64,000 bases of DNA, taken from IMG/VR virus record IMGVR_UViG_3300005466_000026, positions 21,775-85,774 of that record, one strand, 5' to 3'. The position numbers and the translations under genes are program-made. The DNA comes from a virus. This document shows positions 1 to 64,000 of this stretch, in pieces (the first letter of the stretch is position 1; each line of letters begins with the position of its first letter). A model generated the notes under the pieces. The model was given only the letters and a program-made list of their open reading frames with translations. It made no database searches and was not told the origin of the DNA.

Positions 1-105
1 CCAGAAGGCGGGCATCCAGAAGAAGGAGGTTCGGGTCAGCGCCGGATCCGGCACCGGAATGGGAATGATGGACGCCGACAGGATCAAGATCAAGAGGGAG
101 ATAGA

Positions 106-384
106 GTGATGCCGGACGTAGTCTTCAGACAGATAACGATGCAGCAGCAGCGTCTGCCGGACGGGACTCTCAGACTAGTAGTTCTGGGCAGATGGCCGTC
201 GCACGTCAGAGCAGCGCTGAGTTTTCTCAGCGGGAGCTACGTGACCGTCGAGGAAGACGGCTGCGTCAAGATCACCGTCGACAACGGATGGGCGAGGTAC
301 CGACCGATGAAGAGTCAGCCGAGCGACGCGTCCTACATGCAGCTCGAGAGAGTGGCGTACGAGAACAGAGGAGAGCAGAGATGA
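106..384 (+). CDS. hypothetical protein
   Basis: 92-aa ORF with AGAGGGAG upstream; stop overlaps the next ATG (ATGA). Confidence 0.6.
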   Translation: MMPDVVFRQITMQQQRLPDGTLRLVVLGRWPSHVRAALSFLSGSYVTVEEDGCVKITVDNGWARYRPMKSQPSDASYMQLERVAYENRGEQR

Positions 385-839
385 CCGAAACTAGCAGAAG
401 AGAGTTCATCCAGTATCTGGCCTGCGTGGCCGCAGCGTCCTCGCCGCTTCCGGCGACGGCGGAGGCGTTCGCGCAGTACTACGAGGCCAACACTCCGCAC
501 GTCGACAGGCTGGTGGCCGTCGACGAGATCTTCCTGTCGGGGACTGCGAGCAGAGGATTCCCGCTGATATTCGATCTGTTCAAGAACGACAAGATGGTGG
601 TGCCCTACGCGATCAATCTGTTCGGCGGCATCATGAGAATATACTTCGGACCAGACCAGAAGATCGTGGCCGGAGAGAGCGACATATTCTGGCAGATGCG
701 CAGGATCGGCGGTCTGGAGTTCGACGACGACGAGTTCTCCTTCAGTCACGTCGTCGGACACGTGACCTACATCGGCATGGACAAGGTCAGACGCTACGCT
801 CAGTTCACCAAGCCGCAGGGCTCAATCATAGACCCGTAG
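381..839 (+). CDS. putative Tat-exported protein
   Basis: ATG at 381 after GAGGAG; N-terminus MTETSRREFIQYLACVAAASSPLPATAEA matches a twin-arginine signal (S-R-R-x-F) with an AxA cleavage site. Confidence 0.65.
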   Translation: MTETSRREFIQYLACVAAASSPLPATAEAFAQYYEANTPHVDRLVAVDEIFLSGTASRGFPLIFDLFKNDKMVVPYAINLFGGIMRIYFGPDQKIVAGESDIFWQMRRIGGLEFDDDEFSFSHVVGHVTYIGMDKVRRYAQFTKPQGSIIDP

Positions 840-849
840 GAGAAGCGCC

Positions 850-1275
850 GTGATACTCAGAACGTGCACGCTGCAGGACGCCCCTCTGCTGGAGGCCTGG
901 GATCCCGAGGGCGAGATGTGGGTCGGGGACAAGACGGAGTTTCTGGCTGACAGGGTCGGCGATCGTAATCTCTGCATGCTCGTCGGCGAGAACGCGGTCG
1001 GCAGATATCCTCTCGCGTGGGGAGCGATCAAGCTGGAGCCAGACTGCTTCGTCCTCGCGTGGTTCGTCGCGCCGCTGTTTCGTCGGTCTGGACGCGGTCT
1101 CAAGCTGGCCAGGATGCTGGTCGACATGGTAGAAGACAGCTACGGACCTATCAAGGCTAGGATCAACGCGAACCGTCCCTACTCCGAGCGGATAGCCGTT
1201 CGTCTCGGGATGGTGCCGGAGGGCGGACTGCTGGAGACCGGAGAGAAGTGGTGGGTGCTGAGAGGGAGGTCGTGA
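850..1275 (+). CDS. GNAT family N-acetyltransferase
   Basis: Motif A VAPLFRRSGRGLKL; C-terminal NRPYSERIAVRLGM resembles the N..S....KLGF motif. Confidence 0.75.
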   Translation: MILRTCTLQDAPLLEAWDPEGEMWVGDKTEFLADRVGDRNLCMLVGENAVGRYPLAWGAIKLEPDCFVLAWFVAPLFRRSGRGLKLARMLVDMVEDSYGPIKARINANRPYSERIAVRLGMVPEGGLLETGEKWWVLRGRS

Positions 1276-1595
1276 TGGGACACCAGCCGAGACCCAGACT
1301 CAGCGAGTACGGAAACCTGATGCCGCAGCCTGCTCCAGGATCCGAGGAGGAGAGATGGCAGAAGATCTACCAGCGTAGAAGAGACGTTCTTGCTGCCGTC
1401 ATCGCCGTCGTGGTCCTGGTCGTGCTGGTGGGCATCCCGCTGACGATCCTGTTCGAGAAGCAGAGTGAGTACGACAAGTTCCGAGCTGAGAGAACGCTGA
1501 TCAAGATCTGCGCCGACGGCACGCGCATCTACGAGTGGAAGGGAGAGCCTATGCTGAGCGACTTCACGAGAGTCAAGAGGGAGGCGTGCCAGTGA
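1275..1595 (+). CDS. single-pass membrane protein
   Basis: Hydrophobic stretch VLAAVIAVVVLVVLVGIPLTILF; GGGAGG RBS. Confidence 0.6.
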   Translation: MGHQPRPRLSEYGNLMPQPAPGSEEERWQKIYQRRRDVLAAVIAVVVLVVLVGIPLTILFEKQSEYDKFRAERTLIKICADGTRIYEWKGEPMLSDFTRVKREACQ

Positions 1596-1912
1596 GACAT
1601 CTCAGACTTCTGCATCAGTTCAACAACGACTATCGCCGCAGAGAGTTCCGCGGCAGACAGTGCGTACTTATCTCGACTGCGGCGATCTGGATCGTGACAA
1701 CGCTGATCACCGGCATGGACGTCATGCTCGCGGTAGCCGCGCTGGAGCTGAGCTGCGCGGTCACAGAGGCGCAGCGGTTCCGCAGAACCGGCCAGTACAT
1801 ACAGACGAATGGTCACATCATGGTCGGAGCGTCCGAGCACGACGAGAGACAGAGGCATCTTCTCAGGAGGGGGTTTCAGGATGACTACACCAGAGCGCTC
1901 ACGCGACAGTAA
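1592..1912 (+). CDS. hypothetical protein
   Basis: GTG start overlapping the upstream stop; GGAGG RBS; hydrophobic central part. Confidence 0.5.
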   Translation: MRHLRLLHQFNNDYRRREFRGRQCVLISTAAIWIVTTLITGMDVMLAVAALELSCAVTEAQRFRRTGQYIQTNGHIMVGASEHDERQRHLLRRGFQDDYTRALTRQ

Positions 1913-2042
1913 CCTGCCGGCGAGAATCCTGACGATGGTCATGATCCTAGTGATAGTAGCCATCATGCTCCAGCTCAAGAGAGTCGAGACGCTGGTGCAC
2001 AAGATAGACGAGAGGCTGTTCAACGTGGAGATGGCCAGATGA
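1881..2042 (+). CDS. small membrane protein
   Basis: AGGAGG RBS; transmembrane segment ILTMVMILVIVAIML. Confidence 0.55.
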   Translation: MTTPERSRDSNLPARILTMVMILVIVAIMLQLKRVETLVHKIDERLFNVEMAR

Positions 2043-2257
2043 GCGCAGATCTTCTCACTAACCTAATTCTGATAGCCTCTATCTCGGTGGTCTCGTACTG
2101 CCTCGGTAGAAGAAAGATGCCGAGCGAGCGAACCATGATCGAGCATCTGGTCAAGCTCCGCGCCAGAAGGATGGTGGAGTTCGTGGCCAGATCCAGGATA
2201 GAAGACGAGATAAACGCCAAGGCGATGACTCTGGCAGGGAGGGCATTCAGGTCGTGA
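2039..2257 (+). CDS. small membrane-anchored protein
   Basis: ATGA overlap; hydrophobic N-terminal helix. Confidence 0.55.
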   Translation: MSADLLTNLILIASISVVSYCLGRRKMPSERTMIEHLVKLRARRMVEFVARSRIEDEINAKAMTLAGRAFRS

Positions 2258-2449
2258 TGCACGAGATCATGAGAAACCCCTGGATCTACCTCGTGGCAGC
2301 ATTTCTGCTGGGACTTCTGTCCGCGATCATGGGAGTACCGCTGTGAATATGTCAGATCCAACCGAGTGGCCAGCACTGGCGATAGCCGTAGTCTGCATGG
2401 GTACGGTCGCGATAGTGCTACTGCTCATACTCAAGTACGGAGCCGCAGG

Positions 2450-2722
2450 ATGACGCTAGAAGAGGAGACTCTGCTCGAGAGAGTGATCGAGCGAATGACG
2501 TGGAAGGAGATACACGCCTATCAGGCCGAGATGCAGAAGGGACAGTCCATCTACGAGGACGCCGGAGGCTTCCTCATGCGCGGTCTGCGCAGGCTGTTCG
2601 GTCTCAAGGAGGTGCGCTACCCGGAGATCATCAACTACCAGAACGCCGCGCGAGCGATGGTGCGCAGCCTCAAGGACCGAGAGTCCCACAAGAAGCCCAA
2701 CAAGAGAAAGTCTAGGCGATGA
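2450..2722 (+). CDS. hypothetical protein
   Basis: MTLEEETLL start with GGAG upstream; coupled to the next gene. Confidence 0.55.
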   Translation: MTLEEETLLERVIERMTWKEIHAYQAEMQKGQSIYEDAGGFLMRGLRRLFGLKEVRYPEIINYQNAARAMVRSLKDRESHKKPNKRKSRR

Positions 2723-3489
2723 CTCATCAGGTCAAGAAGGCCGTCTGCTCCGTCTGCATGAAGGATCTAGACCGCAGCGTGCCGATAGACGCGGAGGAGA
2801 TTACGTGCTTCTTCTGCTGCCAGATACGCGGCGACCCGATAGAGATCGCGAAGAAGTACTCCAAGGGTGGTCGCGCTCGTCTCCAGTGCACGGTGGACGC
2901 AATTCGCAGCGCGAACCACCTCAAGCTGGACGGCGACTTCGTGGAGTGCGGAGTCTGGATGGGCGGTCACGTCATGCTGGCTAGGATGCTCAGCCCTGAT
3001 CGGCGATGCTGGCTCTACGACACGTTCGAGGGGATGCCTCCCCCGGGACCGCACGACATCAAGCACAACAAGCCGGGGGACAATCCGTACCGTGCGTCTG
3101 CGCACATGGCCCGCAAGAACGGACTGCCGATGTCGAGAGCTCCCATAGATCAGGTTATGGACGCGTTCCGGAGCGAGGGGCTGATGGACGACAAGAAGAT
3201 GAGATTCGTGCCCGGACTGGTGGAGGCGACGCTGCTGATGCCGGAGAACCTCCCGGACAAGATCTCGGTGCTTCGCCTGGACACGGACTGGCACGACAGC
3301 ACCAAGATGGAGCTGGAGGTTCTGTATCCTAGGCTGCAGCGCGGCGGCTATCTGATCATCGACGACTTCGGGCACTGGGAGGGCGCGAGGAAGGCGACGA
3401 AGGACTACTTCGCGGCGCACAAGATGGACTTCGGTCGCCTGCGTCACGTCGACTACACCTGCGTCTACTGGATCAAGGGAGAGACGTGA
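2719..3489 (+). CDS. TylF/MycF/NovP-family sugar O-methyltransferase
   Basis: Motifs GDFVECGVWMGG, LYDTFEGMP, LRLDTDWHDST and LIIDDFGHW. Confidence 0.9.
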   Translation: MTHQVKKAVCSVCMKDLDRSVPIDAEEITCFFCCQIRGDPIEIAKKYSKGGRARLQCTVDAIRSANHLKLDGDFVECGVWMGGHVMLARMLSPDRRCWLYDTFEGMPPPGPHDIKHNKPGDNPYRASAHMARKNGLPMSRAPIDQVMDAFRSEGLMDDKKMRFVPGLVEATLLMPENLPDKISVLRLDTDWHDSTKMELEVLYPRLQRGGYLIIDDFGHWEGARKATKDYFAAHKMDFGRLRHVDYTCVYWIKGET

Positions 3490-3645
3490 TGAGCAGCACC
3501 TTCGTCTGGATCGCGACTGGAATGTACGTCGCGCAGGCTTTGGTGTATGCTCTGGAGGGCAGATATCCGCACGTCGCTATCATGGCCGGTTACGTTCTGG
3601 CCAACGTCGGGATAATCTGGAGCGTCAGCTAGGAGGAGAAGAGAG

Positions 3646-3852
3646 ATGGCGAAGCTGCAGGTAGAGGACCTAGAGGTCGGCGACCGCGTGACGCACGCCA
3701 GCGCGGGCGACGGCACCGTCAAGAGGAAGGAGCTCAACAGCGTCACGGTCGTGTACGACATGCTCGATAAAGACGGCATACCGTTCACCTCCAGATACGA
3801 GCGCGAGTGGCTCGCGGAGTACGACTTCCTGACCAAGAAGGAGGGTTTCTAA
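3646..3852 (+). CDS. hypothetical protein (small beta-barrel-like)
   Basis: AGGAGG RBS; LEVGDRVTH..GDGTV pattern. Confidence 0.55.
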   Translation: MAKLQVEDLEVGDRVTHASAGDGTVKRKELNSVTVVYDMLDKDGIPFTSRYEREWLAEYDFLTKKEGF

Positions 3853-4373
3853 TGACCAAGAGAGTCTACATACTGTTCGGCGGCATCTGGAGCTGGGACG
3901 GCGTCGCCACGTCCGCGGGAATGAACATTCTGGCGTCGAAGCTGGCTGCGCTGCCGGACGTCGTCGTCAAGAGCTACTCGTGGGCGGACTACAAGCGATG
4001 CTTCGCCGACCAGAACACAGAGGTCAAGGCGAAGGACAAGATGATCGGGATCGGGTACTCCGGCGGCGGACCGCACATGACGATGATCGCGAACATGATG
4101 AGCCCCTACCGAGAAGTCATGGATCTCATGGTGCTGTACGATCCGTCGCCTCCGCAGTGGATGCAGCGAATTCACGGAAACGTGAAGCGAGCAGTCTGCT
4201 ACCAGAACGAGTCGCCGACTTGGTTCATCTATCCTCTCGGCGCGGCCAAGCTGGAGGCGGCCAGCGACGGACCGAAGATCGAGGTCGTGCCGCTGAACAT
4301 GAACCATCTGGCCGTGCAGTACGACACCGTCCTGCACGACAAGACGGTCGAGTACGTGAGGGCAGTCCGATGA
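3852..4373 (+). CDS. alpha/beta hydrolase-fold protein
   Basis: Nucleophile elbow IGYSGGG, LVLYDP-like strand and a C-terminal His (MNHLAV). Confidence 0.7.
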   Translation: MTKRVYILFGGIWSWDGVATSAGMNILASKLAALPDVVVKSYSWADYKRCFADQNTEVKAKDKMIGIGYSGGGPHMTMIANMMSPYREVMDLMVLYDPSPPQWMQRIHGNVKRAVCYQNESPTWFIYPLGAAKLEAASDGPKIEVVPLNMNHLAVQYDTVLHDKTVEYVRAVR

Positions 4374-5704
4374 GAAGCGATCCGTATCAGACGAGAGCTC
4401 GCGAGCTCTGCTTGGCAGCGGGCGTAGACCCGGACAGCCGCGTCGGCGAAGGCCGAGGAATGCCTGCGTGGTGCGCGTACAGAGACGCCGCGAGAAAGGA
4501 GCACGTCGCAGCGGAGGCGTCCAAGACGGCCGCGGAGATAGCCGTCAAGCCGCAGGATCCCAGGTACAGGGACAGTCCTCTGCGCGTCTTCGGAGAGCAC
4601 GACGACAACACCATCAACCAGATGAAGAACTGCATGAGCGTGGGCAACGCCGTCGCAGGAGTGATCTGCGCCGACGGACATCTGGGCTACGCTCAGCCCG
4701 TCGGCGGCGTGATAGCCTACGAGAAGCAGATCAGCATCAGCGGCGTCGGCTTCGACATCGGCTGCGGAAACATGGCGGCTCGTCTGGACGTTCCCTACTC
4801 GCAGATCAAGGACCGCGTCGGTCCACTGCTGAGGGATATCCAGAAGGTGATATCGTTCGGCGTCGGCAGAACCAACGACGAGCGTGTGGAGCACGCCCTC
4901 CTCGACGACTCCGAGGCGTGGAGAGAGGCCGACAGGGAGGACTACCGCCAGAAGGCGGCAGCTCAGCTCGGCACCGTCGGGTCGGGTAATCACTACGTGG
5001 ATCTCCTGCGAGACGAGGACGGCCTCGTGTGGATAGGAGTTCACTTCGGCAGCAGAGGCCTCGGTCACAGCAGCGCGACCAAGTATCTCAAGGCTGCAGG
5101 AGGCAAGGACGGCATGAACGTTCCGCCCGCAGTGATAGACGAGGACAGCGAGCTCGGTCGGCGCTACATAGCCGCGATGGAGCTGGCCGGACGCTACGCC
5201 TACGCAGGACGCGAGTGGGTCGTCGAGCGAGTTCGCCGAATGATCGGCGGGAACGTTCTCGACACGATCCACAATCACCACAACTACGCCTGGAGGGAGC
5301 GTCACGGAGACAGGGATCTCTGGGTCGTTCGCAAGGGCGCGACGCCAGCATTCCCCGGTCAGCGCGGCTTCGTCGGCGGATCCATGGGCGACGACGCGGT
5401 GATACTCGAGGGAGTCGACAGCCAGGAGGCCAAGGACTCTCTCTACTCCACCATCCACGGAGCTGGCAGGCTGTTCGGCCGCAAGGAGGCCAAGCGACGC
5501 TTCAGCAGGCAGGAGATGGACGCGTGGCTGACGGCGCGAGGCGTGACGCTGGTGGGAGCAGATCTCGACGAGAGTCCTATGGCCTATCGCAGACTGCCGG
5601 ACGTGCTCAAGCATCACTCGCAGTCGGTCAGAGTGCTGCACACGCTGCGACCATTCGCCGTCGCGATGGCGGGAGCGGGCGAGTTTGATCCGTTCAGGGA
5701 CTAG
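4370..5704 (+). CDS. rtcB: RtcB family RNA ligase
   Basis: Motifs ADGHLGY..PVGGV, GFDIGCG, QLGTVGSGNHY, HFGSRG, NHHNYA, RKGATPA, GSMG, HGAGR and DESPMAYR. Confidence 0.95.
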   Translation: MRSDPYQTRARELCLAAGVDPDSRVGEGRGMPAWCAYRDAARKEHVAAEASKTAAEIAVKPQDPRYRDSPLRVFGEHDDNTINQMKNCMSVGNAVAGVICADGHLGYAQPVGGVIAYEKQISISGVGFDIGCGNMAARLDVPYSQIKDRVGPLLRDIQKVISFGVGRTNDERVEHALLDDSEAWREADREDYRQKAAAQLGTVGSGNHYVDLLRDEDGLVWIGVHFGSRGLGHSSATKYLKAAGGKDGMNVPPAVIDEDSELGRRYIAAMELAGRYAYAGREWVVERVRRMIGGNVLDTIHNHHNYAWRERHGDRDLWVVRKGATPAFPGQRGFVGGSMGDDAVILEGVDSQEAKDSLYSTIHGAGRLFGRKEAKRRFSRQEMDAWLTARGVTLVGADLDESPMAYRRLPDVLKHHSQSVRVLHTLRPFAVAMAGAGEFDPFRD

Positions 5705-5809
5705 AGACATGGACAAGGTAGACTTCGTCAACTCGTTCGCGTGGCTGTACGTCAGCGTCCTCGTCGCGGCGTCGGTCGGGTTCTTGTCCTGGATAGCGGG
5801 AGGACACAG

Positions 5810-6001
5810 ATGATCCCAGGTATGGTCTTCAAGTTCAAGCGGTCCGCCGACGGCGGACCCATGACGATCAACGGCGTGACGGTGACGAGAGGCGAGACGC
5901 TGATCATTCGTCACCCAGACGGTCGGCCGGTGGTGGCCGGCGATCTGGAGGCGGGAGTCACGTACGAGGTGGAGAACGGCGTGCTGAGAAGGATAGGCTG
6001 A
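5810..6001 (+). CDS. small protein resembling a tail-fibre module
   Basis: GMVFKFK..GPMTING..IRHPDGRPVVAGDLEAG.TY resembles a segment of the 41322-42299 protein; GGAGG RBS. Confidence 0.5.
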   Translation: MIPGMVFKFKRSADGGPMTINGVTVTRGETLIIRHPDGRPVVAGDLEAGVTYEVENGVLRRIG

Positions 6002-6003
6002 GG

Positions 6004-6243
6004 ATGAGATGCGCTTGGTGCGGCACGCCGACTCTGACTGCCAAGTCTCACCGTCTTCACACGAAGAACTGCGAGGAGCGCAGATGGTGTCAGACGTGCG
6101 GCTGGTGCGACACTCGCCACACGGACGGTAGTCCGGTCGGTGTCATCTTCTCGGACGGTCCGTTTCAGATAGGACCAGTCTGCGACAGCTTCAAGCCGAA
6201 GCCGCGCCGCTACAGAGTACACGGAAGGAGAGTTAGACTATGA
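6004..6243 (+). CDS. Cys-rich (Zn-binding) hypothetical protein
   Basis: CAWC and CQTCGWC motifs. Confidence 0.5.
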   Translation: MRCAWCGTPTLTAKSHRLHTKNCEERRWCQTCGWCDTRHTDGSPVGVIFSDGPFQIGPVCDSFKPKPRRYRVHGRRVRL

Positions 6244-6404
6244 GCAAGCGCAAGAGAGGAGGCGCGAGCGTTCCCTGCATCTGCAGCAAGAGCGCTCCCT
6301 CCAGGGTTCTAGACACCAGACGCAGGCAGTCGTCGGTCATTCGGCTGAGAGTCTGCGTCGAGTGCGGCAAGCAGTTCAAGACCAGAGAGAAGAGGGTGTC
6401 GTGA
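6240..6404 (+). CDS. NrdR N-terminal-like zinc ribbon protein (54 aa)
   Basis: Translated by hand: MSKRKRGGASVPCICSKSAPSRVLDTRRRQSSVIRLRVCVECGKQFKTREKRVS; AAGGAG RBS; coupled at both ends. Confidence 0.7.
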   Translation: MSKRKRGGASVPCICSKSAPSRVLDTRRRQSSVIRLRVCVECGKQFKTREKRVS

Positions 6405-6586
6405 GCGACAGAGTCAGGCTGCTGATCAGCTGCGAGAGGTGCGGCGGGATGAGACTCACCGACTGGAGAGTACTCGAGACGACTCTCGACTGGAGGTACG
6501 TCGAGACCAGCGAGCTCGGCGTCAGGCCTCACAGCCCGGAGACCATGTGCGGCCGATGCCGCAAGCTGGAGAGGAGAGAAGAATGA
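6401..6586 (+). CDS. Zn-finger hypothetical protein
   Basis: GTG start; CERC...CGRC. Confidence 0.5.
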   Translation: MSDRVRLLISCERCGGMRLTDWRVLETTLDWRYVETSELGVRPHSPETMCGRCRKLERREE

Positions 6587-6882
6587 AGAAGCGCAACGTC
6601 GTGATCGACGGCTTCAGGACCGCGGTCTCCGTCGAGGACGAGTTCTGGAGAGAGCTAAAGAGAATGGCGGCCAGAGAAAATACCACTCTCGGCGAGCAGG
6701 TGAGACTTGCCAGCTGCGACCTTCCTACTCACAACCGAAGCAGCGCGGTTCGCTGCTACGTCCTCAAGAGAGTCAGGGAAAAGCATGACGATAGACGGCG
6801 GACTGCGGAAGGAGTTCAGGAGACGCATCAGGGACGTCCACTGGCAGACGATCGAGAGGCTCCTGGACAGGGGCGTCCCTGA
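6583..6882 (+). CDS. ribbon-helix-helix (RHH_4-type) DNA-binding protein
   Basis: KRNVVIDGFRTAVSVEDEFWRELKRMA...NRSSAVRCYVL matches the alphaproteobacterial RHH_4 consensus. Confidence 0.8.
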   Translation: MKKRNVVIDGFRTAVSVEDEFWRELKRMAARENTTLGEQVRLASCDLPTHNRSSAVRCYVLKRVREKHDDRRRTAEGVQETHQGRPLADDREAPGQGRP

Positions 6883-7249
6883 CTCGAACGTCTGCTGCGA
6901 CGGCGTCGACACCTGGATCGAGTACAAGTTCACTCGCAAGTGGTACGTCAAGATCCGACCAGAGCAGATCGGCTGGCACCTGACCCGCGCCAGACACGGC
7001 GGTCGCAGCGTCATAGCCGTGCGGCAGACCATCGCCCCCGGCCCTCGCCGCGGAGACGCCGTGGACGCCCTGTGGTTGATACAGGGCAGCGCGGCTGCAG
7101 TGCTGGCGGAGCATGGTCTGCAGCCGTACCACAGGGTCTTATCGGGAGGTGCTAGGTGGCCTAGGGACGTCCTGGGACGCTGGTACGGCGGACCGGGGGT
7201 TTGGCCGTGGCAGGACGTCAGAGCTGTTCTGGCGGGTCGCCGCGCGTAG
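6785..7249 (+). CDS. VRR-NUC / Holliday-junction resolvase-like PD-(D/E)xK nuclease
   Basis: GVPD...WIEYK...IRPEQIGW...GG pattern. Confidence 0.8.
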   Translation: MTIDGGLRKEFRRRIRDVHWQTIERLLDRGVPDSNVCCDGVDTWIEYKFTRKWYVKIRPEQIGWHLTRARHGGRSVIAVRQTIAPGPRRGDAVDALWLIQGSAAAVLAEHGLQPYHRVLSGGARWPRDVLGRWYGGPGVWPWQDVRAVLAGRRA

Positions 7250-7265
7250 CAGAAGGAGAGGCGAG

Positions 7266-7505
7266 ATGGAGAGCAGGCAGAACGGACCCGGACCAGAGAA
7301 GGTGATCATACCGGCGTCTCTGTACGAGAGACTGAGAAAAGAGGGTCACGACATGAGGCTGTATCAGCCGAGCGAGATGATACCCGCGTGGGAGCCGGAC
7401 GACAGAATGAGCTGGTGGCGCTGGCTACTCGTCGTTCTCATAGTCGCGTTCGTGGTTCTAACGGCGCGAGAGCTGTACGAGATCATCAATCATCCTGGAA
7501 GGTAG
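7266..7505 (+). CDS. membrane protein
   Basis: AGGAG RBS; C-terminal transmembrane segment WLLVVLIVAFVVLTA. Confidence 0.55.
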   Translation: MESRQNGPGPEKVIIPASLYERLRKEGHDMRLYQPSEMIPAWEPDDRMSWWRWLLVVLIVAFVVLTARELYEIINHPGR

Positions 7506-7506
7506 C

Positions 7507-8001
7507 ATGTGGACCGCAGAAGAAGAGGATCTGCTCAAGCAGATGATAGCCGAGGGATTGACGGGAGCTCAGTGCGCGGCTCAGCTGCCCGGGAAGAGTA
7601 GGAACGCCGTGATCGGCAAGGTGCACCGGATGGGGGACCGGATGCCGCGCACGAACAGGCCGCGCAGCAAGAAGACCAAGGTCAGCACGCACGCCAGAGA
7701 CGACGTTCCCTTCTGGCCGCAGTACCCCACGCTGACGACGAGAGGCAGGAAGGGGAGCGACATCCCGAAGCTCAGCAGCTCGGTCGAGGTCGCAGCGCCC
7801 GTCAGTCTTCTAGAGCTGGAGAAGCATCACTGTCGCTGGCCGGTGGACCACGACGGCAGAACGAAGTTCTGCGGCAGAAGTCGCTCCGAGCCTGATCCGT
7901 ACTGCGAGGATCACATGTCGCAGAGTCGTCGCGGAACGCAGAAAGATCCCCCTCCCGACCCTGGATACGGGCCGAGAGGGGGATCGTTTCGGTTTCGCTA
8001 G
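7507..8001 (+). CDS. gcrA: GcrA cell-cycle regulator homolog
   Basis: MWT.E...L.....GL.....A..L.GKSRNAVIGKVHRM N-domain; SLLELEKHHCRWPV...FCG...PYCEDH C-domain. Confidence 0.9.
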   Translation: MWTAEEEDLLKQMIAEGLTGAQCAAQLPGKSRNAVIGKVHRMGDRMPRTNRPRSKKTKVSTHARDDVPFWPQYPTLTTRGRKGSDIPKLSSSVEVAAPVSLLELEKHHCRWPVDHDGRTKFCGRSRSEPDPYCEDHMSQSRRGTQKDPPPDPGYGPRGGSFRFR

Positions 8002-8207
8002 CTCCTCATCTCTAGTCGGGGGTTGATGTTCACCGGCTCCTTCGGCCGCAGCGACATGGGACAGTCGCTCTTGGCGACGTCCGTCACTCGGTCCTGGATC
8101 TTGTGGCAGGTGCTCTCCAGTCCGAGTCCGTCCTTGAAGCTGCAGTAGTTCGCGACGAAGAAGTAGCCGAGGGCTGCTCCTATCGTTATGATCTTGATGG
8201 CTGTCAT
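7998..8207 (-). CDS. small exported or membrane protein
   Basis: MTAIKIITIGAALGYFFVANYC hydrophobic N-terminus; converges on gcrA; start estimated. Confidence 0.45.
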   Translation of the reverse strand: MTAIKIITIGAALGYFFVANYCSFKDGLGLESTCHKIQDRVTDVAKSDCPMSLRPKEPVNINPRLEMRS

Positions 8208-8491
8208 TCGTCGTATCCTCTGAGTTCGTGTGGTTCCACCTTCAGCTTGACCTGCAGAACGCACACCCATCCAGAGGGACGGGGAAATCTGCGGGGGATC
8301 GGTCTACCGACCATGATCCACTCGTCGTACTCGCCGCAGAACTCCCTCACGCACCTCTCGATGCGAAGATAGTCCTGCGTCGTAACTATCATGTTCACCC
8401 ATCCGAGACGATGGGAGGGCGACACGGTCCAGGCCACGCCTGTTCGCTCGTTCCTGACCGTGATGCTTCCTAGTCTAGCCGCTGCCGTCAT
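8204..8491 (-). CDS. hypothetical protein
   Basis: 95-aa ORF in the minus-strand run with GAGGG upstream. Confidence 0.55.
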   Translation of the reverse strand: MTAAARLGSITVRNERTGVAWTVSPSHRLGWVNMIVTTQDYLRIERCVREFCGEYDEWIMVGRPIPRRFPRPSGWVCVLQVKLKVEPHELRGYDE

Positions 8492-8514
8492 GAGTCTAAC
8501 CCTCTAAGGTGTGG

Positions 8515-8543
8515 GAAGGACGGTCCCTCGGGGACCGCCCTCC
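8515..8543 (-). other. intergenic RNA hairpin (processing site or weak terminator)
   Basis: Minus strand GGAGGGCGGTCCC-CGA-GGGACCGTCCTTC, 13-bp stem with G-U pairs; no U-tract. Confidence 0.55.
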
Positions 8544-8553
8544 TCTGTTCAGA

Positions 8554-9255
8554 TCAGGACGTCTTGACCAGACCCATGCGCAGTAGAGTGCGGATGGTGC
8601 CGGTCTTGACCTTCTTGCTCCTGAGCGTCTTGACGCTCTGGCCGCTGTTCGTGCGAACGCGCTCGGTGCGCTCCCACTTGCCGGTCTTCTCACGGAACGG
8701 ATTGGCCTTGCCTGCCCACGTGATCTTCGTGTCGTCCTCCATCTTGACGCGGGGACCAGAGGACTTCTTCGCTGCGGTCTTGGACTTCTTGGTGGCTTTC
8801 TTTGGCATGGTCTTGTCTTCCTTCTGCTTTGACTTGGTTGACTTGGATGGCTTCACGAGATCGCTGATGCGCTCGTGCAGTCGGGTGCACGCCTTCTTGC
8901 CGGTCGACAGATCAACGAACATGGTGACCGGCTTCACGTGCTGAAGCCCGACGTCGACTGCCGTCGGAACCATGTCGTTGTAGAGCTTGACTGCGGCGTC
9001 GACGGTGGTCAGCTCCTTGAGCATCGCGCCGAAGCCCTCTGCCTTCTCACCGTTTCGCTTTTCGTCCCTTGCCCGCCTTGCCTCCGGATCCGACTTTCGC
9101 TTCGCCTTGGGCGCGGCGCTTGGCTCGGGCTTCTCTGCCGCTGCTTCCGGCTTTGGAGTTAGCGGTACTTCGTTCTTCTTGGCCTCCTTCGGGTTCGGCT
9201 CGGCCTTGACCTGAGCCTCCTCCGTCTTCGCCTCCGTCTTCTGGTCCTGCGTCAT
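8554..9255 (-). CDS. basic Lys/Ala-rich putative DNA-binding protein
   Basis: Histone-like KKATKKSKTAAKK linker and a C-terminal NPFREKTG...LLRMGLV domain. Confidence 0.65.
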   Translation of the reverse strand: MTQDQKTEAKTEEAQVKAEPNPKEAKKNEVPLTPKPEAAAEKPEPSAAPKAKRKSDPEARRARDEKRNGEKAEGFGAMLKELTTVDAAVKLYNDMVPTAVDVGLQHVKPVTMFVDLSTGKKACTRLHERISDLVKPSKSTKSKQKEDKTMPKKATKKSKTAAKKSSGPRVKMEDDTKITWAGKANPFREKTGKWERTERVRTNSGQSVKTLRSKKVKTGTIRTLLRMGLVKTS

Positions 9256-9787
9256 TCTCGTGGCTTCCTTCTCTGAGTGTCGCGTAGCCCGATGCTATCG
9301 CGTTCTTCAGCGTGACCGGATTTCCTCCTGCTTCAAGAAACTCGGCCACGGTCTTCTCGTGGTGCTGCACGAGCAGCTCCCACCTCTTGTGAGGCGCGGT
9401 GCCCTCCTTCTTGGGGTTCTCACCCTCGAAGAGGATCACCGCGGTCTTCTGGTCAGCGGCTCCGTCTGCGGAGATCCGCTTCTCCTTCTTCTCCGGCTCC
9501 TTGATCCGAGCCTCGTACTTCTCGCGCTGGGAGCTGATCGACTCCTCGACGTCTCTGTCAAACCTACGAACGCCGTCCGGCACGAGCCAGTGAGACATGA
9601 ACTTGCCGCTCTTAATGCGCGCGGCGATGAACTGTCTCAGGCCCTCCGGCTCCACGCGATCGAGGGCGATCTCCCACTGCTCCCTAGCTGGAGCGGCGGG
9701 CGTCTCGCCCTCGGACTTCTCTGCGACTCGCGCTGGCCTGTTCTTGACCAGCAGAAAGTCGGGTATGCTCAGGTCATCGCTTCTCAT
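9047..9787 (-). CDS. hypothetical protein with NPKKEGT domain
   Basis: Shares a domain with the 8554-9255 protein; its frame runs 209 nt into that gene. Confidence 0.6.
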   Translation of the reverse strand: MRSDDLSIPDFLLVKNRPARVAEKSEGETPAAPAREQWEIALDRVEPEGLRQFIAARIKSGKFMSHWLVPDGVRRFDRDVEESISSQREKYEARIKEPEKKEKRISADGAADQKTAVILFEGENPKKEGTAPHKRWELLVQHHEKTVAEFLEAGGNPVTLKNAIASGYATLREGSHENDAGPEDGGEDGGGSGQGRAEPEGGQEERSTANSKAGSSGREARAKRRAQGEAKVGSGGKAGKGRKAKR

Positions 9788-9974
9788 CGACGGCTCTCTT
9801 CAGTTGACTGGCGAGGTTGATGGCTATGCCAGCCATCACTCTGCCTCGCTCGTCGGCTCGAAGCCCACCGTCCTTGTCTGCGGCGTGCCGCAGACAGTAA
9901 GCGATGACGTTGGCGTCGTACGGCTCCATCGTCACCTGGATCTCGACGGGGCTCTTGCGCTCTACCTTCATCAC
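9774..9974 (-). CDS. hypothetical protein
   Basis: 66-aa ORF with GGAG RBS. Confidence 0.5.
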   Translation of the reverse strand: MMKVERKSPVEIQVTMEPYDANVIAYCLRHAADKDGGLRADERGRVMAGIAINLASQLKRAVDEKR

Positions 9975-10116
9975 TCGTCTCCCAGCTTGAGCTCGATGAC
10001 CTTCTCCTTCTCGTTGAAGGCCACCTTGCCTATGACGTGATGCACGTTGCCGTCGCTCACCACGACGTCGGTGTCCGCCGGCATGTTGACCAGCGACTTT
10101 ATCAGCTCGACTACCT

Positions 10117-10320
10117 TCACGTCTGCTCTCCTCTGGTTAAGTTGTAGTAGGCCCGAGACGCGCCGAGATCGTCTGTGACGTCGGCGGTTCCCAGATCCCT
10201 TCCGTTCTTGTCGAGCGAGATGCCGACGCCAATCACGTAGGTCGCCGTCACCTTGCCCTTGCTCACCGCCGACTTGTACGTCAGCGGCTCGCCGCTCAGG
10301 AACTCCTTGAGACTAGTCAT
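10117..10320 (-). CDS. hypothetical protein
   Basis: 67-aa ORF with GGAG RBS, coupled. Confidence 0.55.
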   Translation of the reverse strand: MTSLKEFLSGEPLTYKSAVSKGKVTATYVIGVGISLDKNGRDLGTADVTDDLGASRAYYNLTRGEQT

Positions 10321-10636
10321 GCTCGTTCTCCAGTGACGCCAGTCCCTTCTCGGTCAGTGAGACCGCGCGATACATCATGCTGGTGCCTCTGGCGATGAAC
10401 ACCTGATGCTCGCCGGGACCGTGCACCTGCGCCAGACCCATGAGAATTAGACTGGTGAGATCAGGCCCGTGACACTCGCCGTACTGACTGAAGTCCTCCC
10501 TGCCTAGCCACTGCAGAAGATCGCGCTCCTTGTCGCTGAGGATCGGCGTCTCGGGATCAAGGTGATCACCGAACTGCTCCTCTATCATCCGGTTCGTGAC
10601 GCCCGGAGGAAGGTCCCATCCGAACTTACTTCTCAT
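10313..10636 (-). CDS. hypothetical protein
   Basis: N-terminal FGWDLPPGVT motif seen in phage small proteins; C-terminal LTEKG winged-helix-like end. Confidence 0.6.
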   Translation of the reverse strand: MRSKFGWDLPPGVTNRMIEEQFGDHLDPETPILSDKERDLLQWLGREDFSQYGECHGPDLTSLILMGLAQVHGPGEHQVFIARGTSMMYRAVSLTEKGLASLENEHD

Positions 10637-10871
10637 CCTCGCCTCCTATCAAGATGGACGCCATGAAGTTGCAGCCAGTAGCCCTCACGTCGGTGATCGT
10701 TCCGCAGTCCGTGCAGACGACGAGCGGCGTGAAGTGGTTCGGCGTGGCAGCAGTGCACCGACTTCGGCACTTCTGGCACGTCCACTTCTGGAAGATCGTC
10801 CAGCCCTCCTTCACCTTGCTGCTGGCGTTCTCCAGGACCTCCTCGTAGGGATGGTCAAGTACTGTAGTCAT
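10626..10871 (-). CDS. Zn-ribbon hypothetical protein
   Basis: CQKC...CTDC; AAGGGAG RBS before MTTVLD. Confidence 0.55.
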   Translation of the reverse strand: MTTVLDHPYEEVLENASSKVKEGWTIFQKWTCQKCRSRCTAATPNHFTPLVVCTDCGTITDVRATGCNFMASILIGGEDEK

Positions 10872-11092
10872 GTCGTAGTACTCCCTTGAGAGTTGCCCCC
10901 GGTCAGCGCGACCGGGGGTGTGAGGATGGCTCACTCTGCTGACTTCGTCTCCAGCTTGATGAGACGCTGCTCGAGCTCTCTGACGCAGTTCTCCAGACGA
11001 GCAATCGCGTCCCAGGCATCTTCTGGGTCACTCATGCGACATCCGTTTCCCAGCTCAGTCCACTTCTTGGCTCGATCGACTATGCTCATGAT

Positions 11093-11341
11093 CTAGTCCT
11101 TGCGCTTGAGCTCTTCGGCGTGGTCGACCAGGAATTGCCTGATCTCGTCAGTCATGGTCAGCAGCTTCTCCCACTGCTCCACGTAGAGAGTGGTGGGGAA
11201 GCGTCCCAGTCCGTACAGACTGACGCCACCCTTGCCGCTGACCTTCAGCCTGAGAGGCTGTCCGCCGGACTTCTGCGCCTTGAGACGGGCGTTCTCTTCT
11301 TCGAGCTCCTGGATACGCGACTTCGCTGCAGCTTGGTTCAT
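11093..11341 (-). CDS. conserved phage coiled-coil protein
   Basis: Coiled coil followed by LKVSGKGGVSLYGLGRFPTTLYVEQW; TAGGAGG RBS. Confidence 0.7.
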   Translation of the reverse strand: MNQAAAKSRIQELEEENARLKAQKSGGQPLRLKVSGKGGVSLYGLGRFPTTLYVEQWEKLLTMTDEIRQFLVDHAEELKRKD

Positions 11342-11652
11342 GTGACCCTCCTAGGTCTGTAGTAGTGTCTAGAGTAGTGTCTAGTCTCTGGTAGTCTTGA
11401 GTACGAGTTGAGGTTGGGACGCACGTCCCAGATCGATGCTCTGTATCTGTCGGGATCTAGTCTCCTTCTCCTGAGGGCTCTCACGATTATGATCGAGCCG
11501 ATGTCTGGTGGATTGCTCTCCTCGTACGCGCCGATCGGTATAGAGCAGACGGCCGACGCGTCTACGCCGTAGAACACGAACTCGAACACTATGAGTCCGT
11601 CACGGTGCGTGTCCATGATCGGGACCACGCACGACTTCAAAGTCTGTCCCAT
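11338..11652 (-). CDS. hypothetical protein
   Basis: AAGGAGG RBS; contains a 12-bp tandem duplication at 11361-11384. Confidence 0.5.
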   Translation of the reverse strand: MGQTLKSCVVPIMDTHRDGLIVFEFVFYGVDASAVCSIPIGAYEESNPPDIGSIIIVRALRRRRLDPDRYRASIWDVRPNLNSYSRLPETRHYSRHYYRPRRVT

Positions 11653-11857
11653 CTCGCCTCCTTCTTCTAGCGTAGCTGCACTTGGGCGACGTCCTCTTGT
11701 AGACGTCCCACAGCTTGTTTCGCTCCTGAGTGCAGATCCTGCACTGACGAAAGACGCCGGGCTTGCGTCCGGCGTAGCTCTTGCGCTTCTTCCAGTACGT
11801 GTTCTCGACAGAGAACTCGTGGCCGTAGGGACAGTGAGTGGCTGATCTCTGTCCCAT
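11600..11857 (-). CDS. Cys/His Zn-binding protein (HNH-associated module)
   Basis: THCPYGHEFSVENTY...RQCRIC motif; GGAG RBS. Confidence 0.6.
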   Translation of the reverse strand: MGQRSATHCPYGHEFSVENTYWKKRKSYAGRKPGVFRQCRICTQERNKLWDVYKRTSPKCSYARRRRRDGTDFEVVRGPDHGHAP

Positions 11858-12030
11858 CTAGTCGTTCTCCACCGACTTGAGGACGAGCGACAGGCACAGA
11901 TAGAAGGTGCCTGTCGCCGCGTCGTGAAGGAGCCAGAAGTTAGCCATGCCGATTATGACGCTGAGAAACATCGACGTCTGCGTCGCTGCCCACCAGAGCC
12001 ACGCCAGTCTGTCCTTGACTCTGTTCATGG

Positions 12031-12231
12031 TCAGTCCCTCCTCTCGGGAGCTCGCACGCTCAGCGTGCTGAACACCTCTGTGATCTCGTAGACCCGATAG
12101 TGCCTGCCGGGTCCCCTCTTGCCGTATTCGGCGTGCATCTGCTCGGCCTCTCTTATCGCAGACTCCTTGTCGTCGTGGTAGCCGCAGACCATGCCGCTGG
12201 GAAACGACCTCACCTGATAGTTGATTGACAT
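12031..12231 (-). CDS. hypothetical protein
   Basis: MSINYQVRS start overlapping the upstream stop; GGAGGG RBS. Confidence 0.55.
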   Translation of the reverse strand: MSINYQVRSFPSGMVCGYHDDKESAIREAEQMHAEYGKRGPGRHYRVYEITEVFSTLSVRAPERRD

Positions 12232-12683
12232 CAGTCCCTCCCGAAGCCGACTGGAAGGTCGGCGCTCTCGGCCTCGTCGGCCGCCTGCTTCGCGCTCTCT
12301 ATGTCGATGCCGCACACGTCCTCCAGCTTCTGGCCGAGGGCCGACTGCTGCAGGTTCTCCGGCAGATTGTCCTTCCAGTCGCTGTACTCCTGCTGCACCT
12401 CGAGCAGTCTGTCCAGCGCGGCTGCTGCGTCGCTGGCCGCGTCCGCCCACCGCCTGGAGCGGCTGGCCTCCTTCACTCTCTTGGGCTTGGCGCGACCTAC
12501 GCGACCCAGGAGCGCGTTGATCTTGGCTATGGTGGTGAGCGGCACGGCGGGAGCCGTGGGACTGTCCACGACCTCCGCCAGCAGCAGCATGAGGTCTCGT
12601 CGCTTGGGCATCTTGGACTTGCCCATGTCCTGCGGCACGCTGGCCTTGACGTCGGCGTCCGTCAGCTTGGTGGTGGCTGTCAT
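12231..12683 (-). CDS. conserved hypothetical phage protein
   Basis: EYSDWKDNLPENLQQS..GQKL motif recurrent in phage proteins. Confidence 0.65.
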   Translation of the reverse strand: MTATTKLTDADVKASVPQDMGKSKMPKRRDLMLLLAEVVDSPTAPAVPLTTIAKINALLGRVGRAKPKRVKEASRSRRWADAASDAAAALDRLLEVQQEYSDWKDNLPENLQQSALGQKLEDVCGIDIESAKQAADEAESADLPVGFGRD

Positions 12684-12918
12684 GGCTTAGATCTCCTTCA
12701 AGAGTGTGTCGCGCTGCTGCAGCTTGAAGCGCCGCTCGTCGCGGCGCTGTCGTCCTTGATCTCGCTTGTTGAATGGCTCCTCGTGCTTGACGTACGACGG
12801 AAGGCTGTTCGCCTTCAGCGGGTTCCAGCTGAAGAAGTCGCCGATCCACGTCAGGCGCTTCCTCTTCTTGAGGATGAACCTGCGACGTCCACTTCTAAAG
12901 ATGTTGCTCTTCACGGTC

Positions 12919-13671
12919 TCACCTCTTTCCCAGAAGGAACCCGCCGCCGCTGCCTCCGCGCGAGGCACCGCCGACCTGCCGGTTGAGGCTGACGCTGCCG
13001 CCAGCCGCGTAGCCGTGCGACGCCGCTGCTCCCATGTGGACGGTCGAGCGCCGACCCTTGCCCAAGTTCGGGAAGAACACCGCGACCTGCCGGTCGACCA
13101 GCGACTTCTCCTGCTGGTAGAGAGCGGGCAGGTTCTCTGGATTGCCCTTCGCGTTGAACTTCGGCTGAGCCGCCTGCTCCTGCTGCTTTCGCAGCTCGCC
13201 GATGCGCTCGGTCAGACGAACGAAGCAGCCGCGCTTGAAGTCCGTCCGCTGGCCCTCGGTCGCGCCGTTCTCGCGCTTCCACTGGCTGGACAGACGCTGC
13301 GTCGTGTTCACCAGATACTCCATCATCTCGCGGCACATGACGATGTTGTGCTTCCGCCCGACCAGCGTCCAGTTCTTGTTGCCCATGAGGATGGGACGCA
13401 CCATGTACAGACGACAGACAGCCGACGCGAGATGCTTGCGAGCGGGCGAGATGGACCAGCCGTCGTTGAACTCGTCCTTCTCGATGCCGCTCTGCTCCTC
13501 GACGCTGAGCTGCGCCTCTTCCAGTCCGTACTGAGCCATCATCTCCGCGGCCTTGGCCGCGAACGCTGCGGCCTCCGCTTCGTTGTTCGTGCCCTCGGCC
13601 TTTGCCTTCAGGGCGCGGATCACGCGAAGGACCTTGTCCAGCCGTGACTGCTGCTCTTGACTTGTCGTCAT
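12919..13671 (-). CDS. DUF2786-domain protein
   Basis: LDKVLRVIRALKAKAEGTNNEAEAAAFAAKAAEMMAQYGL N-terminus; C-terminal GYAAGGSVSLNRQV. Confidence 0.8.
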   Translation of the reverse strand: MTTSQEQQSRLDKVLRVIRALKAKAEGTNNEAEAAAFAAKAAEMMAQYGLEEAQLSVEEQSGIEKDEFNDGWSISPARKHLASAVCRLYMVRPILMGNKNWTLVGRKHNIVMCREMMEYLVNTTQRLSSQWKRENGATEGQRTDFKRGCFVRLTERIGELRKQQEQAAQPKFNAKGNPENLPALYQQEKSLVDRQVAVFFPNLGKGRRSTVHMGAAASHGYAAGGSVSLNRQVGGASRGGSGGGFLLGKR

Positions 13672-13710
13672 GGTAGTCTCCTAGGTTTGATGCTTCAATG
13701 ATAGCACGGC

Positions 13711-13953
13711 TCAGCGACGACGGATACGCTCCATCCAGTCCTCGTGGGCCAGCTCTGGGTCGGTGTAGTAGTGGCCGGTGTGAAAGCCACCGTCCTCCTT
13801 GTTGAACCAGTGAGTGACGTACTCACCGCGCTCCGTGCGGCACAGAGTCACTGCCCCCGGTGACGTGGCGGCAGCGGCGCCGAAGTGACATACGTTCACC
13901 AGCGTCCAGCCCTTGCTGAACGCTGCTTGGTTAGGACAGTAGAGTGTTGGCAT
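13711..13953 (-). CDS. hypothetical protein
   Basis: GGAGG RBS; EYVTHW..GGFHTGHYY motif. Confidence 0.6.
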   Translation of the reverse strand: MPTLYCPNQAAFSKGWTLVNVCHFGAAAATSPGAVTLCRTERGEYVTHWFNKEDGGFHTGHYYTDPELAHEDWMERIRRR

Positions 13954-13955
13954 GG

Positions 13956-14189
13956 TCAGTCCTCCAGATCTTCGTCGGCGAACGGAATGTTACCCTTGTA
14001 GAGCTCCTCGCGTCCCTCGGTGGTCATCTGCGGCCAGCCGCCGCCGTTCATGAAGCTGCAGAAGCTGTACGCGTCCCACGGTCTGCCGAACGCGGCGATG
14101 GTCTCGCGAGTCGCGCGGTAGCCGGGTTCCGCCCCCGGCTCCACGAGTTGAACGCGCCACGTGTTGCCGATGCGTCGCACGGTGTGCAT
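13956..14189 (-). CDS. hypothetical protein
   Basis: TAGGAG RBS; CSFMNGG motif. Confidence 0.6.
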   Translation of the reverse strand: MHTVRRIGNTWRVQLVEPGAEPGYRATRETIAAFGRPWDAYSFCSFMNGGGWPQMTTEGREELYKGNIPFADEDLED

Positions 14190-14286
14190 GTCGGATGCTC
14201 CTACAGGTAAGAGTTGAAGACGAACGCGAGTATGATCAGCATCGACACGAAGAAGCCGATGCCGGGGGCGACTGTCTCGAGTGTTC

Positions 14287-14592
14287 TCACTTGCGTAGGC
14301 TCCTCTGTGTTGCGGCCACCGTGATGGCGGCAGCGTGATTGGCGACCATGTCCAGGCGCAGATTGCGCTGGACGTTCATGACGGTGTTGACGGTCCAGCT
14401 GAGGATCGTCACCGGAGTGTTGCCCTTGTCGCTCTCTGCGCAGGCCTCGAGATATCTCTCGCGCTGACGCTTCAGCTCCTCGACGCCCTCCTCGTGGCGC
14501 TTGATCAGGACGTCGATCCACTCGAGACCGCCGTCGTGGGCCATCTTCAGGAGTGCGTTGTCCCAGTCTCTTCGTGCGCTGCTATTAGTCAC
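14287..14592 (-). CDS. hypothetical protein
   Basis: TAGGAGG RBS, GTG start. Confidence 0.55.
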   Translation of the reverse strand: MTNSSARRDWDNALLKMAHDGGLEWIDVLIKRHEEGVEELKRQRERYLEACAESDKGNTPVTILSWTVNTVMNVQRNLRLDMVANHAAAITVAATQRSLRK

Positions 14593-14620
14593 TGTACCCT
14601 CCTAGGGTGTCTGTGTTGAA

Positions 14621-14893
14621 CTAGAGTGTCGCTGCGGCGCGAACGTCGCGCCAGTCGTAGCTCACCGTCTTCTTGCCGACGAGAGGCCGGATGAACCGGC
14701 CATTCGGCAGCATCACGCCGAACATGTCGCCTCGCTGAAACATCAGCACCGTGCAGCCCTCGCGGGTCTCGGTGCGGTAGACGTTCCAGTGCGCGTCTAG
14801 GTACTGACGCGCGGCTGCAGCCTGCTTCGGGTGCTGGCTCTGCAGCGCCAGCTCGTTGAGCTGCTCCTGAGTGTAGTGTCGACGGCGCGTCAT
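14621..14893 (-). CDS. hypothetical protein
   Basis: GGAGG RBS; coupled to the upstream gene. Confidence 0.55.
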   Translation of the reverse strand: MTRRRHYTQEQLNELALQSQHPKQAAAARQYLDAHWNVYRTETREGCTVLMFQRGDMFGVMLPNGRFIRPLVGKKTVSYDWRDVRAAATL

Positions 14894-15285
14894 ATTAGTC
14901 CCTCCACCTTCATCTGCTTGCGGCGCTCCTCGAAGTCCATGCAGAACGCGCAGGACTTCTTCGCCTCATCCTCGGTGCGCTCGCGACCGTCGTGGTCGCG
15001 GCCCATGTACGTCTGCCAGTGCGGACGGTTCATGTCCTGGAGATCCCAGTAAGTCGGCATGTCGCCGTCCTTCTCGGGTACGATCTGGAACTGATCGTTG
15101 GATAGTGTCTTCTTGCCGTAGGCCTCAGCCTCCTGTGGCGTGGCGAACCGCTGGAAGCGGTCGCAGCGACTCCAGTAGGCTCGGCCGCGATGACCCTCGG
15201 CCAGCAGGTAGATGTGATACGGCACTGGATACTGACCCCACTGCGGAGCGTAGTCGGTGGTCGACATTGAGCGAATGAGATACAT
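14890..15285 (-). CDS. hypothetical protein
   Basis: MYLIRSMS start after AAGGAG. Confidence 0.6.
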   Translation of the reverse strand: MYLIRSMSTTDYAPQWGQYPVPYHIYLLAEGHRGRAYWSRCDRFQRFATPQEAEAYGKKTLSNDQFQIVPEKDGDMPTYWDLQDMNRPHWQTYMGRDHDGRERTEDEAKKSCAFCMDFEERRKQMKVEGLI

Positions 15286-15296
15286 TGTGCTTCTCC

Positions 15297-15476
15297 TTAT
15301 TCTGCGTAGCAGATCAGTTGACCGGAACGGTAGAAGACGCCTACCTTGTAGGCCTCGTCTACCACGATTATCTTCCACTCGTCGCACGGTCGGCAGTTGT
15401 CTCGGCCGTGCACCATCGCCCAGCGATGGGCCTCGTCGACTGTCTTGAACGACGGGCTCACGTCCTTGGTAGTCAT
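15297..15476 (-). CDS. hypothetical protein (59 aa)
   Basis: Translated by hand: MTTKDVSPSFKTVDEAHRW...ICYAE; CAGGAG RBS. Confidence 0.55.
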   Translation of the reverse strand: MTTKDVSPSFKTVDEAHRWAMVHGRDNCRPCDEWKIIVVDEAYKVGVFYRSGQLICYAE

Positions 15477-15499
15477 GTGGCTTCTCCTGTTTGAGTTGA

Positions 15500-15679
15500 C
15501 TAGATGTAGCCGTAGAGCATGGCTTCGATGTGTGACTTCTGCTCCTCGCGAGTGCTGAGCTTCATCAGCTCTCGCGCCTCTTTCTCGGTGCAGCCGAACT
15601 CATCGGCTAGGTTCTCAATTACGATCTTGCGCTTCTTCAGCGACAGCTTGTTGTACGGCATCTTTTTTCTCTTGTTCAT
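15500..15679 (-). CDS. small basic hypothetical protein
   Basis: MNKRKKMPYNKL start after TAGGAG. Confidence 0.55.
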   Translation of the reverse strand: MNKRKKMPYNKLSLKKRKIVIENLADEFGCTEKEARELMKLSTREEQKSHIEAMLYGYI

Positions 15680-15690
15680 CTTGGCTTCTC

Positions 15691-16149
15691 CTAGATGCGA
15701 ACGGCCATGATCTTGGCGTTCTCGATTAAGCTCTTCAGCGTCTTGTAGTCCTCGATGTTGCAGTGCGGAGGGCGCGTCTGGATGATCTCCTCCAGCAGCA
15801 CCATCTGCGACGACGACAGACGAACGCGCTTCGTCTTGCCCTTCTTCTGCTTCTTCGGCGCTGGCGCGGCTGCGACAGGACCGTCGGGAAACAGTACCTC
15901 GAACTGCGAGTAGAACTTCTTCATGTTGCCGCCGCGCTTCTCGATCTCGGCTACGTATCCGGCGATCTGCTTCTGCACCGTCGCTAGATCCTCGCCGTCC
16001 TGCACGGCGTTCTCGTATCCCGCGCACTCGAAGCACTCGTAGCAAAGCGGCGACGAGCGATCCTGGTGAGTGATGCGCGTGCTGCGGTCGCAGGTCGCGC
16101 ACTTGAACACACCGCGACCGTCGCGCTGAAAGTGATTTGCTTTTCTCAT
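15691..16149 (-). CDS. Zn-finger hypothetical protein, first gene after the control region
   Basis: MRKANHF start after GGAG; CATC...CYEC. Confidence 0.65.
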   Translation of the reverse strand: MRKANHFQRDGRGVFKCATCDRSTRITHQDRSSPLCYECFECAGYENAVQDGEDLATVQKQIAGYVAEIEKRGGNMKKFYSQFEVLFPDGPVAAAPAPKKQKKGKTKRVRLSSSQMVLLEEIIQTRPPHCNIEDYKTLKSLIENAKIMAVRI

Positions 16150-16206
16150 GGTGGTTCTCCGTTTGCTTGTGCATGTATAATGTGTGATAGCCTGAAAATT
16201 GACTAA

Positions 16207-16241
16207 CGCAGAAGGCGGAGGCTCTCGCCTCCGCCCGCTGC
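16207..16241 (-). terminator. strong hairpin (terminator or attenuator candidate)
   Basis: Minus strand GGCGGAGGC-GAGA-GCCTCCGCC with extendable GCAG/CTGC; followed by T-richer sequence. Confidence 0.55.
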
Positions 16242-16749
16242 AATCTCTTTGTCGTTGCTCTCCTCGCCTTCCTCCGCTCGTGCCGCCACTCATCTCGCTA
16301 CTGCGGATGCGGTGGTCATCTGGTGTGAGATGCGGATTTCGGTTCCTTCGTGAGCGCCTCGTCTGGATCCTGCCAGGGATCCTCTGCGCTTCTAATGTTC
16401 TTGGCTCGTGGGCTGGATACTTCCGCCCTGCGACGACGACCCTCGGTCTGCGTTCTGGTGTTCGTCTACGAGTTTCCTGCCGGTTCAAAATTCTGCCAAA
16501 AAATTTTGCTGGCCAGCAGCAGCAACGGGTCCGCCCCGTTGTATTCGCGGTGTCCTAAACCACGGTAGCTTTTTTCGGCCGCTGAAGGGCGCTCGCTACC
16601 GTAAGGAGTCTTCCCTGTTTTTGCCCTTTTCGCCCCGGGACCGAAGCCGCTGTGGGGGAGGGGAATTGGCGGGACTTGACTCTTTTCGCCGGTGCCAGTT
16701 AGGGGATGGGGTTGGAGGCCACCGCTTGCTAACCAGCACCCTCATAATA

Positions 16750-16769
16750 GCCTACCCCTAGGGGTAGGC
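16750..16769. repeat. perfect 20-bp palindrome
   Basis: GCCTACCCCTAGGGGTAGGC is its own reverse complement. Confidence 0.9.
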
Positions 16770-16819
16770 CAAGCGATATTCTTAGGCTTTTATACCTATT
16801 CATAGATTGGTTCCTAGGG

Positions 16820-16835
16820 GTTAATGAGACGTTAA
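16820..16835 (-). promoter_or_regulatory. CtrA-binding box
   Basis: Minus strand TTAA-CGTCTCA-TTAAC equals the full TTAA-N7-TTAAC consensus, in the only long non-coding region. Confidence 0.75.
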
Positions 16836-16845
16836 TTTTTCGTCG

Positions 16846-18849
16846 CTATTTTGGAAGGTCAGCCCACGTGCCGGTCGCGGTTCCCCACGTCCGGCCGTAC
16901 TCGGCGTCCACCATCATGGGAACCTCGAGAGAAACTATCTCGCGCATGATCTGCGTTATCTCGTTCCCTGTCTTCTCACTGGCCTGACTGAAGCCGAGCT
17001 CGTCGTGCATCTGGATGAGCGGTACGTGGCCAGCATCGTAGCACGCTCGCATGGCCATCTTGGTCTGCCGCGCCGCGCTGCCCTGAATGAGACCATTCAT
17101 GGCCTTTCGACACTCGGCCCGCCGCAGTCTCTTGCCGTACCACGGATGGTCCTTGTCCCTCACCCGCTCGCGAGCCTCCTCGATCCGGCAGTAGCCCATC
17201 TTGATCTGGCCGCCGCTGCCCCATCCTCTGCGCCGCTCGTCCTCTGAGAGCCAAGTCGGCTCCCACATGTCGAAGTGAATTCGGGCTCCGTCTATCAGCC
17301 GTATGAACCCGGTGCGACTGGCCTTCTCCTGACACAGAGTGTTCAGCTGCTTGACGAACGGCATCTGCTCGTCGTACTGCGTCATTATCTTCTCGGCCTC
17401 CTCCATGCTCTTGTTGATCATGGAGGCGAACTTCTTCACGCCAGCGCCGTACGACTTCGCGAAATTCGTGTCCTTCGCTGGCTTGCGCGGCAGACCAGTC
17501 ATGTCGGCGACCATGCTGTGAAAGTCGGTGCGCGGATCTGTTCTGTAGCGAGTCGCGGCCTCCAGCGCCTTCTTCAGCTTGTTGCGAACCGCGAAGTGCA
17601 CTATCAGCCGGTACTCCTGCTGAGAGTAGTCCGCCGACATCCACGCCTCGCCCTCCTCGGGCAGGAACAGCCCCCGGATGAGCGTCGCCAGCTCCTCGTT
17701 CCGATGCGGCATCTGCTGCAGCGGGGGGTCGGAGTAGCTGAAGCGATAAGTGCGAGTGCCGCCCTCCTCGGACTTGAACTGATTGATGGAGGCGTGAAGC
17801 CTGCCGAGATGGGCGTAGTCTATGATGTACGACTGAACGAACTTGTGCGCGGCCTCGTGATACTCCTTCGCCTTGACCAGCATGGGAGGGAGCCAGTGCG
17901 GCGAGTCCTTCATCCACTTCTTCTCGAAGCTGCCGCGTCCAGTACCGTCGCGCGGGAACTTGATCTTCAGCTTGGTGAATACGTCCGTCATCCAGCCGTT
18001 GGATCGCAGGTCGTCGATGTCGACGCCGTGTCCCAGCTTGGAGCTGATGTCGCGGAAGGTCTCCCTAGACGTCTCGATGCAGTGTGCCTTCACCTGCTCG
18101 GCGGCCTCTAGATCTACGCGAATGCCGCGCCTGCGCATGGCGTGGACCACCGGCAGGAGATCCATCTCGAGCTGGTACGCGTCTACTGTCTTCTCCTTCT
18201 CCATCAGCGGTCGCAGCTTGTGCGCCAGCTGGAGCGTGCGAACCGCGTCGGTCTCCGCGTACTCTCCCACGAACTTGGCCGGGAGCCGCCACATGTCCGT
18301 CTTCGGATCGATGCCGTAGGACGCCGCTGCGTCTCTGAGAACTCGCTCCTCCTTGCCCGGTAGTCCTTGCCACTCGCAGAGCGCGTCGAGATTGAACTCG
18401 AAGCGGTTCTCGTCTATCATGTTGGCCATGCACGTCGTGTCGTCCACCTGGGATGGACACCCGACGCCGAGATCTACGTCGCCCCATCCCACGTCGAACG
18501 GCGCGTTCTGCATCACGAAGCGGACGCCAGCCCTCTGATGGTCCTTCTCCCATCTGGCGATCTGGTCGGGCTGGAAGCACTCGGTGTCCGGATGCCTGAT
18601 CGGCGCGTAGAAGGACTCGAAGACCTCACCCTTCTTCCACGCTGCGCTGACGCCTATCACGTAGCCAGCCTTCATCGCCCATCCTGGACCGCGCTCGGCC
18701 GCGAGGCCGTCGTCCTTGCACTCGCGGTCGAAGCCTATCTCCTTGCACCTGCGGAGATCAGGCAGCTCAGTCGGCGGCTCCCAGTCGCTGGTCGGCGTGA
18801 ACAGCGGGTCCTGAAAGCCGCCGACGTGATAGTTCTTGCGCTTCTTCAA
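16846..18849 (-). CDS. polA: DNA polymerase, family A (3'-5' exonuclease plus polymerase)
   Basis: ExoI-like FDRECK; motif A SADYSQQEYRL, motif B RKPAKDTNFAKSYG, NGLIQGSAA, motif C IQMHDEL; likely TTG start overlapping the upstream stop. Confidence 0.95.
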   Translation of the reverse strand: MKKRKNYHVGGFQDPLFTPTSDWEPPTELPDLRRCKEIGFDRECKDDGLAAERGPGWAMKAGYVIGVSAAWKKGEVFESFYAPIRHPDTECFQPDQIARWEKDHQRAGVRFVMQNAPFDVGWGDVDLGVGCPSQVDDTTCMANMIDENRFEFNLDALCEWQGLPGKEERVLRDAAASYGIDPKTDMWRLPAKFVGEYAETDAVRTLQLAHKLRPLMEKEKTVDAYQLEMDLLPVVHAMRRRGIRVDLEAAEQVKAHCIETSRETFRDISSKLGHGVDIDDLRSNGWMTDVFTKLKIKFPRDGTGRGSFEKKWMKDSPHWLPPMLVKAKEYHEAAHKFVQSYIIDYAHLGRLHASINQFKSEEGGTRTYRFSYSDPPLQQMPHRNEELATLIRGLFLPEEGEAWMSADYSQQEYRLIVHFAVRNKLKKALEAATRYRTDPRTDFHSMVADMTGLPRKPAKDTNFAKSYGAGVKKFASMINKSMEEAEKIMTQYDEQMPFVKQLNTLCQEKASRTGFIRLIDGARIHFDMWEPTWLSEDERRRGWGSGGQIKMGYCRIEEARERVRDKDHPWYGKRLRRAECRKAMNGLIQGSAARQTKMAMRACYDAGHVPLIQMHDELGFSQASEKTGNEITQIMREIVSLEVPMMVDAEYGRTWGTATGTWADLPK

Positions 18850-19808
18850 GTCTCCGCCTCCCACGCGCGGTCTATCAGGTGATGCTTCTCGTCGCTCGGG
18901 TTCCACTCGTAGAGTGTAGCGACCCACTCCTGCATCTTCTCCCACTCGTGACGATTGGCTTCTTCCTGAAACTTCGGGAAGTACTCTCTGGCGCCGAGAG
19001 GACACAGAGCGATCTTGACGACGTACAAGTTACCCTGCGTCGGCTTGAAGTCGTACAGACTGCGGATGAGCGCGGGCGGCTCTCCGAACTTCGGATCGCA
19101 CACGCTGGCCTCTAGAACCCACAGAGGACCGACTCTTCTGAACCACGTCTCGATGTGCATCTGCGTGAATACGTTGTTGATCACGTCGTCGGTCATCACC
19201 CACGGAGCCAGCGACTCGTGCTGCCCGCCGTCCTCAGGAGTACCGATGACTCTCTTGTCGTCGAACGGTGGTTTAGAGTACGCGTCCACCGACTCTACGC
19301 TGGTGTCGCTGTTCCAGACCTCGCTCATCCTGCGAGCCTCCTCCGCAGTCAGCCGAGGCGCGACGATGATCTTCTTCTCTCGCTCCGGCAGCACCGCGCC
19401 GCGCGAGATCATCTCGGCCTCGATCAGCGTGGCGTAGCGCCGCAGGTCCCGGAGGCAGGCTAGAACGCTGCCGTCCTTGCCGCTCGGGTCGTCGTGTATC
19501 TTCTCGAAGACGTCCTCCTCGCTCAGCTTCTGCACCATCCACTCGGCCAGCTCGTGAGACAGCGTGTACTCCTTGTCCGGGTCCGTAGCTACGTCCTGAA
19601 GGTCCTCTCGGCTGAAGCTCTCCGGCCACGGCACGGAGGCCATCATGTTCAGCAGTCGGTCCATGTTCCTGCGAAACATGAACCACGCGCTTCGTCCACC
19701 GGCCATCTTCCAGCTTCCCTGATAGGTGGCCTCCTTCTCCCTGAGCAGCATGACGTCGCTGTCGGCGACGCGCTGCAGATGCTCCAGATGCTTCATGTCG
19801 TGGCTCAT
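18846..19808 (-). CDS. nucleotide-modification-associated domain 1 (Nmad1/DUF1599-like) protein
   Basis: LREKEATYQGSWK..GG...RRNMDRL...LRDLRRYATLIE pattern; context next to PolA and TS. Confidence 0.65.
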   Translation of the reverse strand: MSHDMKHLEHLQRVADSDVMLLREKEATYQGSWKMAGGRSAWFMFRRNMDRLLNMMASVPWPESFSREDLQDVATDPDKEYTLSHELAEWMVQKLSEEDVFEKIHDDPSGKDGSVLACLRDLRRYATLIEAEMISRGAVLPEREKKIIVAPRLTAEEARRMSEVWNSDTSVESVDAYSKPPFDDKRVIGTPEDGGQHESLAPWVMTDDVINNVFTQMHIETWFRRVGPLWVLEASVCDPKFGEPPALIRSLYDFKPTQGNLYVVKIALCPLGAREYFPKFQEEANRHEWEKMQEWVATLYEWNPSDEKHHLIDRAWEAET

Positions 19809-20311
19809 GATATCTTCACTCCCTTCATCCACTCGTCGACCTTGACGTACTGATACAGCTCGTCCGCCATCTTGAGTGCGATCTCTCTGGTGTCGCGCAT
19901 GGGTATTGCGGCGTACTGATTACCCATCATGAACTCGTGAAAGCAGAACTCGTACATCTCCAGCAGGTCGCAGATCTTGAACCGCTTCCACTCGTCCTCT
20001 CGCATCTGCGGCAGCTCGATCTGCTGATGACCCAGACCCAGTCTCTCGGCCTCGTTGACAGCCGCGCCGTAGCCCTCGACTCGGTGCTTGCCGCCGAACG
20101 GAACGTCGCCGGCGAACTGCTCTCCCATGTCGTGATGCAGGCAGTAGTAGAGAACCTCCGCGCGAGGAATACCGAACACCTCGCAGTAGATCTGCGCGAC
20201 GCGACCCTGATGCTCGATCACGTTCGGCTTTCGCAGAGTCGGCCAAGTGTGCCATCGCGCCACCTGACCGGCTAGATGCCTTGATCTGTAGACTTGATCT
20301 CTAGTAACCAT
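19805..20311 (-). CDS. HD-domain nucleotidase (YfbR-like)
   Basis: VARWH...NVIEH...LHHDMGEQFAGDVP...KICDLLE. Confidence 0.85.
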   Translation of the reverse strand: MVTRDQVYRSRHLAGQVARWHTWPTLRKPNVIEHQGRVAQIYCEVFGIPRAEVLYYCLHHDMGEQFAGDVPFGGKHRVEGYGAAVNEAERLGLGHQQIELPQMREDEWKRFKICDLLEMYEFCFHEFMMGNQYAAIPMRDTREIALKMADELYQYVKVDEWMKGVKIS

Positions 20312-21463
20312 TCACATCCTCCTCGTCATCCACTCGGTGCACGCCACGCGCCAGTCCTCTGACTGGATCTCGTTGGCTGCAGCCACCGCTCTTATCTTCT
20401 GGCCGTCTCTCCACAGACGGTGCGACCGAACAACCGGCTGAGCAACCTCGCAGAACCAGTCGTTCTCGCAATGTCTCAGAGGTACGTCGCTCTCTGTTCG
20501 GTAGCACTCGTCGTGCCACGACATGAACTCGATGACGTCCTCGTCGGCCTTCTCTCCGACCGTGAATACCGGGCGCGTCTTCAGCCGAAGAGAGAAGTAC
20601 CTGTCGTCGTGCAGGGCGCCGACTATGCTGCTCTCCTCCTTGGCCATTCGCTTGGTCATAACGCCGAGCATCGTCTCGTACATGTGAAAGTTGTTCGAGA
20701 GAACGTACAGATCACCCATCGCCACGCCGACGCGAGCAGCCAGATACTCCTGCAGAAAGCTGAAGTGCACCGAGTTCGCGCCGTAGAGTCCCCAGACGAT
20801 GTCGTTACTGCGGCAGCACACCGTCATGTCCAGAACTCTGTTCCCCTTAGATATGACCACGCCGTCCGGCCAGTGATCTGGACCGTCTCCGCGCACTCTG
20901 AGATAGATGTGCGTGTTGCACGGTCTGTCCTTCCACTCGCCGGTGAGGTCCAGAGCGCCGACCTCCTGCTCGCCGACGTTGCCGTTACCCAGACTAACGG
21001 GCAGCGTGACGCTGGAGCAGTCCCACATCTGGATGACGCACTGACGCGTCCCCGGGTCCTTGATCAGCCGATCCACGACCGCTCCCAGCTGATCAAGTCC
21101 GAAGCGGAAGCGCCATCGGTGTCCGTACGCTCCGTGGATCTGACCCCCGGCCTCCCAGTTCGCGCTCCCGCTGGCGCTCTCGGCGAACCGCTGGCCGAAG
21201 TCCGTCACGTAGTGGTTCAGCGTCTCGGCGTCGTCCCTGCCAGCCAGCATCCAGATGGCCTCCACGACGTGAAAGAATGGATTGGCATCTCTCACCTTGC
21301 TGAAGACCACGCGCTCCCACGGTCTCTTGAGGCGCGTGACGACGGGACCGGGGGCGACTAGGCAGGGACCCGCCCGAGTCTTCTCGAGCAGGCCGGAGTT
21401 GATTAGCAGGTGCACTCCCTTCGGGAGTGCCGCCGCTGAGTTCGTGGTGTCGATGACGTGCAT
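20312..21463 (-). CDS. thymidylate synthase homolog, probable dUMP hydroxymethylase
   Basis: RDANPFFH..EAIWMLAG, GAYGHRWR, DPGTRQCV, catalytic PCN, RSNDIVWGLYGAN (Asn at the dUMP/dCMP specificity position), NNFHMY. Confidence 0.9.
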   Translation of the reverse strand: MHVIDTTNSAAALPKGVHLLINSGLLEKTRAGPCLVAPGPVVTRLKRPWERVVFSKVRDANPFFHVVEAIWMLAGRDDAETLNHYVTDFGQRFAESASGSANWEAGGQIHGAYGHRWRFRFGLDQLGAVVDRLIKDPGTRQCVIQMWDCSSVTLPVSLGNGNVGEQEVGALDLTGEWKDRPCNTHIYLRVRGDGPDHWPDGVVISKGNRVLDMTVCCRSNDIVWGLYGANSVHFSFLQEYLAARVGVAMGDLYVLSNNFHMYETMLGVMTKRMAKEESSIVGALHDDRYFSLRLKTRPVFTVGEKADEDVIEFMSWHDECYRTESDVPLRHCENDWFCEVAQPVVRSHRLWRDGQKIRAVAAANEIQSEDWRVACTEWMTRRM

Positions 21464-21479
21464 CTGTGGCTCCTGTCGG

Positions 21480-21758
21480 TCAGAACGGTATCTCGTCGTC
21501 GTCCACCTCGGTGCGGCGTTTGCCGCCTCCGAAGGACGGCTTGTCGTCGCCGCTGCCGCTGCGCTCTGCGCGCTCCTTCGGCTCGAACAGCATGATAACT
21601 ATCTTGTTCTCCTTCTTGGGGTCCGGGACGGGGACGCTGTCCAGGTAGATAGTGATCTGTCCCTTGTCGTTCTGGTGAGCCTGTCCTACTCGGTGCCACC
21701 AGACACCGTCCTCGTTGTACTTAGGTCTCGGAGTCATCGCGTCGTATCTCTTCGGCAT
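21480..21758 (-). CDS. small protein with SSB-like acidic tail
   Basis: W.RVG.A...G.ITIYLDSVP beta-rich core; ends in DDDEIPF. Confidence 0.65.
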   Translation of the reverse strand: MPKRYDAMTPRPKYNEDGVWWHRVGQAHQNDKGQITIYLDSVPVPDPKKENKIVIMLFEPKERAERSGSGDDKPSFGGGKRRTEVDDDEIPF

Positions 21759-22200
21759 GTGGCTGTCCCTTGAGATAGAGTTCTTCCAGCAGTATCGCCG
21801 CCAGACCCGCGCACTCTGGATCGTTGTACCAGCGGCACAATCCAGAGGGATGAGGTAGCTGCCGCCATGTGCATCCGTTCATCTGAACAGGGTGAATAAG
21901 TATCTTGGGGAGCTCCAGTGCACTGCGCACCTGCTCCCCGAACACGACAATGGTACGTCCGGCGTAGAGCGAAGGAAAACGCTCCGCCGCTGCCTTGGCC
22001 ACCGGCCTGCTCCACGTTCTGGAGTTGATCAGGTTGAGCCGCTCGAAGCCGTCCATGTATCCCTTTCGCGTGACCTGCGGCTGGCGCGTCTGCAGAAGCC
22101 TCCAGAGACGGTAGCCGCTGCTCCCGGACGGGAACGGAGCGAGCGCGTACCTGGGATCCGCCGACAGCGGATTGTTCATTCCCAGCAGTACGGCCCTCAC
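21721..22200 (-). CDS. uracil-DNA glycosylase superfamily protein
   Basis: VLLGMN, SGYRLW, LNL, VVFGEQV and LPHPSGLCRWYN; GTGA-coupled start. Confidence 0.7.
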   Translation of the reverse strand: MRAVLLGMNNPLSADPRYALAPFPSGSSGYRLWRLLQTRQPQVTRKGYMDGFERLNLINSRTWSRPVAKAAAERFPSLYAGRTIVVFGEQVRSALELPKILIHPVQMNGCTWRQLPHPSGLCRWYNDPECAGLAAILLEELYLKGQPHAEEIRRDDSET

Positions 22201-22745
22201 ACCAGATTGAGCCACCGAAACACCTTCGCGAACACCTGCTCGCGGGATCCTAAAAAGCATTCCACCTTCTCCTCTTGAAAGTCGTAGTAGTGTCTGCGAC
22301 TCTTTCTGTGCAGCGCCTCGATAGTCTTCTCCTGGATCTTGTGACCGCGCTCACGAACGGCCTTGACGCAGTCCTCCAGAGGCTCGTCTATCAGGGCGAC
22401 CGCTATCGGTAGTCCGGCGTCCCGAAGATCGAGCAGGTTCTGTGGCTTGTCGGTGAAGTTCTTTCCCTCGTAGAGCACGTTGCATCCGAGCTCCAGAGCG
22501 TGGATCCTCATCAGTTCGTACGCCAGCGGTAGACTAGGCAGCGTGTCCAGTCCGCCGTTCGCTATCTCGTAGTGTCCGGGAACGTACAGATGCTTCTCGT
22601 TGATGTTGTTGTGAGTCAGGATGTATCCGGCAGGCTTCTGTCTGCCGGGATACTCCAGCTTGCGGCTCACCGGATAGAAGGACATGATCCTGCGGACCAG
22701 ATGCGACTTGCCCGCGCCGTTCGTTCCCAGGAGACTGATTATCAT
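22197..22745 (-). CDS. P-loop kinase, 5-hmdU DNA kinase / nucleotide kinase-like
   Basis: Walker A GTNGAGKS; GHYE..NGGLDTL and VLYEG motifs typical of modification-associated P-loop kinases. Confidence 0.75.
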   Translation of the reverse strand: MIISLLGTNGAGKSHLVRRIMSFYPVSRKLEYPGRQKPAGYILTHNNINEKHLYVPGHYEIANGGLDTLPSLPLAYELMRIHALELGCNVLYEGKNFTDKPQNLLDLRDAGLPIAVALIDEPLEDCVKAVRERGHKIQEKTIEALHRKSRRHYYDFQEEKVECFLGSREQVFAKVFRWLNLV

Positions 22746-23119
22746 GAGTGCTGATCCAGCTGACTGATCTCGTGCATGTTCGCCAGCGCGAACTCTCGAC
22801 GGTCCTTCTTGTCCATGTCGTAGCACATCAGCAGCCACTGAGGAGTCTCGTACCACTCGCTGGTTCCCCACCGCACGCTGATGGGATTAACTGTTCGCCA
22901 GCTGAACGAGCCGCGATAGTTGACGTAGCTGAAGCGAAGAGTCTGCGTCGGCCGAGCCTCGTCCTGATGCATCTCCAGTATGCGAGCCAGCGCGGACAGA
23001 TGATTGGTCGCCGAGGTGATCACCTCTCGAGCTCCCGTGTAGGACCATGCCGGATGCTCGCGACATAGCCTCTCGATGCTGGCGGCTAGATCTCTCAGGC
23101 TATGCTTCTGCGCTGGCAT
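22742..23119 (-). CDS. WYL-domain protein
   Basis: LRFSYVNYRG....RTVNP......G......QWLL.CYD.DK.DRREF. Confidence 0.75.
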   Translation of the reverse strand: MPAQKHSLRDLAASIERLCREHPAWSYTGAREVITSATNHLSALARILEMHQDEARPTQTLRFSYVNYRGSFSWRTVNPISVRWGTSEWYETPQWLLMCYDMDKKDRREFALANMHEISQLDQHS

Positions 23120-24179
23120 CGTCGCCTCCTCTGGGTCCCTGATAGGCTGGCACCGGCTCGCGATCCTTCCACGGCAGACGCACCACCTTGTCGCGCTGAC
23201 CATGCGAGAGAGCCTCCTGGATGTCTGCCGCCGTCTGCGCGTCGGGCTTGTGCAGCTTGCCCTGACCCATCAGGTCCGGAAGCAGGCCGACGCGATAGCT
23301 GCGATGATTGCACCCTCGGCACGGCGTGAAGTCGCGCTCGCCGCGTATCAGCTTCTCCCTGGCGGCTCCCATCGCGTCGCCCTGCCACAGCTCACCGATG
23401 TTGGTCTCGTTCGTGTTGCCCACGAAGTACGGACTGTCCCACGTGTTGCAGCACAGAGGAACGTTGCCGTCCCAGTGAATGGCGATCTGCCTGAACGGAT
23501 GATGACACCGCTTGCCTGCCATACTGTCGTCGGGCGCGAAGGCGAGGCCAGCGTAGTTGAACACCTTGCCGTGATTGCCAATCTTCTTGTCGGCCGCCTG
23601 CGACGCGAGATCCCGTATCTTCACCAGCGTCCTCGTGCCCGGTCTTCGGCGCTTGTGCGGGTTCCCGCGAATGTCCCGCGGATAGTCGTAGTAGGTGAAG
23701 CCAAGAGGATGCTTGACGCCCGATCGCAGCTTGCCCTTCTCCTCGATGGCCGCGATGACCTTCTCCACGAACTTCACGTTCTCGTAGTCGTCCAGCCCGA
23801 GGACGCTGACGCCAGCGTCGAACAGCGCTGTCACGTTCACCACCGGACCCGGCTTCCTGAGTAGTCCCCCGGCGTTGGTCAGCATCGTGATGTGCGCCTT
23901 CGGCAGACACTCGCGAGTGGCCGCCATCATCCCCACGTAGTCCGGATGCATGGTGGGCTCACCGCGCATGGCGAAGCCGACGCGACAGTTCCAGCCGAGA
24001 GCTCTCACGTCCGTGAGCGCCTTGACCAGCGTCTCCTTCTTCATGAACTCGTATCCCTTGCCCTGCTTCTCCTGTATCGCGGAGACCGCGCAGAAAGGAC
24101 AGTTTAGATTACAGCCGCGCGTCAGCTCCAGCGTGACGTTGAACGGGGGTTCCTGAGTACGGTATCTTCGGCGCGTCAT
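23100..24179 (-). CDS. radical SAM enzyme with SPASM/Twitch domain
   Basis: CNLNCPFC (CxxxCxxC), GEPTMHP, LTNAG; C-terminal CHHPF..IAIHWDGNVPLCC..VGN...PCRGC. Confidence 0.9.
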   Translation of the reverse strand: MTRRRYRTQEPPFNVTLELTRGCNLNCPFCAVSAIQEKQGKGYEFMKKETLVKALTDVRALGWNCRVGFAMRGEPTMHPDYVGMMAATRECLPKAHITMLTNAGGLLRKPGPVVNVTALFDAGVSVLGLDDYENVKFVEKVIAAIEEKGKLRSGVKHPLGFTYYDYPRDIRGNPHKRRRPGTRTLVKIRDLASQAADKKIGNHGKVFNYAGLAFAPDDSMAGKRCHHPFRQIAIHWDGNVPLCCNTWDSPYFVGNTNETNIGELWQGDAMGAAREKLIRGERDFTPCRGCNHRSYRVGLLPDLMGQGKLHKPDAQTAADIQEALSHGQRDKVVRLPWKDREPVPAYQGPRGGDDASAEA

Positions 24180-25126
24180 AGGTTCTTCTCCAGTCTGTTG
24201 TAGGCCTCTAGGACCTTGTCCTTCAGATCTCGCTTCTCGCGAGCAGCCTTCAGCCACCATCGGTCCTGCTGCTCCTTCAGTATCTCTGCCCGTCTGGACA
24301 TCCTGCGCTGAACGGAGGCCGCGTTGCTGACCAGGAAGTCTCCTGGGTCATAGCCTGCCTTGCGCAGCGTGTAGCCCGCCTCCTCCTGGAACACCATAGG
24401 AAGTCCGCCGCTGAGCATCTCGTAGAAGCGGTTGGGAGGCGAGTGGAAGTTGCTGTGCGACTTGGCGTCCTCGAGATAGAGGCCGAGGCCGTGCCGTCCC
24501 AGCTCGGAGTGCAGATCCTCTATCTTCTTGACGTGTCGCACGTTGGGTCCGTTGTACTTCTGCTCGAACCGACTTGTCGGCGAGGAGATGGTTATGGGCA
24601 GCGACGGACTGTTGAAGAACTTGTCGAACGCCTTGGTTCGGCCGGCTCGGAAGCTTCCGTAGTAGAAGAGGTCTCCGGCGTCCTTCTTATTCAGAGGCGG
24701 CTTCTCCTCCTCGAACCCCAGAGCGTTCCAGTTTATCAGCGAGCTGAGAGTCGTGAGCTTGCTCTCCCTCTCGCAGGTCGTCCAGAACTCCAGGTGCGAC
24801 TTACCCGCCTTGCGTCGGTCGACGAACGCCTTGCGGAACGGCGACGTAGCGTCGCCGTCGTTGATGGGCGGAACTATGGTGTAGTCCTGCTGTATCCAGA
24901 CGATGCGCCTGACGCCGCGTATGGCGTGCGACAGCGGCTCTAGATGCTTGCAGAAGGCGTATGCCCCGTTCACTATGAAGAGGACGTCCGCCGTCTTGTA
25001 GAGCTCAATGGTCTCGTCGTCCACCAGCGGCAGGTCCAGCGTCTTGCTGAGAAAGAACGCCGCCTTGACCGACGCGACCATCGACTTCTCGCTGCACGCT
25101 ATGAAGCTGAATATGGCTGCCTTCAC
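24176..25126 (-). CDS. DNA beta-glucosyltransferase-like (T4 BGT/GT63-like) glycosyltransferase
   Basis: Colinear matches to T4 BGT as recalled: MKAAI/MKIAI, DVLFIVN/DRLIVVN, IVWIQQD/IYYLFTD, DLFYYGSFRAGR/DVIYGGSFRSGQR, NRFYE/LRVWE, FLVSN/FYVNN. Confidence 0.75.
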   Translation of the reverse strand: MKAAIFSFIACSEKSMVASVKAAFFLSKTLDLPLVDDETIELYKTADVLFIVNGAYAFCKHLEPLSHAIRGVRRIVWIQQDYTIVPPINDGDATSPFRKAFVDRRKAGKSHLEFWTTCERESKLTTLSSLINWNALGFEEEKPPLNKKDAGDLFYYGSFRAGRTKAFDKFFNSPSLPITISSPTSRFEQKYNGPNVRHVKKIEDLHSELGRHGLGLYLEDAKSHSNFHSPPNRFYEMLSGGLPMVFQEEAGYTLRKAGYDPGDFLVSNAASVQRRMSRRAEILKEQQDRWWLKAAREKRDLKDKVLEAYNRLEKNL

Positions 25127-25332
25127 GTCTCACCTCTCTGCTTCTGGAAGTCCCTGACTTGGTTAATTATCCTCTGCTTCGCGCCCGAAGCCAAGTTCTG
25201 AATGGCTCTCTGCTGCCAGCACGTGGGATCTCGCGGCGGCAGATGCGAGACGTAGTCTGCGTAGCTGAGAACGTCTCCGTAGTCGGAGTCCGTGTCCCGA
25301 GCGATCTTGAGAAGCGGATAGCTGGTGCTCAT
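25123..25332 (-). CDS. hypothetical protein
   Basis: 69 aa, coupled at both ends. Confidence 0.55.
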   Translation of the reverse strand: MSTSYPLLKIARDTDSDYGDVLSYADYVSHLPPRDPTCWQQRAIQNLASGAKQRIINQVRDFQKQRGET

Positions 25333-25943
25333 CTTCGGTCCATTCTCAGGACGTGCCAGCCTGCCTCGAAGATCGGCACGTCACCCGTGATCTTGAAGCC
25401 GCCGCGACTGATCATGGCCAGGAACTTCTTCCTGTCGTGCTCTGCCGTGTTGCTCTTCAGCACGTACTTGTCGCCGAAGCGTATCGTGCAGATGATGGAC
25501 CTCTTCGCGAGCTTCATGAAGCCCCTCATGGCCGCCTGCATGGAGGGCTCGTCGATGAGGTCCAGGAACCGCACCGCCACGATCACGTCGGAGGGTGGCA
25601 AGCCCTCCAGCTTTCTGGCGTCGCCGACCTGCAGGACGTAGGACGGCGGCACCTTCTTGTTCTTCAGCTTCCCCTTAGCTATGGCGAGCATCTGCTCCGA
25701 GGAGTCTACGCCCGTAACGGTGGCCACGCTCAGCTGATGATACAGATAGAAGAACCTGCCGGTTCCCACCGGGCAATCGATCACGGTCTGCGGCCTCAGC
25801 TCGGTGAGCATGTCCTCGACCGCCGCGTTCTCCTCGCCCCATCGTATCTGCTTCTTGCGCTTGGCCTCGTAGCCGCTCGCCATCTTACCGCGATACTTTC
25901 TCGCGGTCCTGTCTCCCAGATTGAATGCCGCAGATGGTCTCAT
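25329..25943 (-). CDS. class I SAM-dependent methyltransferase
   Basis: VIDCPVGTGRF, VTGVDSSEQML, VGDA. Confidence 0.85.
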   Translation of the reverse strand: MRPSAAFNLGDRTARKYRGKMASGYEAKRKKQIRWGEENAAVEDMLTELRPQTVIDCPVGTGRFFYLYHQLSVATVTGVDSSEQMLAIAKGKLKNKKVPPSYVLQVGDARKLEGLPPSDVIVAVRFLDLIDEPSMQAAMRGFMKLAKRSIICTIRFGDKYVLKSNTAEHDRKKFLAMISRGGFKITGDVPIFEAGWHVLRMDRR

Positions 25944-26138
25944 CTATCTCCTCCCCTTGCTGTCGAAGACTACTCTTCCGGTTGATCTCTCGAAGCACGT
26001 GACCGCCGCGCTGCTGTTTCTAGCCATCGCGCCCACGAACTCCTTGCAGGCTTCCTTGCTGTCGAACTTGACCTGCTTCGGCTCCTCGCATCCGAGGAAG
26101 CTGCAGAACGTTATGAGTACGAAGAATGGACTTTCCAT
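25944..26138 (-). CDS. small Cys-containing hypothetical protein
   Basis: TAGGAG RBS; hydrophobic N-terminus; FDSKEAC...C. Confidence 0.55.
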   Translation of the reverse strand: MESPFFVLITFCSFLGCEEPKQVKFDSKEACKEFVGAMARNSSAAVTCFERSTGRVVFDSKGRR

Positions 26139-26917
26139 GTCACTTCTCCTAATTGCTGCTTCATCTTCATGCCTTTATTCCACGGTTCTCGTCCTTTCAT
26201 TGCGGCACTCATTTTTGCACGAGACTCAAGAGTGTGCTTCTTACCTTTTCTCTTCGACGGTTTTCCTTTCTGTGCTGCGCTCATCTTAGCTCGAGACTCA
26301 GCTGTATGTTTCCGACCTGCTATCCAGGGAATTTGACCCTTATGAACATCACTCATCTTTTTTCGGTGCTCAGGATTTTCCCACGCCTTCTTGATTAAAT
26401 CTTTCAATATGATTGAGCCTCTCTCACGATAATCAGGATCTTTCCATCTTTCTTTTGACTCTCTTCTCATTTTATTCGCTTGGCGCTCTCGATACTCTGG
26501 ATCTTTCCACTGCTCTTTTAATTGCCTTGTCATAGAAGCACTCCTACGCTCACGAAATTCAGAGGACTCCCATAGCTTCACGACTGCTAGTCTCATTGCT
26601 TCACGTGAAGCTTCTCTGGAGATAGCGTATTGCCAGCTAGAGCATGGTCTGCCTTGAGTCATTCTACTGAGTGCACTCACCATCTGATGATGTGCTCTGC
26701 CATCAAGAATAAATTTAGTCAAGAGCCAGTGTGCCAGAAAATGTTCTCGATAGGTCAGTGAGACCAAGTTCTCTGAGCTGTTATACCAGCTCGGATCTCC
26801 GCCGAAACTTCTAGGGTTTCGGTGATGTCTCTCGTAACGTACTCCTGGTTCGCGCTCGCGGCTCGCGGCGCGATCCATGATCTGCGTGTACCAGAGACGA
26901 TACTTCTCAGTGCTCAC
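26111..26917 (-). mobile_element. HNH homing endonuclease with NUMOD3 repeats
   Basis: YERHH.NPRSFGG....NLVSLTYREHFLAHWLL; repeats RKHTAESRAKMSAA and KKHTLESRAKMSAA; visibly AT-richer than flanks. Confidence 0.85.
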
Positions 26918-27789
26918 GCGAACACTCCTCTTGGTCTGCCCTCGCCGTTCCTGACTCTCTCGTACTTGTCGAACTCGCAGAGCGTGTGCTCGACGTCTCG
27001 CATCTCCCACTTGGGCCACTGCCTCGGCCAGTTGCCCGGACTGCAACTGGCCGCGAGGATCAGCTGCATCTCCTCCAGCATCTTGGGCACCCTGACGCTC
27101 TTATCCTTCTTGTTCCTGCCGTGTATCCGGTTCAGTCCGCGCCTCGCCCCCGGTCCCACGTTGCACCAGCTCATGATGTCGTTCGCGTCGCAGAGAAGGT
27201 TGGTGTGCCGCAGGTCCGTGACTATCTCGTACGAGTGAAATGTGCCGAGCCACGGCTGCATCTTGAACCAGAGCCAAGCCGTCTGCAGAGACATCTTCTC
27301 CTTAATCATCTGCTTGGCAGCGTCCCTCCATCCGCTCTCCTCTCTGAAGTTCTTCAGGATCTCCAGGATCCCGTCCAGCTTGGTGAAGCCGGGGGGAGAG
27401 GTTATGATGTACGCTCCGGTGACGTAGGGGCCGTCACCGCAGATCGCCTTGACGTCCTTCTTCATGCGTCGCAGGTCTCCGGTCTGCAGGAACACCGCGA
27501 AGGCGTTGTTCTTGTCGAAGTCCAGGTGATTGAAGATGGCCTCTCCCGTGCTGATCCTGTTGAACATGCGGAACACGACCGTGGCCAGTAGCACGTCCGG
27601 CGAGTCTCTCATCTCCTCCCTCACGTTGCGTCGGAACCAGTCAGTGGTCTTGTCCAGCTCCCGGAAGACGTTCGTGAACCTGTACTTCTGCAGGATCGGG
27701 TCCCTCGTCAGGGACGACTTCCCCTCCAGACGGTTCAGGTACACCTGATGTCGCTGCCTCGCGTAGTTGAAGAAGGACTGCATCGTCAT
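26914..27789 (-). CDS. aGPT-Pplase1 family protein (5-hmdU DNA kinase helical-domain family)
   Basis: TRDPILQKYRFTNVFRELDKTT, FRMFN, TGAYI, F.SYEIVTDL, GPGARRGL, DVEHTLCEFDKY. Confidence 0.9.
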   Translation of the reverse strand: MTMQSFFNYARQRHQVYLNRLEGKSSLTRDPILQKYRFTNVFRELDKTTDWFRRNVREEMRDSPDVLLATVVFRMFNRISTGEAIFNHLDFDKNNAFAVFLQTGDLRRMKKDVKAICGDGPYVTGAYIITSPPGFTKLDGILEILKNFREESGWRDAAKQMIKEKMSLQTAWLWFKMQPWLGTFHSYEIVTDLRHTNLLCDANDIMSWCNVGPGARRGLNRIHGRNKKDKSVRVPKMLEEMQLILAASCSPGNWPRQWPKWEMRDVEHTLCEFDKYERVRNGEGRPRGVFA

Positions 27790-28528
27790 GGCTCATCTCC
27801 AGTACATCTTTGAGTGGCTTAGAGTTCCAGAACTCGGCTACGTAGCGCTCCTCCTCGCCGAAGTCCTCCTGCCGCAGGATCCAGGACAGGTAGCTCCGGT
27901 CTATCTCCCTGACGTGCCTCCACTCCATGCCCTTGTACTTGCCGAAGCCGATGATCCTCTGCAGATACGGAGTGTTGGTCAGCTGCACCAGCTCGTCCGC
28001 CGTCTTGAGCGTGAGCATTCGCAGGACCAGCGTGGCGGTCGTCAGCGCGTCGGGCATCGCTCGGTGGGGAGGCCTGATGCAGTAGGGCACCGCGAGGTCC
28101 AGCCAGTATCGCAGCACCTGATTGGAGTGCCTCGGCGCGTCCGGCCACAGATGACGCGACGCCCTCCAGGTGCAGATCACCTTGACGCCCGGAGCCTCCT
28201 GCGTCAGCTTGTAGCCCGACTGCTCCAGCATCCGCAGATCGAAGTCCGCGTAGTGCATCGCCACGTACTGCGATGTCTTGATCTCCGTGAGGATGGACTT
28301 GTTGCGAGCCATCAGCTTGGCCATCGTGGGCGCGTGCTTCAGCTGATCGTCCGTGATGTGATGCACGGCTCTAGCTATCACGTTCATCGAACAGGTCGGC
28401 TTCACCAGCTGATCCCTTCCGAGTATCATCTGCTGAGTCTCTGCGTCGACGGTCGCCACGGCCAGCTCGCACACCTGATCCTGCTCGCTGTCTCCCGTGG
28501 TCTCCGTGTCGACTACCGCTATCCGCAT
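27641..28528 (-). CDS. DEDDh 3'-5' exonuclease (ExoX-like)
   Basis: VDTETTG, HYADFD, PHRAMPDA; C-terminal FGKYKG...YLSW. Confidence 0.9.
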   Translation of the reverse strand: MRIAVVDTETTGDSEQDQVCELAVATVDAETQQMILGRDQLVKPTCSMNVIARAVHHITDDQLKHAPTMAKLMARNKSILTEIKTSQYVAMHYADFDLRMLEQSGYKLTQEAPGVKVICTWRASRHLWPDAPRHSNQVLRYWLDLAVPYCIRPPHRAMPDALTTATLVLRMLTLKTADELVQLTNTPYLQRIIGFGKYKGMEWRHVREIDRSYLSWILRQEDFGEEERYVAEFWNSKPLKDVLEMSHDDAVLLQLREAATSGVPEPSGGEVVPDEGPDPAEVQVHERLPGAGQDH

Positions 28529-28673
28529 TCTTCATCTCCTCTGCGACGGATGAGAGCTGCGCTGACCACTTGGCCAGCGCAGCCCGACTCACTCCGCCGC
28601 GCTCCAGAGTGAGGGACAGCTGTCCCGCAACTCTGGCAACGTGACGGTGCCACTGCTGTATCTTCTCACGCAT
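28371..28673 (-). CDS. hypothetical protein
   Basis: Coupled start; frame runs into the exonuclease gene. Confidence 0.45.
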   Translation of the reverse strand: MREKIQQWHRHVARVAGQLSLTLERGGVSRAALAKWSAQLSSVAEEMKNADSGSRHGDHGRQRAGSGVRAGRGDRRRRDSADDTRKGSAGEADLFDERDS

Positions 28674-29001
28674 CGTCCATCTGCTTGACCAGCGACCGAC
28701 AGTACGCGTCGCAGATCATCTTCATCAGATTTCTGCGCGGAAGCGACAGATCCGACCACAAGCTCACCTCTACGGACACGTTACGCAGGAAGTCTCGCAC
28801 CTCGTCGGCAGGCTTGATCATCAGTCCCTTGGGATCTCGGGCATCCCATCCGCTGTCCAGCAGTGCGACCGCGACTTCGTCCACCGTCAGTTGACCGAGC
28901 ATCGTCTGTCTGATCTTGGCTCGGACGTCTCGGAAGCGGAACGCTGTTACGTTACCTGACTTTGACTTGCCCATCATCTTCTCTCCTATAGCCACTGACA
29001 A
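28666..29001 (-). CDS. hypothetical protein
   Basis: ORF in the operon; true start probably MMGKSK after TAGGAG. Confidence 0.55.
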   Translation of the reverse strand: MSVAIGEKMMGKSKSGNVTAFRFRDVRAKIRQTMLGQLTVDEVAVALLDSGWDARDPKGLMIKPADEVRDFLRNVSVEVSLWSDLSLPRRNLMKMICDAYCRSLVKQMDDA

Positions 29002-30503
29002 CGTCTAGCTGAGTCTCGCTGTGGCTCCACGATGGTCAGCTTCTCCCGAGCGCGAGTGGCGGCCACGTACCAGACGCGCATCTCGTCCTCGGGGTTCTTC
29101 TGCATCTCCGCGAACGTGCGGGACGCCATCTCCTTCAGCAGGATCACGTGGTCGGCCTCGCCGCCCTTCGCTCCGTGTATCGTGCTGAGCGTCACTCGCG
29201 GAACGGCGGAGAGCTTCTCGCCTCGCTGCCGCGCCGCGCGAATGTGGTTCTTGTCTCCGGCCGGGATGAGGTCCAGCGCCTCGTGCCACGGATCCTCCCT
29301 GAGAAGCCCGCCGCTCTTCCTGAGCCACTTGAGATCGACCACCGCGTCGTCCTCGGCCTTCGGCAGCGTCTTGAAGCCGCGCTTCACGCCGCGCTCCAGC
29401 GTCATCAGGCCGTAGATCCTGCGCACCGCCTCCACGTCCACCGTCTGTCCCTTGCGCAGCCGCTCCCAGTTCTGGATGGCGTCCAGAGTCTTTCTGCTGA
29501 TGGACCAGTGCTCGTGCGGCAGTCGGCGATAGACGATACCCTGCCGCTTGAGCGTCGGCTCTATCTGCTCGTTGAGAACGTATGCGTTTCGCGCGAGTAT
29601 CAGGATCTGCCCGCTGCCGCAGTCCACGCGGTCGAAGGACAGCGCTCGCTCGATCACGCCGTCTGCTCCTCGCCGCGGCGACCACGCCTTCTCTCGTCGA
29701 TGCTTCACCCTGGATATGATCTTGTTGGCCACCTCCTGCACGGTGATAGGCACGCGATAGCTCTGTCCCAGAACCTCCACGTCGCCCCTCATGTCTATGA
29801 GGTGATCGACGTCGGCGCCAGCCCACCGATAGATGGCCTGATCGTCGTCGCCGGCTACCGCCACTCTGTCGCATCCCTCCGCCAGACTCTCGACGACGCG
29901 CCACTGCAGATGGCTGAGATCCTGGCTCTCGTCTACGAACAGCTCCTTGAGATTAAGCCGGATGCCGCTGCGCACGAACTCCATCAGCATGTCCGTGAAG
30001 TCCATCAGGTGATAGGCCTCCTTGAACTCCTGCAGCTTCTTGCTGAACAGAAGCAGCTGAGACTTGTTCAAGTTGTCGTCGTCGATGTTGTGCAGCCTGT
30101 TCAGCGGGATCTCGCGGATGCGCGACAGGTTCTCCATGAACATGAGCCGGTCGCCCAGACTGTATCCGGTGTAGAGTCCGTCCTCTGACATCCCTCGGCC
30201 GGTGATCTCCACTCCGGCGTACTTGGCGAACTCCTGCATTCTCGCGCCAGCCAGAACGTCGCTGCGCTTCATGCCGAGCTGCTTGAAGCACATCGAGTGA
30301 AGCGTGCTGAAGAACGGGAAGTCCTTCCTCGTCAGGTTGAACTTCTTGCAGGCACGCTCCATCGCCTCGCTCGCGGCCTTGACCGTGAAGCTGAAGTATC
30401 CCAGACGATCTGGCGGCACGCCGCGAGCCAGCGCGTCCTCGACGAAGCTGATCAGCTTGGTGGTCTTGCCGGTTCCCGGTGGTCCCAGAACAATGTCTGT
30501 CAT
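28986..30503 (-). CDS. UvrD/Rep-like superfamily 1 helicase
   Basis: GPPGTGKT, FVDESQD, GDDDQAIY, QSYR, STIHGAKGGEAD, YVAATRA. Confidence 0.93.
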   Translation of the reverse strand: MTDIVLGPPGTGKTTKLISFVEDALARGVPPDRLGYFSFTVKAASEAMERACKKFNLTRKDFPFFSTLHSMCFKQLGMKRSDVLAGARMQEFAKYAGVEITGRGMSEDGLYTGYSLGDRLMFMENLSRIREIPLNRLHNIDDDNLNKSQLLLFSKKLQEFKEAYHLMDFTDMLMEFVRSGIRLNLKELFVDESQDLSHLQWRVVESLAEGCDRVAVAGDDDQAIYRWAGADVDHLIDMRGDVEVLGQSYRVPITVQEVANKIISRVKHRREKAWSPRRGADGVIERALSFDRVDCGSGQILILARNAYVLNEQIEPTLKRQGIVYRRLPHEHWSISRKTLDAIQNWERLRKGQTVDVEAVRRIYGLMTLERGVKRGFKTLPKAEDDAVVDLKWLRKSGGLLREDPWHEALDLIPAGDKNHIRAARQRGEKLSAVPRVTLSTIHGAKGGEADHVILLKEMASRTFAEMQKNPEDEMRVWYVAATRAREKLTIVEPQRDSARRCQWL

Positions 30504-30868
30504 GTGTTCAGCCCCAGATGTATCTTCTCTAGATTTCGCTTCGCGAAGTGCTCCGGACTCTTGGCCAGCACGCGACGAACCTCCGTCTCGAAGCACTCCT
30601 CGATCCTGTAGTTCAGCAGATGACACAGCACCGACAGCGTCACCAGACAGCCGCCGACCTCCTGCTTCGGACTGCCGGTCGGTCGCTCGTACACGGTCTT
30701 GATCACCAGATGAAGAGTCTTCTCGTCGACTCCGGCGCACTGGCACAGCTCCACCGCCTCCTCTGCGAAGCGAAGCGAGCGAACAGAAAGGTTGGTCATG
30801 TGCTGCTCGCCGAAGCAGCGAACACCCCACTCGTACGATATCCTCTGCAGCGCGTCCACTATGCTCAT
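30500..30868 (-). CDS. MazG-like NTP pyrophosphohydrolase
   Basis: W..RCFG...LRFAEEAVEL...QEVGG all-alpha NTP-PPase pattern. Confidence 0.6.
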   Translation of the reverse strand: MSIVDALQRISYEWGVRCFGEQHMTNLSVRSLRFAEEAVELCQCAGVDEKTLHLVIKTVYERPTGSPKQEVGGCLVTLSVLCHLLNYRIEECFETEVRRVLAKSPEHFAKRNLEKIHLGLNT

Positions 30869-31071
30869 GTTCTCATCCTTCCTGACTTGAAGCACTCCAG
30901 ACATCTGTGCTTCCACTGCTCCTCACCGAGTTCCTTGTAGAACGCCCATCCAGCGCCGCGAAGCTTCAGGATGGCCTCGTCGAACGTGCTGACTCCTGTG
31001 TCTAAGGAATCCGGACAAGTGTCGCAGTGAAACACTACGTGCTCCTTTACCTGATCTATCGTCACGATCAC
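30865..31071 (-). CDS. Zn-finger hypothetical protein
   Basis: CDTC...GW...HRCLEC; AGGAGG RBS. Confidence 0.6.
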   Translation of the reverse strand: MIVTIDQVKEHVVFHCDTCPDSLDTGVSTFDEAILKLRGAGWAFYKELGEEQWKHRCLECFKSGRMRT

Positions 31072-31074
31072 CTC

Positions 31075-31338
31075 CTACGGCCAGTTCTTGTGAACGCAGC
31101 GTCCGCAGCCGTCCTCGCGACTAACTATCTCCACCGAGTTGACGGCCTCGTAGTCGCAGAGATCTACGATTATTCTCTCCAGCTCCTCCGGCTCCAGCTT
31201 CGCGAATAGCTGCTGCATGGCCAAGTCCCTCAGTCCCTCGTTTGAGGTGTACGGCTGGTCGCCTCCAGACTGTCGCCAGATGCGACAGACGTAGTACGGC
31301 GTCTGCACTCGTATCATGTCCTCGAACAGCATCGTCAT
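31075..31338 (-). CDS. hypothetical protein
   Basis: 87 aa, coupled to primase. Confidence 0.55.
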   Translation of the reverse strand: MTMLFEDMIRVQTPYYVCRIWRQSGGDQPYTSNEGLRDLAMQQLFAKLEPEELERIIVDLCDYEAVNSVEIVSREDGCGRCVHKNWP

Positions 31339-32933
31339 ATGTCCTGCTCCTCCCTGTCTATCTTCGGTGCGGTCAGCTCCATCAGTCCCTCTATCTTATC
31401 CGACGGAACGTACCAAGTCCTGATCCCGCGCTCGTTGTTGATATTGATGAAGTGCGCTCCGCCGCCCATCGCTCTTATCTTGGTGAGTATCTGGCCGCGC
31501 TTCAGGTCTCGAACACCCTCCTGCTGCAGATACTTCTCGAACGCCTTGATAGTGAAGTAGTATCGCTGCTCCTTTATCGACTCCCACGGTCTGCCCTCCA
31601 TCAGGTCCTCTACCCGCTCCGCTCTGGCGCGGTTCGTGAGGAACTCCTCCAGATGCTCCTGAAACTTCCCCCCGGTTCCCGCGTCCGGGGGTGCCTCTAT
31701 GAGGACGAGGCGGTCCATCGCCTCGGACAGCACCGACAGCCAAGCGTCCTGCTTCATCGTCTTGAACGACTTGTTCACGCGGTTCATGCAGGCGCGATGG
31801 AAGCGCTGATACATCTGCAGGTCCTCGGTCGTGAGCTCGAGACGCTCCCCGAGGACGTCCGCGAACCATATCGGCGGGTCCGTGTCCAGCTTGCTGAGGC
31901 CGGTTATCACCGGGAACTCTCCGCCCTTGCCTATGCCGAACTTGCGCGTGCGACACAGCACGGAGTCGCAGAAGGAGCGCATCGGCTCCTCCTTGCAGGT
32001 GTACTCGTAGTCCTTCTTGCTGACGGACCTGATGATGCCGCTCACCTCGTCGGTGGGCAGCGGAGGCTTGAAGAACATCTGGTTCGCTCGCTCCAGCCGC
32101 GCCTTCCAGTTCTCCGGATCTGCTCGCTTGTAGTACAGCGCCATCATGAACAGAGTGCGCTTGCGACCGTCCTTCTGGATCCCGGCGGAGGTGAGATGCT
32201 GCAGGCACGGCGGTCCGTTGGCGAAGTCGTCCTGAGCCTCGTTCTTGCCGCTGGCCTTGCCCTTGCCGGTTCCGTTGTAGGTCTTTCGCCTGGAGCGGCA
32301 CAGCTCCGCGAACTCGGCGACGGTCGTCTGCTTCTTCTCCGCGAACGACACGAACTCGGCCATAGTCATCTCGGACCCGGTCTTCTTGAGGCCGTGCTGG
32401 TTCTGCAGCTTGCCTCCGAACGTGTCCCCGAAGTAGGGCATCACCATCCAGCTTCCGAGATCATTGCGCTCCACCAGGACGCGGGTCTGCTTGGGAAATA
32501 TCTCGCAGTCGGCCATGCCCAGAGAAGCCGCAGCGTCTCTCAGCACGCCCTGAACGTCCGCAGCAGGCTCCGGCTCCTTGAGAAACAGGAACAGATGCAG
32601 ACCACCGGACTTGGACCTGCAAGGAACGAGGGGATACTTGGCTGTCTCGACGCGCTTGATCATCTCTATCAGGTCCACGTCGTACTCGTCGAAGTCTATG
32701 CTGCCCCACGAGCAGGAGTTGTCCTCGCGTATCGGTATCACGCCGAGAGGCCGCTTGCCCGCGACGTGCTGCTCCCACAGCTCGGGAGTCACCGGCTGGC
32801 GGAGCGTCTTGGCCGTTCGCTTGATGTTCCACTTCAGCCCCTCTGGATCCTTCTCCGGGACGCCGTGCGTGCCAGACGCACCGGCGAACCCAGCGAACAG
32901 ATCCATCAGTCGCTGCGTCGCGTCTCTTGACAT
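31335..32933 (-). CDS. archaeo-eukaryotic-type primase (AEP) with C-terminal domain
   Basis: WEQHVAGK.PLG, WGSIDFD, SKSGGLHLFLF, EIFPKQ; PPCL and PPLP.DEV PriCT-like region. Confidence 0.85.
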   Translation of the reverse strand: MSRDATQRLMDLFAGFAGASGTHGVPEKDPEGLKWNIKRTAKTLRQPVTPELWEQHVAGKRPLGVIPIREDNSCSWGSIDFDEYDVDLIEMIKRVETAKYPLVPCRSKSGGLHLFLFLKEPEPAADVQGVLRDAAASLGMADCEIFPKQTRVLVERNDLGSWMVMPYFGDTFGGKLQNQHGLKKTGSEMTMAEFVSFAEKKQTTVAEFAELCRSRRKTYNGTGKGKASGKNEAQDDFANGPPCLQHLTSAGIQKDGRKRTLFMMALYYKRADPENWKARLERANQMFFKPPLPTDEVSGIIRSVSKKDYEYTCKEEPMRSFCDSVLCRTRKFGIGKGGEFPVITGLSKLDTDPPIWFADVLGERLELTTEDLQMYQRFHRACMNRVNKSFKTMKQDAWLSVLSEAMDRLVLIEAPPDAGTGGKFQEHLEEFLTNRARAERVEDLMEGRPWESIKEQRYYFTIKAFEKYLQQEGVRDLKRGQILTKIRAMGGGAHFININNERGIRTWYVPSDKIEGLMELTAPKIDREEQDI

Positions 32934-32954
32934 TGACCCTCCTAGAGAAGAAGA

Positions 32955-33062
32955 GAGTACGGCTCGGCCAGCGCAACCGACTTTCCCCGAAGCAGATCAC
33001 CTAGGAGGGGTGATGGCAGTGCCCGCTGATTTAAGGCTGCCGATCTGCTCCAGACCGTACTC
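32955..33062 (-). ncRNA. putative structured cis-regulatory RNA upstream of primase
   Basis: Nested stems GAGTACGG/CCGTACTC, AGCAGATC/GATCTGCT and GGCAG/CTGCC plus a small hairpin; G-U extensions favour the minus strand. Confidence 0.5.
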
Positions 33063-33070
33063 GGCCGGAA

Positions 33071-33904
33071 CTATGCTGCGTCGTCCACCTCACTGCCCGA
33101 CGCAGGGGCTCCGGAACCGTCAGTGTCCTCCATCTTGTCGCTGACCTTCTCGCCAGACGCGAACGCGTCGTGCAGGGCCTCGGCGAGCTTGATCTCTTCC
33201 ATTGTCTTGATCATGCCCTCCTTGGTGATCTCGAACTGATACCAGGAGTTCTCGCCGACAGTCCGCAGCTTGGTCTTCAAGCGCCAGTAGTACGCCCAGA
33301 TCGGCGCTTCCTTGCCGCTGGGAGTTCTGAGATTGCCTAGCGCCGTCATCCAGTTGCGGCCGACCATGTGTCCGCTGCCGCTCAGCGGGATAGTATACGG
33401 AAGTAGCTTGCCGTCCTTCTTGACGAAGCCAGAGAACTCCCTGGACTCGTTGACGGTGTTGCCGTTCGGCATCTTCCACGCCTTGCGAATGCGACCATCG
33501 TCGCCCTCCACGTCCTCCAGCGTAGCCGTAGCCGGTCGGTCGACGTGACGCGCGACGAAGCCGCCGCGATCAGGCATCCACTCGATCCAGCACTTGGTGA
33601 AGTAGCACGGCAGAAACTCCATGCCCTGATCACCGTCGATGAGGGACTCGGAGGCCTCAGCGTTGCGCAGCCAGATCGAGCCGCCCTCCGCTCCCTCCAC
33701 GTACTTGTCGTGTCCCTTCAGCGCGACCTTGCTGTTGGCCTGCAGCAGATAGACGAGAGGTACGACGTTGTCCTCCATCTTCCTGCTGACGCCCTCTCCG
33801 GCGCGCTGATCCAGCGCGTCGAGAACTCCTGCCTCAACTGGCAACTGATCCTTGACCTCAGTCAGTGCGGTCTTCTTTCCTTCGTCCTTATTTGGCTTTG
33901 CCAT
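33071..33904 (-). CDS. conserved replication protein, putative ssDNA-binding protein
   Basis: D.VVP.VYLLQANS motif, acidic C-terminus, position next to primase. Confidence 0.6.
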   Translation of the reverse strand: MAKPNKDEGKKTALTEVKDQLPVEAGVLDALDQRAGEGVSRKMEDNVVPLVYLLQANSKVALKGHDKYVEGAEGGSIWLRNAEASESLIDGDQGMEFLPCYFTKCWIEWMPDRGGFVARHVDRPATATLEDVEGDDGRIRKAWKMPNGNTVNESREFSGFVKKDGKLLPYTIPLSGSGHMVGRNWMTALGNLRTPSGKEAPIWAYYWRLKTKLRTVGENSWYQFEITKEGMIKTMEEIKLAEALHDAFASGEKVSDKMEDTDGSGAPASGSEVDDAA

Positions 33905-34523
33905 TCTTCACTTCCTCTTGTTTCTTGAGTTCTACTACTGGATAGACCGCTGCTCCCAAGAGATCCATGTCTGCAGGGGTCAGCGGCAGTCCGTCGGCGA
34001 ATCGCCGACGGATCTCGGCGGTGAGCGTGCTGGCGTGCACTCCCACCTTGACTTCATAGTCCTTGATCTTCTGCTTCTTCAGCAGCGCGGAGAACTTCTT
34101 GGCCAGCTTGTCCTGACCCTTGCCGAACTCCACCTTGAATGACGTCTTGGCCAGTCCGTGCAGCCATCTGAACTGCTTGAACGCCTTGGCGCGACGCTCG
34201 TCGTCCGGCAGCTTGGCCGAGTACAGCGTAACCAGCTTCGCGTCGTACGGCGGAAGATTGCCCTCCGCGCCTATGGACAGGCTCTTGACTCCCATGCTCT
34301 GAAACATGGACACCAGCTCACCGGAGATCCTGAAGCTGCCCACGATGCTGGATCGCTTGTCTCTCAGCTCCTGCAGCCGCTCCTCAACCCCCGCTATCTC
34401 CAGATCAAGACCGCGAACCTCGGCGATCTTGGTTCTCAGCTTCTTGAGACTGTCCTCGCTAACAGACCCGCCGCGCCTCTCGAGCGCGGCCTCGACGCCC
34501 GCGTCAATCTTCTGTGGCTTCAT
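33888..34523 (-). CDS. conserved phage replication-module protein
   Basis: N-terminal coiled coil; VHASTL.A motif; TAGGAGG RBS. Confidence 0.65.
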   Translation of the reverse strand: MKPQKIDAGVEAALERRGGSVSEDSLKKLRTKIAEVRGLDLEIAGVEERLQELRDKRSSIVGSFRISGELVSMFQSMGVKSLSIGAEGNLPPYDAKLVTLYSAKLPDDERRAKAFKQFRWLHGLAKTSFKVEFGKGQDKLAKKFSALLKKQKIKDYEVKVGVHASTLTAEIRRRFADGLPLTPADMDLLGAAVYPVVELKKQEEVKNGKAK

Positions 34524-34616
34524 GAGATCCTCCTAAGTCCCCCAGTCTGCGCCAAGCCGGGGGCGAAGGCAAGAAGCCCTCTGGGCTTCGCTGCAGCCTT
34601 GGCGTAGGCTACCGGC

Positions 34617-36227
34617 ATGTTCAAGTCGAAGACAGAGCAGATGAGCCACCAGCGCGAGGCGCTGTCCGTTCGTCTAACCAAGCGACCCAAGCGTCCGTCC
34701 TCGGAGGACGTGATGGCTTGGCTCATGGACAAGGGAACCGGCAAGACGAAGGTGATCCTCGACGAGTGGCAGGATCGCGTCGGCAGAGACGACCTGGAGG
34801 TGCTGGTCGTGGTCGCGCCGAAGGGAGCCTATCGCAACTGGTTCGAGGACAAGAGCGACATCCAGCGAGCCGAGATCAAGGTACATCTGGACGACGCGCT
34901 GCTCAAGAAGATGAGCTGGGCAGCGTGGACCTCCGGCGCAGAGAGCAGACGAAAGAGGGAGTTCCTGCTGAAGCAGAGGGGACCTCGCGCATTCTTCATC
35001 AACATCGAGGCGTTCAGCGGCGGCAGCAAGAAGGCGAAGGGAAAGGCGGAGGTCTACGTCGAGACGCTTCTTCGGTCGGTCCCGAAGGAGAGAGCCATGC
35101 TGGCTGTGGACGAGTCCACCAAGATGAGGGGCGACACGAACAGAACTGCCGCCCTGCAGCGACTGAGAGAGTTCGCGGGAACGCGGCGCATAATGTCCGG
35201 CCTCGTCACCCCCAAGTCGCCGCTGGACTTGTTCAGGCAGTTCTCGTTTCTAGACTGGCGCATCCTCGGCATCGAGTCGCCGATAGAGTTCCGCAACCGA
35301 TACGCCGTCATCGAGAAGCAGTGCTTCGTGCCGAACGCGATGCTTCGCGGCAAGCTGGCTCGCGTGTATCGCGGCGCACCGACTGACGTGCAGCGCATGA
35401 CGCGCACCATGCTTCTGGACGAGCTGGAGAAGTATCGCGTCTACGTGCAGATGGTGCCGATCATCAAGAGCTACAAGAACCTTGACGAGCTGCACGCCAA
35501 GATCGCGCCGTACTCCTATCGCGTCCTGAAGGAGGAGTGTCTAGACCTGGAGCCGAAGGTGTTCATGACTCGAGACGTCGAGCTGACAGAGGAGCAGACG
35601 GAGCTCTACGAGTCCCTGCGCAAGACGGCCACCGCCGAGCTGGACGGAGAGTTTGTGGTGGCCAAGGCCGTCGTCTCTCGGATGGTGAGGATGCATCAGA
35701 TACTGTGCGGTCACGTGGGGGCTGAGACTGGGAGGGTGCTGCCCGTCAAGTCTAACAGGGTCAGCGAGCTGCTGGAGGTTCTGGAGGATCACCGAGGCAA
35801 GGCCATCATCTGGTCGTGCTGGAGACCAGAGATCGACAGCATCGTGCAGGCCATACGCAAGGAGTACGACGACGAGGACATCGTCGCGCAGTTTCACGGC
35901 GGGAACCCCAAGGAGCGAGTCGAGGAGGAGAAGCGGTTCTTGTCCGATCCCAGGTGCCGGTTCATGGTCAGCTCGCAGGCGACCGGGGGCTTCGGGAACA
36001 CCTGGACGGTTGCTGATCTGGTTGTCTACTCGTCGAACAGCTACGATCTGGAGCTTCGCGACCAGTCCGAGGATCGGGCGCATCGCAAGGGACAGACGAA
36101 GAGAGTGACCTACGTGGACCTCGTGGCTCGCGGCACCGTGGACGAGAAGATAATATCCTGCCTCCGCCGCAAGATAGATCTAGCGGCGCAGATCACAGGC
36201 GACAACTACAGGGAGTGGCTCGTGTGA
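34617..36227 (+). CDS. SNF2-family (superfamily 2) helicase
   Basis: MDKGTGKTK, VVVAPK, VDEST, MSG..TP, GGFGNTWT, RDQSEDRAHRKGQ. Confidence 0.9.
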   Translation: MFKSKTEQMSHQREALSVRLTKRPKRPSSEDVMAWLMDKGTGKTKVILDEWQDRVGRDDLEVLVVVAPKGAYRNWFEDKSDIQRAEIKVHLDDALLKKMSWAAWTSGAESRRKREFLLKQRGPRAFFINIEAFSGGSKKAKGKAEVYVETLLRSVPKERAMLAVDESTKMRGDTNRTAALQRLREFAGTRRIMSGLVTPKSPLDLFRQFSFLDWRILGIESPIEFRNRYAVIEKQCFVPNAMLRGKLARVYRGAPTDVQRMTRTMLLDELEKYRVYVQMVPIIKSYKNLDELHAKIAPYSYRVLKEECLDLEPKVFMTRDVELTEEQTELYESLRKTATAELDGEFVVAKAVVSRMVRMHQILCGHVGAETGRVLPVKSNRVSELLEVLEDHRGKAIIWSCWRPEIDSIVQAIRKEYDDEDIVAQFHGGNPKERVEEEKRFLSDPRCRFMVSSQATGGFGNTWTVADLVVYSSNSYDLELRDQSEDRAHRKGQTKRVTYVDLVARGTVDEKIISCLRRKIDLAAQITGDNYREWLV

Positions 36228-36424
36228 TGGTGACCAAGGAGAGATACGAGGGGGTCTGTCTCGACGGTCCACTGCAGGGCAAGATACTCGACTGCAAGTG
36301 GACGCGGTTCACCGTTAGCAAGCCGGTTGAGGAGAGTCCTAGATTTAGAACCTTCAGTAATCAGATAATTGGCGCGTATCAGTGGAACGATCTAACGCGC
36401 AAGTGGGAGTGGCAGCCACCGTGA
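36227..36424 (+). CDS. hypothetical protein
   Basis: CLDGPLQGK motif; coupled to the helicase. Confidence 0.55.
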   Translation: MVTKERYEGVCLDGPLQGKILDCKWTRFTVSKPVEESPRFRTFSNQIIGAYQWNDLTRKWEWQPP

Positions 36425-36523
36425 TCGCAGACAAAAAGAGACCCACCTAGCCCCGGGACAGGGACTGGTGGGTCGGACCGGCGAGCATCCAGACGGCCAC
36501 TGAGTTTTCCGAGCAGGGAGGCG

Positions 36524-36652
36524 TCACTCTAGGGGATAGCTCGGAGTATCCCTTTCTCGGTCGGCGCCGAACAGCGCGTCCGGGTTCCCAGCCAGCAGCG
36601 AAGCAAGAAACGCCACCAGCAGAGAGCCGACTATGACGAACTCGTAGATCAT
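36524..36652 (-). CDS. small membrane protein (42 aa)
   Basis: Translated by hand: MIYEFVIVGSLLVAFLASLLAGNPD...; ATGA overlap with the upstream gene. Confidence 0.45.
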   Translation of the reverse strand: MIYEFVIVGSLLVAFLASLLAGNPDALFGADRERDTPSYPLE

Positions 36653-37308
36653 GGCTGATAGTTCGCAGTGCTCTGCATGCTCTTGAACTTCTCTAGCGAC
36701 GCCACAAGTGGCGGAGGCCTATTATGTGTTCCGCGTACCGCCTCCACGTGACCGCAGTCAGGTCGGTCCCACTCGCATCCGCTGTAGAGACCAGCTTGTC
36801 TGATCCACTTGTCACCTCTGCCGTAGGCGAGCTCAGGAATTGTTTTATTCCATCCCGTCTGGATGTCGCAGGCGAGACCCTTGTAGTGGTTACTCCCCGA
36901 GACGTGTCCTCTGCTGGCGTAGCATCCGACGAGCTCTTTCGGGATCCGTACATGGTTCTGCTCCAGTATCTCGAAGAACCTGAGGAACTTGTGAGCATAG
37001 GCCGGATGCACCGTCAGCTTGAAGCCCTGCACGGTGACGACCTGTACCATGTTCCACGGCGGAGTCTTTCCGCGAGCGCGATTGCCGTTCGCGTCCACGC
37101 GATGCTTCCGCGCCTTCTTCCAGGCGTGTCTGTTCTTCTTGTACTTCTTGCGATACTGCTGCCTCTCTTCTCCGTACGAGAAGCCGGAGGCCAGTGTGCA
37201 TCTTCCGTTGTTGTCGCACGAAGTGCCGTGGTGCCTAGTCGCACCAGCCGACTGAGGAAGAACTAGAACCGCGATAGTCAGCAGCACCAGTAGAACGAGT
37301 CTCATCAC
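36649..37308 (-). CDS. signal-peptide-bearing peptidase M15-like cell-wall hydrolase
   Basis: Sec signal MRLVLLVLLTIAVLVLPQSAGA; Zn motif SNHYKGLACDI and DCGHVE. Confidence 0.8.
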   Translation of the reverse strand: MMRLVLLVLLTIAVLVLPQSAGATRHHGTSCDNNGRCTLASGFSYGEERQQYRKKYKKNRHAWKKARKHRVDANGNRARGKTPPWNMVQVVTVQGFKLTVHPAYAHKFLRFFEILEQNHVRIPKELVGCYASRGHVSGSNHYKGLACDIQTGWNKTIPELAYGRGDKWIRQAGLYSGCEWDRPDCGHVEAVRGTHNRPPPLVASLEKFKSMQSTANYQP

Positions 37309-37367
37309 TCTCTCCCATCGGGCACCATGCCCCGAATTCTAATCATGGCACGTAACGGAGGCGAAGC

Positions 37368-37817
37368 CTAAAAGAAAATGCGCATCCCCACTCCGAACGC
37401 CAGAGAAGTCCATATCATGACTACCCAGAGCACTCCGGCCCAGAACCCCTTGTACGGCGAGATGACGCGGATCCAGCAGGCGATGCCTACTATCATGATC
37501 ACCGTCAGGACTATGAGAACTTGCGAGTCCCACTCGTCCACCACGAGCATCCCCTTCACGCCGTGATTACGAGTCCATCTTGTGTACCACAGCACGAGAG
37601 TCCGAAGGAAGAACGCGCCTATCATCGTGGCCAGCGCGATCTCCGGCTTATTCGTGTGGTACATCTTGAGAACGGCCTTCCATCCTCCCCAGTGAGTGGC
37701 CAGTACTCTCCAGGAGTGATGCAGATGAACAACTATGAAGAAGAGCATCCACAGCAGCACCACAGAGAGAACACCGTTCAGGACCTCCACTACCTGGAAG
37801 GGAAATTCGTCGCTCAT
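37368..37817 (-). CDS. multi-pass membrane protein
   Basis: About four hydrophobic helices; in the lysis region. Confidence 0.65.
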   Translation of the reverse strand: MSDEFPFQVVEVLNGVLSVVLLWMLFFIVVHLHHSWRVLATHWGGWKAVLKMYHTNKPEIALATMIGAFFLRTLVLWYTRWTRNHGVKGMLVVDEWDSQVLIVLTVIMIVGIACWIRVISPYKGFWAGVLWVVMIWTSLAFGVGMRIFF

Positions 37818-37993
37818 CTTGACTTGCCCTCCTTGCGCTTCATTCTTCTTATCATCTTGGACAACTCGTCGACCTCTGTCTCGAGCTGGTCACCCCTCTC
37901 GGTGAGTCTGTCCTTGGCCGCATCCATCTGGACCTTGTCCAGAGGAGTAGGCTCGTCCCTGTGGAGCCCGATGAACTTCAGTATGGCTGTCAT
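37814..37993 (-). CDS. small coiled-coil protein
   Basis: MTAILKFIGLH...LETEVDELSKMI; start approximate. Confidence 0.5.
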   Translation of the reverse strand: MTAILKFIGLHRDEPTPLDKVQMDAAKDRLTERGDQLETEVDELSKMIRRMKRKEGKSR

Positions 37994-37995
37994 AT

Positions 37996-38337
37996 TCATC
38001 TTCGCCTTCTGCTCCCCGTCGTCAGCAGAGAGCTGAGCTGCTTGATGGCCTCCACCATCTTCTCGCGAGCACTCGACTGCTCGTTCATGGCTTCTACGAA
38101 GCTGATCGTCCTGGACATCAGCTCCTGCTGAGCCTTGTTTCTGTCGCGCCTCTCCCACAGCCAAGCGAGAACGGCGAACATCGCTGCGAAGGGCGACGCA
38201 GTCTGCGCCGCCCTCCACAGATCCTTGAAGGTCCCTCCGTCCTGCCCGGTCTCTCCCATGTAGGCGAAGAGACCAAGAGCACCGACGGCGAAGATGCTCT
38301 TCAGAAAGGCGAATAGTCTTTCCCAGTCCATCTTCAT
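37996..38337 (-). CDS. holin-like membrane protein
   Basis: Two hydrophobic segments then a charged coiled coil. Confidence 0.5.
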   Translation of the reverse strand: MKMDWERLFAFLKSIFAVGALGLFAYMGETGQDGGTFKDLWRAAQTASPFAAMFAVLAWLWERRDRNKAQQELMSRTISFVEAMNEQSSAREKMVEAIKQLSSLLTTGSRRRR

Positions 38338-38585
38338 CTCTGCGTGTTGTCCGGATAGTTAGAACCCGGATCAGGGCCGTCTGACATCACTGCTTCCAGC
38401 GTGGCGACGGCGTCGTCTAGAAGCCCGTCTCCGTTGACCTCCGGCCAGTGCTTCTTGATCACTGGAGCGTTGGCCTTCACGAAGTCGAGCACGACACTGC
38501 TCTTCCCGGCGCTGCCCTTAGAGAGCAGCGCCTGGATCTGAGCGTGTCGCCGATAGTAGAAGCCTACCAGCGGGAGCCAGTTCAT
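38334..38585 (-). CDS. hypothetical protein
   Basis: 83 aa, coupled. Confidence 0.55.
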   Translation of the reverse strand: MNWLPLVGFYYRRHAQIQALLSKGSAGKSSVVLDFVKANAPVIKKHWPEVNGDGLLDDAVATLEAVMSDGPDPGSNYPDNTQR

Positions 38586-38911
38586 CGGACGAAGTATCCC
38601 GTCACGACGAAGCTCTCACCAGCGACAGAGACTTTAGCCGTGACTGGTGCCGCCGACTTGAGCCGAGCCGATCTCTTGCGAGCCGACAGCGGGTTCTGCG
38701 TGACGACAGCCGAGCAGATCGCCTGAGCCACCGTGGCGGCAGGCACCGTGTACGGGTTCGGAAAGAAGTTGGCAACGACGACCGCGGTCGGAATGAATCC
38801 GCAGATCTGCTGCGTGATCCTCTGGATCTCAGAGACGTCCGGAGTACAGGACGTCAAGAACGCCGTCGGCAGCATCGCCGCCGCGACAAGTAAACTTCTA
38901 AGACTCTTCAT
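38582..38911 (-). CDS. lipoprotein (possible spanin component)
   Basis: Signal peptide with lipobox LTSC; GAGGAG RBS. Confidence 0.6.
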   Translation of the reverse strand: MKSLRSLLVAAAMLPTAFLTSCTPDVSEIQRITQQICGFIPTAVVVANFFPNPYTVPAATVAQAICSAVVTQNPLSARKRSARLKSAAPVTAKVSVAGESFVVTGYFVR

Positions 38912-38927
38912 GGCTTCTCCTCTCGGG

Positions 38928-39680
38928 TTAAGATCTAAGTGACGCTAGGTCTCTCTTCAGCGCATCAAGGTCGTAGCCCCGCGGACTGATCAGACGATTG
39001 TCCAGCCACTCCGCGCTGATGTAGGCTACGGCCTCGTCACAGTAGGTGCTGAAGAACGCTGGCGTCATGGCGTGAGTTCTACCCCAAGTGACGCACAGAA
39101 TATGTCCAGCACTGTTTCTTCCGACGACTGGAACGTAGTGTCCTCCGTCGACCCGTGATCCGGTGACTACGTCCCACGGCTGCTGATCATCGAACTGCTT
39201 CTCAGCAGAGACTGGAAAGCGAATTCCCACGCCAGCGGCGCCGAAGAGATACGTGGCCAGCATCAGCGTGTCCACGTCCCCCGGCTCTATCGCGGCGTAG
39301 GCGTCTATCTTATGACGAACTCCGAGAGCATCCAGAACACCGGTCTTCTGGCGATAGGACGCTGCCTCCTGCATGTCGGTTCCGTTGTCAGACAGCGGAT
39401 CCCGGGGGTCGAAGCCCGTGATGGCGGAGTAGTCGCTGAGAACAACTCTGTCGGTGAACTGAACCGGCCTGCCCCGGTCAGTCGACCACAGCATCGTCTC
39501 GTGCGCCGCACCGGCCAGCACGCAGTCTCCCCAGTCGGCGTTACCCAGAACACCCCAGTCGCCGACCCTTGAGAACCTGCCGAACACCCTGGGAGGCGTG
39601 GGCAGGGCTGCTCTGTCGAAGTACCGCGCGAAGCGGAACTTGATGGAGCCGTCTCTAGCTGGCTTCTTTCCTAGCTTCAT
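38928..39680 (-). CDS. papain-like (C1-related) cysteine peptidase
   Basis: GDCVLAG catalytic Cys, GGHYVPVVG His, VTWG. Confidence 0.7.
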   Translation of the reverse strand: MKLGKKPARDGSIKFRFARYFDRAALPTPPRVFGRFSRVGDWGVLGNADWGDCVLAGAAHETMLWSTDRGRPVQFTDRVVLSDYSAITGFDPRDPLSDNGTDMQEAASYRQKTGVLDALGVRHKIDAYAAIEPGDVDTLMLATYLFGAAGVGIRFPVSAEKQFDDQQPWDVVTGSRVDGGHYVPVVGRNSAGHILCVTWGRTHAMTPAFFSTYCDEAVAYISAEWLDNRLISPRGYDLDALKRDLASLRS

Positions 39681-39687
39681 GGCTAAC

Positions 39688-40254
39688 CTACACTATCGGA
39701 GGAGATGCTGAGGTGAGTACGTCCACGCGCTCCTTCGTGAGGAGACCCGCGGACACGAGATAGTCTAGATCTGCCCTAGTGGCCTTTCCGGCCTGCAGAG
39801 CGGCGAAGACCTCCTGCGACTTGGCGTTGCCGCTGTTGGAGCTGCTGCGAATAGCCTCCTTCTCGGCGTCGGTCATGAGACTCCACCACGACACGACGAC
39901 TGTCGGCGCGGCCGGAGCAGGCGGAGCAGGAGGCTGCGGATTGATGAGACGCTCCACGACCTTCTGCTGACCAGCGTCCGCCAGAGTCTTGGACAAGTTA
40001 GATCCGAAGAAGAACCCGAGAGCGATCAGCACCATGTTGACCAGCGCGGCCAGCACGGTCTTCACCACCTCGTTGATGGTCTGAACGTCCGCCGACCACG
40101 TCAGTCGAAGCGTCATGGAGATGACGCCGATAGCAAACGTTCCGATTAGTATGAGTGCGATTGCTCTCTGCACATCTGACATCCACCCTGACGGGTCGGA
40201 CGGAGGGTTCGTGGTTATCTTCGGCGTGGTGCCGTTCGTGTCTGTGTTAGTCAT
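39688..40254 (-). CDS. holin-like protein
   Basis: Two transmembrane helices ending ALGFFFGS; adjacent to the endolysin. Confidence 0.65.
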   Translation of the reverse strand: MTNTDTNGTTPKITTNPPSDPSGWMSDVQRAIALILIGTFAIGVISMTLRLTWSADVQTINEVVKTVLAALVNMVLIALGFFFGSNLSKTLADAGQQKVVERLINPQPPAPPAPAAPTVVVSWWSLMTDAEKEAIRSSSNSGNAKSQEVFAALQAGKATRADLDYLVSAGLLTKERVDVLTSASPPIV

Positions 40255-40261
40255 CGTGGCT

Positions 40262-41155
40262 TCATCCCTTCTTGGCTAGTGCCGCTACGAGTGCGGCCTC
40301 CGTCTTCGGTCCAGGTATTCCGTCGATGGCGTCCAGACCTGCCGCCCTCTGAAACTCCTTGATGGCTTCCCGAGTCATGCTCCCGATCCTGCCGTCCTCG
40401 TCCAGTGGTCCATATCCCAGCTTATTGAGAGACTTCTGCAGCCAGAACGCGTCGTGCACGTCCACCGGATCTGACGTCCCGCCGAGCTCTATCGACGACA
40501 CGTTGTTCTTGAGAACGCGGAGCCAGGACATCTGATCCTGATATCCGTTCGGAGTGCGCGTGGACCGGGGGTTGCCGAGGTTGATGCCGCGACCGACAGC
40601 GAGAGCGTCGTCGGCGTCTGCGTACTTGTTGAGGCCTAGATCCGTCCACTCCTGCAGCGCGGGCTTGAGAGCGTGCTCTGCCGAGATCACCAGATCCGGA
40701 TGGTTGTACAGATCCACGCCGATCTTCTTGCCGATCTCTCTGTAGTTGTATCCGCCGGTGGTCTGCAGTATTCCGCCGCCTCGGAACAGCCAGCCGTCGC
40801 CAGGACGCGTGTTGCCGAGCTCCTTGGCCTTCGCGGGGTTTCCCAGACCGTACACGCGCTCGAACAGCGCGGGACCGTTGCCCACGAGCTTCCTAGCCTC
40901 GGCCATAGTCACGTTAGCCGAGTGGTGGCCCACGCCGAATATCTCGAAGATGCGCTCGGCCGACCTGTAGTTGCCGCTCTCCCACTCGATGGTGAGATCT
41001 CCCGTCTCCTGAAACGCGCGAGCTGCGAAGTGACAGAAGCGCAGCTTCGTGGTGATGCCCGCCTTCTGAAACAGCGCGTCGCCTCTCTCGAAGGCGGCGA
41101 CGTAGTTGGGCTTCGCGTGCGGACAGAGCTTTCGTACGACGTCTACTGGTCTCAT
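40262..41155 (-). CDS. GH19 endolysin with C-terminal peptidoglycan-binding domain
   Basis: FQETG, ESGNY, LGNTRPGDGWLFRGGGILQTTGGYNY; LQKSLNKLGY..DG.IG..T..AIKEFQ...DGIPGPKT. Confidence 0.9.
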   Translation of the reverse strand: MRPVDVVRKLCPHAKPNYVAAFERGDALFQKAGITTKLRFCHFAARAFQETGDLTIEWESGNYRSAERIFEIFGVGHHSANVTMAEARKLVGNGPALFERVYGLGNPAKAKELGNTRPGDGWLFRGGGILQTTGGYNYREIGKKIGVDLYNHPDLVISAEHALKPALQEWTDLGLNKYADADDALAVGRGINLGNPRSTRTPNGYQDQMSWLRVLKNNVSSIELGGTSDPVDVHDAFWLQKSLNKLGYGPLDEDGRIGSMTREAIKEFQRAAGLDAIDGIPGPKTEAALVAALAKKG

Positions 41156-41160
41156 GAGTC

Positions 41161-41325
41161 CTACTCCTTGTCGCCCGACGCCAGCTTCTCGGCCAGCGCC
41201 TGGAGAGCCCACTCGATCTCGTCTGTCTTTCTTCGGAGATCGATCTTCAGTGTGTCGAAGTCGCCCGCGTCGACGGGCATACCGCGATGCCGAGTGATGC
41301 CTTCTAAGATCTCTTGATACGTCAT
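41161..41325 (-). CDS. hypothetical protein (54 aa)
   Basis: Translated by hand: MTYQEILEGITRHRG...; ATGA overlap. Confidence 0.5.
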   Translation of the reverse strand: MTYQEILEGITRHRGMPVDAGDFDTLKIDLRRKTDEIEWALQALAEKLASGDKE

Positions 41326-42299
41326 GACTTCGTCTTTCCGTAGAGGCAGGCTACCCCGCCAGTGTTGATGTTGCCGCTCTCGAACTGAAAGCGGATCGCC
41401 GTAATGGCGACAGCCGTGTTGTATCCTCCTGAGAAGAGCGTCGACGCGAACATGCTAGCTCCGCCGACTGCCGCACCGTAGACACACTGACCGTACATGC
41501 GAAAGAAGTTGGTAGCGCCGCTAGGATCAGCGAACTTGATTGTCGCGTCGAAGTCCTCGCCGCTGGCGTTACCGACGTCGAGTGTTCCAGACGAGCGCGT
41601 CATGTTCATCTGGCCGAGGTTCGTGTTGATGGCGGTCGCCTCTGTCGCGCTGGCCTGTGCGCGAACATAGGAACTGTAGCCCGCAGTCTGGTAGGTCGGA
41701 CCGCCACCCGTGCCGATGCGCAGCCAAGCCTCGACGTCGTCGGTGGCAGGCTGACATCCGGAGATTACTAGCTCGTAGGTGTCGTAGGTGCTGTCGAGAA
41801 CGACTTGTCCCACGCCGTCGGTCGGAGTCGCGCCGTGGACGAAGTCGATAGATCCCCGAGCCGCCGTGAGCTGCACTCGGCTGATGAGCTTGGATCCCAC
41901 GGCCACGACCGCCGCAGGAGTGTATCCGACTACGACGTACTTCGCTATCCCGCTGTCGTAGTGCAGCAGATAGTTCGCGTTGATGCGGAGAGCGCCAGCG
42001 GTGAGCGCGGTGCCCTCGGCGTCCACCACAGCCACCGCGCCGGACGCGTTGATGTTCAGAGTGACGGCTCCGGAGTTGGTGGCGGCTGGCTTCAGTATGA
42101 AGTTCATGTTGCCGTCCAGAGCGCCCGTCAGCGCCGGAGCAGCAGTCGCCGTGACAGTGTTCGTGCCAGAGACAGCCGTGAGAGTTATGGTCGCCCGATT
42201 CCAGAGACCAGTGATCTCCTCCAGAACCTGATCCATGTAGTCGTCGCCGTCGACGGCCCCGGGAGTCGTGCTGGACGGTGTGAGGCGATCAAGCGCCAT
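41322..42299 (-). CDS. tail fibre / receptor-binding-like virion protein
   Basis: Gly/Thr/Ala-rich beta sequence; YDTYELVISG and AITAIRF...GNI..G...LYG motifs. Confidence 0.7.
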   Translation of the reverse strand: MALDRLTPSSTTPGAVDGDDYMDQVLEEITGLWNRATITLTAVSGTNTVTATAAPALTGALDGNMNFILKPAATNSGAVTLNINASGAVAVVDAEGTALTAGALRINANYLLHYDSGIAKYVVVGYTPAAVVAVGSKLISRVQLTAARGSIDFVHGATPTDGVGQVVLDSTYDTYELVISGCQPATDDVEAWLRIGTGGGPTYQTAGYSSYVRAQASATEATAINTNLGQMNMTRSSGTLDVGNASGEDFDATIKFADPSGATNFFRMYGQCVYGAAVGGASMFASTLFSGGYNTAVAITAIRFQFESGNINTGGVACLYGKTKS

Positions 42300-42447
42300 C
42301 TGTGTTCCCCTTCTCGAATTTCGCAGCTAGCTGAACGGTGAGTTCTTCTATCTTCGTCGCGGCGATCTCGAGCTGCGACTGCAGCTCGCAGATCTGGATG
42401 GCCTGAGCTCCGATCAGTAGCTGTACGCGCTGCTCAGTGCTGGTCAT
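42289..42447 (-). CDS. small coiled-coil (fibre chaperone-like) protein
   Basis: MTSTEQRVQLLIGAQ...; coupled. Confidence 0.5.
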   Translation of the reverse strand: MTSTEQRVQLLIGAQAIQICELQSQLEIAATKIEELTVQLAAKFEKGNTDGA

Positions 42448-43118
42448 GAGTTGACGGCCTTGATGACCGCGAACTGAATGACGGGAGCCTCGGTCAAGTT
42501 GCCTCCAGTCATGTTTCTGATGTTGACGGTCGCCGAGCCTGCAGCCGCCTGAGCATTCATGAAGTACGCTCCGATCGTTCCGCCGGAGATGTGATTGAAT
42601 ATCAGCACGTCGGTGGCAGCTATCGACGTGTTCGTGAAGGTGAACGAGACGACTGTCTGAGCGTTGAGCGTCGCGCCGTTCAGCGTGATCGCGCCGCACA
42701 GCGCGTTGAAGGCGACCGTCGTAGACTTGCTCGACAGCTGCGTCACCGTGTTTCCTGCTCCCGTCGAGTAGCCGACGCCACCCGACGGACTCGCCGCCTT
42801 GAACGAGCCCCCGGTCACGGCGCACGCTGCTCCTAGAGTCAGCGTCGTCAGTCCGGTGAACGTGAGAGTGGCAGCAGAGTGCGTCGCTACGACGTTCCCG
42901 CTATTCCAGTCGATGACTGCACCGGAGGCCAGATAGAGATCCGACCACCTGAGAGGACCAGTAAGAGAGCCGAGCGCCATGCCGTCGTCCGTCGGTGGAT
43001 TGGCGAAGCTCGCTCTGGTGTACTTTCTGTCTGATCCAGCTCCGCCCGCTGCCAAGTGACCCGCGATGTAGTCACCAGCAGCCGGAGTAACGATAGCGAA
43101 GTCTGCGAACGTAGTCAT
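42444..43118 (-). CDS. tail fibre-like virion protein
   Basis: P.TDDG.ALGS...RWSDLYL motif; GVGYSTGAG.TVTQ.SSKSTTV. Confidence 0.7.
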   Translation of the reverse strand: MTTFADFAIVTPAAGDYIAGHLAAGGAGSDRKYTRASFANPPTDDGMALGSLTGPLRWSDLYLASGAVIDWNSGNVVATHSAATLTFTGLTTLTLGAACAVTGGSFKAASPSGGVGYSTGAGNTVTQLSSKSTTVAFNALCGAITLNGATLNAQTVVSFTFTNTSIAATDVLIFNHISGGTIGAYFMNAQAAAGSATVNIRNMTGGNLTEAPVIQFAVIKAVNS

Positions 43119-43121
43119 CTA

Positions 43122-45953
43122 CTACCCCATAGTTGAGAGTCGACTTGTTCCGTCCATCGCGTATAGAGCACTGAGTTCTCCCATCGTGAACAGAGGATTG
43201 CTGCCGTATCGCAGCAGAGACGGAGCCTCGTCCACGAGAGTCACGGAGGCCTTCAAGTCGGCCTGAGGCGTCACGGAGAACACCAGCATCCGACGATACT
43301 CGCTGTGCAGATCCCCGGCCGTGACCATGCAGCCGTACTCGTAGTTCGTGTCCGAGAAGCCCACGATCGTGCCGGGATCAGAGAACGGCACGGCCAGAGT
43401 AACCGTGTTGGTCTCCCCGGTGGAGTTGCTGAGAAGATGCGTCGAGAGAGTTCCGTCGTTTCTTCGAATGGCTATGCCGGTGGTCACGCCTACCAAGTGC
43501 ATGTCCGTCACGGAGTGCATGTCCGTCACGGAGTGCATGTCCGGCTCGTTCGTCACCGGTATCGTGGAGTCCAGTATCAGTCCGGTTATCTGCAGAGGAC
43601 TGTTACCCTTCGTCACAGTCTTGATGCGAGCGTCGCCCGACCGGGAGGTCAGGATGTCGTGCTGCAGCCCGACTAGGGAGCCGCGTCTGCAGACTATTGA
43701 CTCTATGTCCGTGTCGAACGTGTAGAACGTAGATCTGAGATTAGCCTGATCGAGATCGAACTGAGCGCGAGCCCGAACCTTCGCCAAGTCCACCAGTCCC
43801 TCGTACGCGATGGACTCCAGAAGACCTGTGGTGGCTATGGACGGATCTCGCTGATAGACGAAGGTCTGTGCTCTGTCGTCGTCAGAGAGATTGTCCCGAT
43901 AGGTGACGACGAAGCCCTCCGGAGGCCTGACGAACGCGCGGTCGAAGTGCATGTTGCTAGTGTTGATGCGAGAGAACACCTGAACAGGCACGTCCTCGCT
44001 GCGATCGTTGTCGACCGTCACCCCGTACTGATCCGACTGATACGGCTTGGCATACGCGCAGGCCGCCAGCGTGGCGAGAACGTCCTGCGTTCTCATGTCG
44101 TCTACTATGGTATCGCACGTCCACTCGTTGTCTGTGCAGAGCGTGCGCCAAGCCAGTATTCCCGTGTCGTCGCGAAGATCCGAAGGAAGAGGATCCAGGT
44201 TCTGCGCGCCCGACAAGACGTCGACGTAGTGCGGCGCAGGATTAGAGGTCGTGGTCCACGTGTTCCACCCCGAGCCGTCCCAGTCCTTGACGTAGCCAGA
44301 CGCCTCAGTCGAGATCCTCTGAATGTTTCTGTTGACAGCCCTCAGCGCCACCAGTGCGAAGCCGGACTTCTTGACTGGATAGTCGTTCCAGACCGATATG
44401 ACTCTGATGAACGACAGTCGATCCGACACGTTGGTCTGATTGGTGACCTGCGGAGACGACACGTTCTGATACCAGAAGAAGTCCACCTGCTGCGCAGCGT
44501 AGGTATAGTTGGTCTCGTTGAACGCGCTGTCCTGAAAGGACACTCCGCGCTTGACCTCGAACTCGTATATCCCCTTCGGGAAGGAGGCCTCGCTGAGATA
44601 GATCTCGGCTCGATTGTCGAACAGGTTTATGTTCTGTATTCGAGAGGCGTCCTCGTTGCCGTTGTTGTAGTAGTGGAGGCCTCCTCCCTTGTTGAAGTAA
44701 GAGTCTGCCGTCCAGCTGCGATCGGCAGGAGTCGGCGGTGCCACTGTCTGATCTATCGGATCGAAGAACGCGTAGACGAAGCCGTTGTTCGCTGGCACCG
44801 TCTCGACAGGATCAGCTACGTCCTGCCACTTGAACAGGACTGCGAAGCGGAGCTGCCTGATGGTGTCGTTCGCGTAGTGCAGCTCCGGCAGATTTATCCA
44901 GGTGCTGGAGCCCCGCAGACGCATTCGTATTCTCAGAGGAATACGCCATCTGGAGTTGCCTGCGATGGCCAGACCACCGGGAAGCAAGAAGTGAAACCAG
45001 ATCTCGTCGGGAGAGTTTCTCGCCGCGACTCCGTGCCACACGGACAGATCCGTCTCTGGCAAACTCTGGTGCACCAAGCTGATGTTGTCCGACTTCAGGG
45101 TCGGCTGCGACATGGTGATCTGAGGAGCAGAGGTCTTTCCCTGCCTCGTCGCCAAGGTTACAGGTGTGTCGCTCTCCCATCCCTCGCGAGTCTCGAACTC
45201 TACGTCCTCGGCATCCGTTATGGACACACCGTCGACCCGAAGATCCTCCAGCAGATGAGGACCATTCAGAGCCATCAAGGCCTCTACGTACTCGTCGTCG
45301 TCTACGAGCTCCACCAGAGGCTCAGTGACGAAGGGAGGATACACCTTTCTGGTCCCTATGACGCGAGGTATCGCGCCTCCCGGATTGATCAGGTTGGCCT
45401 GCGCCGACGCAGACTCTCTGTTGTCAGCGGAACTCTCTCCCGCGCCGGATGCGATGTCCTGCGTCGGTGGCGCGGTGAGAGCCGAGATCGCCAGAGCACC
45501 AGCGACGCTGACAGCACTGGCCAGCAGGGTCGCACTCGTGGAGCCAGCCGCGAACAGACCAGCCTCTCCGAACCCTGTGAAGACGGCAGCGGCACCGCCA
45601 GTGATAGCGGTCGCGACGGCTATCAGCGCTATCGCGGCGACGAGCGCTATGATGGACTTGCCTGAGTTGCTGCCTCCGAGATTTCCCAGAGGCCAGTGCA
45701 GCGTCACCGCTATCGGCAGCTCGCCCGTGGACACCTTCGGCCGAACGCGACCCCACATCTCGCGCGGGACCTCCTGATTGTTGACGCAGACGACGCCTCG
45801 AGACTCGAACATGTCCGGAAGCCGAGGAACACTGCGCACGATCTCCGCTATCGTCTCGCCGCCGACTCGCAGATCGCGATACGGCGTGCTCCCGAACGCG
45901 AACGGCTCGCGATAGGCGACCGCCACCTTGTTCTTATCGAGCCGATTCGACAC
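43122..45953 (-). CDS. tail tip / host-specificity J-like protein
   Basis: 943 aa; GAIPRVIGTRKVYPP and TSNPA motifs; follows NlpC/P60. Confidence 0.8.
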   Translation of the reverse strand: MSNRLDKNKVAVAYREPFAFGSTPYRDLRVGGETIAEIVRSVPRLPDMFESRGVVCVNNQEVPREMWGRVRPKVSTGELPIAVTLHWPLGNLGGSNSGKSIIALVAAIALIAVATAITGGAAAVFTGFGEAGLFAAGSTSATLLASAVSVAGALAISALTAPPTQDIASGAGESSADNRESASAQANLINPGGAIPRVIGTRKVYPPFVTEPLVELVDDDEYVEALMALNGPHLLEDLRVDGVSITDAEDVEFETREGWESDTPVTLATRQGKTSAPQITMSQPTLKSDNISLVHQSLPETDLSVWHGVAARNSPDEIWFHFLLPGGLAIAGNSRWRIPLRIRMRLRGSSTWINLPELHYANDTIRQLRFAVLFKWQDVADPVETVPANNGFVYAFFDPIDQTVAPPTPADRSWTADSYFNKGGGLHYYNNGNEDASRIQNINLFDNRAEIYLSEASFPKGIYEFEVKRGVSFQDSAFNETNYTYAAQQVDFFWYQNVSSPQVTNQTNVSDRLSFIRVISVWNDYPVKKSGFALVALRAVNRNIQRISTEASGYVKDWDGSGWNTWTTTSNPAPHYVDVLSGAQNLDPLPSDLRDDTGILAWRTLCTDNEWTCDTIVDDMRTQDVLATLAACAYAKPYQSDQYGVTVDNDRSEDVPVQVFSRINTSNMHFDRAFVRPPEGFVVTYRDNLSDDDRAQTFVYQRDPSIATTGLLESIAYEGLVDLAKVRARAQFDLDQANLRSTFYTFDTDIESIVCRRGSLVGLQHDILTSRSGDARIKTVTKGNSPLQITGLILDSTIPVTNEPDMHSVTDMHSVTDMHLVGVTTGIAIRRNDGTLSTHLLSNSTGETNTVTLAVPFSDPGTIVGFSDTNYEYGCMVTAGDLHSEYRRMLVFSVTPQADLKASVTLVDEAPSLLRYGSNPLFTMGELSALYAMDGTSRLSTMG
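43496..43543. repeat. 18-bp in-frame tandem repeat (2.7 copies)
   Basis: AGTGCATGTCCGTCACGG repeated, encoding DMHSVT DMHSVT DMH. Confidence 0.9.
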
Positions 45954-46353
45954 TCATCATCTCCGTGTGACGAAAGAACTTCAAGTTGCGAAACAGAACA
46001 GTCTGATGACTCATGGGCACCAGAACAGCAGAGGTCGCCCGCTCGATGTGCAGAACTCTGTGATCCACCATGAGACCAACGTGAATGGGAGCATGCTTTC
46101 GATACATGACAGCCATGTCGAACATCTGCGGCTTGTCCACAGGGTGCCACGGCTCCTTCGCAGTCTCCTCCGCGACCTTGTAGGCTATGCGTATCAGCTC
46201 AGACGCAGGAATATCTCCGTACGTCGGAAGCTCTATCTTGTGCTCGGTCTTGAACGCGAGTCGCACGAGACCCCAGCAGTCCACCCCCGGCCAGTCGCGT
46301 CCTCCGTCCACGAACGGAAGACCGACGTACTTCTCGAACCACGGTCTACTCAT
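45934..46353 (-). CDS. NlpC/P60 tail-associated peptidase
   Basis: YVGLPF..GGRD..GVDCWGLV...HVGL....VLH. Confidence 0.9.
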   Translation of the reverse strand: MSRPWFEKYVGLPFVDGGRDWPGVDCWGLVRLAFKTEHKIELPTYGDIPASELIRIAYKVAEETAKEPWHPVDKPQMFDMAVMYRKHAPIHVGLMVDHRVLHIERATSAVLVPMSHQTVLFRNLKFFRHTEMMSVESAR

Positions 46354-46865
46354 CTGAAGAGCCCTGGAAAAGTAGACTGCAGCGCTCGCTGACCCGGCCA
46401 TACTCTCTGCAGATAGTCCCAGCCTACTATCGTCGCAGAGATGGCCAGCACGTCCACCTGGATGTTAGTGAGGAACAGCTTGTCCGCCATGTAGACGACT
46501 GTCGGCACTGGAGATCCCACCTCTGTTCGCGGATCGTTAGTCAGCACGAAATCTGTGGAGGACAGCAGCTCCATCTTGAGACGAGGCGGCGACTGCAGAA
46601 GACGCACCGTGTCGCCGATGCGCGGATCTACGTTCTGTATCGTCAGCTTCGCTGTGGGAGGCTGCTCGTCGTCCGACAGCAGCGTGATGTCGAACGGGAA
46701 CCCGATGAACGTGTTGCCCCCGTAGACGAAGTCCTTCGTGTCCCACACTACGCGAATTGGATCTATCAGCGTAGGGTGCGATATCGTGAGAAAGCAGAGA
46801 TCTACGTCGTCCGAGAAGTTGGCCTCGGCCGACTGACGAAACGACATCGATATGTTGCGAGGCAT
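46350..46865 (-). CDS. minor tail protein (DUF1833-like)
   Basis: LTISHP...PIRVV...FIGFPFDITL....PP.AKLTIQNVD...FPGLF. Confidence 0.8.
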   Translation of the reverse strand: MPRNISMSFRQSAEANFSDDVDLCFLTISHPTLIDPIRVVWDTKDFVYGGNTFIGFPFDITLLSDDEQPPTAKLTIQNVDPRIGDTVRLLQSPPRLKMELLSSTDFVLTNDPRTEVGSPVPTVVYMADKLFLTNIQVDVLAISATIVGWDYLQRVWPGQRALQSTFPGLFR

Positions 46866-47225
46866 CTATGGAAGTCTCAGTAGGTTGAAGCTGACCCGGA
46901 AGGTGCCGGGGGTCATGCGGTCTATCTTGGGAACCTCTTCCGGCCTGAAGATCCACGTGTAGTTGACCTTCGTTATGGGATGCAGCCACTCGAACGGCAG
47001 CGTCCCGTCCGCCAGCGTAGTCTCGAAGAACGTGTTGAACGTGAGCCGCTGCGCGCTCGTAAGGCGAAACGCGACCGCGGTGAGGGTCGAGACTGCAGTG
47101 CTGCGACGACGCATCTTCGCCGTCCCCACGCTTCCCTGAAACGAGGCGACGTTGACCTGCCTCTCCTCGGAGAAGTTGTTGAGGAGAGGACACTGCGGAA
47201 GAGTAGAGGGCCAAGTGTTGGTCAT
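46866..47225 (-). CDS. distal tail-like protein
   Basis: WPSTLP...G.AKMRRR.T...F.TFF..TL.DG.LPF.W.HP; follows tape measure. Confidence 0.75.
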   Translation of the reverse strand: MTNTWPSTLPQCPLLNNFSEERQVNVASFQGSVGTAKMRRRSTAVSTLTAVAFRLTSAQRLTFNTFFETTLADGTLPFEWLHPITKVNYTWIFRPEEVPKIDRMTPGTFRVSFNLLRLP

Positions 47226-49366
47226 CGCACCTTGGTCGGTCGAACGCCGAACCGTCCTCTGTTCACGTCGTCGAAGTCGCCTCTGGCCTGAGCCTTGCGA
47301 ACTATGTCTACGATCATGCGCTCTCCGCCTGCTGGATCCTGCCGTCTCTGCGTGCGAGTCTCCGTGTCGGCGGACACGTAGTTGTTTATCTCCACCGTCT
47401 GACCGCCTCCTCTTCCCGCGGACATCGCGTTGGGTATGATGTTCCCCGAGGCGTTCGGCTTGAACAGCTCTGGTCCGTTCTCTCCGACAAGATACGCTCC
47501 GCCGGCGGACACGCTGCCACCGCTCGCTCTGGCTCCACTGAAGAAGGACGAGAAAATCGCGCCGAGACCTCCGGTTCCGCCTGGGACCGAGGTCGCTGTT
47601 CCCAGCAGTCCGGCCAGCGGTCCCTGACCCAGAAGAAGAGCCTGCTCCAGAGCGCGAATGAGATTGTTCGTCAGATTCTTCATGGCGTCTGCGGCGCTCA
47701 GGGTCTTATTGCGCAGACCATCCATGATGTCTATGAGCTGATTGCCTCCGAACTGCACGGCATTCTGGATGCCCTGAAAGGCGAGCTTGGTCTTGTCCGC
47801 GGCGTCGGCCGCCGTCAGCATTCGCTGCGACACGCTGGTGAACGAGTCCGCGTGCCGCTGATTCAGCTCGATGCCAGCCGCCGTCAGCGCCTCCTGCTGC
47901 GTCATGGACGCGCGAAGAACGGCGTAGCTGTCGATCTGCGCCTGAGTGACCTCGCCACCCTCTCGCTGAATGGCCTGCAGCAGCGACACCTCGGTGCGAA
48001 GCTGCTGATGCTCCGCAGCGGTCTTGCCGACCGCCGCCGCGTCCGCGTTGAGCGCCGCTATGTGCCGGTTGATGCTGTCCACCTGAGCCTGAAACGGATC
48101 AGCCTGACTACCGGCGGCTGGATTGAGAAGTGGCCTCGGCTTGAACGCACCTGGACCACCAGCGTGAGCACCCTTGTTCGGGTCGCCGCCGACCGTGACG
48201 TCCGACGCCTCGAACTCTGCTCTCGCCTGCTTCAGCTTGTCCAGCTGCGTCCTGAACTCGTCTATCTTCTCGCCGATGGCGATCAGCTTGTCGCGGTCCG
48301 TCGTGTCGTTCGCGGTGAGATTGAGAAGCTGTCCCAGCTTGGTGTTGAACGCCTGCTGAAACGATCCCTCCGCGCCTACGCCCTTCCCGTCTCCGGTAGC
48401 GATCCTCTCCTGGAGAGCCTCCAGATTAGTTATCTGAGTCTCTAGATCCTTGATGTTGGACTCCAGCGCCTTCGGACCCTGCTGCTCCGCTGGCTTGAGA
48501 GCGTCGAAGAAGTCCCTGACCGCCGCAGACATCTTGATGATGAGAGGTACTACAGAGGCCAGCGTCGGCACGAGAGCGCCGAGCGAGCTGCTCAGCTCGT
48601 CCCCGATGACTCTGGCGAGCAGCGACAAATTGGTTCGCGCCTCCTGAGCGCGCTTGACCGCAGCCTCATCGATGGCCAGTCCCAGCTCCCTCATCCTCTG
48701 TCCGGCCGCCGCGATGCCCTGCTCTCCGCCGGCCAGGATCGAGATGAACTGCTCGTTGTCCGTCTTGAAGGCCGTCTGCGCCAGCTGAGCTCTCTTGACC
48801 TCGTCGGTCGTCGACCTGAGAGCGTTGGCTATGACGTCCAGCCTCGCGGCCTGCGTGGGAGCCTTCTCGAACGCGTCCACAAAACCCTTGCCCACGTTGC
48901 TCAGCGCCTTGTAGAAGTCCTCCGCAGTATCCTTAGACGCCTTGCTGACCTCGGTGAACTTGTCTAGAGCCTTGTTCAGCTTCTCCTGCGGAACTCTCGC
49001 CTCGTCCGCGGCGACCGACAGCGCCTGAAGCAGATTGACCGGCAGACGCAGCTCGTCCGCGCGATCGCCGATCTTAGACAGACCGTCTATCAGAGTACCT
49101 ATCTTGGTGACTATCGCCGCGATGGCCACGCCGAACCCGGCCAGAAGGGCCACGCCGATGGTGTTGCCCGCGTCCTGAGCCGGACCCTTCGCGGCGTCTG
49201 CGAAGTTGCTCATGAACTTGGAGGCGTCGGGGTTCAGCTTGCTGAAGCTGTCCTCGATGCCCTTCACCGCGTTGCCGGCGATGGCAGACGCAGCGTCCAT
49301 GTCACTCTGAAACTTCGTCAGCTGCGCGGAGAGCGCTACGACTAGAGCTGCTGTCTCGTTTGCCAT
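47222..49366 (-). CDS. tail tape measure protein
   Basis: 714-aa Ala-rich helical protein; C-terminal RASGGSV..GGAYLVGENGPELF.P. Confidence 0.9.
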   Translation of the reverse strand: MANETAALVVALSAQLTKFQSDMDAASAIAGNAVKGIEDSFSKLNPDASKFMSNFADAAKGPAQDAGNTIGVALLAGFGVAIAAIVTKIGTLIDGLSKIGDRADELRLPVNLLQALSVAADEARVPQEKLNKALDKFTEVSKASKDTAEDFYKALSNVGKGFVDAFEKAPTQAARLDVIANALRSTTDEVKRAQLAQTAFKTDNEQFISILAGGEQGIAAAGQRMRELGLAIDEAAVKRAQEARTNLSLLARVIGDELSSSLGALVPTLASVVPLIIKMSAAVRDFFDALKPAEQQGPKALESNIKDLETQITNLEALQERIATGDGKGVGAEGSFQQAFNTKLGQLLNLTANDTTDRDKLIAIGEKIDEFRTQLDKLKQARAEFEASDVTVGGDPNKGAHAGGPGAFKPRPLLNPAAGSQADPFQAQVDSINRHIAALNADAAAVGKTAAEHQQLRTEVSLLQAIQREGGEVTQAQIDSYAVLRASMTQQEALTAAGIELNQRHADSFTSVSQRMLTAADAADKTKLAFQGIQNAVQFGGNQLIDIMDGLRNKTLSAADAMKNLTNNLIRALEQALLLGQGPLAGLLGTATSVPGGTGGLGAIFSSFFSGARASGGSVSAGGAYLVGENGPELFKPNASGNIIPNAMSAGRGGGQTVEINNYVSADTETRTQRRQDPAGGERMIVDIVRKAQARGDFDDVNRGRFGVRPTKVR

Positions 49367-49367
49367 C

Positions 49368-49640
49368 TCACTGTATCGTCATGTTGGACTCGTGATAACT
49401 CATCACCATGGAGTCGAACTCCTCGTTGCTCGGTGGCTCCACTGGTGTATCTCCGCCCTGAGACTTGTTGTAGCCGTCTACGCTGGCGGTCAGCTCCCAC
49501 AAGGTCAGTTCGTCTGTCTGTCTTGGAGACCACCCGAGGGCTGCTCCGAGACCGTAGACTGCGGAGCGGCGAACTCTTCCGTCGTCGTGGTAGACTGGCG
49601 ACTTGGAGTCTCCTTGGCCGTCTCCGCCTTCTCTTTTTTT
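49368..49640 (-). CDS. tail assembly chaperone, -1 frameshift extension (gpT-like)
   Basis: -1 frame after the A7 run encodes YGLGAALGWSPRQTDELTLWE; ends just before tape measure. Confidence 0.7.
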   Translation of the reverse strand, partial: KKREGGDGQGDSKSPVYHDDGRVRRSAVYGLGAALGWSPRQTDELTLWELTASVDGYNKSQGGDTPVEPPSNEEFDSMVMSYHESNMTIQ

Positions 49641-49966
49641 CCGACTTCGTCTCCAGGCACGCCCGTCAGTGCGGCCATGATGACGACCAACGCGATATAG
49701 ACGCTCTCTGTCAGAGGCCTCTCGTCTACGTACCGCTGAACCAGCACCAGAGCCTTGAGAGGCTCCTGACCAGCACCTATGAGTCCCAGACGAATGGTCT
49801 CCCTGATATCGTTCAGCTTCCACTTGCCATCGCGGATGCGGCTGAAGACCTCTGCTATGCCGCATCCGCACTTGTCCTCGAGCTCCAGTATCTGAGCTAC
49901 CTTCGCTATGTTGAACTTGTGCGTACCATCCGCCCAAGTCAACTCCACTTCTCCGTTCACTGCCAT
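49505..49966 (-). CDS. tail assembly chaperone (GTA-gp10-like)
   Basis: ELEDKCG.GI...DIRETIRLGLIGAG...ALVLV.RYVD.RP. Confidence 0.8.
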   Translation of the reverse strand: MAVNGEVELTWADGTHKFNIAKVAQILELEDKCGCGIAEVFSRIRDGKWKLNDIRETIRLGLIGAGQEPLKALVLVQRYVDERPLTESVYIALVVIMAALTGVPGDEVGKKEKAETAKETPSRQSTTTTEEFAAPQSTVSEQPSGGLQDRQTN

Positions 49967-49996
49967 GATCCATATCTCCGTGGCTAGATGTGGAAC

Positions 49997-50461
49997 TCAC
50001 GCGGGAACGAACGTGAGTGCGCCGTTGTTCACCATAGTCAGGTCGAGAGTGACCTTCTGTCCACGAACACCACCGTACTTGAGGTCGGTGAGCAGGAACG
50101 ATCCCAGCCAGTAGCCGAGAGACAGCGGCAGAGTAGTCGGAGACACGAGCTGAATGCGAGCACTGCGCTCAGTCGCGCCCATGAACCAGTCCAGCCAAGT
50201 GTGAAACGACTCGCAGGCCATCACGCCAGAGCCAGACACCTCGGCCGACAAGGCGTTCACGTCCTTCGCCTCCCACGCGGGCAGAGAAGGATCGAGACAG
50301 TCCGGGATCAGCGTAGTATTAGTAGACGCCGACAGACTGAAGTTCTTGGTAGTCAACCCGCACGGCTCAGAGAAGACGTCCGGGCTCCCGGAGGGTGAGT
50401 CACCGCCGATGCCGATCAAGATCAGCAGCTTGGTGCCCGGGATAACGGTCGGTTGTGCCAT
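49997..50461 (-). CDS. major tail tube protein
   Basis: PCGLTTK.F...PDC.DP..PAW....SAEVSGSGV; AAGGAG RBS. Confidence 0.85.
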   Translation of the reverse strand: MAQPTVIPGTKLLILIGIGGDSPSGSPDVFSEPCGLTTKNFSLSASTNTTLIPDCLDPSLPAWEAKDVNALSAEVSGSGVMACESFHTWLDWFMGATERSARIQLVSPTTLPLSLGYWLGSFLLTDLKYGGVRGQKVTLDLTMVNNGALTFVPA

Positions 50462-50478
50462 CTTAGTTTCTCCTTCGG

Positions 50479-50889
50479 TTAAGCTAGTTGTATCAACGCA
50501 CGAAAGTTCAGCGCGACGTGACGAGTCAGTCCGTCCGGATCACGCAGATAGTTGACGGTGTTCAGCTCGAACACTATCACAGAGTATCCAGAGACCGTGA
50601 GATCCTGGTCGTCCAGCGCGGCCACTACTGCCTTGCTGATCTTCTTCACCATCGGTATGCTCTTGTCTCGAGCCCATCCGTCTATGCTGAAGAAGATCTC
50701 TGTCCCGTCGATGCAGTCGGCCTTGTCTGGCAGAACCTGACTGTCACCTATGGAGATATATGGAAACGTAGGGCCGGGGGGAACCTCGTCGTACACCCGA
50801 GCAGGATCCCCGACGATGGCCTTGACGCCAGCGTCGGCCTTCAGCTTGGTGACTATCGCGGCCTGCAGCTCTAGTGATGGATCGCTCAT
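50479..50889 (-). CDS. tail terminator (DUF3168)
   Basis: LELQAAIV..L....V...VG..RVYD.VP..P.FPYISIG...RDPDGLTRH. Confidence 0.85.
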   Translation of the reverse strand: MSDPSLELQAAIVTKLKADAGVKAIVGDPARVYDEVPPGPTFPYISIGDSQVLPDKADCIDGTEIFFSIDGWARDKSIPMVKKISKAVVAALDDQDLTVSGYSVIVFELNTVNYLRDPDGLTRHVALNFRALIQLA

Positions 50890-51281
50890 GCTGAGTACTT
50901 CTTGATGTTGAGCGCTACCTTGGCCTTCATCTCTTCCTTGATCTGTCTCTTCATCCTGTTGTAGGTCGGAAAGAAGAACGGCTGCGCTGGCATGTTCACG
51001 GTGCCGAACTCGTCTGCTCTGGCGTAGTCGTACGGCTTAGAGGAGACGGACTCCCTGACGGTCTCGTGGCCACCCGCGACTATCCGCACGGTCGTGTCCT
51101 TCTTACCCGGCACCGTCTTGACTGTGGTTCGCAGAGTACCCTCGTGTACTGGAGCAGCGGCCGCGATAGCCTGTCTCAGCTTCTCGGCCTGCTTGTTCAG
51201 CTCCTCCACTGCGAGATCGTGCAGCTCCTTCGGGAGCTGTCTGGTCAGCAGCTGATCCAGCTTTCTGACTGAGTCGTTCAC
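50886..51281 (-). CDS. HK97 gp10-like neck protein
   Basis: APVHEGTLR...YARADEFGT.NMPAQPFFFP. Confidence 0.85.
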   Translation of the reverse strand: MNDSVRKLDQLLTRQLPKELHDLAVEELNKQAEKLRQAIAAAAPVHEGTLRTTVKTVPGKKDTTVRIVAGGHETVRESVSSKPYDYARADEFGTVNMPAQPFFFPTYNRMKRQIKEEMKAKVALNIKKYSA

Positions 51282-51652
51282 ACCGCTACTCCCTTCTCGC
51301 AGAGCATCTCGTACATGAACCCGTGACGTACTCGCCCGCCGTCCGGATCTACTATGGAGCGGATATTGTAGGTGTCGCCAGTCTCCTCGTTCTTGACCAT
51401 CCACTCGGTTGTGACCAGCGAGGTCATGGAGGACTGTCTGACTGTGATGTTCACGTAGTTCGTGCCCGTCAGCCGACTGGCGAGTATCTGCTCGCCTCCC
51501 AGCTTGGGCGAGATGTTGCCGCGCGTGACGAAGTTCGCGGTGCCCAAGAAGCCGTTCTCGGTGTCCCCGTAGTCAGGCTCGGGAGGCGAAGAGACCCCCA
51601 GAGCTTGTCTAGAGTAGAACCCGACCAAGTATCTCAGCTCACCTGACGACAT
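51278..51652 (-). CDS. head closure / head-tail adaptor
   Basis: GELR..V.F...GGEQILASRL.G....ITVR....YNIRSI. Confidence 0.8.
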   Translation of the reverse strand: MSSGELRYLVGFYSRQALGVSSPPEPDYGDTENGFLGTANFVTRGNISPKLGGEQILASRLTGTNYVNITVRQSSMTSLVTTEWMVKNEETGDTYNIRSIVDPDGGRVRHGFMYEMLCEKGVAV

Positions 51653-51818
51653 TCTTCTTTCCCTTGTTCTCTGGCCTCTCAACCACGACTGCGCACTCCT
51701 CGCGAACTGCCTTCTCGGCGCAAGCTCTCTTCACCAAGTAGGTCCCAGGCTTGTAAGACATCACGGACCTAGAAGACGGCCAGTAGTCGAACGGCTTCGT
51801 GACCTTTATCCACGGCAT
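51639..51818 (-). CDS. hypothetical virion-associated protein
   Basis: MPWIKVTKPFDYW...YKPG; coupled. Confidence 0.6.
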   Translation of the reverse strand: MPWIKVTKPFDYWPSSRSVMSYKPGTYLVKRACAEKAVREECAVVVERPENKGKKNVVR

Positions 51819-52624
51819 CAGCGTATCATTCTCCACAGAGTTCCGTTGACCAGCTCGTCCTCGTTCCACTGATTGTACGCCAAGCTGTGAAGCCAAGGCA
51901 TTCGCTCCGGATAGACTGGCTTTTCTATTCTAGTGAAGTCTGTCTCGCCCACCAGCGCAGCAGCGCTCATCTTGTCGACGAACACCGGGCATCCCATCAC
52001 CACGGCCTCTACCGCGGCGATGCTACCGTGCGTGACTAGACAGTGAGCGTCAGCCAACTCCTTCTCGAGCGGCACCGGGCTCTCCTTGTGCCGCACGAAG
52101 ATCGGCCGATCAGTGTACTTCTTGAGCTCCTCGGCCACGTCCCTCGCCCAATAGACGTGAGCGAAGAGGTTCCAGTAGTCCGGCAGCGTGTCGGCTATCA
52201 CGATGCGCTTGCCGCTACTTCTCCACGGACGCAGCGACGACTCTAGTTTTAGAAACTTCCACCGATCCTCTGGTACGTCAGCGATGCTCTGCATCTGAAA
52301 GTGGTTGACATGCCATCTATAGTATCCTCCAGGAATTCCCATCTCACTGCCCTTGGGCAGATGCGTGGCAAACACGCGACGAAGATAGCCGCGATCCCAG
52401 TATATGAACTTTCTTCCGCTCTTTCTCCACTTGTCGTACCAAGGCTTGAGGAAGGGACTGCATCCGACGATGGGTATGACGTGCTCTGGCAGGTCATCAA
52501 GTCGCTGAGGATCGTCACGAACAACTCTCCCTATCTTCTGCCCTATGCGCTCGAACAAGTTCAACTTGAACTTCTTCAGTCCAGGAGGAATGAACAGAGC
52601 AACTGACTGCGGGTCTATCATCAC
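51818..52624 (-). CDS. GT-B glycosyltransferase-like (capsule-synthesis-related)
   Basis: IYWDRGY, IFVRHK, LADAHCLVTHGSIAAVEAVVMGCPVF, LAYNQW. Confidence 0.7.
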   Translation of the reverse strand: MMIDPQSVALFIPPGLKKFKLNLFERIGQKIGRVVRDDPQRLDDLPEHVIPIVGCSPFLKPWYDKWRKSGRKFIYWDRGYLRRVFATHLPKGSEMGIPGGYYRWHVNHFQMQSIADVPEDRWKFLKLESSLRPWRSSGKRIVIADTLPDYWNLFAHVYWARDVAEELKKYTDRPIFVRHKESPVPLEKELADAHCLVTHGSIAAVEAVVMGCPVFVDKMSAAALVGETDFTRIEKPVYPERMPWLHSLAYNQWNEDELVNGTLWRMIR

Positions 52625-53298
52625 ACCCTCCAGTGCTTCTGCACCCAGTCTAGATGCGTGAACTGCTCAGGCTTTCTCCAGCCGATGAACGCGACGATGC
52701 GACAGTTCAGCGGCAGAGCCGAGGAGTGCGGCGGCCATCCGGGCTTCTTGAAGCCGTAGATACCTGACGGATGTCCGCCCTTCCAGGTTCCGGCTTCAGG
52801 AAGCATGTGCCAGATCCAGCCCTGATCGTCAGGGAAGTCGTGATACTGTATCTTCTGCGCCTTATCCAGCGAGAAGTTTCTCCAGACCTCTGAATGACTA
52901 CCCGGTCTCAGCATGTAAATGCTGCAGTTGAACGGATTAGGATTAATCGCGTTGACACCCTTCAGTATGACGAAGGGCTCCTCCCGATCGAACAGCGGAT
53001 CCGTCCTGTCGACTATGACCAAGTCCAGATCAACTCCAACTATCCTGTCGGTGAGCTCGTGACGAGCCTGCCACTCCGGATCGAACGTGCGCAGCCTGCA
53101 GAAGCAGCCGCGCCCGATGAGCTCCTTGTCCTCCAGAGGAACCACGTCGTACCTGTCGCACGACTTGACGTCTCTGTCCGTTACCAAGACCAGTCTGTGC
53201 TTCTGCGCGTAGTGCCTGCGCAGGCCAGCGGCCAGCTTCTCCACGGACTCCAGGGGATACTTGCTGCCCCAGAGCCACGCCACGAAGTTCACAGCCAC
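52621..53298 (-). CDS. GT-A glycosyltransferase-like
   Basis: WGSKY....KL, VTD, DxD motif VDLDLVI, FNCSI, DDQGWI, AFIG.RKP. Confidence 0.75.
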   Translation of the reverse strand: MAVNFVAWLWGSKYPLESVEKLAAGLRRHYAQKHRLVLVTDRDVKSCDRYDVVPLEDKELIGRGCFCRLRTFDPEWQARHELTDRIVGVDLDLVIVDRTDPLFDREEPFVILKGVNAINPNPFNCSIYMLRPGSHSEVWRNFSLDKAQKIQYHDFPDDQGWIWHMLPEAGTWKGGHPSGIYGFKKPGWPPHSSALPLNCRIVAFIGWRKPEQFTHLDWVQKHWRV

Positions 53299-53858
53299 AG
53301 CACACCGATCCCGTTGTCCTGACTGTCCATCCGTATCTCCTGGTGACGATGCCGGGCTTTTATCTCCCTCCAGAAGATGGGAACCTCTATCGGCTTCTTG
53401 TGCGGAGGCAGACCCTTCTTGCGATAGAATCCTATGTCGTGAAATGCTATCATCTTGGTGAGAGGACTGTAGTTCTCCCAGTCCTTCTTGACGTAGGGCA
53501 GCGTGTGATTAGCGTCTATGAACACAGCGTCAAAGGGACCTAGCGCGCGCACCTTGTCAATTATGTTCTTATCTGTGCTGTCTCCGAGTAGCAGATGCGC
53601 GTCATATCCGCGCTTCTTCAGCTCAGCTACGCACTCCTCTAGAGGCCCCTGACTCTTCTTGAATGACGCGTCACCGTGCGGCAGATCCACCGACACGATC
53701 CTAGATCCCCCCATTAGCTTGTTCGCGACGTACCAAAGAGATCCACCAAATTTGGATCCGACCTCCAGATACGACTTCACGTTATTGTCCACCAACAACT
53801 TGGTGAAGACCTCGATCTCAGTTCTATTCTGCAGTATCCCAGTCTCACACTTCATCAT
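53289..53858 (-). CDS. class I SAM methyltransferase (Methyltransf_24-like)
   Basis: YLEVGSKFGGS, VSVD, GDS, FDAVFIDANH, IAFHDI. Confidence 0.85.
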   Translation of the reverse strand: MMKCETGILQNRTEIEVFTKLLVDNNVKSYLEVGSKFGGSLWYVANKLMGGSRIVSVDLPHGDASFKKSQGPLEECVAELKKRGYDAHLLLGDSTDKNIIDKVRALGPFDAVFIDANHTLPYVKKDWENYSPLTKMIAFHDIGFYRKKGLPPHKKPIEVPIFWREIKARHRHQEIRMDSQDNGIGVLWL

Positions 53859-54667
53859 GTGGCTATCATCCTCATTGCTGCGTCCTTAACCTCGTCTACT
53901 GAGATATTGGACATGGCTCTCTTGCAGTGATCGCACTTCTCGATGTGACCGCAGGCCTCTGCTCCCCCGGTCAGATTGACGTGTCCCTCGTACCCGGTAA
54001 CAGCCGGGGGGATGAACCCGCCGAACAGCACGACTGCGGGAACTCCGACGGCCGCAGACGCGTGATGCATCCCGCCCTCAGGACCGATGTACAGCGCAGC
54101 CTGCGACAGCGCGGAGATCACGTGACGAAACTTAGGCAGCTCCACGATAGCCGCCTGCTGAATTATGCGCCGCGAGTTCTTGTGCTTGAACTGAATGACG
54201 TCGACGCCCTGAAGTATCAGGCGACGCGCGACCTCCTCGTACTTCCCCTCGCCCCAGTCCTTGTTCGGCGCCACCGACTTGTGCCACGGCACGTTCGGCT
54301 CGATTACGACGAAACCCGGCTTGAAAGCCTTGGCGACGTTGGTCTCCTGCTCGTCGAAGAAGAACTCTCCCGGCGTAGGACGGAAGTCGAAGTTCCAGAC
54401 CCACCTGCCATTCACCAGCTTGTTGTACTTGCGACGTCCCTTATAGTGATCCACCCAGATGAGGTCTTGGTCCCTCTCACTGCCCGGAGGAGCCACGTTG
54501 GGATTATTGTAGTAGATCTCAGGACACCAGCTGGACCAGCTGATCCTCTGTCCGTCGCCGAAGGCCACTCGCTTGCCCTTGGCGTGCGCTCCTCGCGCCA
54601 TGCCAGAGCCCATGATCTCGTCGCCGAAGCCCACTCTGCTAACTCCATCCCATGCAGTGGTCGCCAT
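53855..54667 (-). CDS. GT9 heptosyltransferase-like glycosyltransferase
   Basis: GFGDEIM, NKDW, ALYIGPEGGMHHASAAVGVPAVVLFGG, C..AM.NISVDEV; true start may be slightly downstream. Confidence 0.85.
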   Translation of the reverse strand: MATTAWDGVSRVGFGDEIMGSGMARGAHAKGKRVAFGDGQRISWSSWCPEIYYNNPNVAPPGSERDQDLIWVDHYKGRRKYNKLVNGRWVWNFDFRPTPGEFFFDEQETNVAKAFKPGFVVIEPNVPWHKSVAPNKDWGEGKYEEVARRLILQGVDVIQFKHKNSRRIIQQAAIVELPKFRHVISALSQAALYIGPEGGMHHASAAVGVPAVVLFGGFIPPAVTGYEGHVNLTGGAEACGHIEKCDHCKRAMSNISVDEVKDAAMRMIAT

Positions 54668-55295
54668 TCATCTCAAACAACTCTCTCGCACCCCACGACT
54701 CAAGCAGCAATTTTGCGTCGTGTCGCTCCTTGCCGTAGACAGACTTATGCTTCCTCGTCTTGTCGCCCTTCTGCTCGAGGATGATTATTGGTCTGTGTCT
54801 CTTGATGATGTTCTCGCCGCCCTCCACGACGAAATACTCATAATTTTCAACGTCGATCTTGATAAAGTCAACGTTCACGAAATCAAAATCATCCAGCTTT
54901 ACCATCGAGACACCAGTACCGCCCTCGATAACTTGCGTGCTCCCGGTACTACCGTGCATGAACTTCAAGCCGACTTCTGCGTGCTGATGTCCAACCGCGC
55001 AGTGATGTACCTCATAATTCTTGAGGCCAGACATATTTAGTCGGAGGCACTCGATGTGTTCTGTGACCGGCTCAAAACCGATCACCTTATCAAACTGCCT
55101 CGCGAGATGCATGGCCCATAGACCAATGTGCATCCCTACGTCTAGAGCACAGCGCCTCTTCTTTACTCTTCTCAGAGCAGCGTCAAGCTTATGATACTGA
55201 TAAGTACCTCTGCCGTCTACCTTTGGTCCTCTGGCGACCATCTCGACTAAGTGAGTCTCACTGTCGGGGAACCAAATTCCATCTGCGCACTTCAT
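54639..55295 (-). CDS. FkbM family methyltransferase
   Basis: ALDVGMHIGLW, VIGFEP, LDDF...VDFIKIDVENYE. Confidence 0.9.
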   Translation of the reverse strand: MKCADGIWFPDSETHLVEMVARGPKVDGRGTYQYHKLDAALRRVKKRRCALDVGMHIGLWAMHLARQFDKVIGFEPVTEHIECLRLNMSGLKNYEVHHCAVGHQHAEVGLKFMHGSTGSTQVIEGGTGVSMVKLDDFDFVNVDFIKIDVENYEYFVVEGGENIIKRHRPIIILEQKGDKTRKHKSVYGKERHDAKLLLESWGARELFEMNGDHCMGWS

Positions 55296-55942
55296 CGGTT
55301 CTTCCTAGCCATCTCGTAGTCAAATCTGATGCCTCGCGCCCAGATGGCCGCAGGCTGAGGAACAGGCTGCTCGAACTCCTCCAGCTCGATCTCGCATATC
55401 TCGGAGTAGTGAATACGCCGAAACCCCATCCCCTTTATCAGCTCGTCTACCTCGTTTCGCTCCTCCAGAGAGCCGCGCCACACGAAGAACTTCTTGCATC
55501 TATCCGCGAGCCACTTGACCAAGCTGTCCAGGTCTCTCTTCTCCATGACTCTGAACAGCTTGTGGTAGACAGCGAGCATGAGAACTATGTCATAGCTATC
55601 CCTCAGGTTCTTGCCGAAAGCCTTCTCTATGGCGGCACCACCTCCGGTGAGATCCACCACCTCGAACCTAGCGTCGACGCTGCGAATGTCGGCGAACCAC
55701 TCGTTCGCAACCTCCATTCCCTTCACATAGTTGTCGCATCCATGAACGACACTAGCACCAGCAAGAACAAGATCGTGGCACACAGCACCGCGATTGCAAC
55801 CAACGTCAAAGACACTCGCGCCCCGCGCGCGAGGAAGAATATCAGCGAGACCGTCAAGACGAAACCCGCTAAAATTAATGACGCGACGCTGAACACCCTT
55901 GTCCGTCCAAGTTGATGGCATCTTAGGCGGCTCTCTTTCCAC
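55292..55942 (-). CDS. class I SAM methyltransferase
   Basis: SVFDVGCNRG, VHGCD, YDIVLMLAVYH. Confidence 0.8.
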   Translation of the reverse strand: MEREPPKMPSTWTDKGVQRRVINFSGFRLDGLADILPRARGASVFDVGCNRGAVCHDLVLAGASVVHGCDNYVKGMEVANEWFADIRSVDARFEVVDLTGGGAAIEKAFGKNLRDSYDIVLMLAVYHKLFRVMEKRDLDSLVKWLADRCKKFFVWRGSLEERNEVDELIKGMGFRRIHYSEICEIELEEFEQPVPQPAAIWARGIRFDYEMARKNR

Positions 55943-56741
55943 CGCGAACGGCGTCGTAGCTGCCGAACATCTCGTCGACCGACGGCTCGTACCTGTCCGC
56001 CGTGTATCCCTCCGCCTGCGCCTCGTCCCACAGCCTGTCGACCATCTGCTGGACCTCAGGATGCGCGTGAGGCTGCGGCTTGTCGGCCCGAAGCGTGAAG
56101 GCGTTCCAGTGCTGCCTGCCGCTGGCCTTTAGACGCGGCATCGCCCACTTCAGGTGAGGCTGCGTCTCCACCTTCGTGAAGTGAATCAGCTTGATCTCCG
56201 GATCCGCGAGACTCTTGTACTTCTCGCCGTCCAGGCAGTTCCAGTTTCCCTGGAAGGGAGCTATCGCCCCGCCGATGTTGTTGCGAACCTGCCGGTACAG
56301 ACCCTCTCTGCTGCGCAGCTGATCGAACGGCACGATAAACTTCTTGGCTCGCTCGCAGTCGAACAGAAGAACGCAGTGTGTGTTCGGGCTCTTCGCGAGT
56401 ATCGCCTTGCCGTCCGGTATCTTCTGGTTCCAAAGCTCCGCGGGATCCGCGCAGTAGATCTGATCCACGTCGTTGTAGATGCCCTTGCCCCTGAACCCGC
56501 AGACGTGCGGTATCGCCCAGCGAAACGCGCTGAACGGAGTGGCCCATCCTCTGGTATTCCAACCCTCACCCTTCTTCGGATTGCTGTACCAAGGAGACGC
56601 TGGATCATTCGACAGCTTCATCCACGTGATGTCTACCGGCATGGACGAGAACTTGCGAACCGTGTACTCGAACATTCCCTGCGACTCGGCGTCCTCACCG
56701 TTCGCGCTGCATCCCACGAATATGCGTATGGCTTCAGTCAT
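55923..56741 (-). CDS. GT-A (GT8-like) glycosyltransferase
   Basis: IRIFVG, TPFSAFRWAIPH.CGF.GKGIYNDVDQ (DxD), VLLFDC, WNCLDG, LIHFT...QP. Confidence 0.8.
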   Translation of the reverse strand: MTEAIRIFVGCSANGEDAESQGMFEYTVRKFSSMPVDITWMKLSNDPASPWYSNPKKGEGWNTRGWATPFSAFRWAIPHVCGFRGKGIYNDVDQIYCADPAELWNQKIPDGKAILAKSPNTHCVLLFDCERAKKFIVPFDQLRSREGLYRQVRNNIGGAIAPFQGNWNCLDGEKYKSLADPEIKLIHFTKVETQPHLKWAMPRLKASGRQHWNAFTLRADKPQPHAHPEVQQMVDRLWDEAQAEGYTADRYEPSVDEMFGSYDAVRGGKRAA

Positions 56742-57397
56742 AGACTCCATCTCCTGAGCATCTGTTCTATGGTCATCTTCGGAAAGCACTCGATGGTGCT
56801 GGTCTTGGAGCAGTTGACGACGTCTACCCCCATCTTCTTGAGTACGGGAGCAGCGGCGGTCATGTGTCGCCGCCACTCGTGAAAGCGACCGTTGTCCGGA
56901 TTGCGCAGCGGCGCTGGATGAGCACCGTGCCAGTGAACTCCGCCGTGCTCGCTGAAGTCGAAGCCCACCAGAGCGACACCAGTCGCGCCGAACTGCGTCA
57001 CCAGATTGAGAACCTGATACCCGGAGTTGCCGCCAGCGCCGACGACCCCCGGCTCGTCGTAGAGCATCTTGTGTATCAGGTTCTTGGCCTTGTCTCTGGC
57101 AACTACGACGTCATGGATGCCCTTCTCCTTAACGCCGTGCCCGAGTCTTACTCCCTCGAAGCCCTTAACCTTCTCGCGGCGAATGTGCCACCACACGTCG
57201 TCGCATCCGTAGAGAACTTCCGCCCAAGGACACAGTCGGTAGCTCTCGTTGATGGCGACAACGTGGATCCGGTCCCGCAGCATCTCAACGCCGACCTTGT
57301 TGGCGCTAGGACCCGCTGCGACTACGGCGACGCACTGACCTCTCCAGTCCTGCCACCACTTGAACCGGGTCGACCCTCTCTCCCAGAGATCCATCAC
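56738..57397 (-). CDS. MAF/DUF115-like (sialyltransferase/MptE-related fold) protein
   Basis: VVAAGPS, VAINES, LYGCD..WW, GNSGYQ.LNL....GA....LVGFD, VVNCS..S.I.CFP. Confidence 0.7.
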   Translation of the reverse strand: MMDLWERGSTRFKWWQDWRGQCVAVVAAGPSANKVGVEMLRDRIHVVAINESYRLCPWAEVLYGCDDVWWHIRREKVKGFEGVRLGHGVKEKGIHDVVVARDKAKNLIHKMLYDEPGVVGAGGNSGYQVLNLVTQFGATGVALVGFDFSEHGGVHWHGAHPAPLRNPDNGRFHEWRRHMTAAAPVLKKMGVDVVNCSKTSTIECFPKMTIEQMLRRWSL

Positions 57398-60300
57398 TGA
57401 CTATTATTCCTGGGACCAGAGGTCAATACTGGTGATCTAGGATCAGAGAAGTCTCTGGGTCTAGCCTCGAACGGTCTCCCTCGGCCGACGCCGGGGGTCG
57501 GTCTTCTGCGAGGCGGTGGGATCGGAGCTGGCACTATCGTAGGCGGACTGCGCAGGAACGAGCGAAGCTCGTTCGGATAGTGATAGCCGATCGGCGGCGG
57601 GAATACCGCCGTCGTGGGCGGCATGGCCTCCGGCCGACGAGCGAGGAACGGCGCGAAGAAGTAGCCGTATCCACTCGCCATTCGCTGAGCAGCAGACGGC
57701 AGAGGCCAGTCGTCCTGATTGACCGGCAGAGGTGGTGTGTGCAGCGCAGTCGTCTGCTGATCGAACCACGTCGGCAGCTGAGAGACGCGGCGCGGAAACG
57801 CTAGCAGATCAAAGTTGCTGACCGGCCTGATCTCAGGCGCGGCCTGCGGACGAGAGATCCAGGTGAGAACCTCTCGACGCTGCTGAGCCGGAACTGGCCA
57901 GTCGTACTGATTGACCGGACGAGCAGAAGCAGAGGCCTGGATGACGATGTTGCTCTGCTGAACCGCCTGAATGAAGGTCTGCGGGCGTATCGGTATCGAG
58001 CCGTCGAAGTTGTTGACCGGCCTCGGCTGAACCTGCTGCGCGAAGTTCGGCGATTGCGTCCAGGTTATCGCCTCTCGAGTTCTGCGAATCGGCAGCGGCC
58101 AGTCGTCCTGATTGACCGGCATCTGCTCTGGCGCGCCGAACTGCGGCGAGCGCGTGTAGGTGATCGCGTCCGGCGTGCGCCGGATCGGGAGCGGCCAGTC
58201 GTCTTGGTTGACCGGCATCCTGTCTGGCGCACGCGGAGCAAAGGTATAGCCGACAGCGTCGCGAGTACGAACGATCGGCAGCGGCCAGTTGTACTGATTG
58301 ACCGGCATCCTCTCGGGTGCACGCGGCGAGAACGTGTATCCGACTGCGTCTCTGGTCCGCAGAATCGGCAGCGGCCAGTCCGACTGATTGACTGGCTTCT
58401 GTGCCGCTGGCGTGCGGAGAGCAACCGCGAACGGCGCGAGATCATAGTTGAAGTACGGCTGCTTCCATCGCAGAGAGTAGTACGGAGCTCTGAATACGTA
58501 CTCGATCTGGATGCCAGCGTTGACCCAGGAGCGCAGACTGATCGGGTAGTCGACGCGAGCAGGAAGCGGCCAGTCGTACTGATTTCTCGGCAGCGTGACA
58601 GCCGCGACACTCTTGAGCTGCGCGTTGAAGTGAAACGCGACGTCTATAGATCGCTGAGGCTCCTGCGTTCCCCAGTCTACGACGCGAGACGGGATGTAGG
58701 TCACCGGCGTCGAGGCATTCGGCGACTGGATCCACGTCTTGACTTCCTCGTCAGCCCGACGCAGCGGTAGCGACCAGTCGGACTGATTGACCGGCTTGGC
58801 GCTCACGACTTGCGCAGGCTGCGGCGCTTGAGTCCAGGTGCGGACCGGCTGCGCCATCCTGATCGGGAGCGGCCAGTCAGCGACCAGAACAGGCTTCAGT
58901 CCAGTAGCAACTCGCGGACCCTGCAGCCAAGTTCTTATGACCTGCTGAGCCTGAATCGGCAATGGCCAGTCGAGCTGATTTGCCGGCCGAGAGACGGCCT
59001 GTGCCGTCAGCAGCGCGACGTTGAACGGCTGCTGCCAAGGCTGCGCGAATTCAACCGGTGCTGGCGTTCCCCAGTCGGAGACTCCGCCGGGCATGTAGCG
59101 TGCCGCGTCGCGAGCAATGGTGGCGAACGGGGGAGACGGCTCCGCCTGCCAAGTGCTGCCGCGCGGGAGCGGCCAGTCGTACTGATTGACTGGCAGCGAT
59201 ACCGCAACAGTCACCTGAGGCGCGCGAGTCCACGTCCGCAGGCTGATCGGATAGACCTGCGACACTGGGAGAGACCAGTCGATGCTCTGCCGCTGCGGAG
59301 GAGGATTTGGTGCCTGCGGCTTCGCAGACCACGTCCTCAGCTGAGACGGATAGACTGGAGCAGTCGGCAGGTCCCAGACGACCTGCTGCTGTGGTCTCGC
59401 GTCTGGAGCACGCGGCGCTCTCGCGAACGTCCGCAGGTCTACCGGATAGTCTTGACCAATCGGCAGCGTCCACTGCGACTGAACCGGCTTGTTGACGACT
59501 GTCGGAGACAGCAGCGCCGGATTAACAGCGATGTAGGTCTGCGCCTTGCGCGGATCCTCCCACGTGCCCCAATCGACGACGCGCGAGGGCATATAGTTGG
59601 GCGGAAGAAGCGGAAGAAAATCAACCGTCCACGTTCGCAGACTGATAGGAAATTCTCGCGCAATCGGCAGCGGCCAATCAAATTGGTTGGCTGGCCGTAG
59701 CAGCGCGCCTCTTAATCCTGTGCTGGCCTGTAGCCACGTGCGCAGGTCCATCAAGACCGGCGCGGGATAAGAGGTCGCTGGCGGCTTTTCCGTTAGACGG
59801 CTATTCCACTCATGCGCAGGACCGGAAAGCGACTCCGAGAAAACGACAATCGCCATCGCGCCGTCTTCAAGGTTCGTGCTTCCCGTGCAGACGCAGTTCG
59901 CCGTTCCCGAAGTCGTCTTGGTCGCGACCGTGTGACAAAAGTTAGTGACGTCGTCTTCCAAATCTTCGGTGAAGGAAGTCCACGTTTTCGACGCTGTGCT
60001 ATTCGTCGCGCAACCAGCGCAGGCGAGACCAAGACCATTGGTCGGAATAGTAACAGACGCCGTCAGCGGCGCAGTCGCGTCCATGTCGGTCGACGTATTC
60101 GACGCAGTTGACGCAACAGTGAAGCTCGCACCGAGAACGCGATAGACCGAAATCTTCGTCGTGTTGATCGACGGGTTGCCGCTGAATGTAACCTTGATGG
60201 TCGCTGTCGTTCCGATAGGAACGTGCAGCACCGCCCATGCAGCGCCGACCGTTGTAGAAAATCTTACGTTGACCGGAATCGCAGCGGTCGCATCGCCGCC

Positions 60301-60471
60301 GCCGGAGTCAATCGTCACGCCCAGAAGATTTAGATTTGCCTCCCATGTAATCGGGATGGCAATAACGCGATCAGCAGCAGCTACGCCGGTAGAAACACCG
60401 GAATAGGTAACGACGTTCGCAGTACCGGCAGCACTTGCCGGATCGGCTGTTCTGGTAACAGACGCAGCCAT
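57394..60471 (-). CDS. 1025-aa protein: N-terminal beta-rich domain plus about 20 NQxDWPLP-type repeats
   Basis: About 15 W-x-L/V-P repeats, 3 DWGT variants and 2 degenerate copies at roughly 30-33 aa spacing; Pro/Gln/Thr/Ser/Arg-rich. Confidence 0.8.
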   Translation of the reverse strand: MAASVTRTADPASAAGTANVVTYSGVSTGVAAADRVIAIPITWEANLNLLGVTIDSGGGDATAAIPVNVRFSTTVGAAWAVLHVPIGTTATIKVTFSGNPSINTTKISVYRVLGASFTVASTASNTSTDMDATAPLTASVTIPTNGLGLACAGCATNSTASKTWTSFTEDLEDDVTNFCHTVATKTTSGTANCVCTGSTNLEDGAMAIVVFSESLSGPAHEWNSRLTEKPPATSYPAPVLMDLRTWLQASTGLRGALLRPANQFDWPLPIAREFPISLRTWTVDFLPLLPPNYMPSRVVDWGTWEDPRKAQTYIAVNPALLSPTVVNKPVQSQWTLPIGQDYPVDLRTFARAPRAPDARPQQQVVWDLPTAPVYPSQLRTWSAKPQAPNPPPQRQSIDWSLPVSQVYPISLRTWTRAPQVTVAVSLPVNQYDWPLPRGSTWQAEPSPPFATIARDAARYMPGGVSDWGTPAPVEFAQPWQQPFNVALLTAQAVSRPANQLDWPLPIQAQQVIRTWLQGPRVATGLKPVLVADWPLPIRMAQPVRTWTQAPQPAQVVSAKPVNQSDWSLPLRRADEEVKTWIQSPNASTPVTYIPSRVVDWGTQEPQRSIDVAFHFNAQLKSVAAVTLPRNQYDWPLPARVDYPISLRSWVNAGIQIEYVFRAPYYSLRWKQPYFNYDLAPFAVALRTPAAQKPVNQSDWPLPILRTRDAVGYTFSPRAPERMPVNQYNWPLPIVRTRDAVGYTFAPRAPDRMPVNQDDWPLPIRRTPDAITYTRSPQFGAPEQMPVNQDDWPLPIRRTREAITWTQSPNFAQQVQPRPVNNFDGSIPIRPQTFIQAVQQSNIVIQASASARPVNQYDWPVPAQQRREVLTWISRPQAAPEIRPVSNFDLLAFPRRVSQLPTWFDQQTTALHTPPLPVNQDDWPLPSAAQRMASGYGYFFAPFLARRPEAMPPTTAVFPPPIGYHYPNELRSFLRSPPTIVPAPIPPPRRRPTPGVGRGRPFEARPRDFSDPRSPVLTSGPRNNSQ
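58080..58400. repeat. about 90-bp imperfect tandem repeat inside the repeat protein
   Basis: Four adjacent units sharing (A)TCGG(C/G)AGCGGCCAGT..TTGAC(C/T)GGC, still similar at DNA level. Confidence 0.8.
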
Positions 60472-60474
60472 TGT

Positions 60475-60726
60475 TTACTTTCCATGCTTGACGGCGAACC
60501 TGCTCGCCCTGAACGAGCACTCCGCGACGCCCGTCTTGTAGGGCGCTGGTTGATTGATGATCTCGCGCAGCCGAACACACTTGCCAGAGCCGCCAGCGGG
60601 ATCGTTGATAATTTCGCGGATGGTATAAGTCCCATTCATCACTGGAATCGTCTCGTTGTAGAGACGCTCGATGTTGAGCGTGTCGACGCAGATGACTTTC
60701 GTTCCAACCCTCAGGGGAGACGACAT
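60475..60726 (-). CDS. hypothetical protein
   Basis: LRVGTKVICVD...YTIREI...L.EI.N...F...RF pattern common in phage small proteins. Confidence 0.6.
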   Translation of the reverse strand: MSSPLRVGTKVICVDTLNIERLYNETIPVMNGTYTIREIINDPAGGSGKCVRLREIINQPAPYKTGVAECSFRASRFAVKHGK

Positions 60727-60911
60727 GTTATGCACCCGTCCGCGTCTGAGTAATCGATCTCGTCGAACGACCAGAGACAAGCCTGCCCGAGCAGAACCTG
60801 ATTACCGCCACCTCCACCGAGACAGGTGACGTCGCCGTCCGCGTCCACGATGCAGTTTCCGTCTGCGTCGAGGATGTTGTTGTTGTCGGCGTCTAGGATT
60901 TGAATCGGCAT
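60711..60911 (-). CDS. small protein with DADxN repeats
   Basis: ILDADNNN ILDADGNC IVDADGD followed by GGGGG. Confidence 0.55.
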   Translation of the reverse strand: MPIQILDADNNNILDADGNCIVDADGDVTCLGGGGGNQVLLGQACLWSFDEIDYSDADGCITCRLP

Positions 60912-60912
60912 G

Positions 60913-63228
60913 TCACATGATTATCCAGTTTGTGCCGTCGCAGTAGACCATGACCTTGTTCGCGCCGCCGCCCGCCGCAGTCGCTCCTCTGGTAGAAGAG
61001 TTGCAGTCCGTGATGAACGTCGTGTGTCCGGCCCAGTGAGAAGCAGCGGCAGGTAGATCAGCGAACACGGACTTAGTGAATATGATATCTGGAACCGTGT
61101 AGGACCGCCACTGACCTACCTTGTCACCGACGAACTTCATCGTCCCGCTGTCGTTGGCCATGATGCCTCGACCGTAGAACTGCCCGGTCGGATCGGCCAG
61201 CGAGAACGAGATGGTGGCGTCTCCCGTTCCGCTGGTCTTGGTTAGCGTGCCGCCCGACAACACCGGGGGTTGAGCATTGAAGGCGTTCGTCGTAGTCTTC
61301 AGAGTCGTCCCGCCGGTGATCGTCTGCCACACCGTGAACGTGTAGACGCCGTCCGTGTAGGTCGCGCCAGCCGTCGCGTTCGCAGCGGAGACTGCGAACC
61401 ACCAGTCGGCGCCCGCCTGAATGTTGGTTCGACCAGCCAGAACGCGATCGACGTAGACAGGAGCTCCAGATCCAGTGTCGTTCGTGACCCACGAGTTGTT
61501 CAGTCCGCTCTGACCGAAGTAAGAGTTGCGCACGCAGCCGCCGTGCCACGAGTTGATGACGCCAGACAGACTGTACGTGCTGGTGATGTCATAGGTAGAC
61601 TGCGAGTAGGCCAGCGAGCCCGGCCCCGCGCCGAGATGCAGACCCCCGATCATGCAGATGCTCTGGAAGTTCGAGTAGCAGACGTTGTAGCTCTCAGATC
61701 GACACGAGACCATCGTGATGGTGTCACCTGCAGAATTGCTGCAGAGATAATCCCAAGCGCCGCTGTTGCCGACGCCGCACTGAAATCCCATGCCGCTGAC
61801 GACCGGAACAGAGCCATAGGGAACGTAGATGCCTGCTCCAGTGAAGGCCTGACAGTTACCGCCGTTGATGGTCTGCTGCAGACAGTTGAAGTTGTTATTC
61901 AGCCCGTTGCGGATGCAGTAGGTGTGCCAGATGAAGTGGCAGTTATCGATCATGTTCTCCGACATCTGCGACGTGTTGCTCGGACCGATCTCGATGCCGA
62001 CCTCGACCTCGAAGAACGCGCAGTTCTCGACCTTGTTCCCCTGACTCCCGACGAACGGCACGGAGCTGTTGAGACCGCCGCGCATGTCGAGCAGCAGCCC
62101 CTTGCCGCCAGCCGTCGAGTGTCCTCCGTTCGGTCCGCCCATCGCCAAGTCGCGAATAGTCGAGTAGTAGAAACCGTCGGTAGCAAGAGCAATGCTGCCC
62201 GGAACCACGCCCTGAATGAAACTCCCGTACTTACTCATGCCGAAGATCAGGCCGCCCGTCACGCCCGTCACGCTCAGACACGGCGTGCGACCAACGCCGC
62301 CAGTGGTGAAGGACGAGTAGGAGATCGTCTCGTCGGCGGTCGCTCTGGCGCTGAACGTGATCGTCGCGTCGCCCGTACCGCTGGTCTTCGTCAGCGTCGA
62401 GCCGCTGGTCGTCGCTCCCGCGGTCGCCGTCGTCACCAGCGTCAGCCCGCCAGCGATCGTAGAGGTCACCGTGTAGGTGACGCCGTTGTTCGTGTACGTC
62501 GCTCCAGCCGTGGCGTTGGCTGCAGTGACCGTGAAGGTATAAGTCACCGTGCCAGTACGAGTGAGAGTCCCACTCGCTGCTGGCGCGTTGCCAGCCAAGC
62601 CATTGAAGCGCGTCAGTCTGCAAGAGGTGCCAGCGACGACGGTAGCCGTGACGTTGAAAGTCGTGCTGTTGGTGATGTAGTTCTCGCCAGCGACAACGTC
62701 GATGCCGCTGCCAGCGAAAGTGTAGCTCAGCGAGTTGATGTAATACTGCTCTGCAGTCGTGAAGGTCTTGTTGCCGGTGTTGATCGACGCGATGTGTCGC
62801 GTGCCGTTGCTGTAGCCGTCCTGGTCGATGCCCTCTACGTAGATCGCCTTGCCGACGACGAGATCGGTGACGACCTCCGCGCAGGTGAACGTCAGATGTC
62901 CGGTGGTCGCTCCGCCGGCTCCGTCAGATATGACGTTGGTTATTGTCTTATTCGTCGCGAACGGAGTGACGAGATAGGTTCCCGGGGGGAAGTAGACGCC
63001 CTTGTTCAGGTTCGAGCTGAGATAGTTGGGTGAGGCTGACGTTCCGAACGCGGCGTCGAACGCAGCCTGGATGGCCGCCGTGTCGTCTGCCACGCCGTTT
63101 CCCAGCGCTCCGTAGTTCTTGACGTTGATCACGTCGGTGATCGTCGCGAACTGCCCGAGAGTCTTGTGCGGCGACCCGGTGCTCAGCAGCGGAATTAGAG
63201 TAGCGTTCTCTAGTGATTTAGTCACCAT
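60913..63228 (-). CDS. tailspike/depolymerase-like protein (Pectate_lyase_3 N-terminus, beta-helix)
   Basis: INVKNYGALGNGVADDTAAIQAAFD, VYFPPGTY; C-terminal ADLPAA...FITD...GGG...VYCDGTNW. Confidence 0.85.
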   Translation of the reverse strand: MVTKSLENATLIPLLSTGSPHKTLGQFATITDVINVKNYGALGNGVADDTAAIQAAFDAAFGTSASPNYLSSNLNKGVYFPPGTYLVTPFATNKTITNVISDGAGGATTGHLTFTCAEVVTDLVVGKAIYVEGIDQDGYSNGTRHIASINTGNKTFTTAEQYYINSLSYTFAGSGIDVVAGENYITNSTTFNVTATVVAGTSCRLTRFNGLAGNAPAASGTLTRTGTVTYTFTVTAANATAGATYTNNGVTYTVTSTIAGGLTLVTTATAGATTSGSTLTKTSGTGDATITFSARATADETISYSSFTTGGVGRTPCLSVTGVTGGLIFGMSKYGSFIQGVVPGSIALATDGFYYSTIRDLAMGGPNGGHSTAGGKGLLLDMRGGLNSSVPFVGSQGNKVENCAFFEVEVGIEIGPSNTSQMSENMIDNCHFIWHTYCIRNGLNNNFNCLQQTINGGNCQAFTGAGIYVPYGSVPVVSGMGFQCGVGNSGAWDYLCSNSAGDTITMVSCRSESYNVCYSNFQSICMIGGLHLGAGPGSLAYSQSTYDITSTYSLSGVINSWHGGCVRNSYFGQSGLNNSWVTNDTGSGAPVYVDRVLAGRTNIQAGADWWFAVSAANATAGATYTDGVYTFTVWQTITGGTTLKTTTNAFNAQPPVLSGGTLTKTSGTGDATISFSLADPTGQFYGRGIMANDSGTMKFVGDKVGQWRSYTVPDIIFTKSVFADLPAAASHWAGHTTFITDCNSSTRGATAAGGGANKVMVYCDGTNWIIM

Positions 63229-63229
63229 G

Positions 63230-63970
63230 TCACGTATCCCAGTAGGAGAAGCCGGTCGGCGGAGCGAAGCGGCACGACGTCGCTGCGGTCCTCATGTGAC
63301 CGCTGTTATCGCCGTTGTCGATCATCTGAGTCGCGGCGAACCACGTACCTGACGGAGACCAAGTGAAGACGGGATTGTTACCCGTCGCAGGATTAGATGG
63401 TCCCCATATTGGGGCCGTAACGCCAGCACCAGAATGCCAGTAGCCATACCAAGCCTTGCCGGAATCAAAGTCGGCGGCGAAGCACAGCACGTCAGCAAGA
63501 CCTAAGAAGTTGTCGCCGGCCGGTTCATTACCGACATTGTAAGTGACGCTCGCTCCTACGTCGCCGTTACCAACTCCGCTGCCGAACTCATTGCGGATCA
63601 CCCAGTGCAGGGCACCAGTCATAAAACTGTTCTGGTTGCCATCATTAATCGTGGCTCCCCAACAGACTTTATCGAATAGCGAGGCGAGCAGCCTGATGTG
63701 GATTTCCCAATAAACTTTCCCAGAAGTCTTGCCTGTAGTGCTGAGAGATTGGTTCCACTGGAGACTTGTAAGACCCTGCGAGCGCACCTGCCAATTGCTG
63801 TTGCTCAGAATAAGCGACGTTCCTGTTTTTGCCGGATCGAACGTCGTCGTCTGCGTCTCAGGAAAATTTCCCCAGAATAATTTTCGATTAAGAAAAACCG
63901 CGTCGTGTACGTCGAAAGAATTCCGCTGTCCGCCGTTGCTGAAAGAAAACTCTTTCAGAAACATATTCAT
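63230..63970 (-). CDS. SPRY/B30.2-domain virion protein
   Basis: LILSNSN, GKTSGKVYWEI, DVLCFAADFDSGKAWYG, PPTGFSYWD. Confidence 0.75.
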   Translation of the reverse strand: MNMFLKEFSFSNGGQRNSFDVHDAVFLNRKLFWGNFPETQTTTFDPAKTGTSLILSNSNWQVRSQGLTSLQWNQSLSTTGKTSGKVYWEIHIRLLASLFDKVCWGATINDGNQNSFMTGALHWVIRNEFGSGVGNGDVGASVTYNVGNEPAGDNFLGLADVLCFAADFDSGKAWYGYWHSGAGVTAPIWGPSNPATGNNPVFTWSPSGTWFAATQMIDNGDNSGHMRTAATSCRFAPPTGFSYWDT

Positions 63971-64000
63971 GCCATTGACGTCCCACCCGATGCGAATTGG

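What the first reader, a model, noticed from the sequence alone, without database searches (positions are those of the whole stretch)
18846..27789. Thymidine hypermodification cluster with an unusual enzyme set
Seen, co-transcribed next to PolA: aGPT-Pplase1, SAM methyltransferase, BGT-like glycosyltransferase, radical SAM/SPASM, WYL, P-loop kinase, UDG-like, dUMP hydroxymethylase-type TS, HD hydrolase and Nmad1. Known: M6, ViI and PaMx11-type phages replace T with 5-hmdU, phosphorylate it on DNA, then use an amino acid:DNA transferase (aGPT-Pplase2) and PLP/FAD enzymes. I recognise neither aGPT-Pplase2 nor a PLP decarboxylase here. Inference: a different pathway giving a glycosylated and possibly further tailored 5-hmdU, i.e. 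a candidate new DNA base.
Basis: partly seen in the sequence, partly recalled or inferred. Interest (0 to 1): 0.92.

Follow-up and report, generated by a model that had tools for sequence, protein, structure and literature searches.

The report
Phage thymine sugar-modification gene cluster
A phage from plant-root soil carries a tightly packed gene set that most likely replaces thymine with hydroxymethyluracil and then attaches and reworks a sugar on it, a DNA chemistry that has been predicted but never measured.

Summary
The cluster is real. On the minus strand of 18846-27789, just upstream of PolA, lie these genes:
- a PF18723 (aGPT-Pplase1/HMUDK_hel) protein
- a class I SAM methyltransferase
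- a GT-B glycosyltransferase whose best structural match is T4 beta-glucosyltransferase
- a BtrN-like twitch radical SAM enzyme
- a WYL protein
- a homologue of the PaMx11 5-hmdU DNA kinase
- a thymidylate-synthase homologue with the dUMP-hydroxymethylase signature
- an HD nucleotidase

Two labels did not hold up. 'UDG-like' is only a lead, and 'Nmad1' was not confirmed.

The 99%-complete genome has no amino-acid:DNA transferase (PF18724), and a positive control for that search worked.

My best reading (0.55) is that 5-hmdU DNA is glycosylated and the sugar is then oxidised and/or methylated. The kinase and Pplase1, which keeps the transferase's Cys/Glu motif, would handle 5-hmdU by a second route. 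The role of the kinase remains unexplained.

The GT + Pplase1 + synthase core recurs in 38 of 45 related viral contigs and in the cultured phage IME392. This scan has flagged similar clusters in at least 31 other genomes. Published surveys already list GT-B enzymes beside phage thymidylate synthases. I class it as a new variant of a known kind, with untested chemistry.

The parts
26914..27789 (-). aGPT-Pplase clade 1 / HMUDK_hel protein (291 aa). It is an HhH-type paralogue of the amino-acid:DNA transferases and keeps a Cys (C271) with Glu at -4 and +1.
   Evidence: PF18723 E 3.2e-46. It is the only copy in the genome. It is 43-47% identical to PaMx11 gp50 and PhiJL001 gp19.
26111..27046 (-). 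NUMOD3 homing-endonuclease-like gene (311 aa) lying between Pplase1 and the methyltransferase. It is probably a mobile insert and not part of the pathway.
   Evidence: NUMOD3 E 1.9e-18, 3 stretches. GC drops to 0.54 in 26001-28000. It is found in only 3 of 45 related loci.
25944..26138 (-). 64-aa ORF. Coding status is uncertain.
   Evidence: ORF list. No family hit. It is found only in the two near-identical contigs L004 and L005.
25329..25943 (-). Class I SAM-dependent methyltransferase (204 aa) of small-molecule type. Predicted to tailor the sugar.
   Evidence: Methyltransf_25 E 1.7e-10 and weak UbiE-type hits. Homologues are in 10 of 45 GT loci.
25123..25332 (-). 69-aa ORF joined to the methyltransferase and the GT by 4-nt overlaps.
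   Evidence: No family hit.
24176..25126 (-). GT-B DNA glycosyltransferase of the T4 beta-glucosyltransferase type (316 aa, GTG start).
   Evidence: AF2 pLDDT 93.9. Foldseek ranks 1-6 are T4 BGT, E 2.6e-10. T4 D100/S189/R191/R195/R269/E272 align with D81/S158/R160/R163/R233/E236. The family has 285 metagenome proteins at E <= 0.001.
23100..24179 (-). BtrN-like twitch-domain radical SAM enzyme (359 aa from the ATG that overlaps the GT stop).
   Evidence: Radical_SAM and SPASM. The family profile hits BtrN at E 1.5e-21. The core and twitch domains and the four auxiliary-cluster Cys positions align. CX3CX2C is present.
22742..23203 (-). WYL-domain protein, a likely ligand-sensing regulator. The start is more probably at 23119.
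   Evidence: WYL E 6.5e-5. phrog_3715 E 9.1e-20. GGAGG lies upstream of the inner ATG.
22197..22745 (-). P-loop kinase homologous to the PaMx11 5-hmdU DNA kinase (182 aa from the inner ATG).
   Evidence: 38% identity, E 2e-25 to PaMx11 gp49. gp49 = YP_009196302, listed as 5-hmdU DNA kinase in PMC8989533 Table 1. tblastn hits 21 phage records.
21721..22200 (-). UDG-superfamily-like protein (159 aa from GTG). This is a lead only.
   Evidence: phrog_12275 E 1.2e-23. Homologue in phiM9 annotated 'putative uracil DNA glycosylase'. Atlas scores 0.95-0.97. No Pfam or PDB sequence hit.
21480..21758 (-). 92-aa ORF of unknown function.
   Evidence: Found in 3 of 45 loci. No family hit.
20312..21463 (-). 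Thymidylate-synthase homologue with the dUMP hydroxymethylase signature (383 aa).
   Evidence: Pfam E 2.8e-15 and phrog_5131 E 1.1e-81. It is 36-37% identical over its full length to PaMx11 gp51 and PhiJL001 gp24. It has the catalytic Cys, Asp at the L143 position, Asp at D169 and Asn at N177. The criteria come from PMC13326640.
19805..20311 (-). HD-domain 5'-deoxynucleotidase-like protein (168 aa). Probably removes dTMP or dUMP-type nucleotides from the pool.
   Evidence: YfbR-like E 2.9e-6. phrog_6047 E 2.6e-23. It sits at the same position as PaMx11 gp52 and PhiJL001 gp25.
18846..19808 (-). Two-domain protein (320 aa). The N-terminal half is an all-alpha domain with weak MazG/RS21-C6-like fold matches. 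The C-terminal half is an alpha/beta domain with no match.
   Evidence: AF2 pLDDT 85.2. Foldseek found nothing at E <= 0.001. VIA Z 6.5-7.7 to NTP pyrophosphohydrolases. 123 homologues, none with a Pfam domain. It occupies the slot of the DUF3310 proteins PaMx11 gp53 and PhiJL001 gp26.
16846..18864 (-). Family A DNA polymerase immediately downstream. The start is approximate.
   Evidence: ORF and translation. Same position as PolA in PaMx11 and PhiJL001. A terminator-like site follows at 16525-16506.

Best explanation
This is a thymidine hypermodification operon of the sugar type.

Step 1 (inferred from sequence signatures): the thymidylate-synthase homologue makes 5-hydroxymethyl-dUMP. The HD nucleotidase, and perhaps the MazG-like protein, deplete thymidine nucleotides. 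PolA then builds 5-hmdU into phage DNA.

Step 2 (inferred from fold and conserved residues): the BGT-like GT-B enzyme flips out 5-hmdU in DNA and transfers a sugar to its hydroxyl from a host NDP-sugar, probably a UDP-hexose. This gives a base-J-like nucleotide.

Step 3 (inferred from homology to BtrN and from gene coupling): the twitch radical SAM enzyme oxidises a secondary hydroxyl of that sugar, or of its NDP-sugar donor, to a ketone. The SAM methyltransferase methylates the sugar.

Step 4 (the least certain): the 5-hmdU DNA kinase phosphorylates 5-hmdU that was not glycosylated. Pplase1 keeps the Cys/Glu motif of the amino-acid:DNA transferases, and it converts 5-PmdU to another product, possibly thymine.

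The WYL protein probably regulates the operon. The product should shield the DNA from host nucleases.
For: Synthase. The catalytic Cys is invariant. Asp sits three residues before it, at the E. coli L143 position, which is acidic in hydroxymethylases. Asp is kept at D169, so this is not a 5-hydroxy-dCMP synthase. Asn is at N177, which selects dUMP over dCMP. Sources are, with the criteria read in sections 24 and 28 of PMC13326640. The protein is 36% identical to PaMx11 gp51.

Glycosyltransferase. The model has pLDDT 93.9. Foldseek ranks 1-6 are T4 BGT, and the alpha-glucosyltransferase of T4 is also listed. T4 D100 is named the catalytic residue in a legend of the Pyle et al. preprint and in the title of PDB 1nzd. 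T4 D100, S189, R191, R195, R269 and E272 fall on columns that are conserved in 37, 36, 37, 37, 37 and 37 of 37 family members.

Context of the GT. Among 45 viral loci that hold a GT homologue, tblastn at 1e-5 finds the synthase in 38, Pplase1 in 38, HD in 23, the kinase in 20, the radical SAM enzyme in 18 and the methyltransferase in 10. Gene order is usually GT-rSAM-kinase-synthase or GT-Pplase1-synthase-HD.

Radical SAM enzyme. BtrN is the best solved relative: E 1.5e-21 with the family profile and E 7.5e-10 with the single sequence, with both domains and the auxiliary-cluster cysteines aligned. Its ATG overlaps the GT stop codon.

Kinase. It is homologous to PaMx11 gp49.

No alternative route. 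PF18724 is absent, with a working positive control. There is no TET/JBP, no TAGT, and neither PF00155 nor PF00266.

Pplase1 motif. The window reads DVEHTLCEFDKY, against QEVETILCKWKSH in the AADT PaMx11 gp46. PMC8989533 reports that the Cys and a neighbouring Glu are essential in AADTs.
Against: No chemistry of any kind is available.

Similarity of the GT to BGT is structural only. hhalign gives probability 1.8% (E 0.028), and the family profile finds no PDB chain better than E 0.4. The acceptor base and the sugar cannot be read from sequence.

The functions of T4 S189, R191, R195, R269 and E272 are recalled from memory, not taken from a call.

The kinase has no demonstrated role in a glycosylation route. 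Many related loci have the GT and Pplase1 but no kinase (25 of 45 by tblastn; some of those contigs are cut short). Step 4 is therefore a guess, and Pplase1 cannot depend on 5-PmdU everywhere.

No NDP-sugar synthesis gene lies in the operon.

The radical SAM enzyme also gives a weak pVip hit (E 1.1e-4).

No dCMP deaminase was found.

The 45 loci are related phages, and two of them (L004, L005) are near-identical to the window, so the co-occurrence counts are not independent events.
Confidence: 0.55

Rival explanations
1. Kinase-first, phosphate-linked sugar. The kinase makes 5-PmdU, and the sugar is joined through that phosphate or after its displacement. This would give a phosphoglycosyl-type thymine modification like the phosphorylated, glycosylated side chains of SP-15 and Carin-5.
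For: A 5-hmdU DNA kinase homologue sits directly after GT-rSAM in the window and in L006-L016. The kinase and the radical SAM enzyme occur together in 13 of the 25 loci that have either. Carin-5 thymidine carries a linker that is phosphorylated and then glycosylated (passages of PMC12686479).
Against: GT-B enzymes of the BGT type use a hydroxyl acceptor, and the BGT catalytic Asp is conserved. 25 of 45 GT loci lack a detectable kinase. No linker-building genes are seen.
Confidence: 0.12
2. Pplase1 is the real transferase. Acting as a divergent AADT, it uses 5-PmdU to attach an amine or other nucleophile. The GT, radical SAM enzyme and methyltransferase then either decorate that adduct or serve a parallel branch.
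For: Pplase1 keeps the Cys and the -4 Glu of the AADT motif. PF18724 gives a sub-threshold hit (E 7.8e-4) on the Pplase1 of PhiJL001, which shows the two families are related. The kinase is present.
Against: In M6 lysate reconstitution, gp55 (the fifth protein besides AADT, PLP enzyme, rSAM and kinase; that it is the Pplase1 comes from an earlier scan note, not checked) was dispensable for the glycinyl adduct (passage of PMC8989533). Pplase1 co-occurs with AADT in the known phages, so it is not simply redundant with it. The -4 position is Gln in 13 of the 23 aligned Pplase1 proteins.
Confidence: 0.12
3. The GT, radical SAM enzyme and methyltransferase do not act on DNA. They would make or modify a small molecule, a nucleotide analogue (viperin-like) or a protein or cell-surface glycan. 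The DNA would carry only 5-hmdU or T.
For: There is a weak pVip hit on the radical SAM core. The phage has a second glycosyltransferase/methyltransferase cassette at 51818-57397. Pyle et al. note pVip-annotated genes near phage GTs (passage).
Against: The best structural matches of the GT are the two DNA glucosyltransferases of T4. The genes are embedded by overlaps in the DNA-metabolism operon. The GT travels with the synthase and Pplase1 in 38 of 45 loci. BtrN matches far better than pVip.
Confidence: 0.08
4. The synthase is an ordinary thymidylate synthase or a cytosine-directed enzyme, so the acceptor is not 5-hmdU.
For: Only signature residues were tested, not activity. The closest solved sequences are CMP hydroxymethylase MilA and T4 TS.
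Against: Asn at the N177 position, Asp at D169 and Asp at the L143 position together fit only the dUMP hydroxymethylase class by the criteria of PMC13326640. The synteny matches that of PaMx11, where the pathway starts from 5-hmdU.
Confidence: 0.05

Closest known systems
Thymidine hypermodification clusters of Pseudomonas phages PaMx11 and M6 (Lee et al. 2018, 2021; PMC5889632, PMC8989533)
   Same: The backbone and its order next to PolA are the same: 5-hmdU DNA kinase, Pplase1, TS homologue, HD protein, then a small all-alpha protein. Identities are 38% for the kinase, 43% for Pplase1 and 36% for the TS.
   Different: There is no AADT/aGPT-Pplase2, and neither PF00155 nor PF00266 was found. 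No FAD or acetyltransferase family was searched in the genome. The slot between Pplase1 and the kinase holds a methyltransferase, a BGT-like GT and a BtrN-like radical SAM enzyme. That radical SAM enzyme has no tblastn match in any of 50,697 phage records, so it is unrelated at that level to the SPL-like isomerase M6 gp53.
T4 gp42 dCMP hydroxymethylase with beta-glucosyltransferase (GT63)
   Same: The logic is the same: a pre-replicative TS homologue makes a hydroxymethyl pyrimidine, and a GT-B enzyme glycosylates it on DNA. The GT shares the fold and the aligned catalytic Asp and UDP-contact residues.
   Different: The synthase carries Asn rather than Asp at the base-specificity position, so the base is uracil and not cytosine. 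Sequence similarity to BGT is below significance. The extra kinase, Pplase1, radical SAM and methyltransferase genes have no T4 counterpart.
Base J of kinetoplastids (JBP1/2 and JGT)
   Same: The predicted core product is a glycosylated 5-hydroxymethyluracil in DNA.
   Different: The 5-hmU would arise before replication from a TS homologue, not from thymine oxidation; no TET/JBP domain is present. The GT is a GT-B of the BGT type. According to the Pyle et al. preprint, JGT resembles the phage GT-A enzymes. I made no direct comparison with JGT.
Cassettes of cultured phages Escherichia phage vB_EcoM_IME392 (MH719082) and alphaproteobacterial phage PhiJL001 (AY576273)
   Same: IME392 has a homologue of this GT (26% identity, 98% coverage), followed by PF18723 (E 3.2e-35), a P-loop protein, a TS and an HD protein. 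PhiJL001 has Pplase1, a GT, a TS, an HD protein, DUF3310 and PolA, and no AADT above the cut-off.
   Different: Neither has the radical SAM enzyme or the methyltransferase. The PhiJL001 GT belongs to the TAGT family (E 2.7e-53), and PhiJL001 carries Nmad5 instead of a kinase. The IME392 P-loop protein (AAA_28) is not detectably related to this kinase, and IME392 adds a PIG-L deacetylase. In 8 papers that mention IME392, I found no report of its DNA chemistry.
BtrN, 2-deoxy-scyllo-inosamine dehydrogenase of butirosin biosynthesis (PDB 4m7s/4m7t)
   Same: It has the radical SAM core with CX3CX2C and a twitch domain whose four cluster cysteines align.
   Different: The phage enzyme is about 90 residues longer, with a conserved basic insert. 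Its substrate would be a DNA-linked or NDP-linked sugar. BtrN's function is recalled from memory, apart from its name in the PDB table.
Glycan-bearing thymine replacements of SP-15, YerA41 and Carin-5
   Same: These are phage DNAs in which thymidine carries sugars. Glycosyltransferase genes lie near PolA (passages of PMC12686479).
   Different: Those bases have a (di)hydroxypentyl linker plus phosphate. Their gene blocks hold nucleotidyltransferase, deacetylase and KDO-type transferases. The words 'kinase', 'Pplase' and 'radical SAM' do not occur in that paper.

Membership tests
M6/PaMx11/ViI-type thymidine hypermodification pathway | dUMP hydroxymethylase that supplies 5-hmdU | tested here: met
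   Catalytic Cys, acidic residue at the L143 position, Asp at D169 and Asn at N177. Criteria from PMC13326640. 36% identity to PaMx11 gp51. Activity was not assayed.
M6/PaMx11/ViI-type thymidine hypermodification pathway | 5-hmdU DNA kinase (P-loop) | tested here: met
   38% identity, E 2e-25 to PaMx11 gp49, which PMC8989533 Table 1 lists as a 5-hmdU DNA kinase. The Walker A segment aligns.
M6/PaMx11/ViI-type thymidine hypermodification pathway | Amino-acid:DNA transferase (aGPT-Pplase2, PF18724) | tested here: not met
   No match at E <= 10 in the whole 99%-complete genome. The same search finds PaMx11 gp46 at E 3.3e-29.
M6/PaMx11/ViI-type thymidine hypermodification pathway | Amino-acid tailoring enzymes (PLP decarboxylase, SPL-like rSAM isomerase, flavin lyase, acetyltransferase) | tested here: not met
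   PF00155 and PF00266 are absent; other PLP folds were not searched. The radical SAM enzyme is BtrN-like and matches no phage record by tblastn. No FAD or acetyltransferase hit among the 10 cluster proteins scanned.
T4 BGT-type DNA beta-glucosyltransferase | GT-B fold closest to BGT | tested here: met
   Foldseek ranks 1-6 are T4 BGT, E 2.6e-10 to 1.1e-8, TMq 0.61-0.68. Model pLDDT 93.9.
T4 BGT-type DNA beta-glucosyltransferase | Catalytic Asp100 and UDP-contact residues | tested here: met
   In a MAFFT alignment they fall on window D81, S158, R160, R163, R233 and E236, conserved in 36-37 of 37 members. The roles of the other residues are recalled from memory.
T4 BGT-type DNA beta-glucosyltransferase | Significant sequence similarity to the family | tested here: not met
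   hhalign probability 1.8%, E 0.028. No Pfam, NCBIfam or PHROG hit. The profile against PDB gives nothing better than E 0.4.
T4 BGT-type DNA beta-glucosyltransferase | Acts on a hydroxymethyl pyrimidine in duplex DNA with UDP-glucose | not testable with these tools
   This needs an enzyme assay.
BtrN-like twitch radical SAM dehydrogenases | CX3CX2C cluster plus a twitch domain with four auxiliary-cluster cysteines | tested here: met
   The family profile hits BtrN at E 1.5e-21. NCBIfam twitch-domain model E 2e-11, below its cut-off.
BtrN-like twitch radical SAM dehydrogenases | Oxidises a secondary alcohol of a sugar or cyclitol | not testable with these tools
   Inferred only from homology and from coupling to the GT.
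aGPT-Pplase clade 1 (PF18723, HMUDK_hel) | Full-length match to the family model | tested here: met
   E 3.2e-46 over profile positions 4-277 of 281, and E 9.5e-48 in the six-frame search.
Base J pathway | Thymine hydroxylase of the TET/JBP family | tested here: not met
   PF12851 gives no match at E <= 1 in the genome.
   No Pfam family at E <= 10. PF07659 has no match (the accession is recalled). There are weak leads only: Atlas score 0.78 and a 33% match over 133 aa to a Pam3 gene annotated 'nucleotide modification'. The fold search points weakly to MazG-like pyrophosphohydrolases, Z 6.5-7.7.
   No Pfam or PDB sequence hit. Atlas 0.95-0.97, where 23 of 30 hits are in a set in which 12% of members carry PF03167. 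GMNNP- and HPSG-like motifs are seen in the translation. No structure was predicted.

The most novel reading that the evidence does not exclude
The operon makes a DNA base that has not been described: 5-hydroxymethyluracil bearing a hexose that is oxidised to a keto-sugar by a radical SAM enzyme working on DNA-linked sugar, and then methylated. That would be the first radical SAM sugar tailoring on DNA. In parallel, the 5-hmdU DNA kinase and Pplase1 would form the long-sought route that turns the remaining 5-hmdU back into thymine. That would give Pplase1, present in all thymidine-hypermodifying phages, its first function.
Probability: 0.25. Interest if true: 0.85.

Novelty: new variant of a known kind. 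Interest (0 to 1): 0.6.

Why it matters
Phage DNA hypermodifications defeat restriction and CRISPR defences, and they have supplied tools such as T4 BGT for mapping 5-hmC.

All thymidine hypermodification pathways worked out so far pass through 5-PmdU and an amino-acid or polyamine:DNA transferase (PMC8989533, PMC13458397). This operon keeps the kinase but swaps the transferase for a BGT-type glycosyltransferase and a BtrN-type radical SAM enzyme.

If the prediction holds, it would add:
- a sugar branch to thymidine hypermodification
- a 5-hmU-specific DNA glycosyltransferase family with hundreds of members
- a radical enzyme that reworks a glycan on DNA

It also offers a way to find out what Pplase1 does. 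Cultured relatives (IME392, PhiJL001) make the core directly testable.

Tried and rejected
Sequence-only identification of the GT failed. Pfam, PHROGs and NCBIfam gave nothing. The profile against PDB gave nothing better than E 0.4. hhalign to T4 BGT gave probability 1.8%. Only the structure search settled it.

For the 328-aa protein:
- A profile comparison between its subfamily and the DUF3310-type subfamily gave probability 0.3% and aligned only the C-terminal domain.
- 7 of 16 proteins grouped with it by BLAST linkage carry DUF3310, but the window protein does not.
- BLASTP to PaMx11 gp53 was not significant.
- Foldseek gave nothing at E <= 0.001.
- The VIA Z values of 6.5-7.7 are below the level that the tool calls reliable for helical bundles.
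- Its C-terminal domain (about residues 200-320) was barely tested.

hhalign of the Pplase1 profile against PaMx11 gp46 was uninformative (probability 0.9%). The motif comparison is by eye.

The 230-aa family f10, which sits upstream of the GT in kinase-less loci, has no Walker A motif and no Pfam hit, so it is not a hidden kinase.

PF18725 was a wrongly recalled accession; it is a HEPN family. That search says nothing.

The DNA search of the phage collection found only a 73-bp match.

Sequencing runs: no RNA holder was listed. I did not lay reads.

Promoter-like and terminator-like sites were at chance level.

Papers: PMC3763556 (Iyer et al. 2013) and PMC1065128 (Lohr et al. 2005) are not held, so what they say on Nmad1, Pplase1 contexts or PhiJL001 DNA is not checked. 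Figure 2 and the supplements of PMC8989533, and Figs S9-S10 of the Pyle et al. preprint, may already show contigs of this type.

In print: searches found no paper that joins a dUMP hydroxymethylase, a BGT-like GT and a radical SAM enzyme, or that reports glycosyl-5-hmdU made by such a cluster. The main text of PMC8989533 has 0 occurrences of 'glycosyltransferase'. The Pyle et al. preprint has 0 occurrences of 'radical' and 0 of 'kinase'.

Full report
WHAT IS THERE.

The window is bases 21775-85774 of an 85,774-bp IMG/VR virus record, rated 99% complete by CheckV. G+C is about 60%. The part outside the window holds the portal, capsid-protease, terminase and a NusG-like gene.

From about 34500 down to 8000, genes run on the minus strand. 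The stretch 18846-27789 holds, in order of transcription:
- Pplase1 (26914-27789)
- a NUMOD3 homing-endonuclease gene (26111-27046)
- a 64-aa ORF
- a SAM methyltransferase (25329-25943)
- a 69-aa ORF
- a 316-aa protein (24176-25126)
- a radical SAM enzyme (23100-24179)
- a WYL protein
- a P-loop protein (22197-22745)
- a 159-aa protein
- a 92-aa ORF
- a thymidylate-synthase homologue (20312-21463)
- an HD protein (19805-20311)
- a 320-aa protein (18846-19808)
- PolA

Upstream lie a DEDD exonuclease, a UvrD-type helicase, an AEP primase, a Pam3 gp34-like protein and a SNF2 helicase. The cluster therefore sits inside the replication module.

With starts chosen from homologue alignments, six gene junctions are 4-nt start/stop overlaps. 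Terminator-like sites are not enriched.

THE INDIVIDUAL GENES.

Pfam confirms PF18723 (E 3.2e-46), the methyltransferase, Radical_SAM with SPASM, WYL, Thymidylat_synt and a YfbR-like HD domain.

P-loop protein. It has no curated family hit, and PHROGs gives only the misleading 'terminase small subunit' family. It is 38% identical (E 2e-25) to PaMx11 gp49. That protein, YP_009196302, is listed as a 5-hmdU DNA kinase in Table 1 of Lee et al. 2021 (I read passages and section 21 of that paper).

316-aa protein. It matched nothing by sequence. It has 285 metagenomic relatives at E <= 0.001, and none of the 120 listed carries a Pfam domain. An AlphaFold model built from 37 of them has pLDDT 93.9. 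Its six best PDB matches are all T4 beta-glucosyltransferase (E 2.6e-10, TM 0.68), followed by other GT-B enzymes and T4 alpha-glucosyltransferase. I added the T4 BGT sequence, taken from the T4 record, to the family alignment. T4 D100, S189, R191, R195, R269 and E272 fall on D81, S158, R160, R163, R233 and E236, which are conserved in 36 or 37 of 37 members. hhalign pairs the same two motifs, though at an insignificant score. D100 is named the catalytic residue in a legend of the Pyle et al. preprint. The UDP-binding role of the other residues is my recollection.

Radical SAM enzyme. Its closest solved relative is BtrN, at E 1.5e-21 with a 9-member profile and E 7.5e-10 alone. The core domain, the twitch domain and the four auxiliary-cluster cysteines all align. 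It has no tblastn match in 50,697 phage records. It is therefore not the SPL-like isomerase of M6. A PADLOC pVip hit is weak (E 1.1e-4) and covers only the core.

Synthase. Sections 24 and 28 of Lee et al. 2026 (PMC13326640) give diagnostic positions in E. coli ThyA numbering:
- N177: Asn selects dUMP, Asp selects dCMP.
- L143: acidic in hydroxymethylases.
- D169: Asn in 5-hydroxy-dCMP synthases.

I aligned the window's protein with E. coli ThyA, T4 gp42, PaMx11 gp51, PhiJL001 gp24 and six cluster-linked homologues. It has the catalytic Cys, Asp three residues before it, Asp at D169 and Asn at N177. The HMMER alignment to MilA places that Asn opposite MilA's Asp. All ten phage homologues except T4 gp42 share the Asn column. 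This is the dUMP hydroxymethylase signature.

The two weakest labels. The 159-aa protein is UDG-like only by Atlas features and by a homologue's annotation. The 320-aa protein is not demonstrably Nmad1. Its model has an N-terminal helical domain with weak MazG/RS21-C6-type matches (Z 6.5-7.7; 7 of the top 12 rows are NTP pyrophosphohydrolases) and an unmatched C-terminal domain. It occupies the slot of the DUF3310 proteins of PaMx11 and PhiJL001.

WHAT IS MISSING.

PF18724 (AADT) has no match at E <= 10 in the genome. The same search finds PaMx11 gp46 at E 3.3e-29. Also absent are PF00155, PF00266, TET/JBP, TAGT and dCMP deaminase. Not every PLP fold was searched.

COMPARISON WITH RELATIVES.

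PaMx11 has AADT-FAD-AT-kinase-Pplase1-TS-HD-gp53-gp54-PolA. The window has the same backbone, but a methyltransferase, the GT and the radical SAM enzyme lie between Pplase1 and the kinase.

I fetched 45 viral loci that carry a GT homologue. By tblastn at 1e-5 the counts are: TS 38, Pplase1 38, HD 23, kinase 20, radical SAM 18, the 328-aa protein 11, UDG-like 11, methyltransferase 10. Many contigs are cut short, so absences are partly artefacts. L004 and L005 are near-identical to the window.

Six loci (L006, L007, L008, L013, L016, L021) show GT, radical SAM, kinase, Pplase1 and TS together. The kinase and the radical SAM enzyme co-occur in 13 loci, the kinase alone in 7, the radical SAM enzyme alone in 5, and neither in 20. 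A frequent minimal cassette is GT-Pplase1-TS-HD-small protein without a kinase. Some loci add TAGT or PfkB sugar-kinase genes.

Two cultured phages carry versions of the core. IME392 has PIG-L, this GT family, PF18723, an AAA_28 P-loop protein, TS and HD. PhiJL001 has PF18723, TAGT, Nmad5, TS, HD and DUF3310.

Runs that hold the stretch are all labelled rhizosphere metagenome: 23 rows in 22 coded studies from 2017-2018, of which 8 may be the source sample and all may belong to one campaign.

MECHANISM.

Shown by computation:
- the identities above
- the gene coupling
- the absence of an AADT

Inferred:
- 5-hm-dUMP synthesis and incorporation
- glycosylation of 5-hmdU on DNA from a host NDP-sugar
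- BtrN-type oxidation of a sugar hydroxyl, on DNA or on the donor
- methylation of the sugar

The kinase is the open point, because no known consumer of 5-PmdU is present. Pplase1 may be that consumer. Its motif DVEHTLCEFDKY lines up with QEVETILCKWKSH of the AADT PaMx11 gp46, and Lee et al. 2021 report that the Cys and a nearby Glu are essential in AADTs. All 23 aligned Pplase1 proteins keep the Cys and the following Glu. The -4 residue is Glu in 8, Gln in 13 and other in 2.

Known hypermodifying phages end with thymine at unmodified sites and no 5-hmdU. I therefore suggest, as a guess, that kinase plus Pplase1 remove leftover 5-hmdU. Kinase-less loci argue that Pplase1 has at least one other mode of action.

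NOVELTY.

The kind of system, a pre-replicative hydroxymethyl pyrimidine followed by a post-replicative group transfer encoded next to the polymerase, is well known.

Published surveys already note three relevant points:
- GT-B DNA glycosyltransferases are often found beside phage ThyS genes, in about 28% of GT-B pathways. The authors frame these as cytosine sugar pathways and mention pVip-annotated neighbours.
- Many phage dioxygenase-GT pathways probably act on 5-hmU.
- Thymidine hypermodification genes combine in many ways.

In seven literature searches I did not find this particular set, any glycosyl-5-hmdU product from it, or a BtrN-like enzyme linked to DNA. Supplements and two older papers were out of reach.

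This scan has noted look-alike clusters before: 35 notes in at least 31 genomes, several followed up with the same reading. Most of those were described as kinase-less. The present one keeps the kinase.

I therefore class it as a new variant of a known kind, of moderate to good interest, with a clear experimental path through IME392 and PhiJL001.

Noticed in passing
window 26111-27046 (minus strand): A NUMOD3-repeat homing-endonuclease-like gene sits between Pplase1 and the methyltransferase in a local G+C dip (0.54). It is found in only 3 of 45 related loci and looks like a mobile insert inside the operon.
   Followed up: partly
window 27641-27789: The exonuclease ORF (27641-28528) overlaps the Pplase1 ORF by 149 nt. 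Its last 62 residues give a 42% tblastn match to the PhiJL001 gp18/gp19 junction. This could be alternative-frame similarity over a conserved gene start, or a real overlapping tail. It is unresolved.
   Followed up: no
window 51818-57397 (minus strand): A second sugar cassette lies inside the virion module. It has GT9-like, FkbM, CmcI/rhamnosyl-O-methyltransferase-like and Methyltransf_12 genes plus unassigned ORFs. It might glycosylate virion proteins or extend a DNA glycan.
   Followed up: partly
L055 (Escherichia phage IME392) 6301-12616: This cultured E. coli phage has PIG-L deacetylase, an unknown gene, a BGT-like GT of this family, PF18723, an AAA_28 P-loop protein, TS and HD in a row. 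The Carin-5 paper lists it among phages with a YerA41-like polymerase. I found no report of its DNA chemistry.
   Followed up: partly
L001 (PhiJL001) 11992-16834: The order is gp19 PF18723-type, gp22 TAGT (E 2.7e-53), gp23 Nmad5, gp24 TS, gp25 HD, gp26 DUF3310, then PolA. No AADT is above the cut-off; the only PF18724 hit is sub-threshold and lies on gp19 itself.
   Followed up: partly
L041, L043, L045 (PfkB) and L028, L048 (TAGT): Some GT-family loci add a PfkB carbohydrate kinase or a second glycosyltransferase of the TAGT family near the GT-Pplase1-TS core. This hints at varied sugar chemistry across the family.
   Followed up: no
window 31335-32933 and 33071-34523: There is an AEP primase with a TOTE-type AEP domain and PriCT-1, then a Pam3 gp34-like protein and a weak Mu Gam/Sipho_Gp157-like protein.
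   Followed up: no
window 23100-25943, public runs: All 23 runs that hold this stretch are labelled rhizosphere metagenome, 2017-2018. The UDG-like protein's phage relatives are mostly from Rhizobium, Sinorhizobium and Agrobacterium phages, which hints at an alphaproteobacterial host.
   Followed up: no

Follow-up and report, generated by a model that had tools for sequence, protein, structure and literature searches.

Sugar-modified phage DNA has been documented on derivatives of cytosine, such as the glucosyl-hydroxymethylcytosine of the T-even phages, arabinosyl-hydroxycytosine and the glycans of Pyle et al., and on linker-type thymidines like those of SP-15. To our knowledge the only known case of a sugar placed directly on hydroxymethyluracil (hmU) is base J, found in kinetoplastids and their relatives, and a search of the literature found no report of glycosylated hmU in a virus. 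The T4 DNA beta-glucosyltransferase (BGT), which we take to be GT63 in the CAZy numbering, is the characterised enzyme closest to the one considered here. It is able to glucosylate 5hmU in DNA oligonucleotides, according to the extract of the source (PMC4111573). Other phage GT-B enzymes, termed 'subclass III', are described in the available part of Pyle et al. (10.1101/2023.12.21.572611) as putting heptose or Kdo on 5hmC.

A different route to modified DNA is found in the thymidine hypermodification clusters of the Pseudomonas phages PaMx11, M6 and YuA (Lee et al. 2018, 2021; PMC5889632, PMC8989533), where hmU is handled by a set of enzymes that includes a kinase and an amino-acid:DNA transferase (AADT). 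Table 1 of PMC8989533 gives PaMx11 gp49 as a 5-hmdU DNA kinase, and in SP10 gp186 a kinase is fused to the HMUDK_hel domain (PMC5889632, Table 3). In lysates, glycine transfer did not require gp55, the HMUDK_hel-family protein of M6 (PMC8989533, section 16).

The DNA analysed here is a 64,000-nucleotide window of an IMG/VR virus record (IMGVR_UViG_3300005466_000026, positions 21,775 to 85,774), the whole record being 85,774 bp (85.8 kb) and the genome 99% complete. Within it a single operon combines a BGT-like glycosyltransferase (GT) with homologues of the dUMP hydroxymethylase, the 5-hmdU kinase and HMUDK_hel, together with a radical SAM/SPASM enzyme and a methyltransferase. We think it rather probable that the GT is a DNA glycosyltransferase of the T4 BGT lineage that has been recruited to the 5-hydroxymethyluracil pathway.

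The operon and its predicted hmU genes

The GT gene, a genuine ORF of 316 aa on the minus strand (24176-25126), lies within the replication module, where it adjoins polA, exonuclease and helicase genes. The GTG with which it begins overlaps, as GTGA, the stop codon of an upstream 69-aa ORF (25123-25332, minus strand), a translational coupling to a small gene that has homologues only in the related loci L002 and L003, and its stop codon is shared, as ATGA, with the ATG of the radical SAM gene. The strings IVWIQQD, GSFRAGR and RFYE, on which the initial annotation was built, are all present in the translation. The protein gave zero matches in Pfam (E 0.01), PHROG and NCBIfam.

The predicted dUMP hydroxymethylase is a thymidylate synthase (TS)-fold enzyme (20312-21463, minus strand) that matches Pfam Thymidylat_synt (PF00303, 2.8e-15) and PHROG 5131 (1.1e-81) and is 37% identical to PaMx11 gp51 over 356 residues (E 1e-59), with the catalytic Cys column kept in 32 of 32 sequences. 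The initial annotation had called this synthase dUMP-type, and its membership of the PaMx11/M6 type agrees. It had also proposed that the Asn of WGLYGAN replaces the Asp of dCMP hydroxymethylases; the string is present in the translation and its GAN motif is shared with PaMx11 gp51, but MAFFT sets Asp179 of T4 gp42 over the Ala, with the Asn one column later, and the replacement therefore needs a one-residue loop difference.

Three further genes of the operon have counterparts in PaMx11. A P-loop kinase (22197-22745, minus strand, the ATG at 22745 being the likely start) is 37% identical to gp49 over 132 residues (E 4e-20); in Pfam it has weak generic P-loop matches only, and its family, which jackhmmer recovers from either seed, is present in 23 of 33 related loci. 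The HMUDK_hel protein, formerly aGPT-Pplase1 (26914-27789, minus strand; PF18723, 3.2e-46, 158 bits against a cut-off of 25), is 43% identical to gp50 and has an Atlas feature score of 0.97 to PF18723 clusters. It contains the motif Cys271-Glu272-x-x-Lys275, in which Cys, Glu and Lys are invariant (29/29); such conservation of Cys-Glu points to an enzyme more than to a subunit that merely recognises its target. An HD-domain YfbR-like 5'-deoxynucleotidase (19805-20311, minus strand; Pfam YfbR-like, 2.9e-6), 27% identical to gp52 and found in 17/33 loci, is probably involved in editing of the nucleotide pool.

The likeness to the PaMx11, M6 and YuA clusters extends to the position of the operon next to a polymerase gene, but the amino-acid:DNA transferase and PLP enzyme, the spore photoproduct lyase (SPL)-type radical SAM enzyme, the FAD lyase and the acetyltransferase of those clusters are absent. 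In comparison with PaMx11, the block of AADT, FAD and acetyltransferase genes is replaced by methyltransferase, GT and radical SAM genes. Whereas the radical SAM enzyme of M6 is spore-photoproduct-lyase-like, the one found here (23100-24179, minus strand) has a SPASM/twitch domain (Pfam Radical_SAM 1.7e-11, SPASM 5.1e-12); its NCBIfam matches are generic and all far under cut-off. The methyltransferase (25329-25943, minus strand) is a class I SAM-dependent enzyme of the small-molecule type (Pfam Methyltransf_25, 1.7e-10) with UbiE-like NCBIfam matches under cut-off, and occurs in 10/33 loci.

The usual consumer of activated hmU, the amino-acid:DNA transferase, appears to be missing from the genome. 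PF18724 (ADDT, formerly aGPT-Pplase2) had no match in the 85,774-bp record, with PaMx11 as a positive control at 3.3e-29, and PaMx11 gp46 reached a best tblastn E of 0.099 in the window and was found in none of the 33 related loci. The genome likewise had no match to the C5 methylase model PF00145, which was positive in 9 of 14 control genomes, nor to Tet_JBP (PF12851), a search of unproven sensitivity as no control genome was positive either. The PaMx11-type TS-like enzyme is therefore the predicted sole source of hydroxymethyl-pyrimidine in the genome. Genes for sugar-nucleotide synthesis were also not found in the phage genome.

Relationship of the glycosyltransferase to T4 BGT

The initial annotation had described the GT as BGT-like, and both profile and fold comparisons with T4 BGT bear this out. 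An alignment of 44 GT family sequences compared by hhalign with one of 37 BGT-family sequences gave a probability of 94.7-94.9% (E 4.5e-8 to 6.2e-8), with GT residues 147-292 placed on BGT 178-333. The ESM Atlas predicted model of the GT (pTM 0.82) matched, over residues 1-310, a cluster in which 97% of the members carry PF09198 (feature score 0.96), with a TM of 0.79 by query and 0.71 by the matched row over 302 aligned residues, both sides being predicted models. The resemblance appears to be beyond chance, and we predict a GT-B glycosyltransferase, with T4 BGT as its closest relative among characterised enzymes.

The proposed matches of GSFRAGR and RFYE to BGT are recovered by hhalign, which pairs GSFRxGR with GSFRxGxR of BGT (S189, R191, R195) and RFYE with R269...E272. 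Residues S158, R160, R163, R233 and E236 of the GT thereby correspond to S189, R191, R195, R269 and E272, which we take from the BGT structure papers to be donor-site residues, and Arg160, Arg163, Arg233 and Glu236 are the predicted donor-phosphate residues of the GT. Amongst 35 family members D81, R160, D220, R233 and E236 are invariant, R163 is kept in 34, and at position 158 there is Ser in 25 members and Ala in the other 10; on the BGT side of the comparison R191, R269 and E272 are invariant.

Of the end-to-end colinearity with BGT that had been claimed, the C-terminal half, which would bind the sugar donor, stands as significant, but the N-terminal acceptor domain is without significant alignment, its colinearity (VNGAYAF over VNxxINFF) being found only when hhalign is relaxed (mact 0.1). 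In that relaxed alignment Asp100 of BGT, presumably the catalytic base, falls after an 11-residue gap near GT residue 92 and not on Asp81. Asp81 is nevertheless the likelier equivalent of Asp100 and the candidate catalytic residue, because it is invariant (35/35) and follows the matching strand.

The Pfam model of BGT itself, PF09198, matched 0 of the 44 GT family members at E up to 1, whilst the generic GT-B model PF13524 matched 10 of them, thus part of the likeness may be a general GT-B likeness and the GT falls outside the PF09198 family. BGT was not found when the PDB sequences were searched with the GT by phmmer and by profile, and the other structural neighbours in the Atlas are bacterial PF13524 and PF00534 glycosyltransferases at TM 0.68-0.77. 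The GT shares with T4 BGT, besides the predicted fold, the donor half with its Arg/Arg/Glu residues and, probably, the Asp after the matching strand, a gene position beside a TS-fold hydroxymethylase, as T4 gp42 adjoins b-gt. It differs in that identity is about 25% and confined to the C-terminal half, in that its partner hydroxymethylase is dUMP-type and that of T4 dCMP-type, and in being accompanied by HMUDK_hel, a kinase, a radical SAM enzyme and a methyltransferase, all of which T4 is without.

Linkage in related phages and the probable acceptor

The family of the GT is large and unnamed; it comes from uncultured phages and comprises 624 representatives. The linkage of the GT was counted in 33 related IMG/VR loci. 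A TS-like hydroxymethylase gene accompanies the GT in 27 of these and HMUDK_hel in 26; in five of the seven loci without HMUDK_hel the contig ends 0.7-1.8 kb upstream of the GT. From the other two (L009 and L031) HMUDK_hel is absent, with 3.6 kb or more of sequence on either side of the GT. Because the GT relative in L031 is paired with a C5 DNA methylase, not every relative may be uracil-directed. A natural fusion of a GT relative with the HMUDK_hel domain exists (P0256), and it is this protein, as companion or fusion partner of the GT family, that provides the most informative link.

The best reading, drawn from the BGT likeness, the dUMP-type TS, the kinase homologue and the lack of any other route to a hydroxymethyl-pyrimidine, is an hmU-directed DNA glycosyltransferase. 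Judged from gene content, the GT most likely glycosylates 5-hydroxymethyluracil in DNA, and the phage DNA probably carries a sugar-decorated substitute for thymine in which hmU replaces it. We infer that DNA is the substrate, that the hydroxyl of hmU is the acceptor and that HMUDK_hel is the partner of the GT. That the GT acts on no DNA but on some nucleotide, small molecule, protein or polymer of the host envelope, with a place in the operon that is incidental, is highly improbable, for although bacterial PF13524 and PF00534 enzymes are amongst its structural neighbours and most phage GT contigs in the available part of the survey of Pyle et al. (10.1101/2023.12.21.572611) have no base-modification neighbour, the genes that make and handle hmU are tightly and repeatedly linked to it, start and stop codons overlap inside the operon, a GT-HMUDK_hel fusion exists and the gene sits in the replication module.

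In several clades there is a bare cassette of GT, HMUDK_hel and TS, with or without the HD gene, and no P-loop kinase within 10 kb; at least eight loci, from five places on the GT tree, have GT and TS, mostly with HMUDK_hel, whilst over distances of up to 10 kb a homologous kinase is absent and the catalytic residues including Asp81 are unchanged. Unless a kinase is encoded elsewhere in those genomes, the acceptor that the family shares therefore cannot depend on being phosphorylated first. In the GT clade of this phage, however, the P-loop kinase is found in every member, its presence following the GT tree, so in this clade the GT could work on hmU that is already phosphorylated, or follow some other step, and not use the free hydroxyl. 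The same clade mostly has the radical SAM/SPASM gene directly downstream of the GT and often has the methyltransferase; across the 33 loci radical SAM homologues occur in 14 and are immediately downstream of the GT in 14/14.

The sugar donor probably varies within the GT family, because relatives are linked to genes for heptose and for amino sugars. A complete four-gene NDP-heptose set lies beside the GT in three of the 33 loci (L030, L032 and L034), and the GT homologue of IME392 has a PIG-L deacetylase 1.1 kb upstream, with one 344-aa gene between. The heptose set recalls the subclass III enzymes, which in the extract of Pyle et al. (10.1101/2023.12.21.572611) have a T4-BGT-like architecture and obtain unusual sugars from neighbouring HAD, kinase and cytidylyltransferase genes, but there, compared by description only, 5hmC comes from a C5 methylase and a TET-like dioxygenase, whereas this family is tied to a dUMP hydroxymethylase and HMUDK_hel. 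IME392 and EP_H11 have the nearest cultured homologues of the GT (26-27% identity by tblastn); at E 1e-3 seven records were matched and none was SP-15, YerA41 or Carin-5. The available part of PMC12686479 groups IME392 and EP_H11 by polymerase with those three phages, which likewise have a sugar-decorated replacement of thymine, but with a C5 pentyl-type linker and phosphate in their bases.

A possible pathway and its end product

For an hmU-directed GT the pathway might run as follows. The TS-fold enzyme would produce 5-hmdUMP, the HD nucleotidase would help to exclude thymidine nucleotides and the polymerase would incorporate hmU into phage DNA. After replication the GT would take a nucleotide-sugar of the host, expected to be a common donor such as UDP-glucose because the phage is without sugar-nucleotide genes, and with Asp81 as base would transfer the sugar to the 5-hydroxymethyl oxygen of an hmU flipped out of the duplex. 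HMUDK_hel would be the hmU-recognising partner of the GT and likewise of the P-loop kinase. The sugar-bearing base would then probably be tailored by the radical SAM/SPASM enzyme, translationally coupled to the GT, and by the methyltransferase encoded just upstream, with the kinase phosphorylating either the remaining hmU or the sugar.

It is tentatively suggested, as a possibility short of an even chance, that HMUDK_hel, which is widespread among phages, is a common hmU-flipping subunit serving kinase or GT, and that both of these together with the SPASM radical SAM enzyme and the methyltransferase give a tailored (oxidised or rearranged, methylated and possibly phosphorylated) glycosyl-hmU. 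This would be a new class of hypermodified base, with heptosyl-hmU or aminosugar-hmU in the sister clades.

We know of no GT-B enzyme that uses a phosphate monoester as acceptor, which counts against placing the GT downstream of the kinase. In such an arrangement the sugar would be put on the phosphate of 5-phosphomethyl-dU, a phosphodiester linkage like that of SP-15-type phospho-sugars, or HMUDK_hel as a Pplase-like Cys enzyme would swap the phosphate for a hydroxyl-bearing metabolite that is then glycosylated. This is the less likely order of events, yet the constant kinase of this clade, its 37% identity to a proven 5-hmdU DNA kinase and the absence of AADT, which leaves the kinase product without that user, all speak for it, as do the linker-phosphate-sugar thymidines of SP-15, YerA41 and Carin-5 with which, in the extract of PMC12686479, IME392 is grouped. 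In a weak alignment with AADT the invariant Cys271, Glu272 and Lys275 of HMUDK_hel are also colinear with its ILC..K stretch, but comparison of the two profiles gave a probability of 1.1%, with no significance. The kinase-less loci with their unchanged Asp81, and a gp55 of M6 that glycine transfer does not need, argue in the same direction, against it.

Base J, or a related glycosyl-hmU, made by convergence was the product proposed initially. The hmU-directed GT remains the best reading, but base J as the end product is not: the kinase, the radical SAM enzyme and the methyltransferase argue for something more elaborate. That the virion base is exactly beta-D-glucosyl-hydroxymethyluracil, with those three enzymes serving other ends, we regard as decidedly unlikely, even though the best-matching characterised enzyme transfers glucose from UDP-glucose with inversion, the GT has kept the phosphate- and ribose-binding residues and UDP-glucose or another common donor of the host is to be expected. 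Against it stand the coupled radical SAM gene that directly follows the GT wherever it occurs, the methyltransferase and kinase within the GT operon, and the relatives tied to heptose and amino-sugar genes, hence a donor that probably varies in the family.

An hmU-directed phage GT would be convergent with base J synthesis, in which JBP1/2 thymidine hydroxylases (JBP dioxygenases) and the glucosyltransferase JGT act, as in the phage too the sugar is predicted to be on the hydroxymethyl of hmU in DNA. The hmU of the phage would be made before replication by a TS-fold enzyme, the Tet_JBP match being absent in a search of unproven sensitivity, and base J is site-specific whereas the phage replacement would be genome-wide. 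The phage GT is also GT-B by its Atlas neighbours, whilst the relatives of JGT are described as GT-A in the available part of 10.1101/2023.12.21.572611.

If this is correct, base-J-like DNA is made in uncultured phages by enzymes of a family with no fewer than 624 sequence clusters, along a route that bears no relation to that of eukaryotes, and a role is found for the orphan HMUDK_hel/Pplase1 protein. As reagents the enzymes would be of use in tagging 5hmU in DNA, and DNA modified in this way should withstand many restriction and CRISPR nucleases, which is relevant to work on phages and their hosts.

Three further minus-strand genes are found in this stretch. A 179-aa protein (21721-22260) matches PHROG 12275 (1.2e-23, function unknown), has no Pfam match and occurs in 11/33 loci, and a WYL-domain protein of 153 aa, encoded within the operon (22742-23203; Pfam WYL, 6.5e-5), is found among the 33 loci only in L002 and L003, which are near-identical. 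An HNH/NUMOD3 homing endonuclease (26111-27046; Pfam NUMOD3 1.9e-18, PHROG 655 homing endonuclease 8e-32) is a mobile element inserted into the operon and no enzyme of the pathway.

A BGT-like glycosyltransferase family

GT, the 316-aa glycosyltransferase-like protein encoded at 24176-25126 on the minus strand, probably belongs to a new family of BGT-like enzymes that would glycosylate 5-hydroxymethyluracil (hmU) in DNA. The gene shares bases with both of its neighbours, its GTG start with the stop codon of a 69-aa ORF and its stop codon with the ATG of the gene that follows, and it thus forms part of a translationally coupled operon. Searches of Pfam, PHROGs and NCBIfam gave no match for the protein. 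Its 285 relatives in a 90%-clustered collection (E up to 0.001) are all unnamed or labelled 'hypothetical protein' and a precomputed Pfam domain is found in none of them, whilst a profile search of a 50%-clustered library recovered 624 representatives at the same threshold, 536 of them at 1e-10 or better. With this many relatives, and no curated name or domain for them, the family is large, conserved and uncurated. Relatives are found in only 7 of 50,697 phage records, the full-length ones being limited to the E. coli phages IME392 and EP_H11 (26-27% identity), with partial matches to three Straboviridae phages (five records) when three family members were used as tblastn queries; the gene context in Cronobacter phage S13 was uninformative. 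One library representative, P0269 (784 aa), has GT followed by a tail of ~450 aa that has no Pfam match.

The initial annotation had proposed that GT is a homologue of T4 DNA beta-glucosyltransferase (BGT), colinear with it from end to end. Searches of PDB sequences with phmmer and with the family profile gave chance matches only (E 0.12 or more) and did not recover BGT, and the IME392 homologue searched in the same way also gave only chance matches. An alignment of 44 family sequences compared with the single T4 BGT sequence reached a probability of only 13%, but against an alignment of 37 BGT-family sequences hhalign gave a probability of 94.7-94.9% (E 4.5e-8 to 6.2e-8), thus the BGT-family profile is needed for significance. 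The match spans GT residues 147-292 over BGT residues 178-333, it pairs the family motif YYGSFRxGR with GSFRxGxR of BGT, and NRFYEML with the stretch of BGT that carries R269 and E272. All sequences of the BGT-family alignment keep R191, R269 and E272, and their GT counterparts R160, R233 and E236 are invariant in all 35 family members from related loci. The exact GT sequence is also included in the ESM Atlas, where its predicted model has a pTM of 0.82, a near structural cluster is 97% PF09198 (the BGT family) with a TM of 0.79 over 302 residues, and PF09198 clusters score 0.96 in a feature search. The likeness to BGT is therefore borne out by the profile comparison and the Atlas model. The proposed colinearity holds for the C-terminal half with its GSFR and RFYE stretches, whereas the N-terminal half could be aligned only with relaxed hhalign settings, which do not place the catalytic Asp unambiguously; the candidate is Asp81, kept by every one of 35 members. 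As the PF09198 model matches none of the 44 family members and the generic GT-B model PF13524 matches ten, GT has been filed as a BGT-like sister family and not as a member of PF09198.

The modification operon and its predicted target base

The virus record from which the window was taken has 85,774 bp and a CheckV completeness of 99%. In transcription order the operon begins with an RNase T-type exonuclease (27641-28528), followed by a 291-aa HMUDK_hel protein (26914-27789, minus strand; PF18723, 3.2e-46), an HNH/NUMOD3 homing endonuclease (26111-27046, minus strand), a class I methyltransferase (25329-25943), the 69-aa ORF and GT. Directly after GT is a radical SAM/SPASM enzyme (rSAM, 23100-24179), for which a search for the subtype gave only generic SPASM/twitch matches far under the cut-offs, then a WYL-domain protein (22742-23203, minus strand), a P-loop kinase (22197-22745), a 179-aa protein of PHROG 12275, a 92-aa ORF, a thymidylate synthase-fold (TS-like) enzyme (20312-21463), an HD/YfbR-like nucleotidase (19805-20311), a 328-aa ORF and finally a family A DNA polymerase. 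As listed, the homing endonuclease ORF shares ~130 bases with the 3' end of the HMUDK_hel gene, and its TTG start has probably been called too far upstream. WYL-domain proteins are usually ligand-sensing regulators, and the one inside this operon is limited to the present phage and its two near-identical contigs.

Four of the operon proteins have homologues in the thymidine hypermodification cluster of Pseudomonas phage PaMx11. These are HMUDK_hel (43% identity to gp50), the kinase (37% to gp49, E 4e-20), the TS-like enzyme (37% to gp51, E 1e-59) and the HD protein (27% to gp52). Where PaMx11 has a block of amino-acid:DNA transferase (AADT), FAD lyase and acetyltransferase, the present operon has methyltransferase, GT and rSAM in its place. 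The 291-aa neighbour was considered as an AADT and this was ruled out, as current Pfam names gp46 'ADDT' (PF18724) and places both gp50 and the window protein in 'HMUDK_hel' (PF18723), the latter proteins being labelled 'aGPT-Pplase1 domain-containing protein' in other phage records. These protein families were reportedly defined by Iyer et al. in 2013. With gp46 as a tblastn query the best E for an AADT was 0.099 in the window and none was found in 33 related loci, and PF18724 had no match in the whole 85,774-bp genome, with PaMx11 as a positive control at 3.3e-29. Lee et al. 2021 (PMC8989533, Table 1) give the function of gp49 as 5-hmdU DNA kinase, and that of gp46 as glycine:DNA transferase.

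No C5 DNA methylase was found in the genome (the control was positive in 9 of 14 genomes), nor was any Tet/JBP match, for which no control genome was positive, so that a hydroxymethyl-pyrimidine has no visible source other than the TS-like enzyme. When TS-like sequences were aligned to T4 gp42 with MAFFT, the column of the catalytic Cys148 contained Cys in all 32. It had been suggested that this enzyme has Asn where dCMP hydroxymethylases have Asp, yet the column of gp42 Asp179 contains Ala in 28 of the 32 sequences, with Asn one column later among the rows listed, and the suggestion therefore holds only with a loop longer by one residue. The GAN motif is identical in PaMx11 gp51. For dUMP as the predicted substrate, the stronger argument is homology to the PaMx11 and M6 enzymes (M6 being a second Pseudomonas phage with such a cluster) together with the presence of a hmU DNA kinase, which outweighs the argument from the motif.

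Linkage across related loci and the proposed acceptor

GT relatives were found in 33 loci when IMG/VR was scanned, and linked genes were counted in these by tblastn at 1e-4 and jackhmmer. A TS-like gene is present in 27 of these, HMUDK_hel in 26, the P-loop kinase in 23, the HD gene in 17, rSAM in 14 (in every case directly after GT), a homologue of the 179-aa protein in 11 and the methyltransferase in 10. In all six TS-less loci, and in five of the seven without HMUDK_hel, the contig ends near GT on the relevant side; the other two, L009 and L031, have no HMUDK_hel although at least 3.6 kb is present on both sides of GT. A kinase match is absent in ten loci, of which L022 and L024 end next to GT. 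L023, L026, L027, L030, L032 and L034 have a compact kinase-less cassette of GT - HMUDK_hel - (small ORF) - TS, after which three of the six have an HD gene; amongst the stretches listed for these loci there is one Walker A motif, in an L032 ORF overlapping the TS gene. An SNF2-family helicase lies upstream of the cassette in L023, L030, L032 and L034; the present phage also has one (34617-36227, plus strand), in a replication module with an AEP-type primase (AEP-TOTE/PriCT_1; 31335-32933, minus strand). The neighbours of the long-branch GT relative in L031 (3606-7688) include a C5 cytosine DNA methylase as well as a P-loop protein and a short TS-like gene, and this GT relative may be a cytosine-directed offshoot.

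HMUDK_hel can be fused to GT, with P0256 (634 aa) joining GT residues 15-317 to a divergent HMUDK_hel domain at 347-599 (1.3e-8), and SP10 gp186 is a kinase fused to the same kind of domain (Lee et al. 2018 Table 3, PMC5889632). As natural fusions link it to one or the other catalytic partner, HMUDK_hel is proposed to be a common hmU-handling subunit. Near its C-terminus Cys271, Glu272 and Lys275 (Cys-Glu-x-x-Lys) are invariant in 29 of 29 sequences and also in alignment A3, and many further charged residues are invariant; these proteins look like enzymes and HMUDK_hel may have a chemistry of its own. Homology to AADT was tried and is not significant (probability 1.1-1.2%) and there is no PDB match, thus the Cys motif common to the two is a lead only. 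The family member gp55 of phage M6 is dispensable for the formation of glycinyl-thymidine in lysates (PMC8989533), and the accessible parts of the thymidine-hypermodification literature assign HMUDK_hel no function that we could find.

It is known that phage GT-A and BGT-like GT-B enzymes add hexose, HexNAc, heptose and Kdo to 5hmC, with a thymidylate-synthase-type gene near ~28% of GT-B contigs, although this survey (Pyle et al., 10.1101/2023.12.21.572611), in the text available, does not separate dUMP from dCMP types or show glycosylation of hmU. One clade of phage thymine dioxygenases also has glycosyltransferases nearby (10.1101/2025.08.14.668559, PMC13229309), and 5hmU in oligonucleotides can be glucosylated by T4 BGT (PMC4111573). 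Our literature search found no published report of glycosylated hmU in phage DNA. The reading we favour, with some confidence, is that GT would glycosylate hmU in DNA directly and that the product would be tailored later.

In a maximum-likelihood tree of 35 GTs the kinase-less loci form separate clades, with the candidate catalytic residues identical across all clades. The window GT falls in a group of 10 (support 100/99) within a set of 13, in which the kinase is present in 13, rSAM in 12 and the methyltransferase in 6. In kinase-bearing clades such as this GT could instead act on, or after, phosphorylated hmU, a situation that would be reminiscent of SP-15, YerA41 and Carin-5 with their phosphate-linked sugars (PMC12686479); this is the main alternative, though an unlikely one. 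The initial annotation had inferred base J or a related glycosyl-hmU, which is partly supported. A BGT-like, probably hmU-directed transferase agrees with the likeness to BGT and with the hmU gene context, but it is improbable that the final base is unelaborated base J, and being a special case of direct glycosylation this takes its share from within that reading. A non-DNA acceptor is given very little weight.

The donor sugar

The sugar may well differ among family members. No sugar-nucleotide genes were found among ten further window ORFs or, by eye only, among the ORFs listed for the first 23 kb of the genome, and heptose genes used as tblastn queries had no match in the present phage. As it has no recognisable sugar-nucleotide genes, a donor from the host is expected. 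In L030 (13218-15610), L032 (14742-16938) and L034 (8528-10738) genes for a PfkB kinase, an SIS isomerase, a cytidylyltransferase-like protein and a HAD phosphatase, by prediction the complete four-step NDP-heptose set, are found 1.3-2.6 kb downstream of the kinase-less cassette. The GTs of these three loci are also the only ones in which Glu219 is replaced by Gln, and Ser229 by Cys or Phe. Gene set and substitutions together suggest that the DNA of these phages carries heptosylated hmU. A PfkB gene also abuts GT in L025.

A different neighbour is found in IME392 (MH719082, 4078-13616), where the order is methyltransferase, a 302-aa unknown, BCCT transporter, PIG-L de-N-acetylase, a 344-aa unknown, the GT homologue, HMUDK_hel, an AAA_28 P-loop protein, the TS-like enzyme and an HD protein. 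The de-N-acetylase is 1.1 kb upstream of GT, with only the 344-aa gene between. EP_H11, likewise cultured, also has its distant GT homologue together with a PIG-L deacetylase. Together, these sugar-gene neighbours support a role for the family in moving sugars, with a sugar that varies, and IME392 would offer a tractable cultured model for an amino-sugar version of the pathway.
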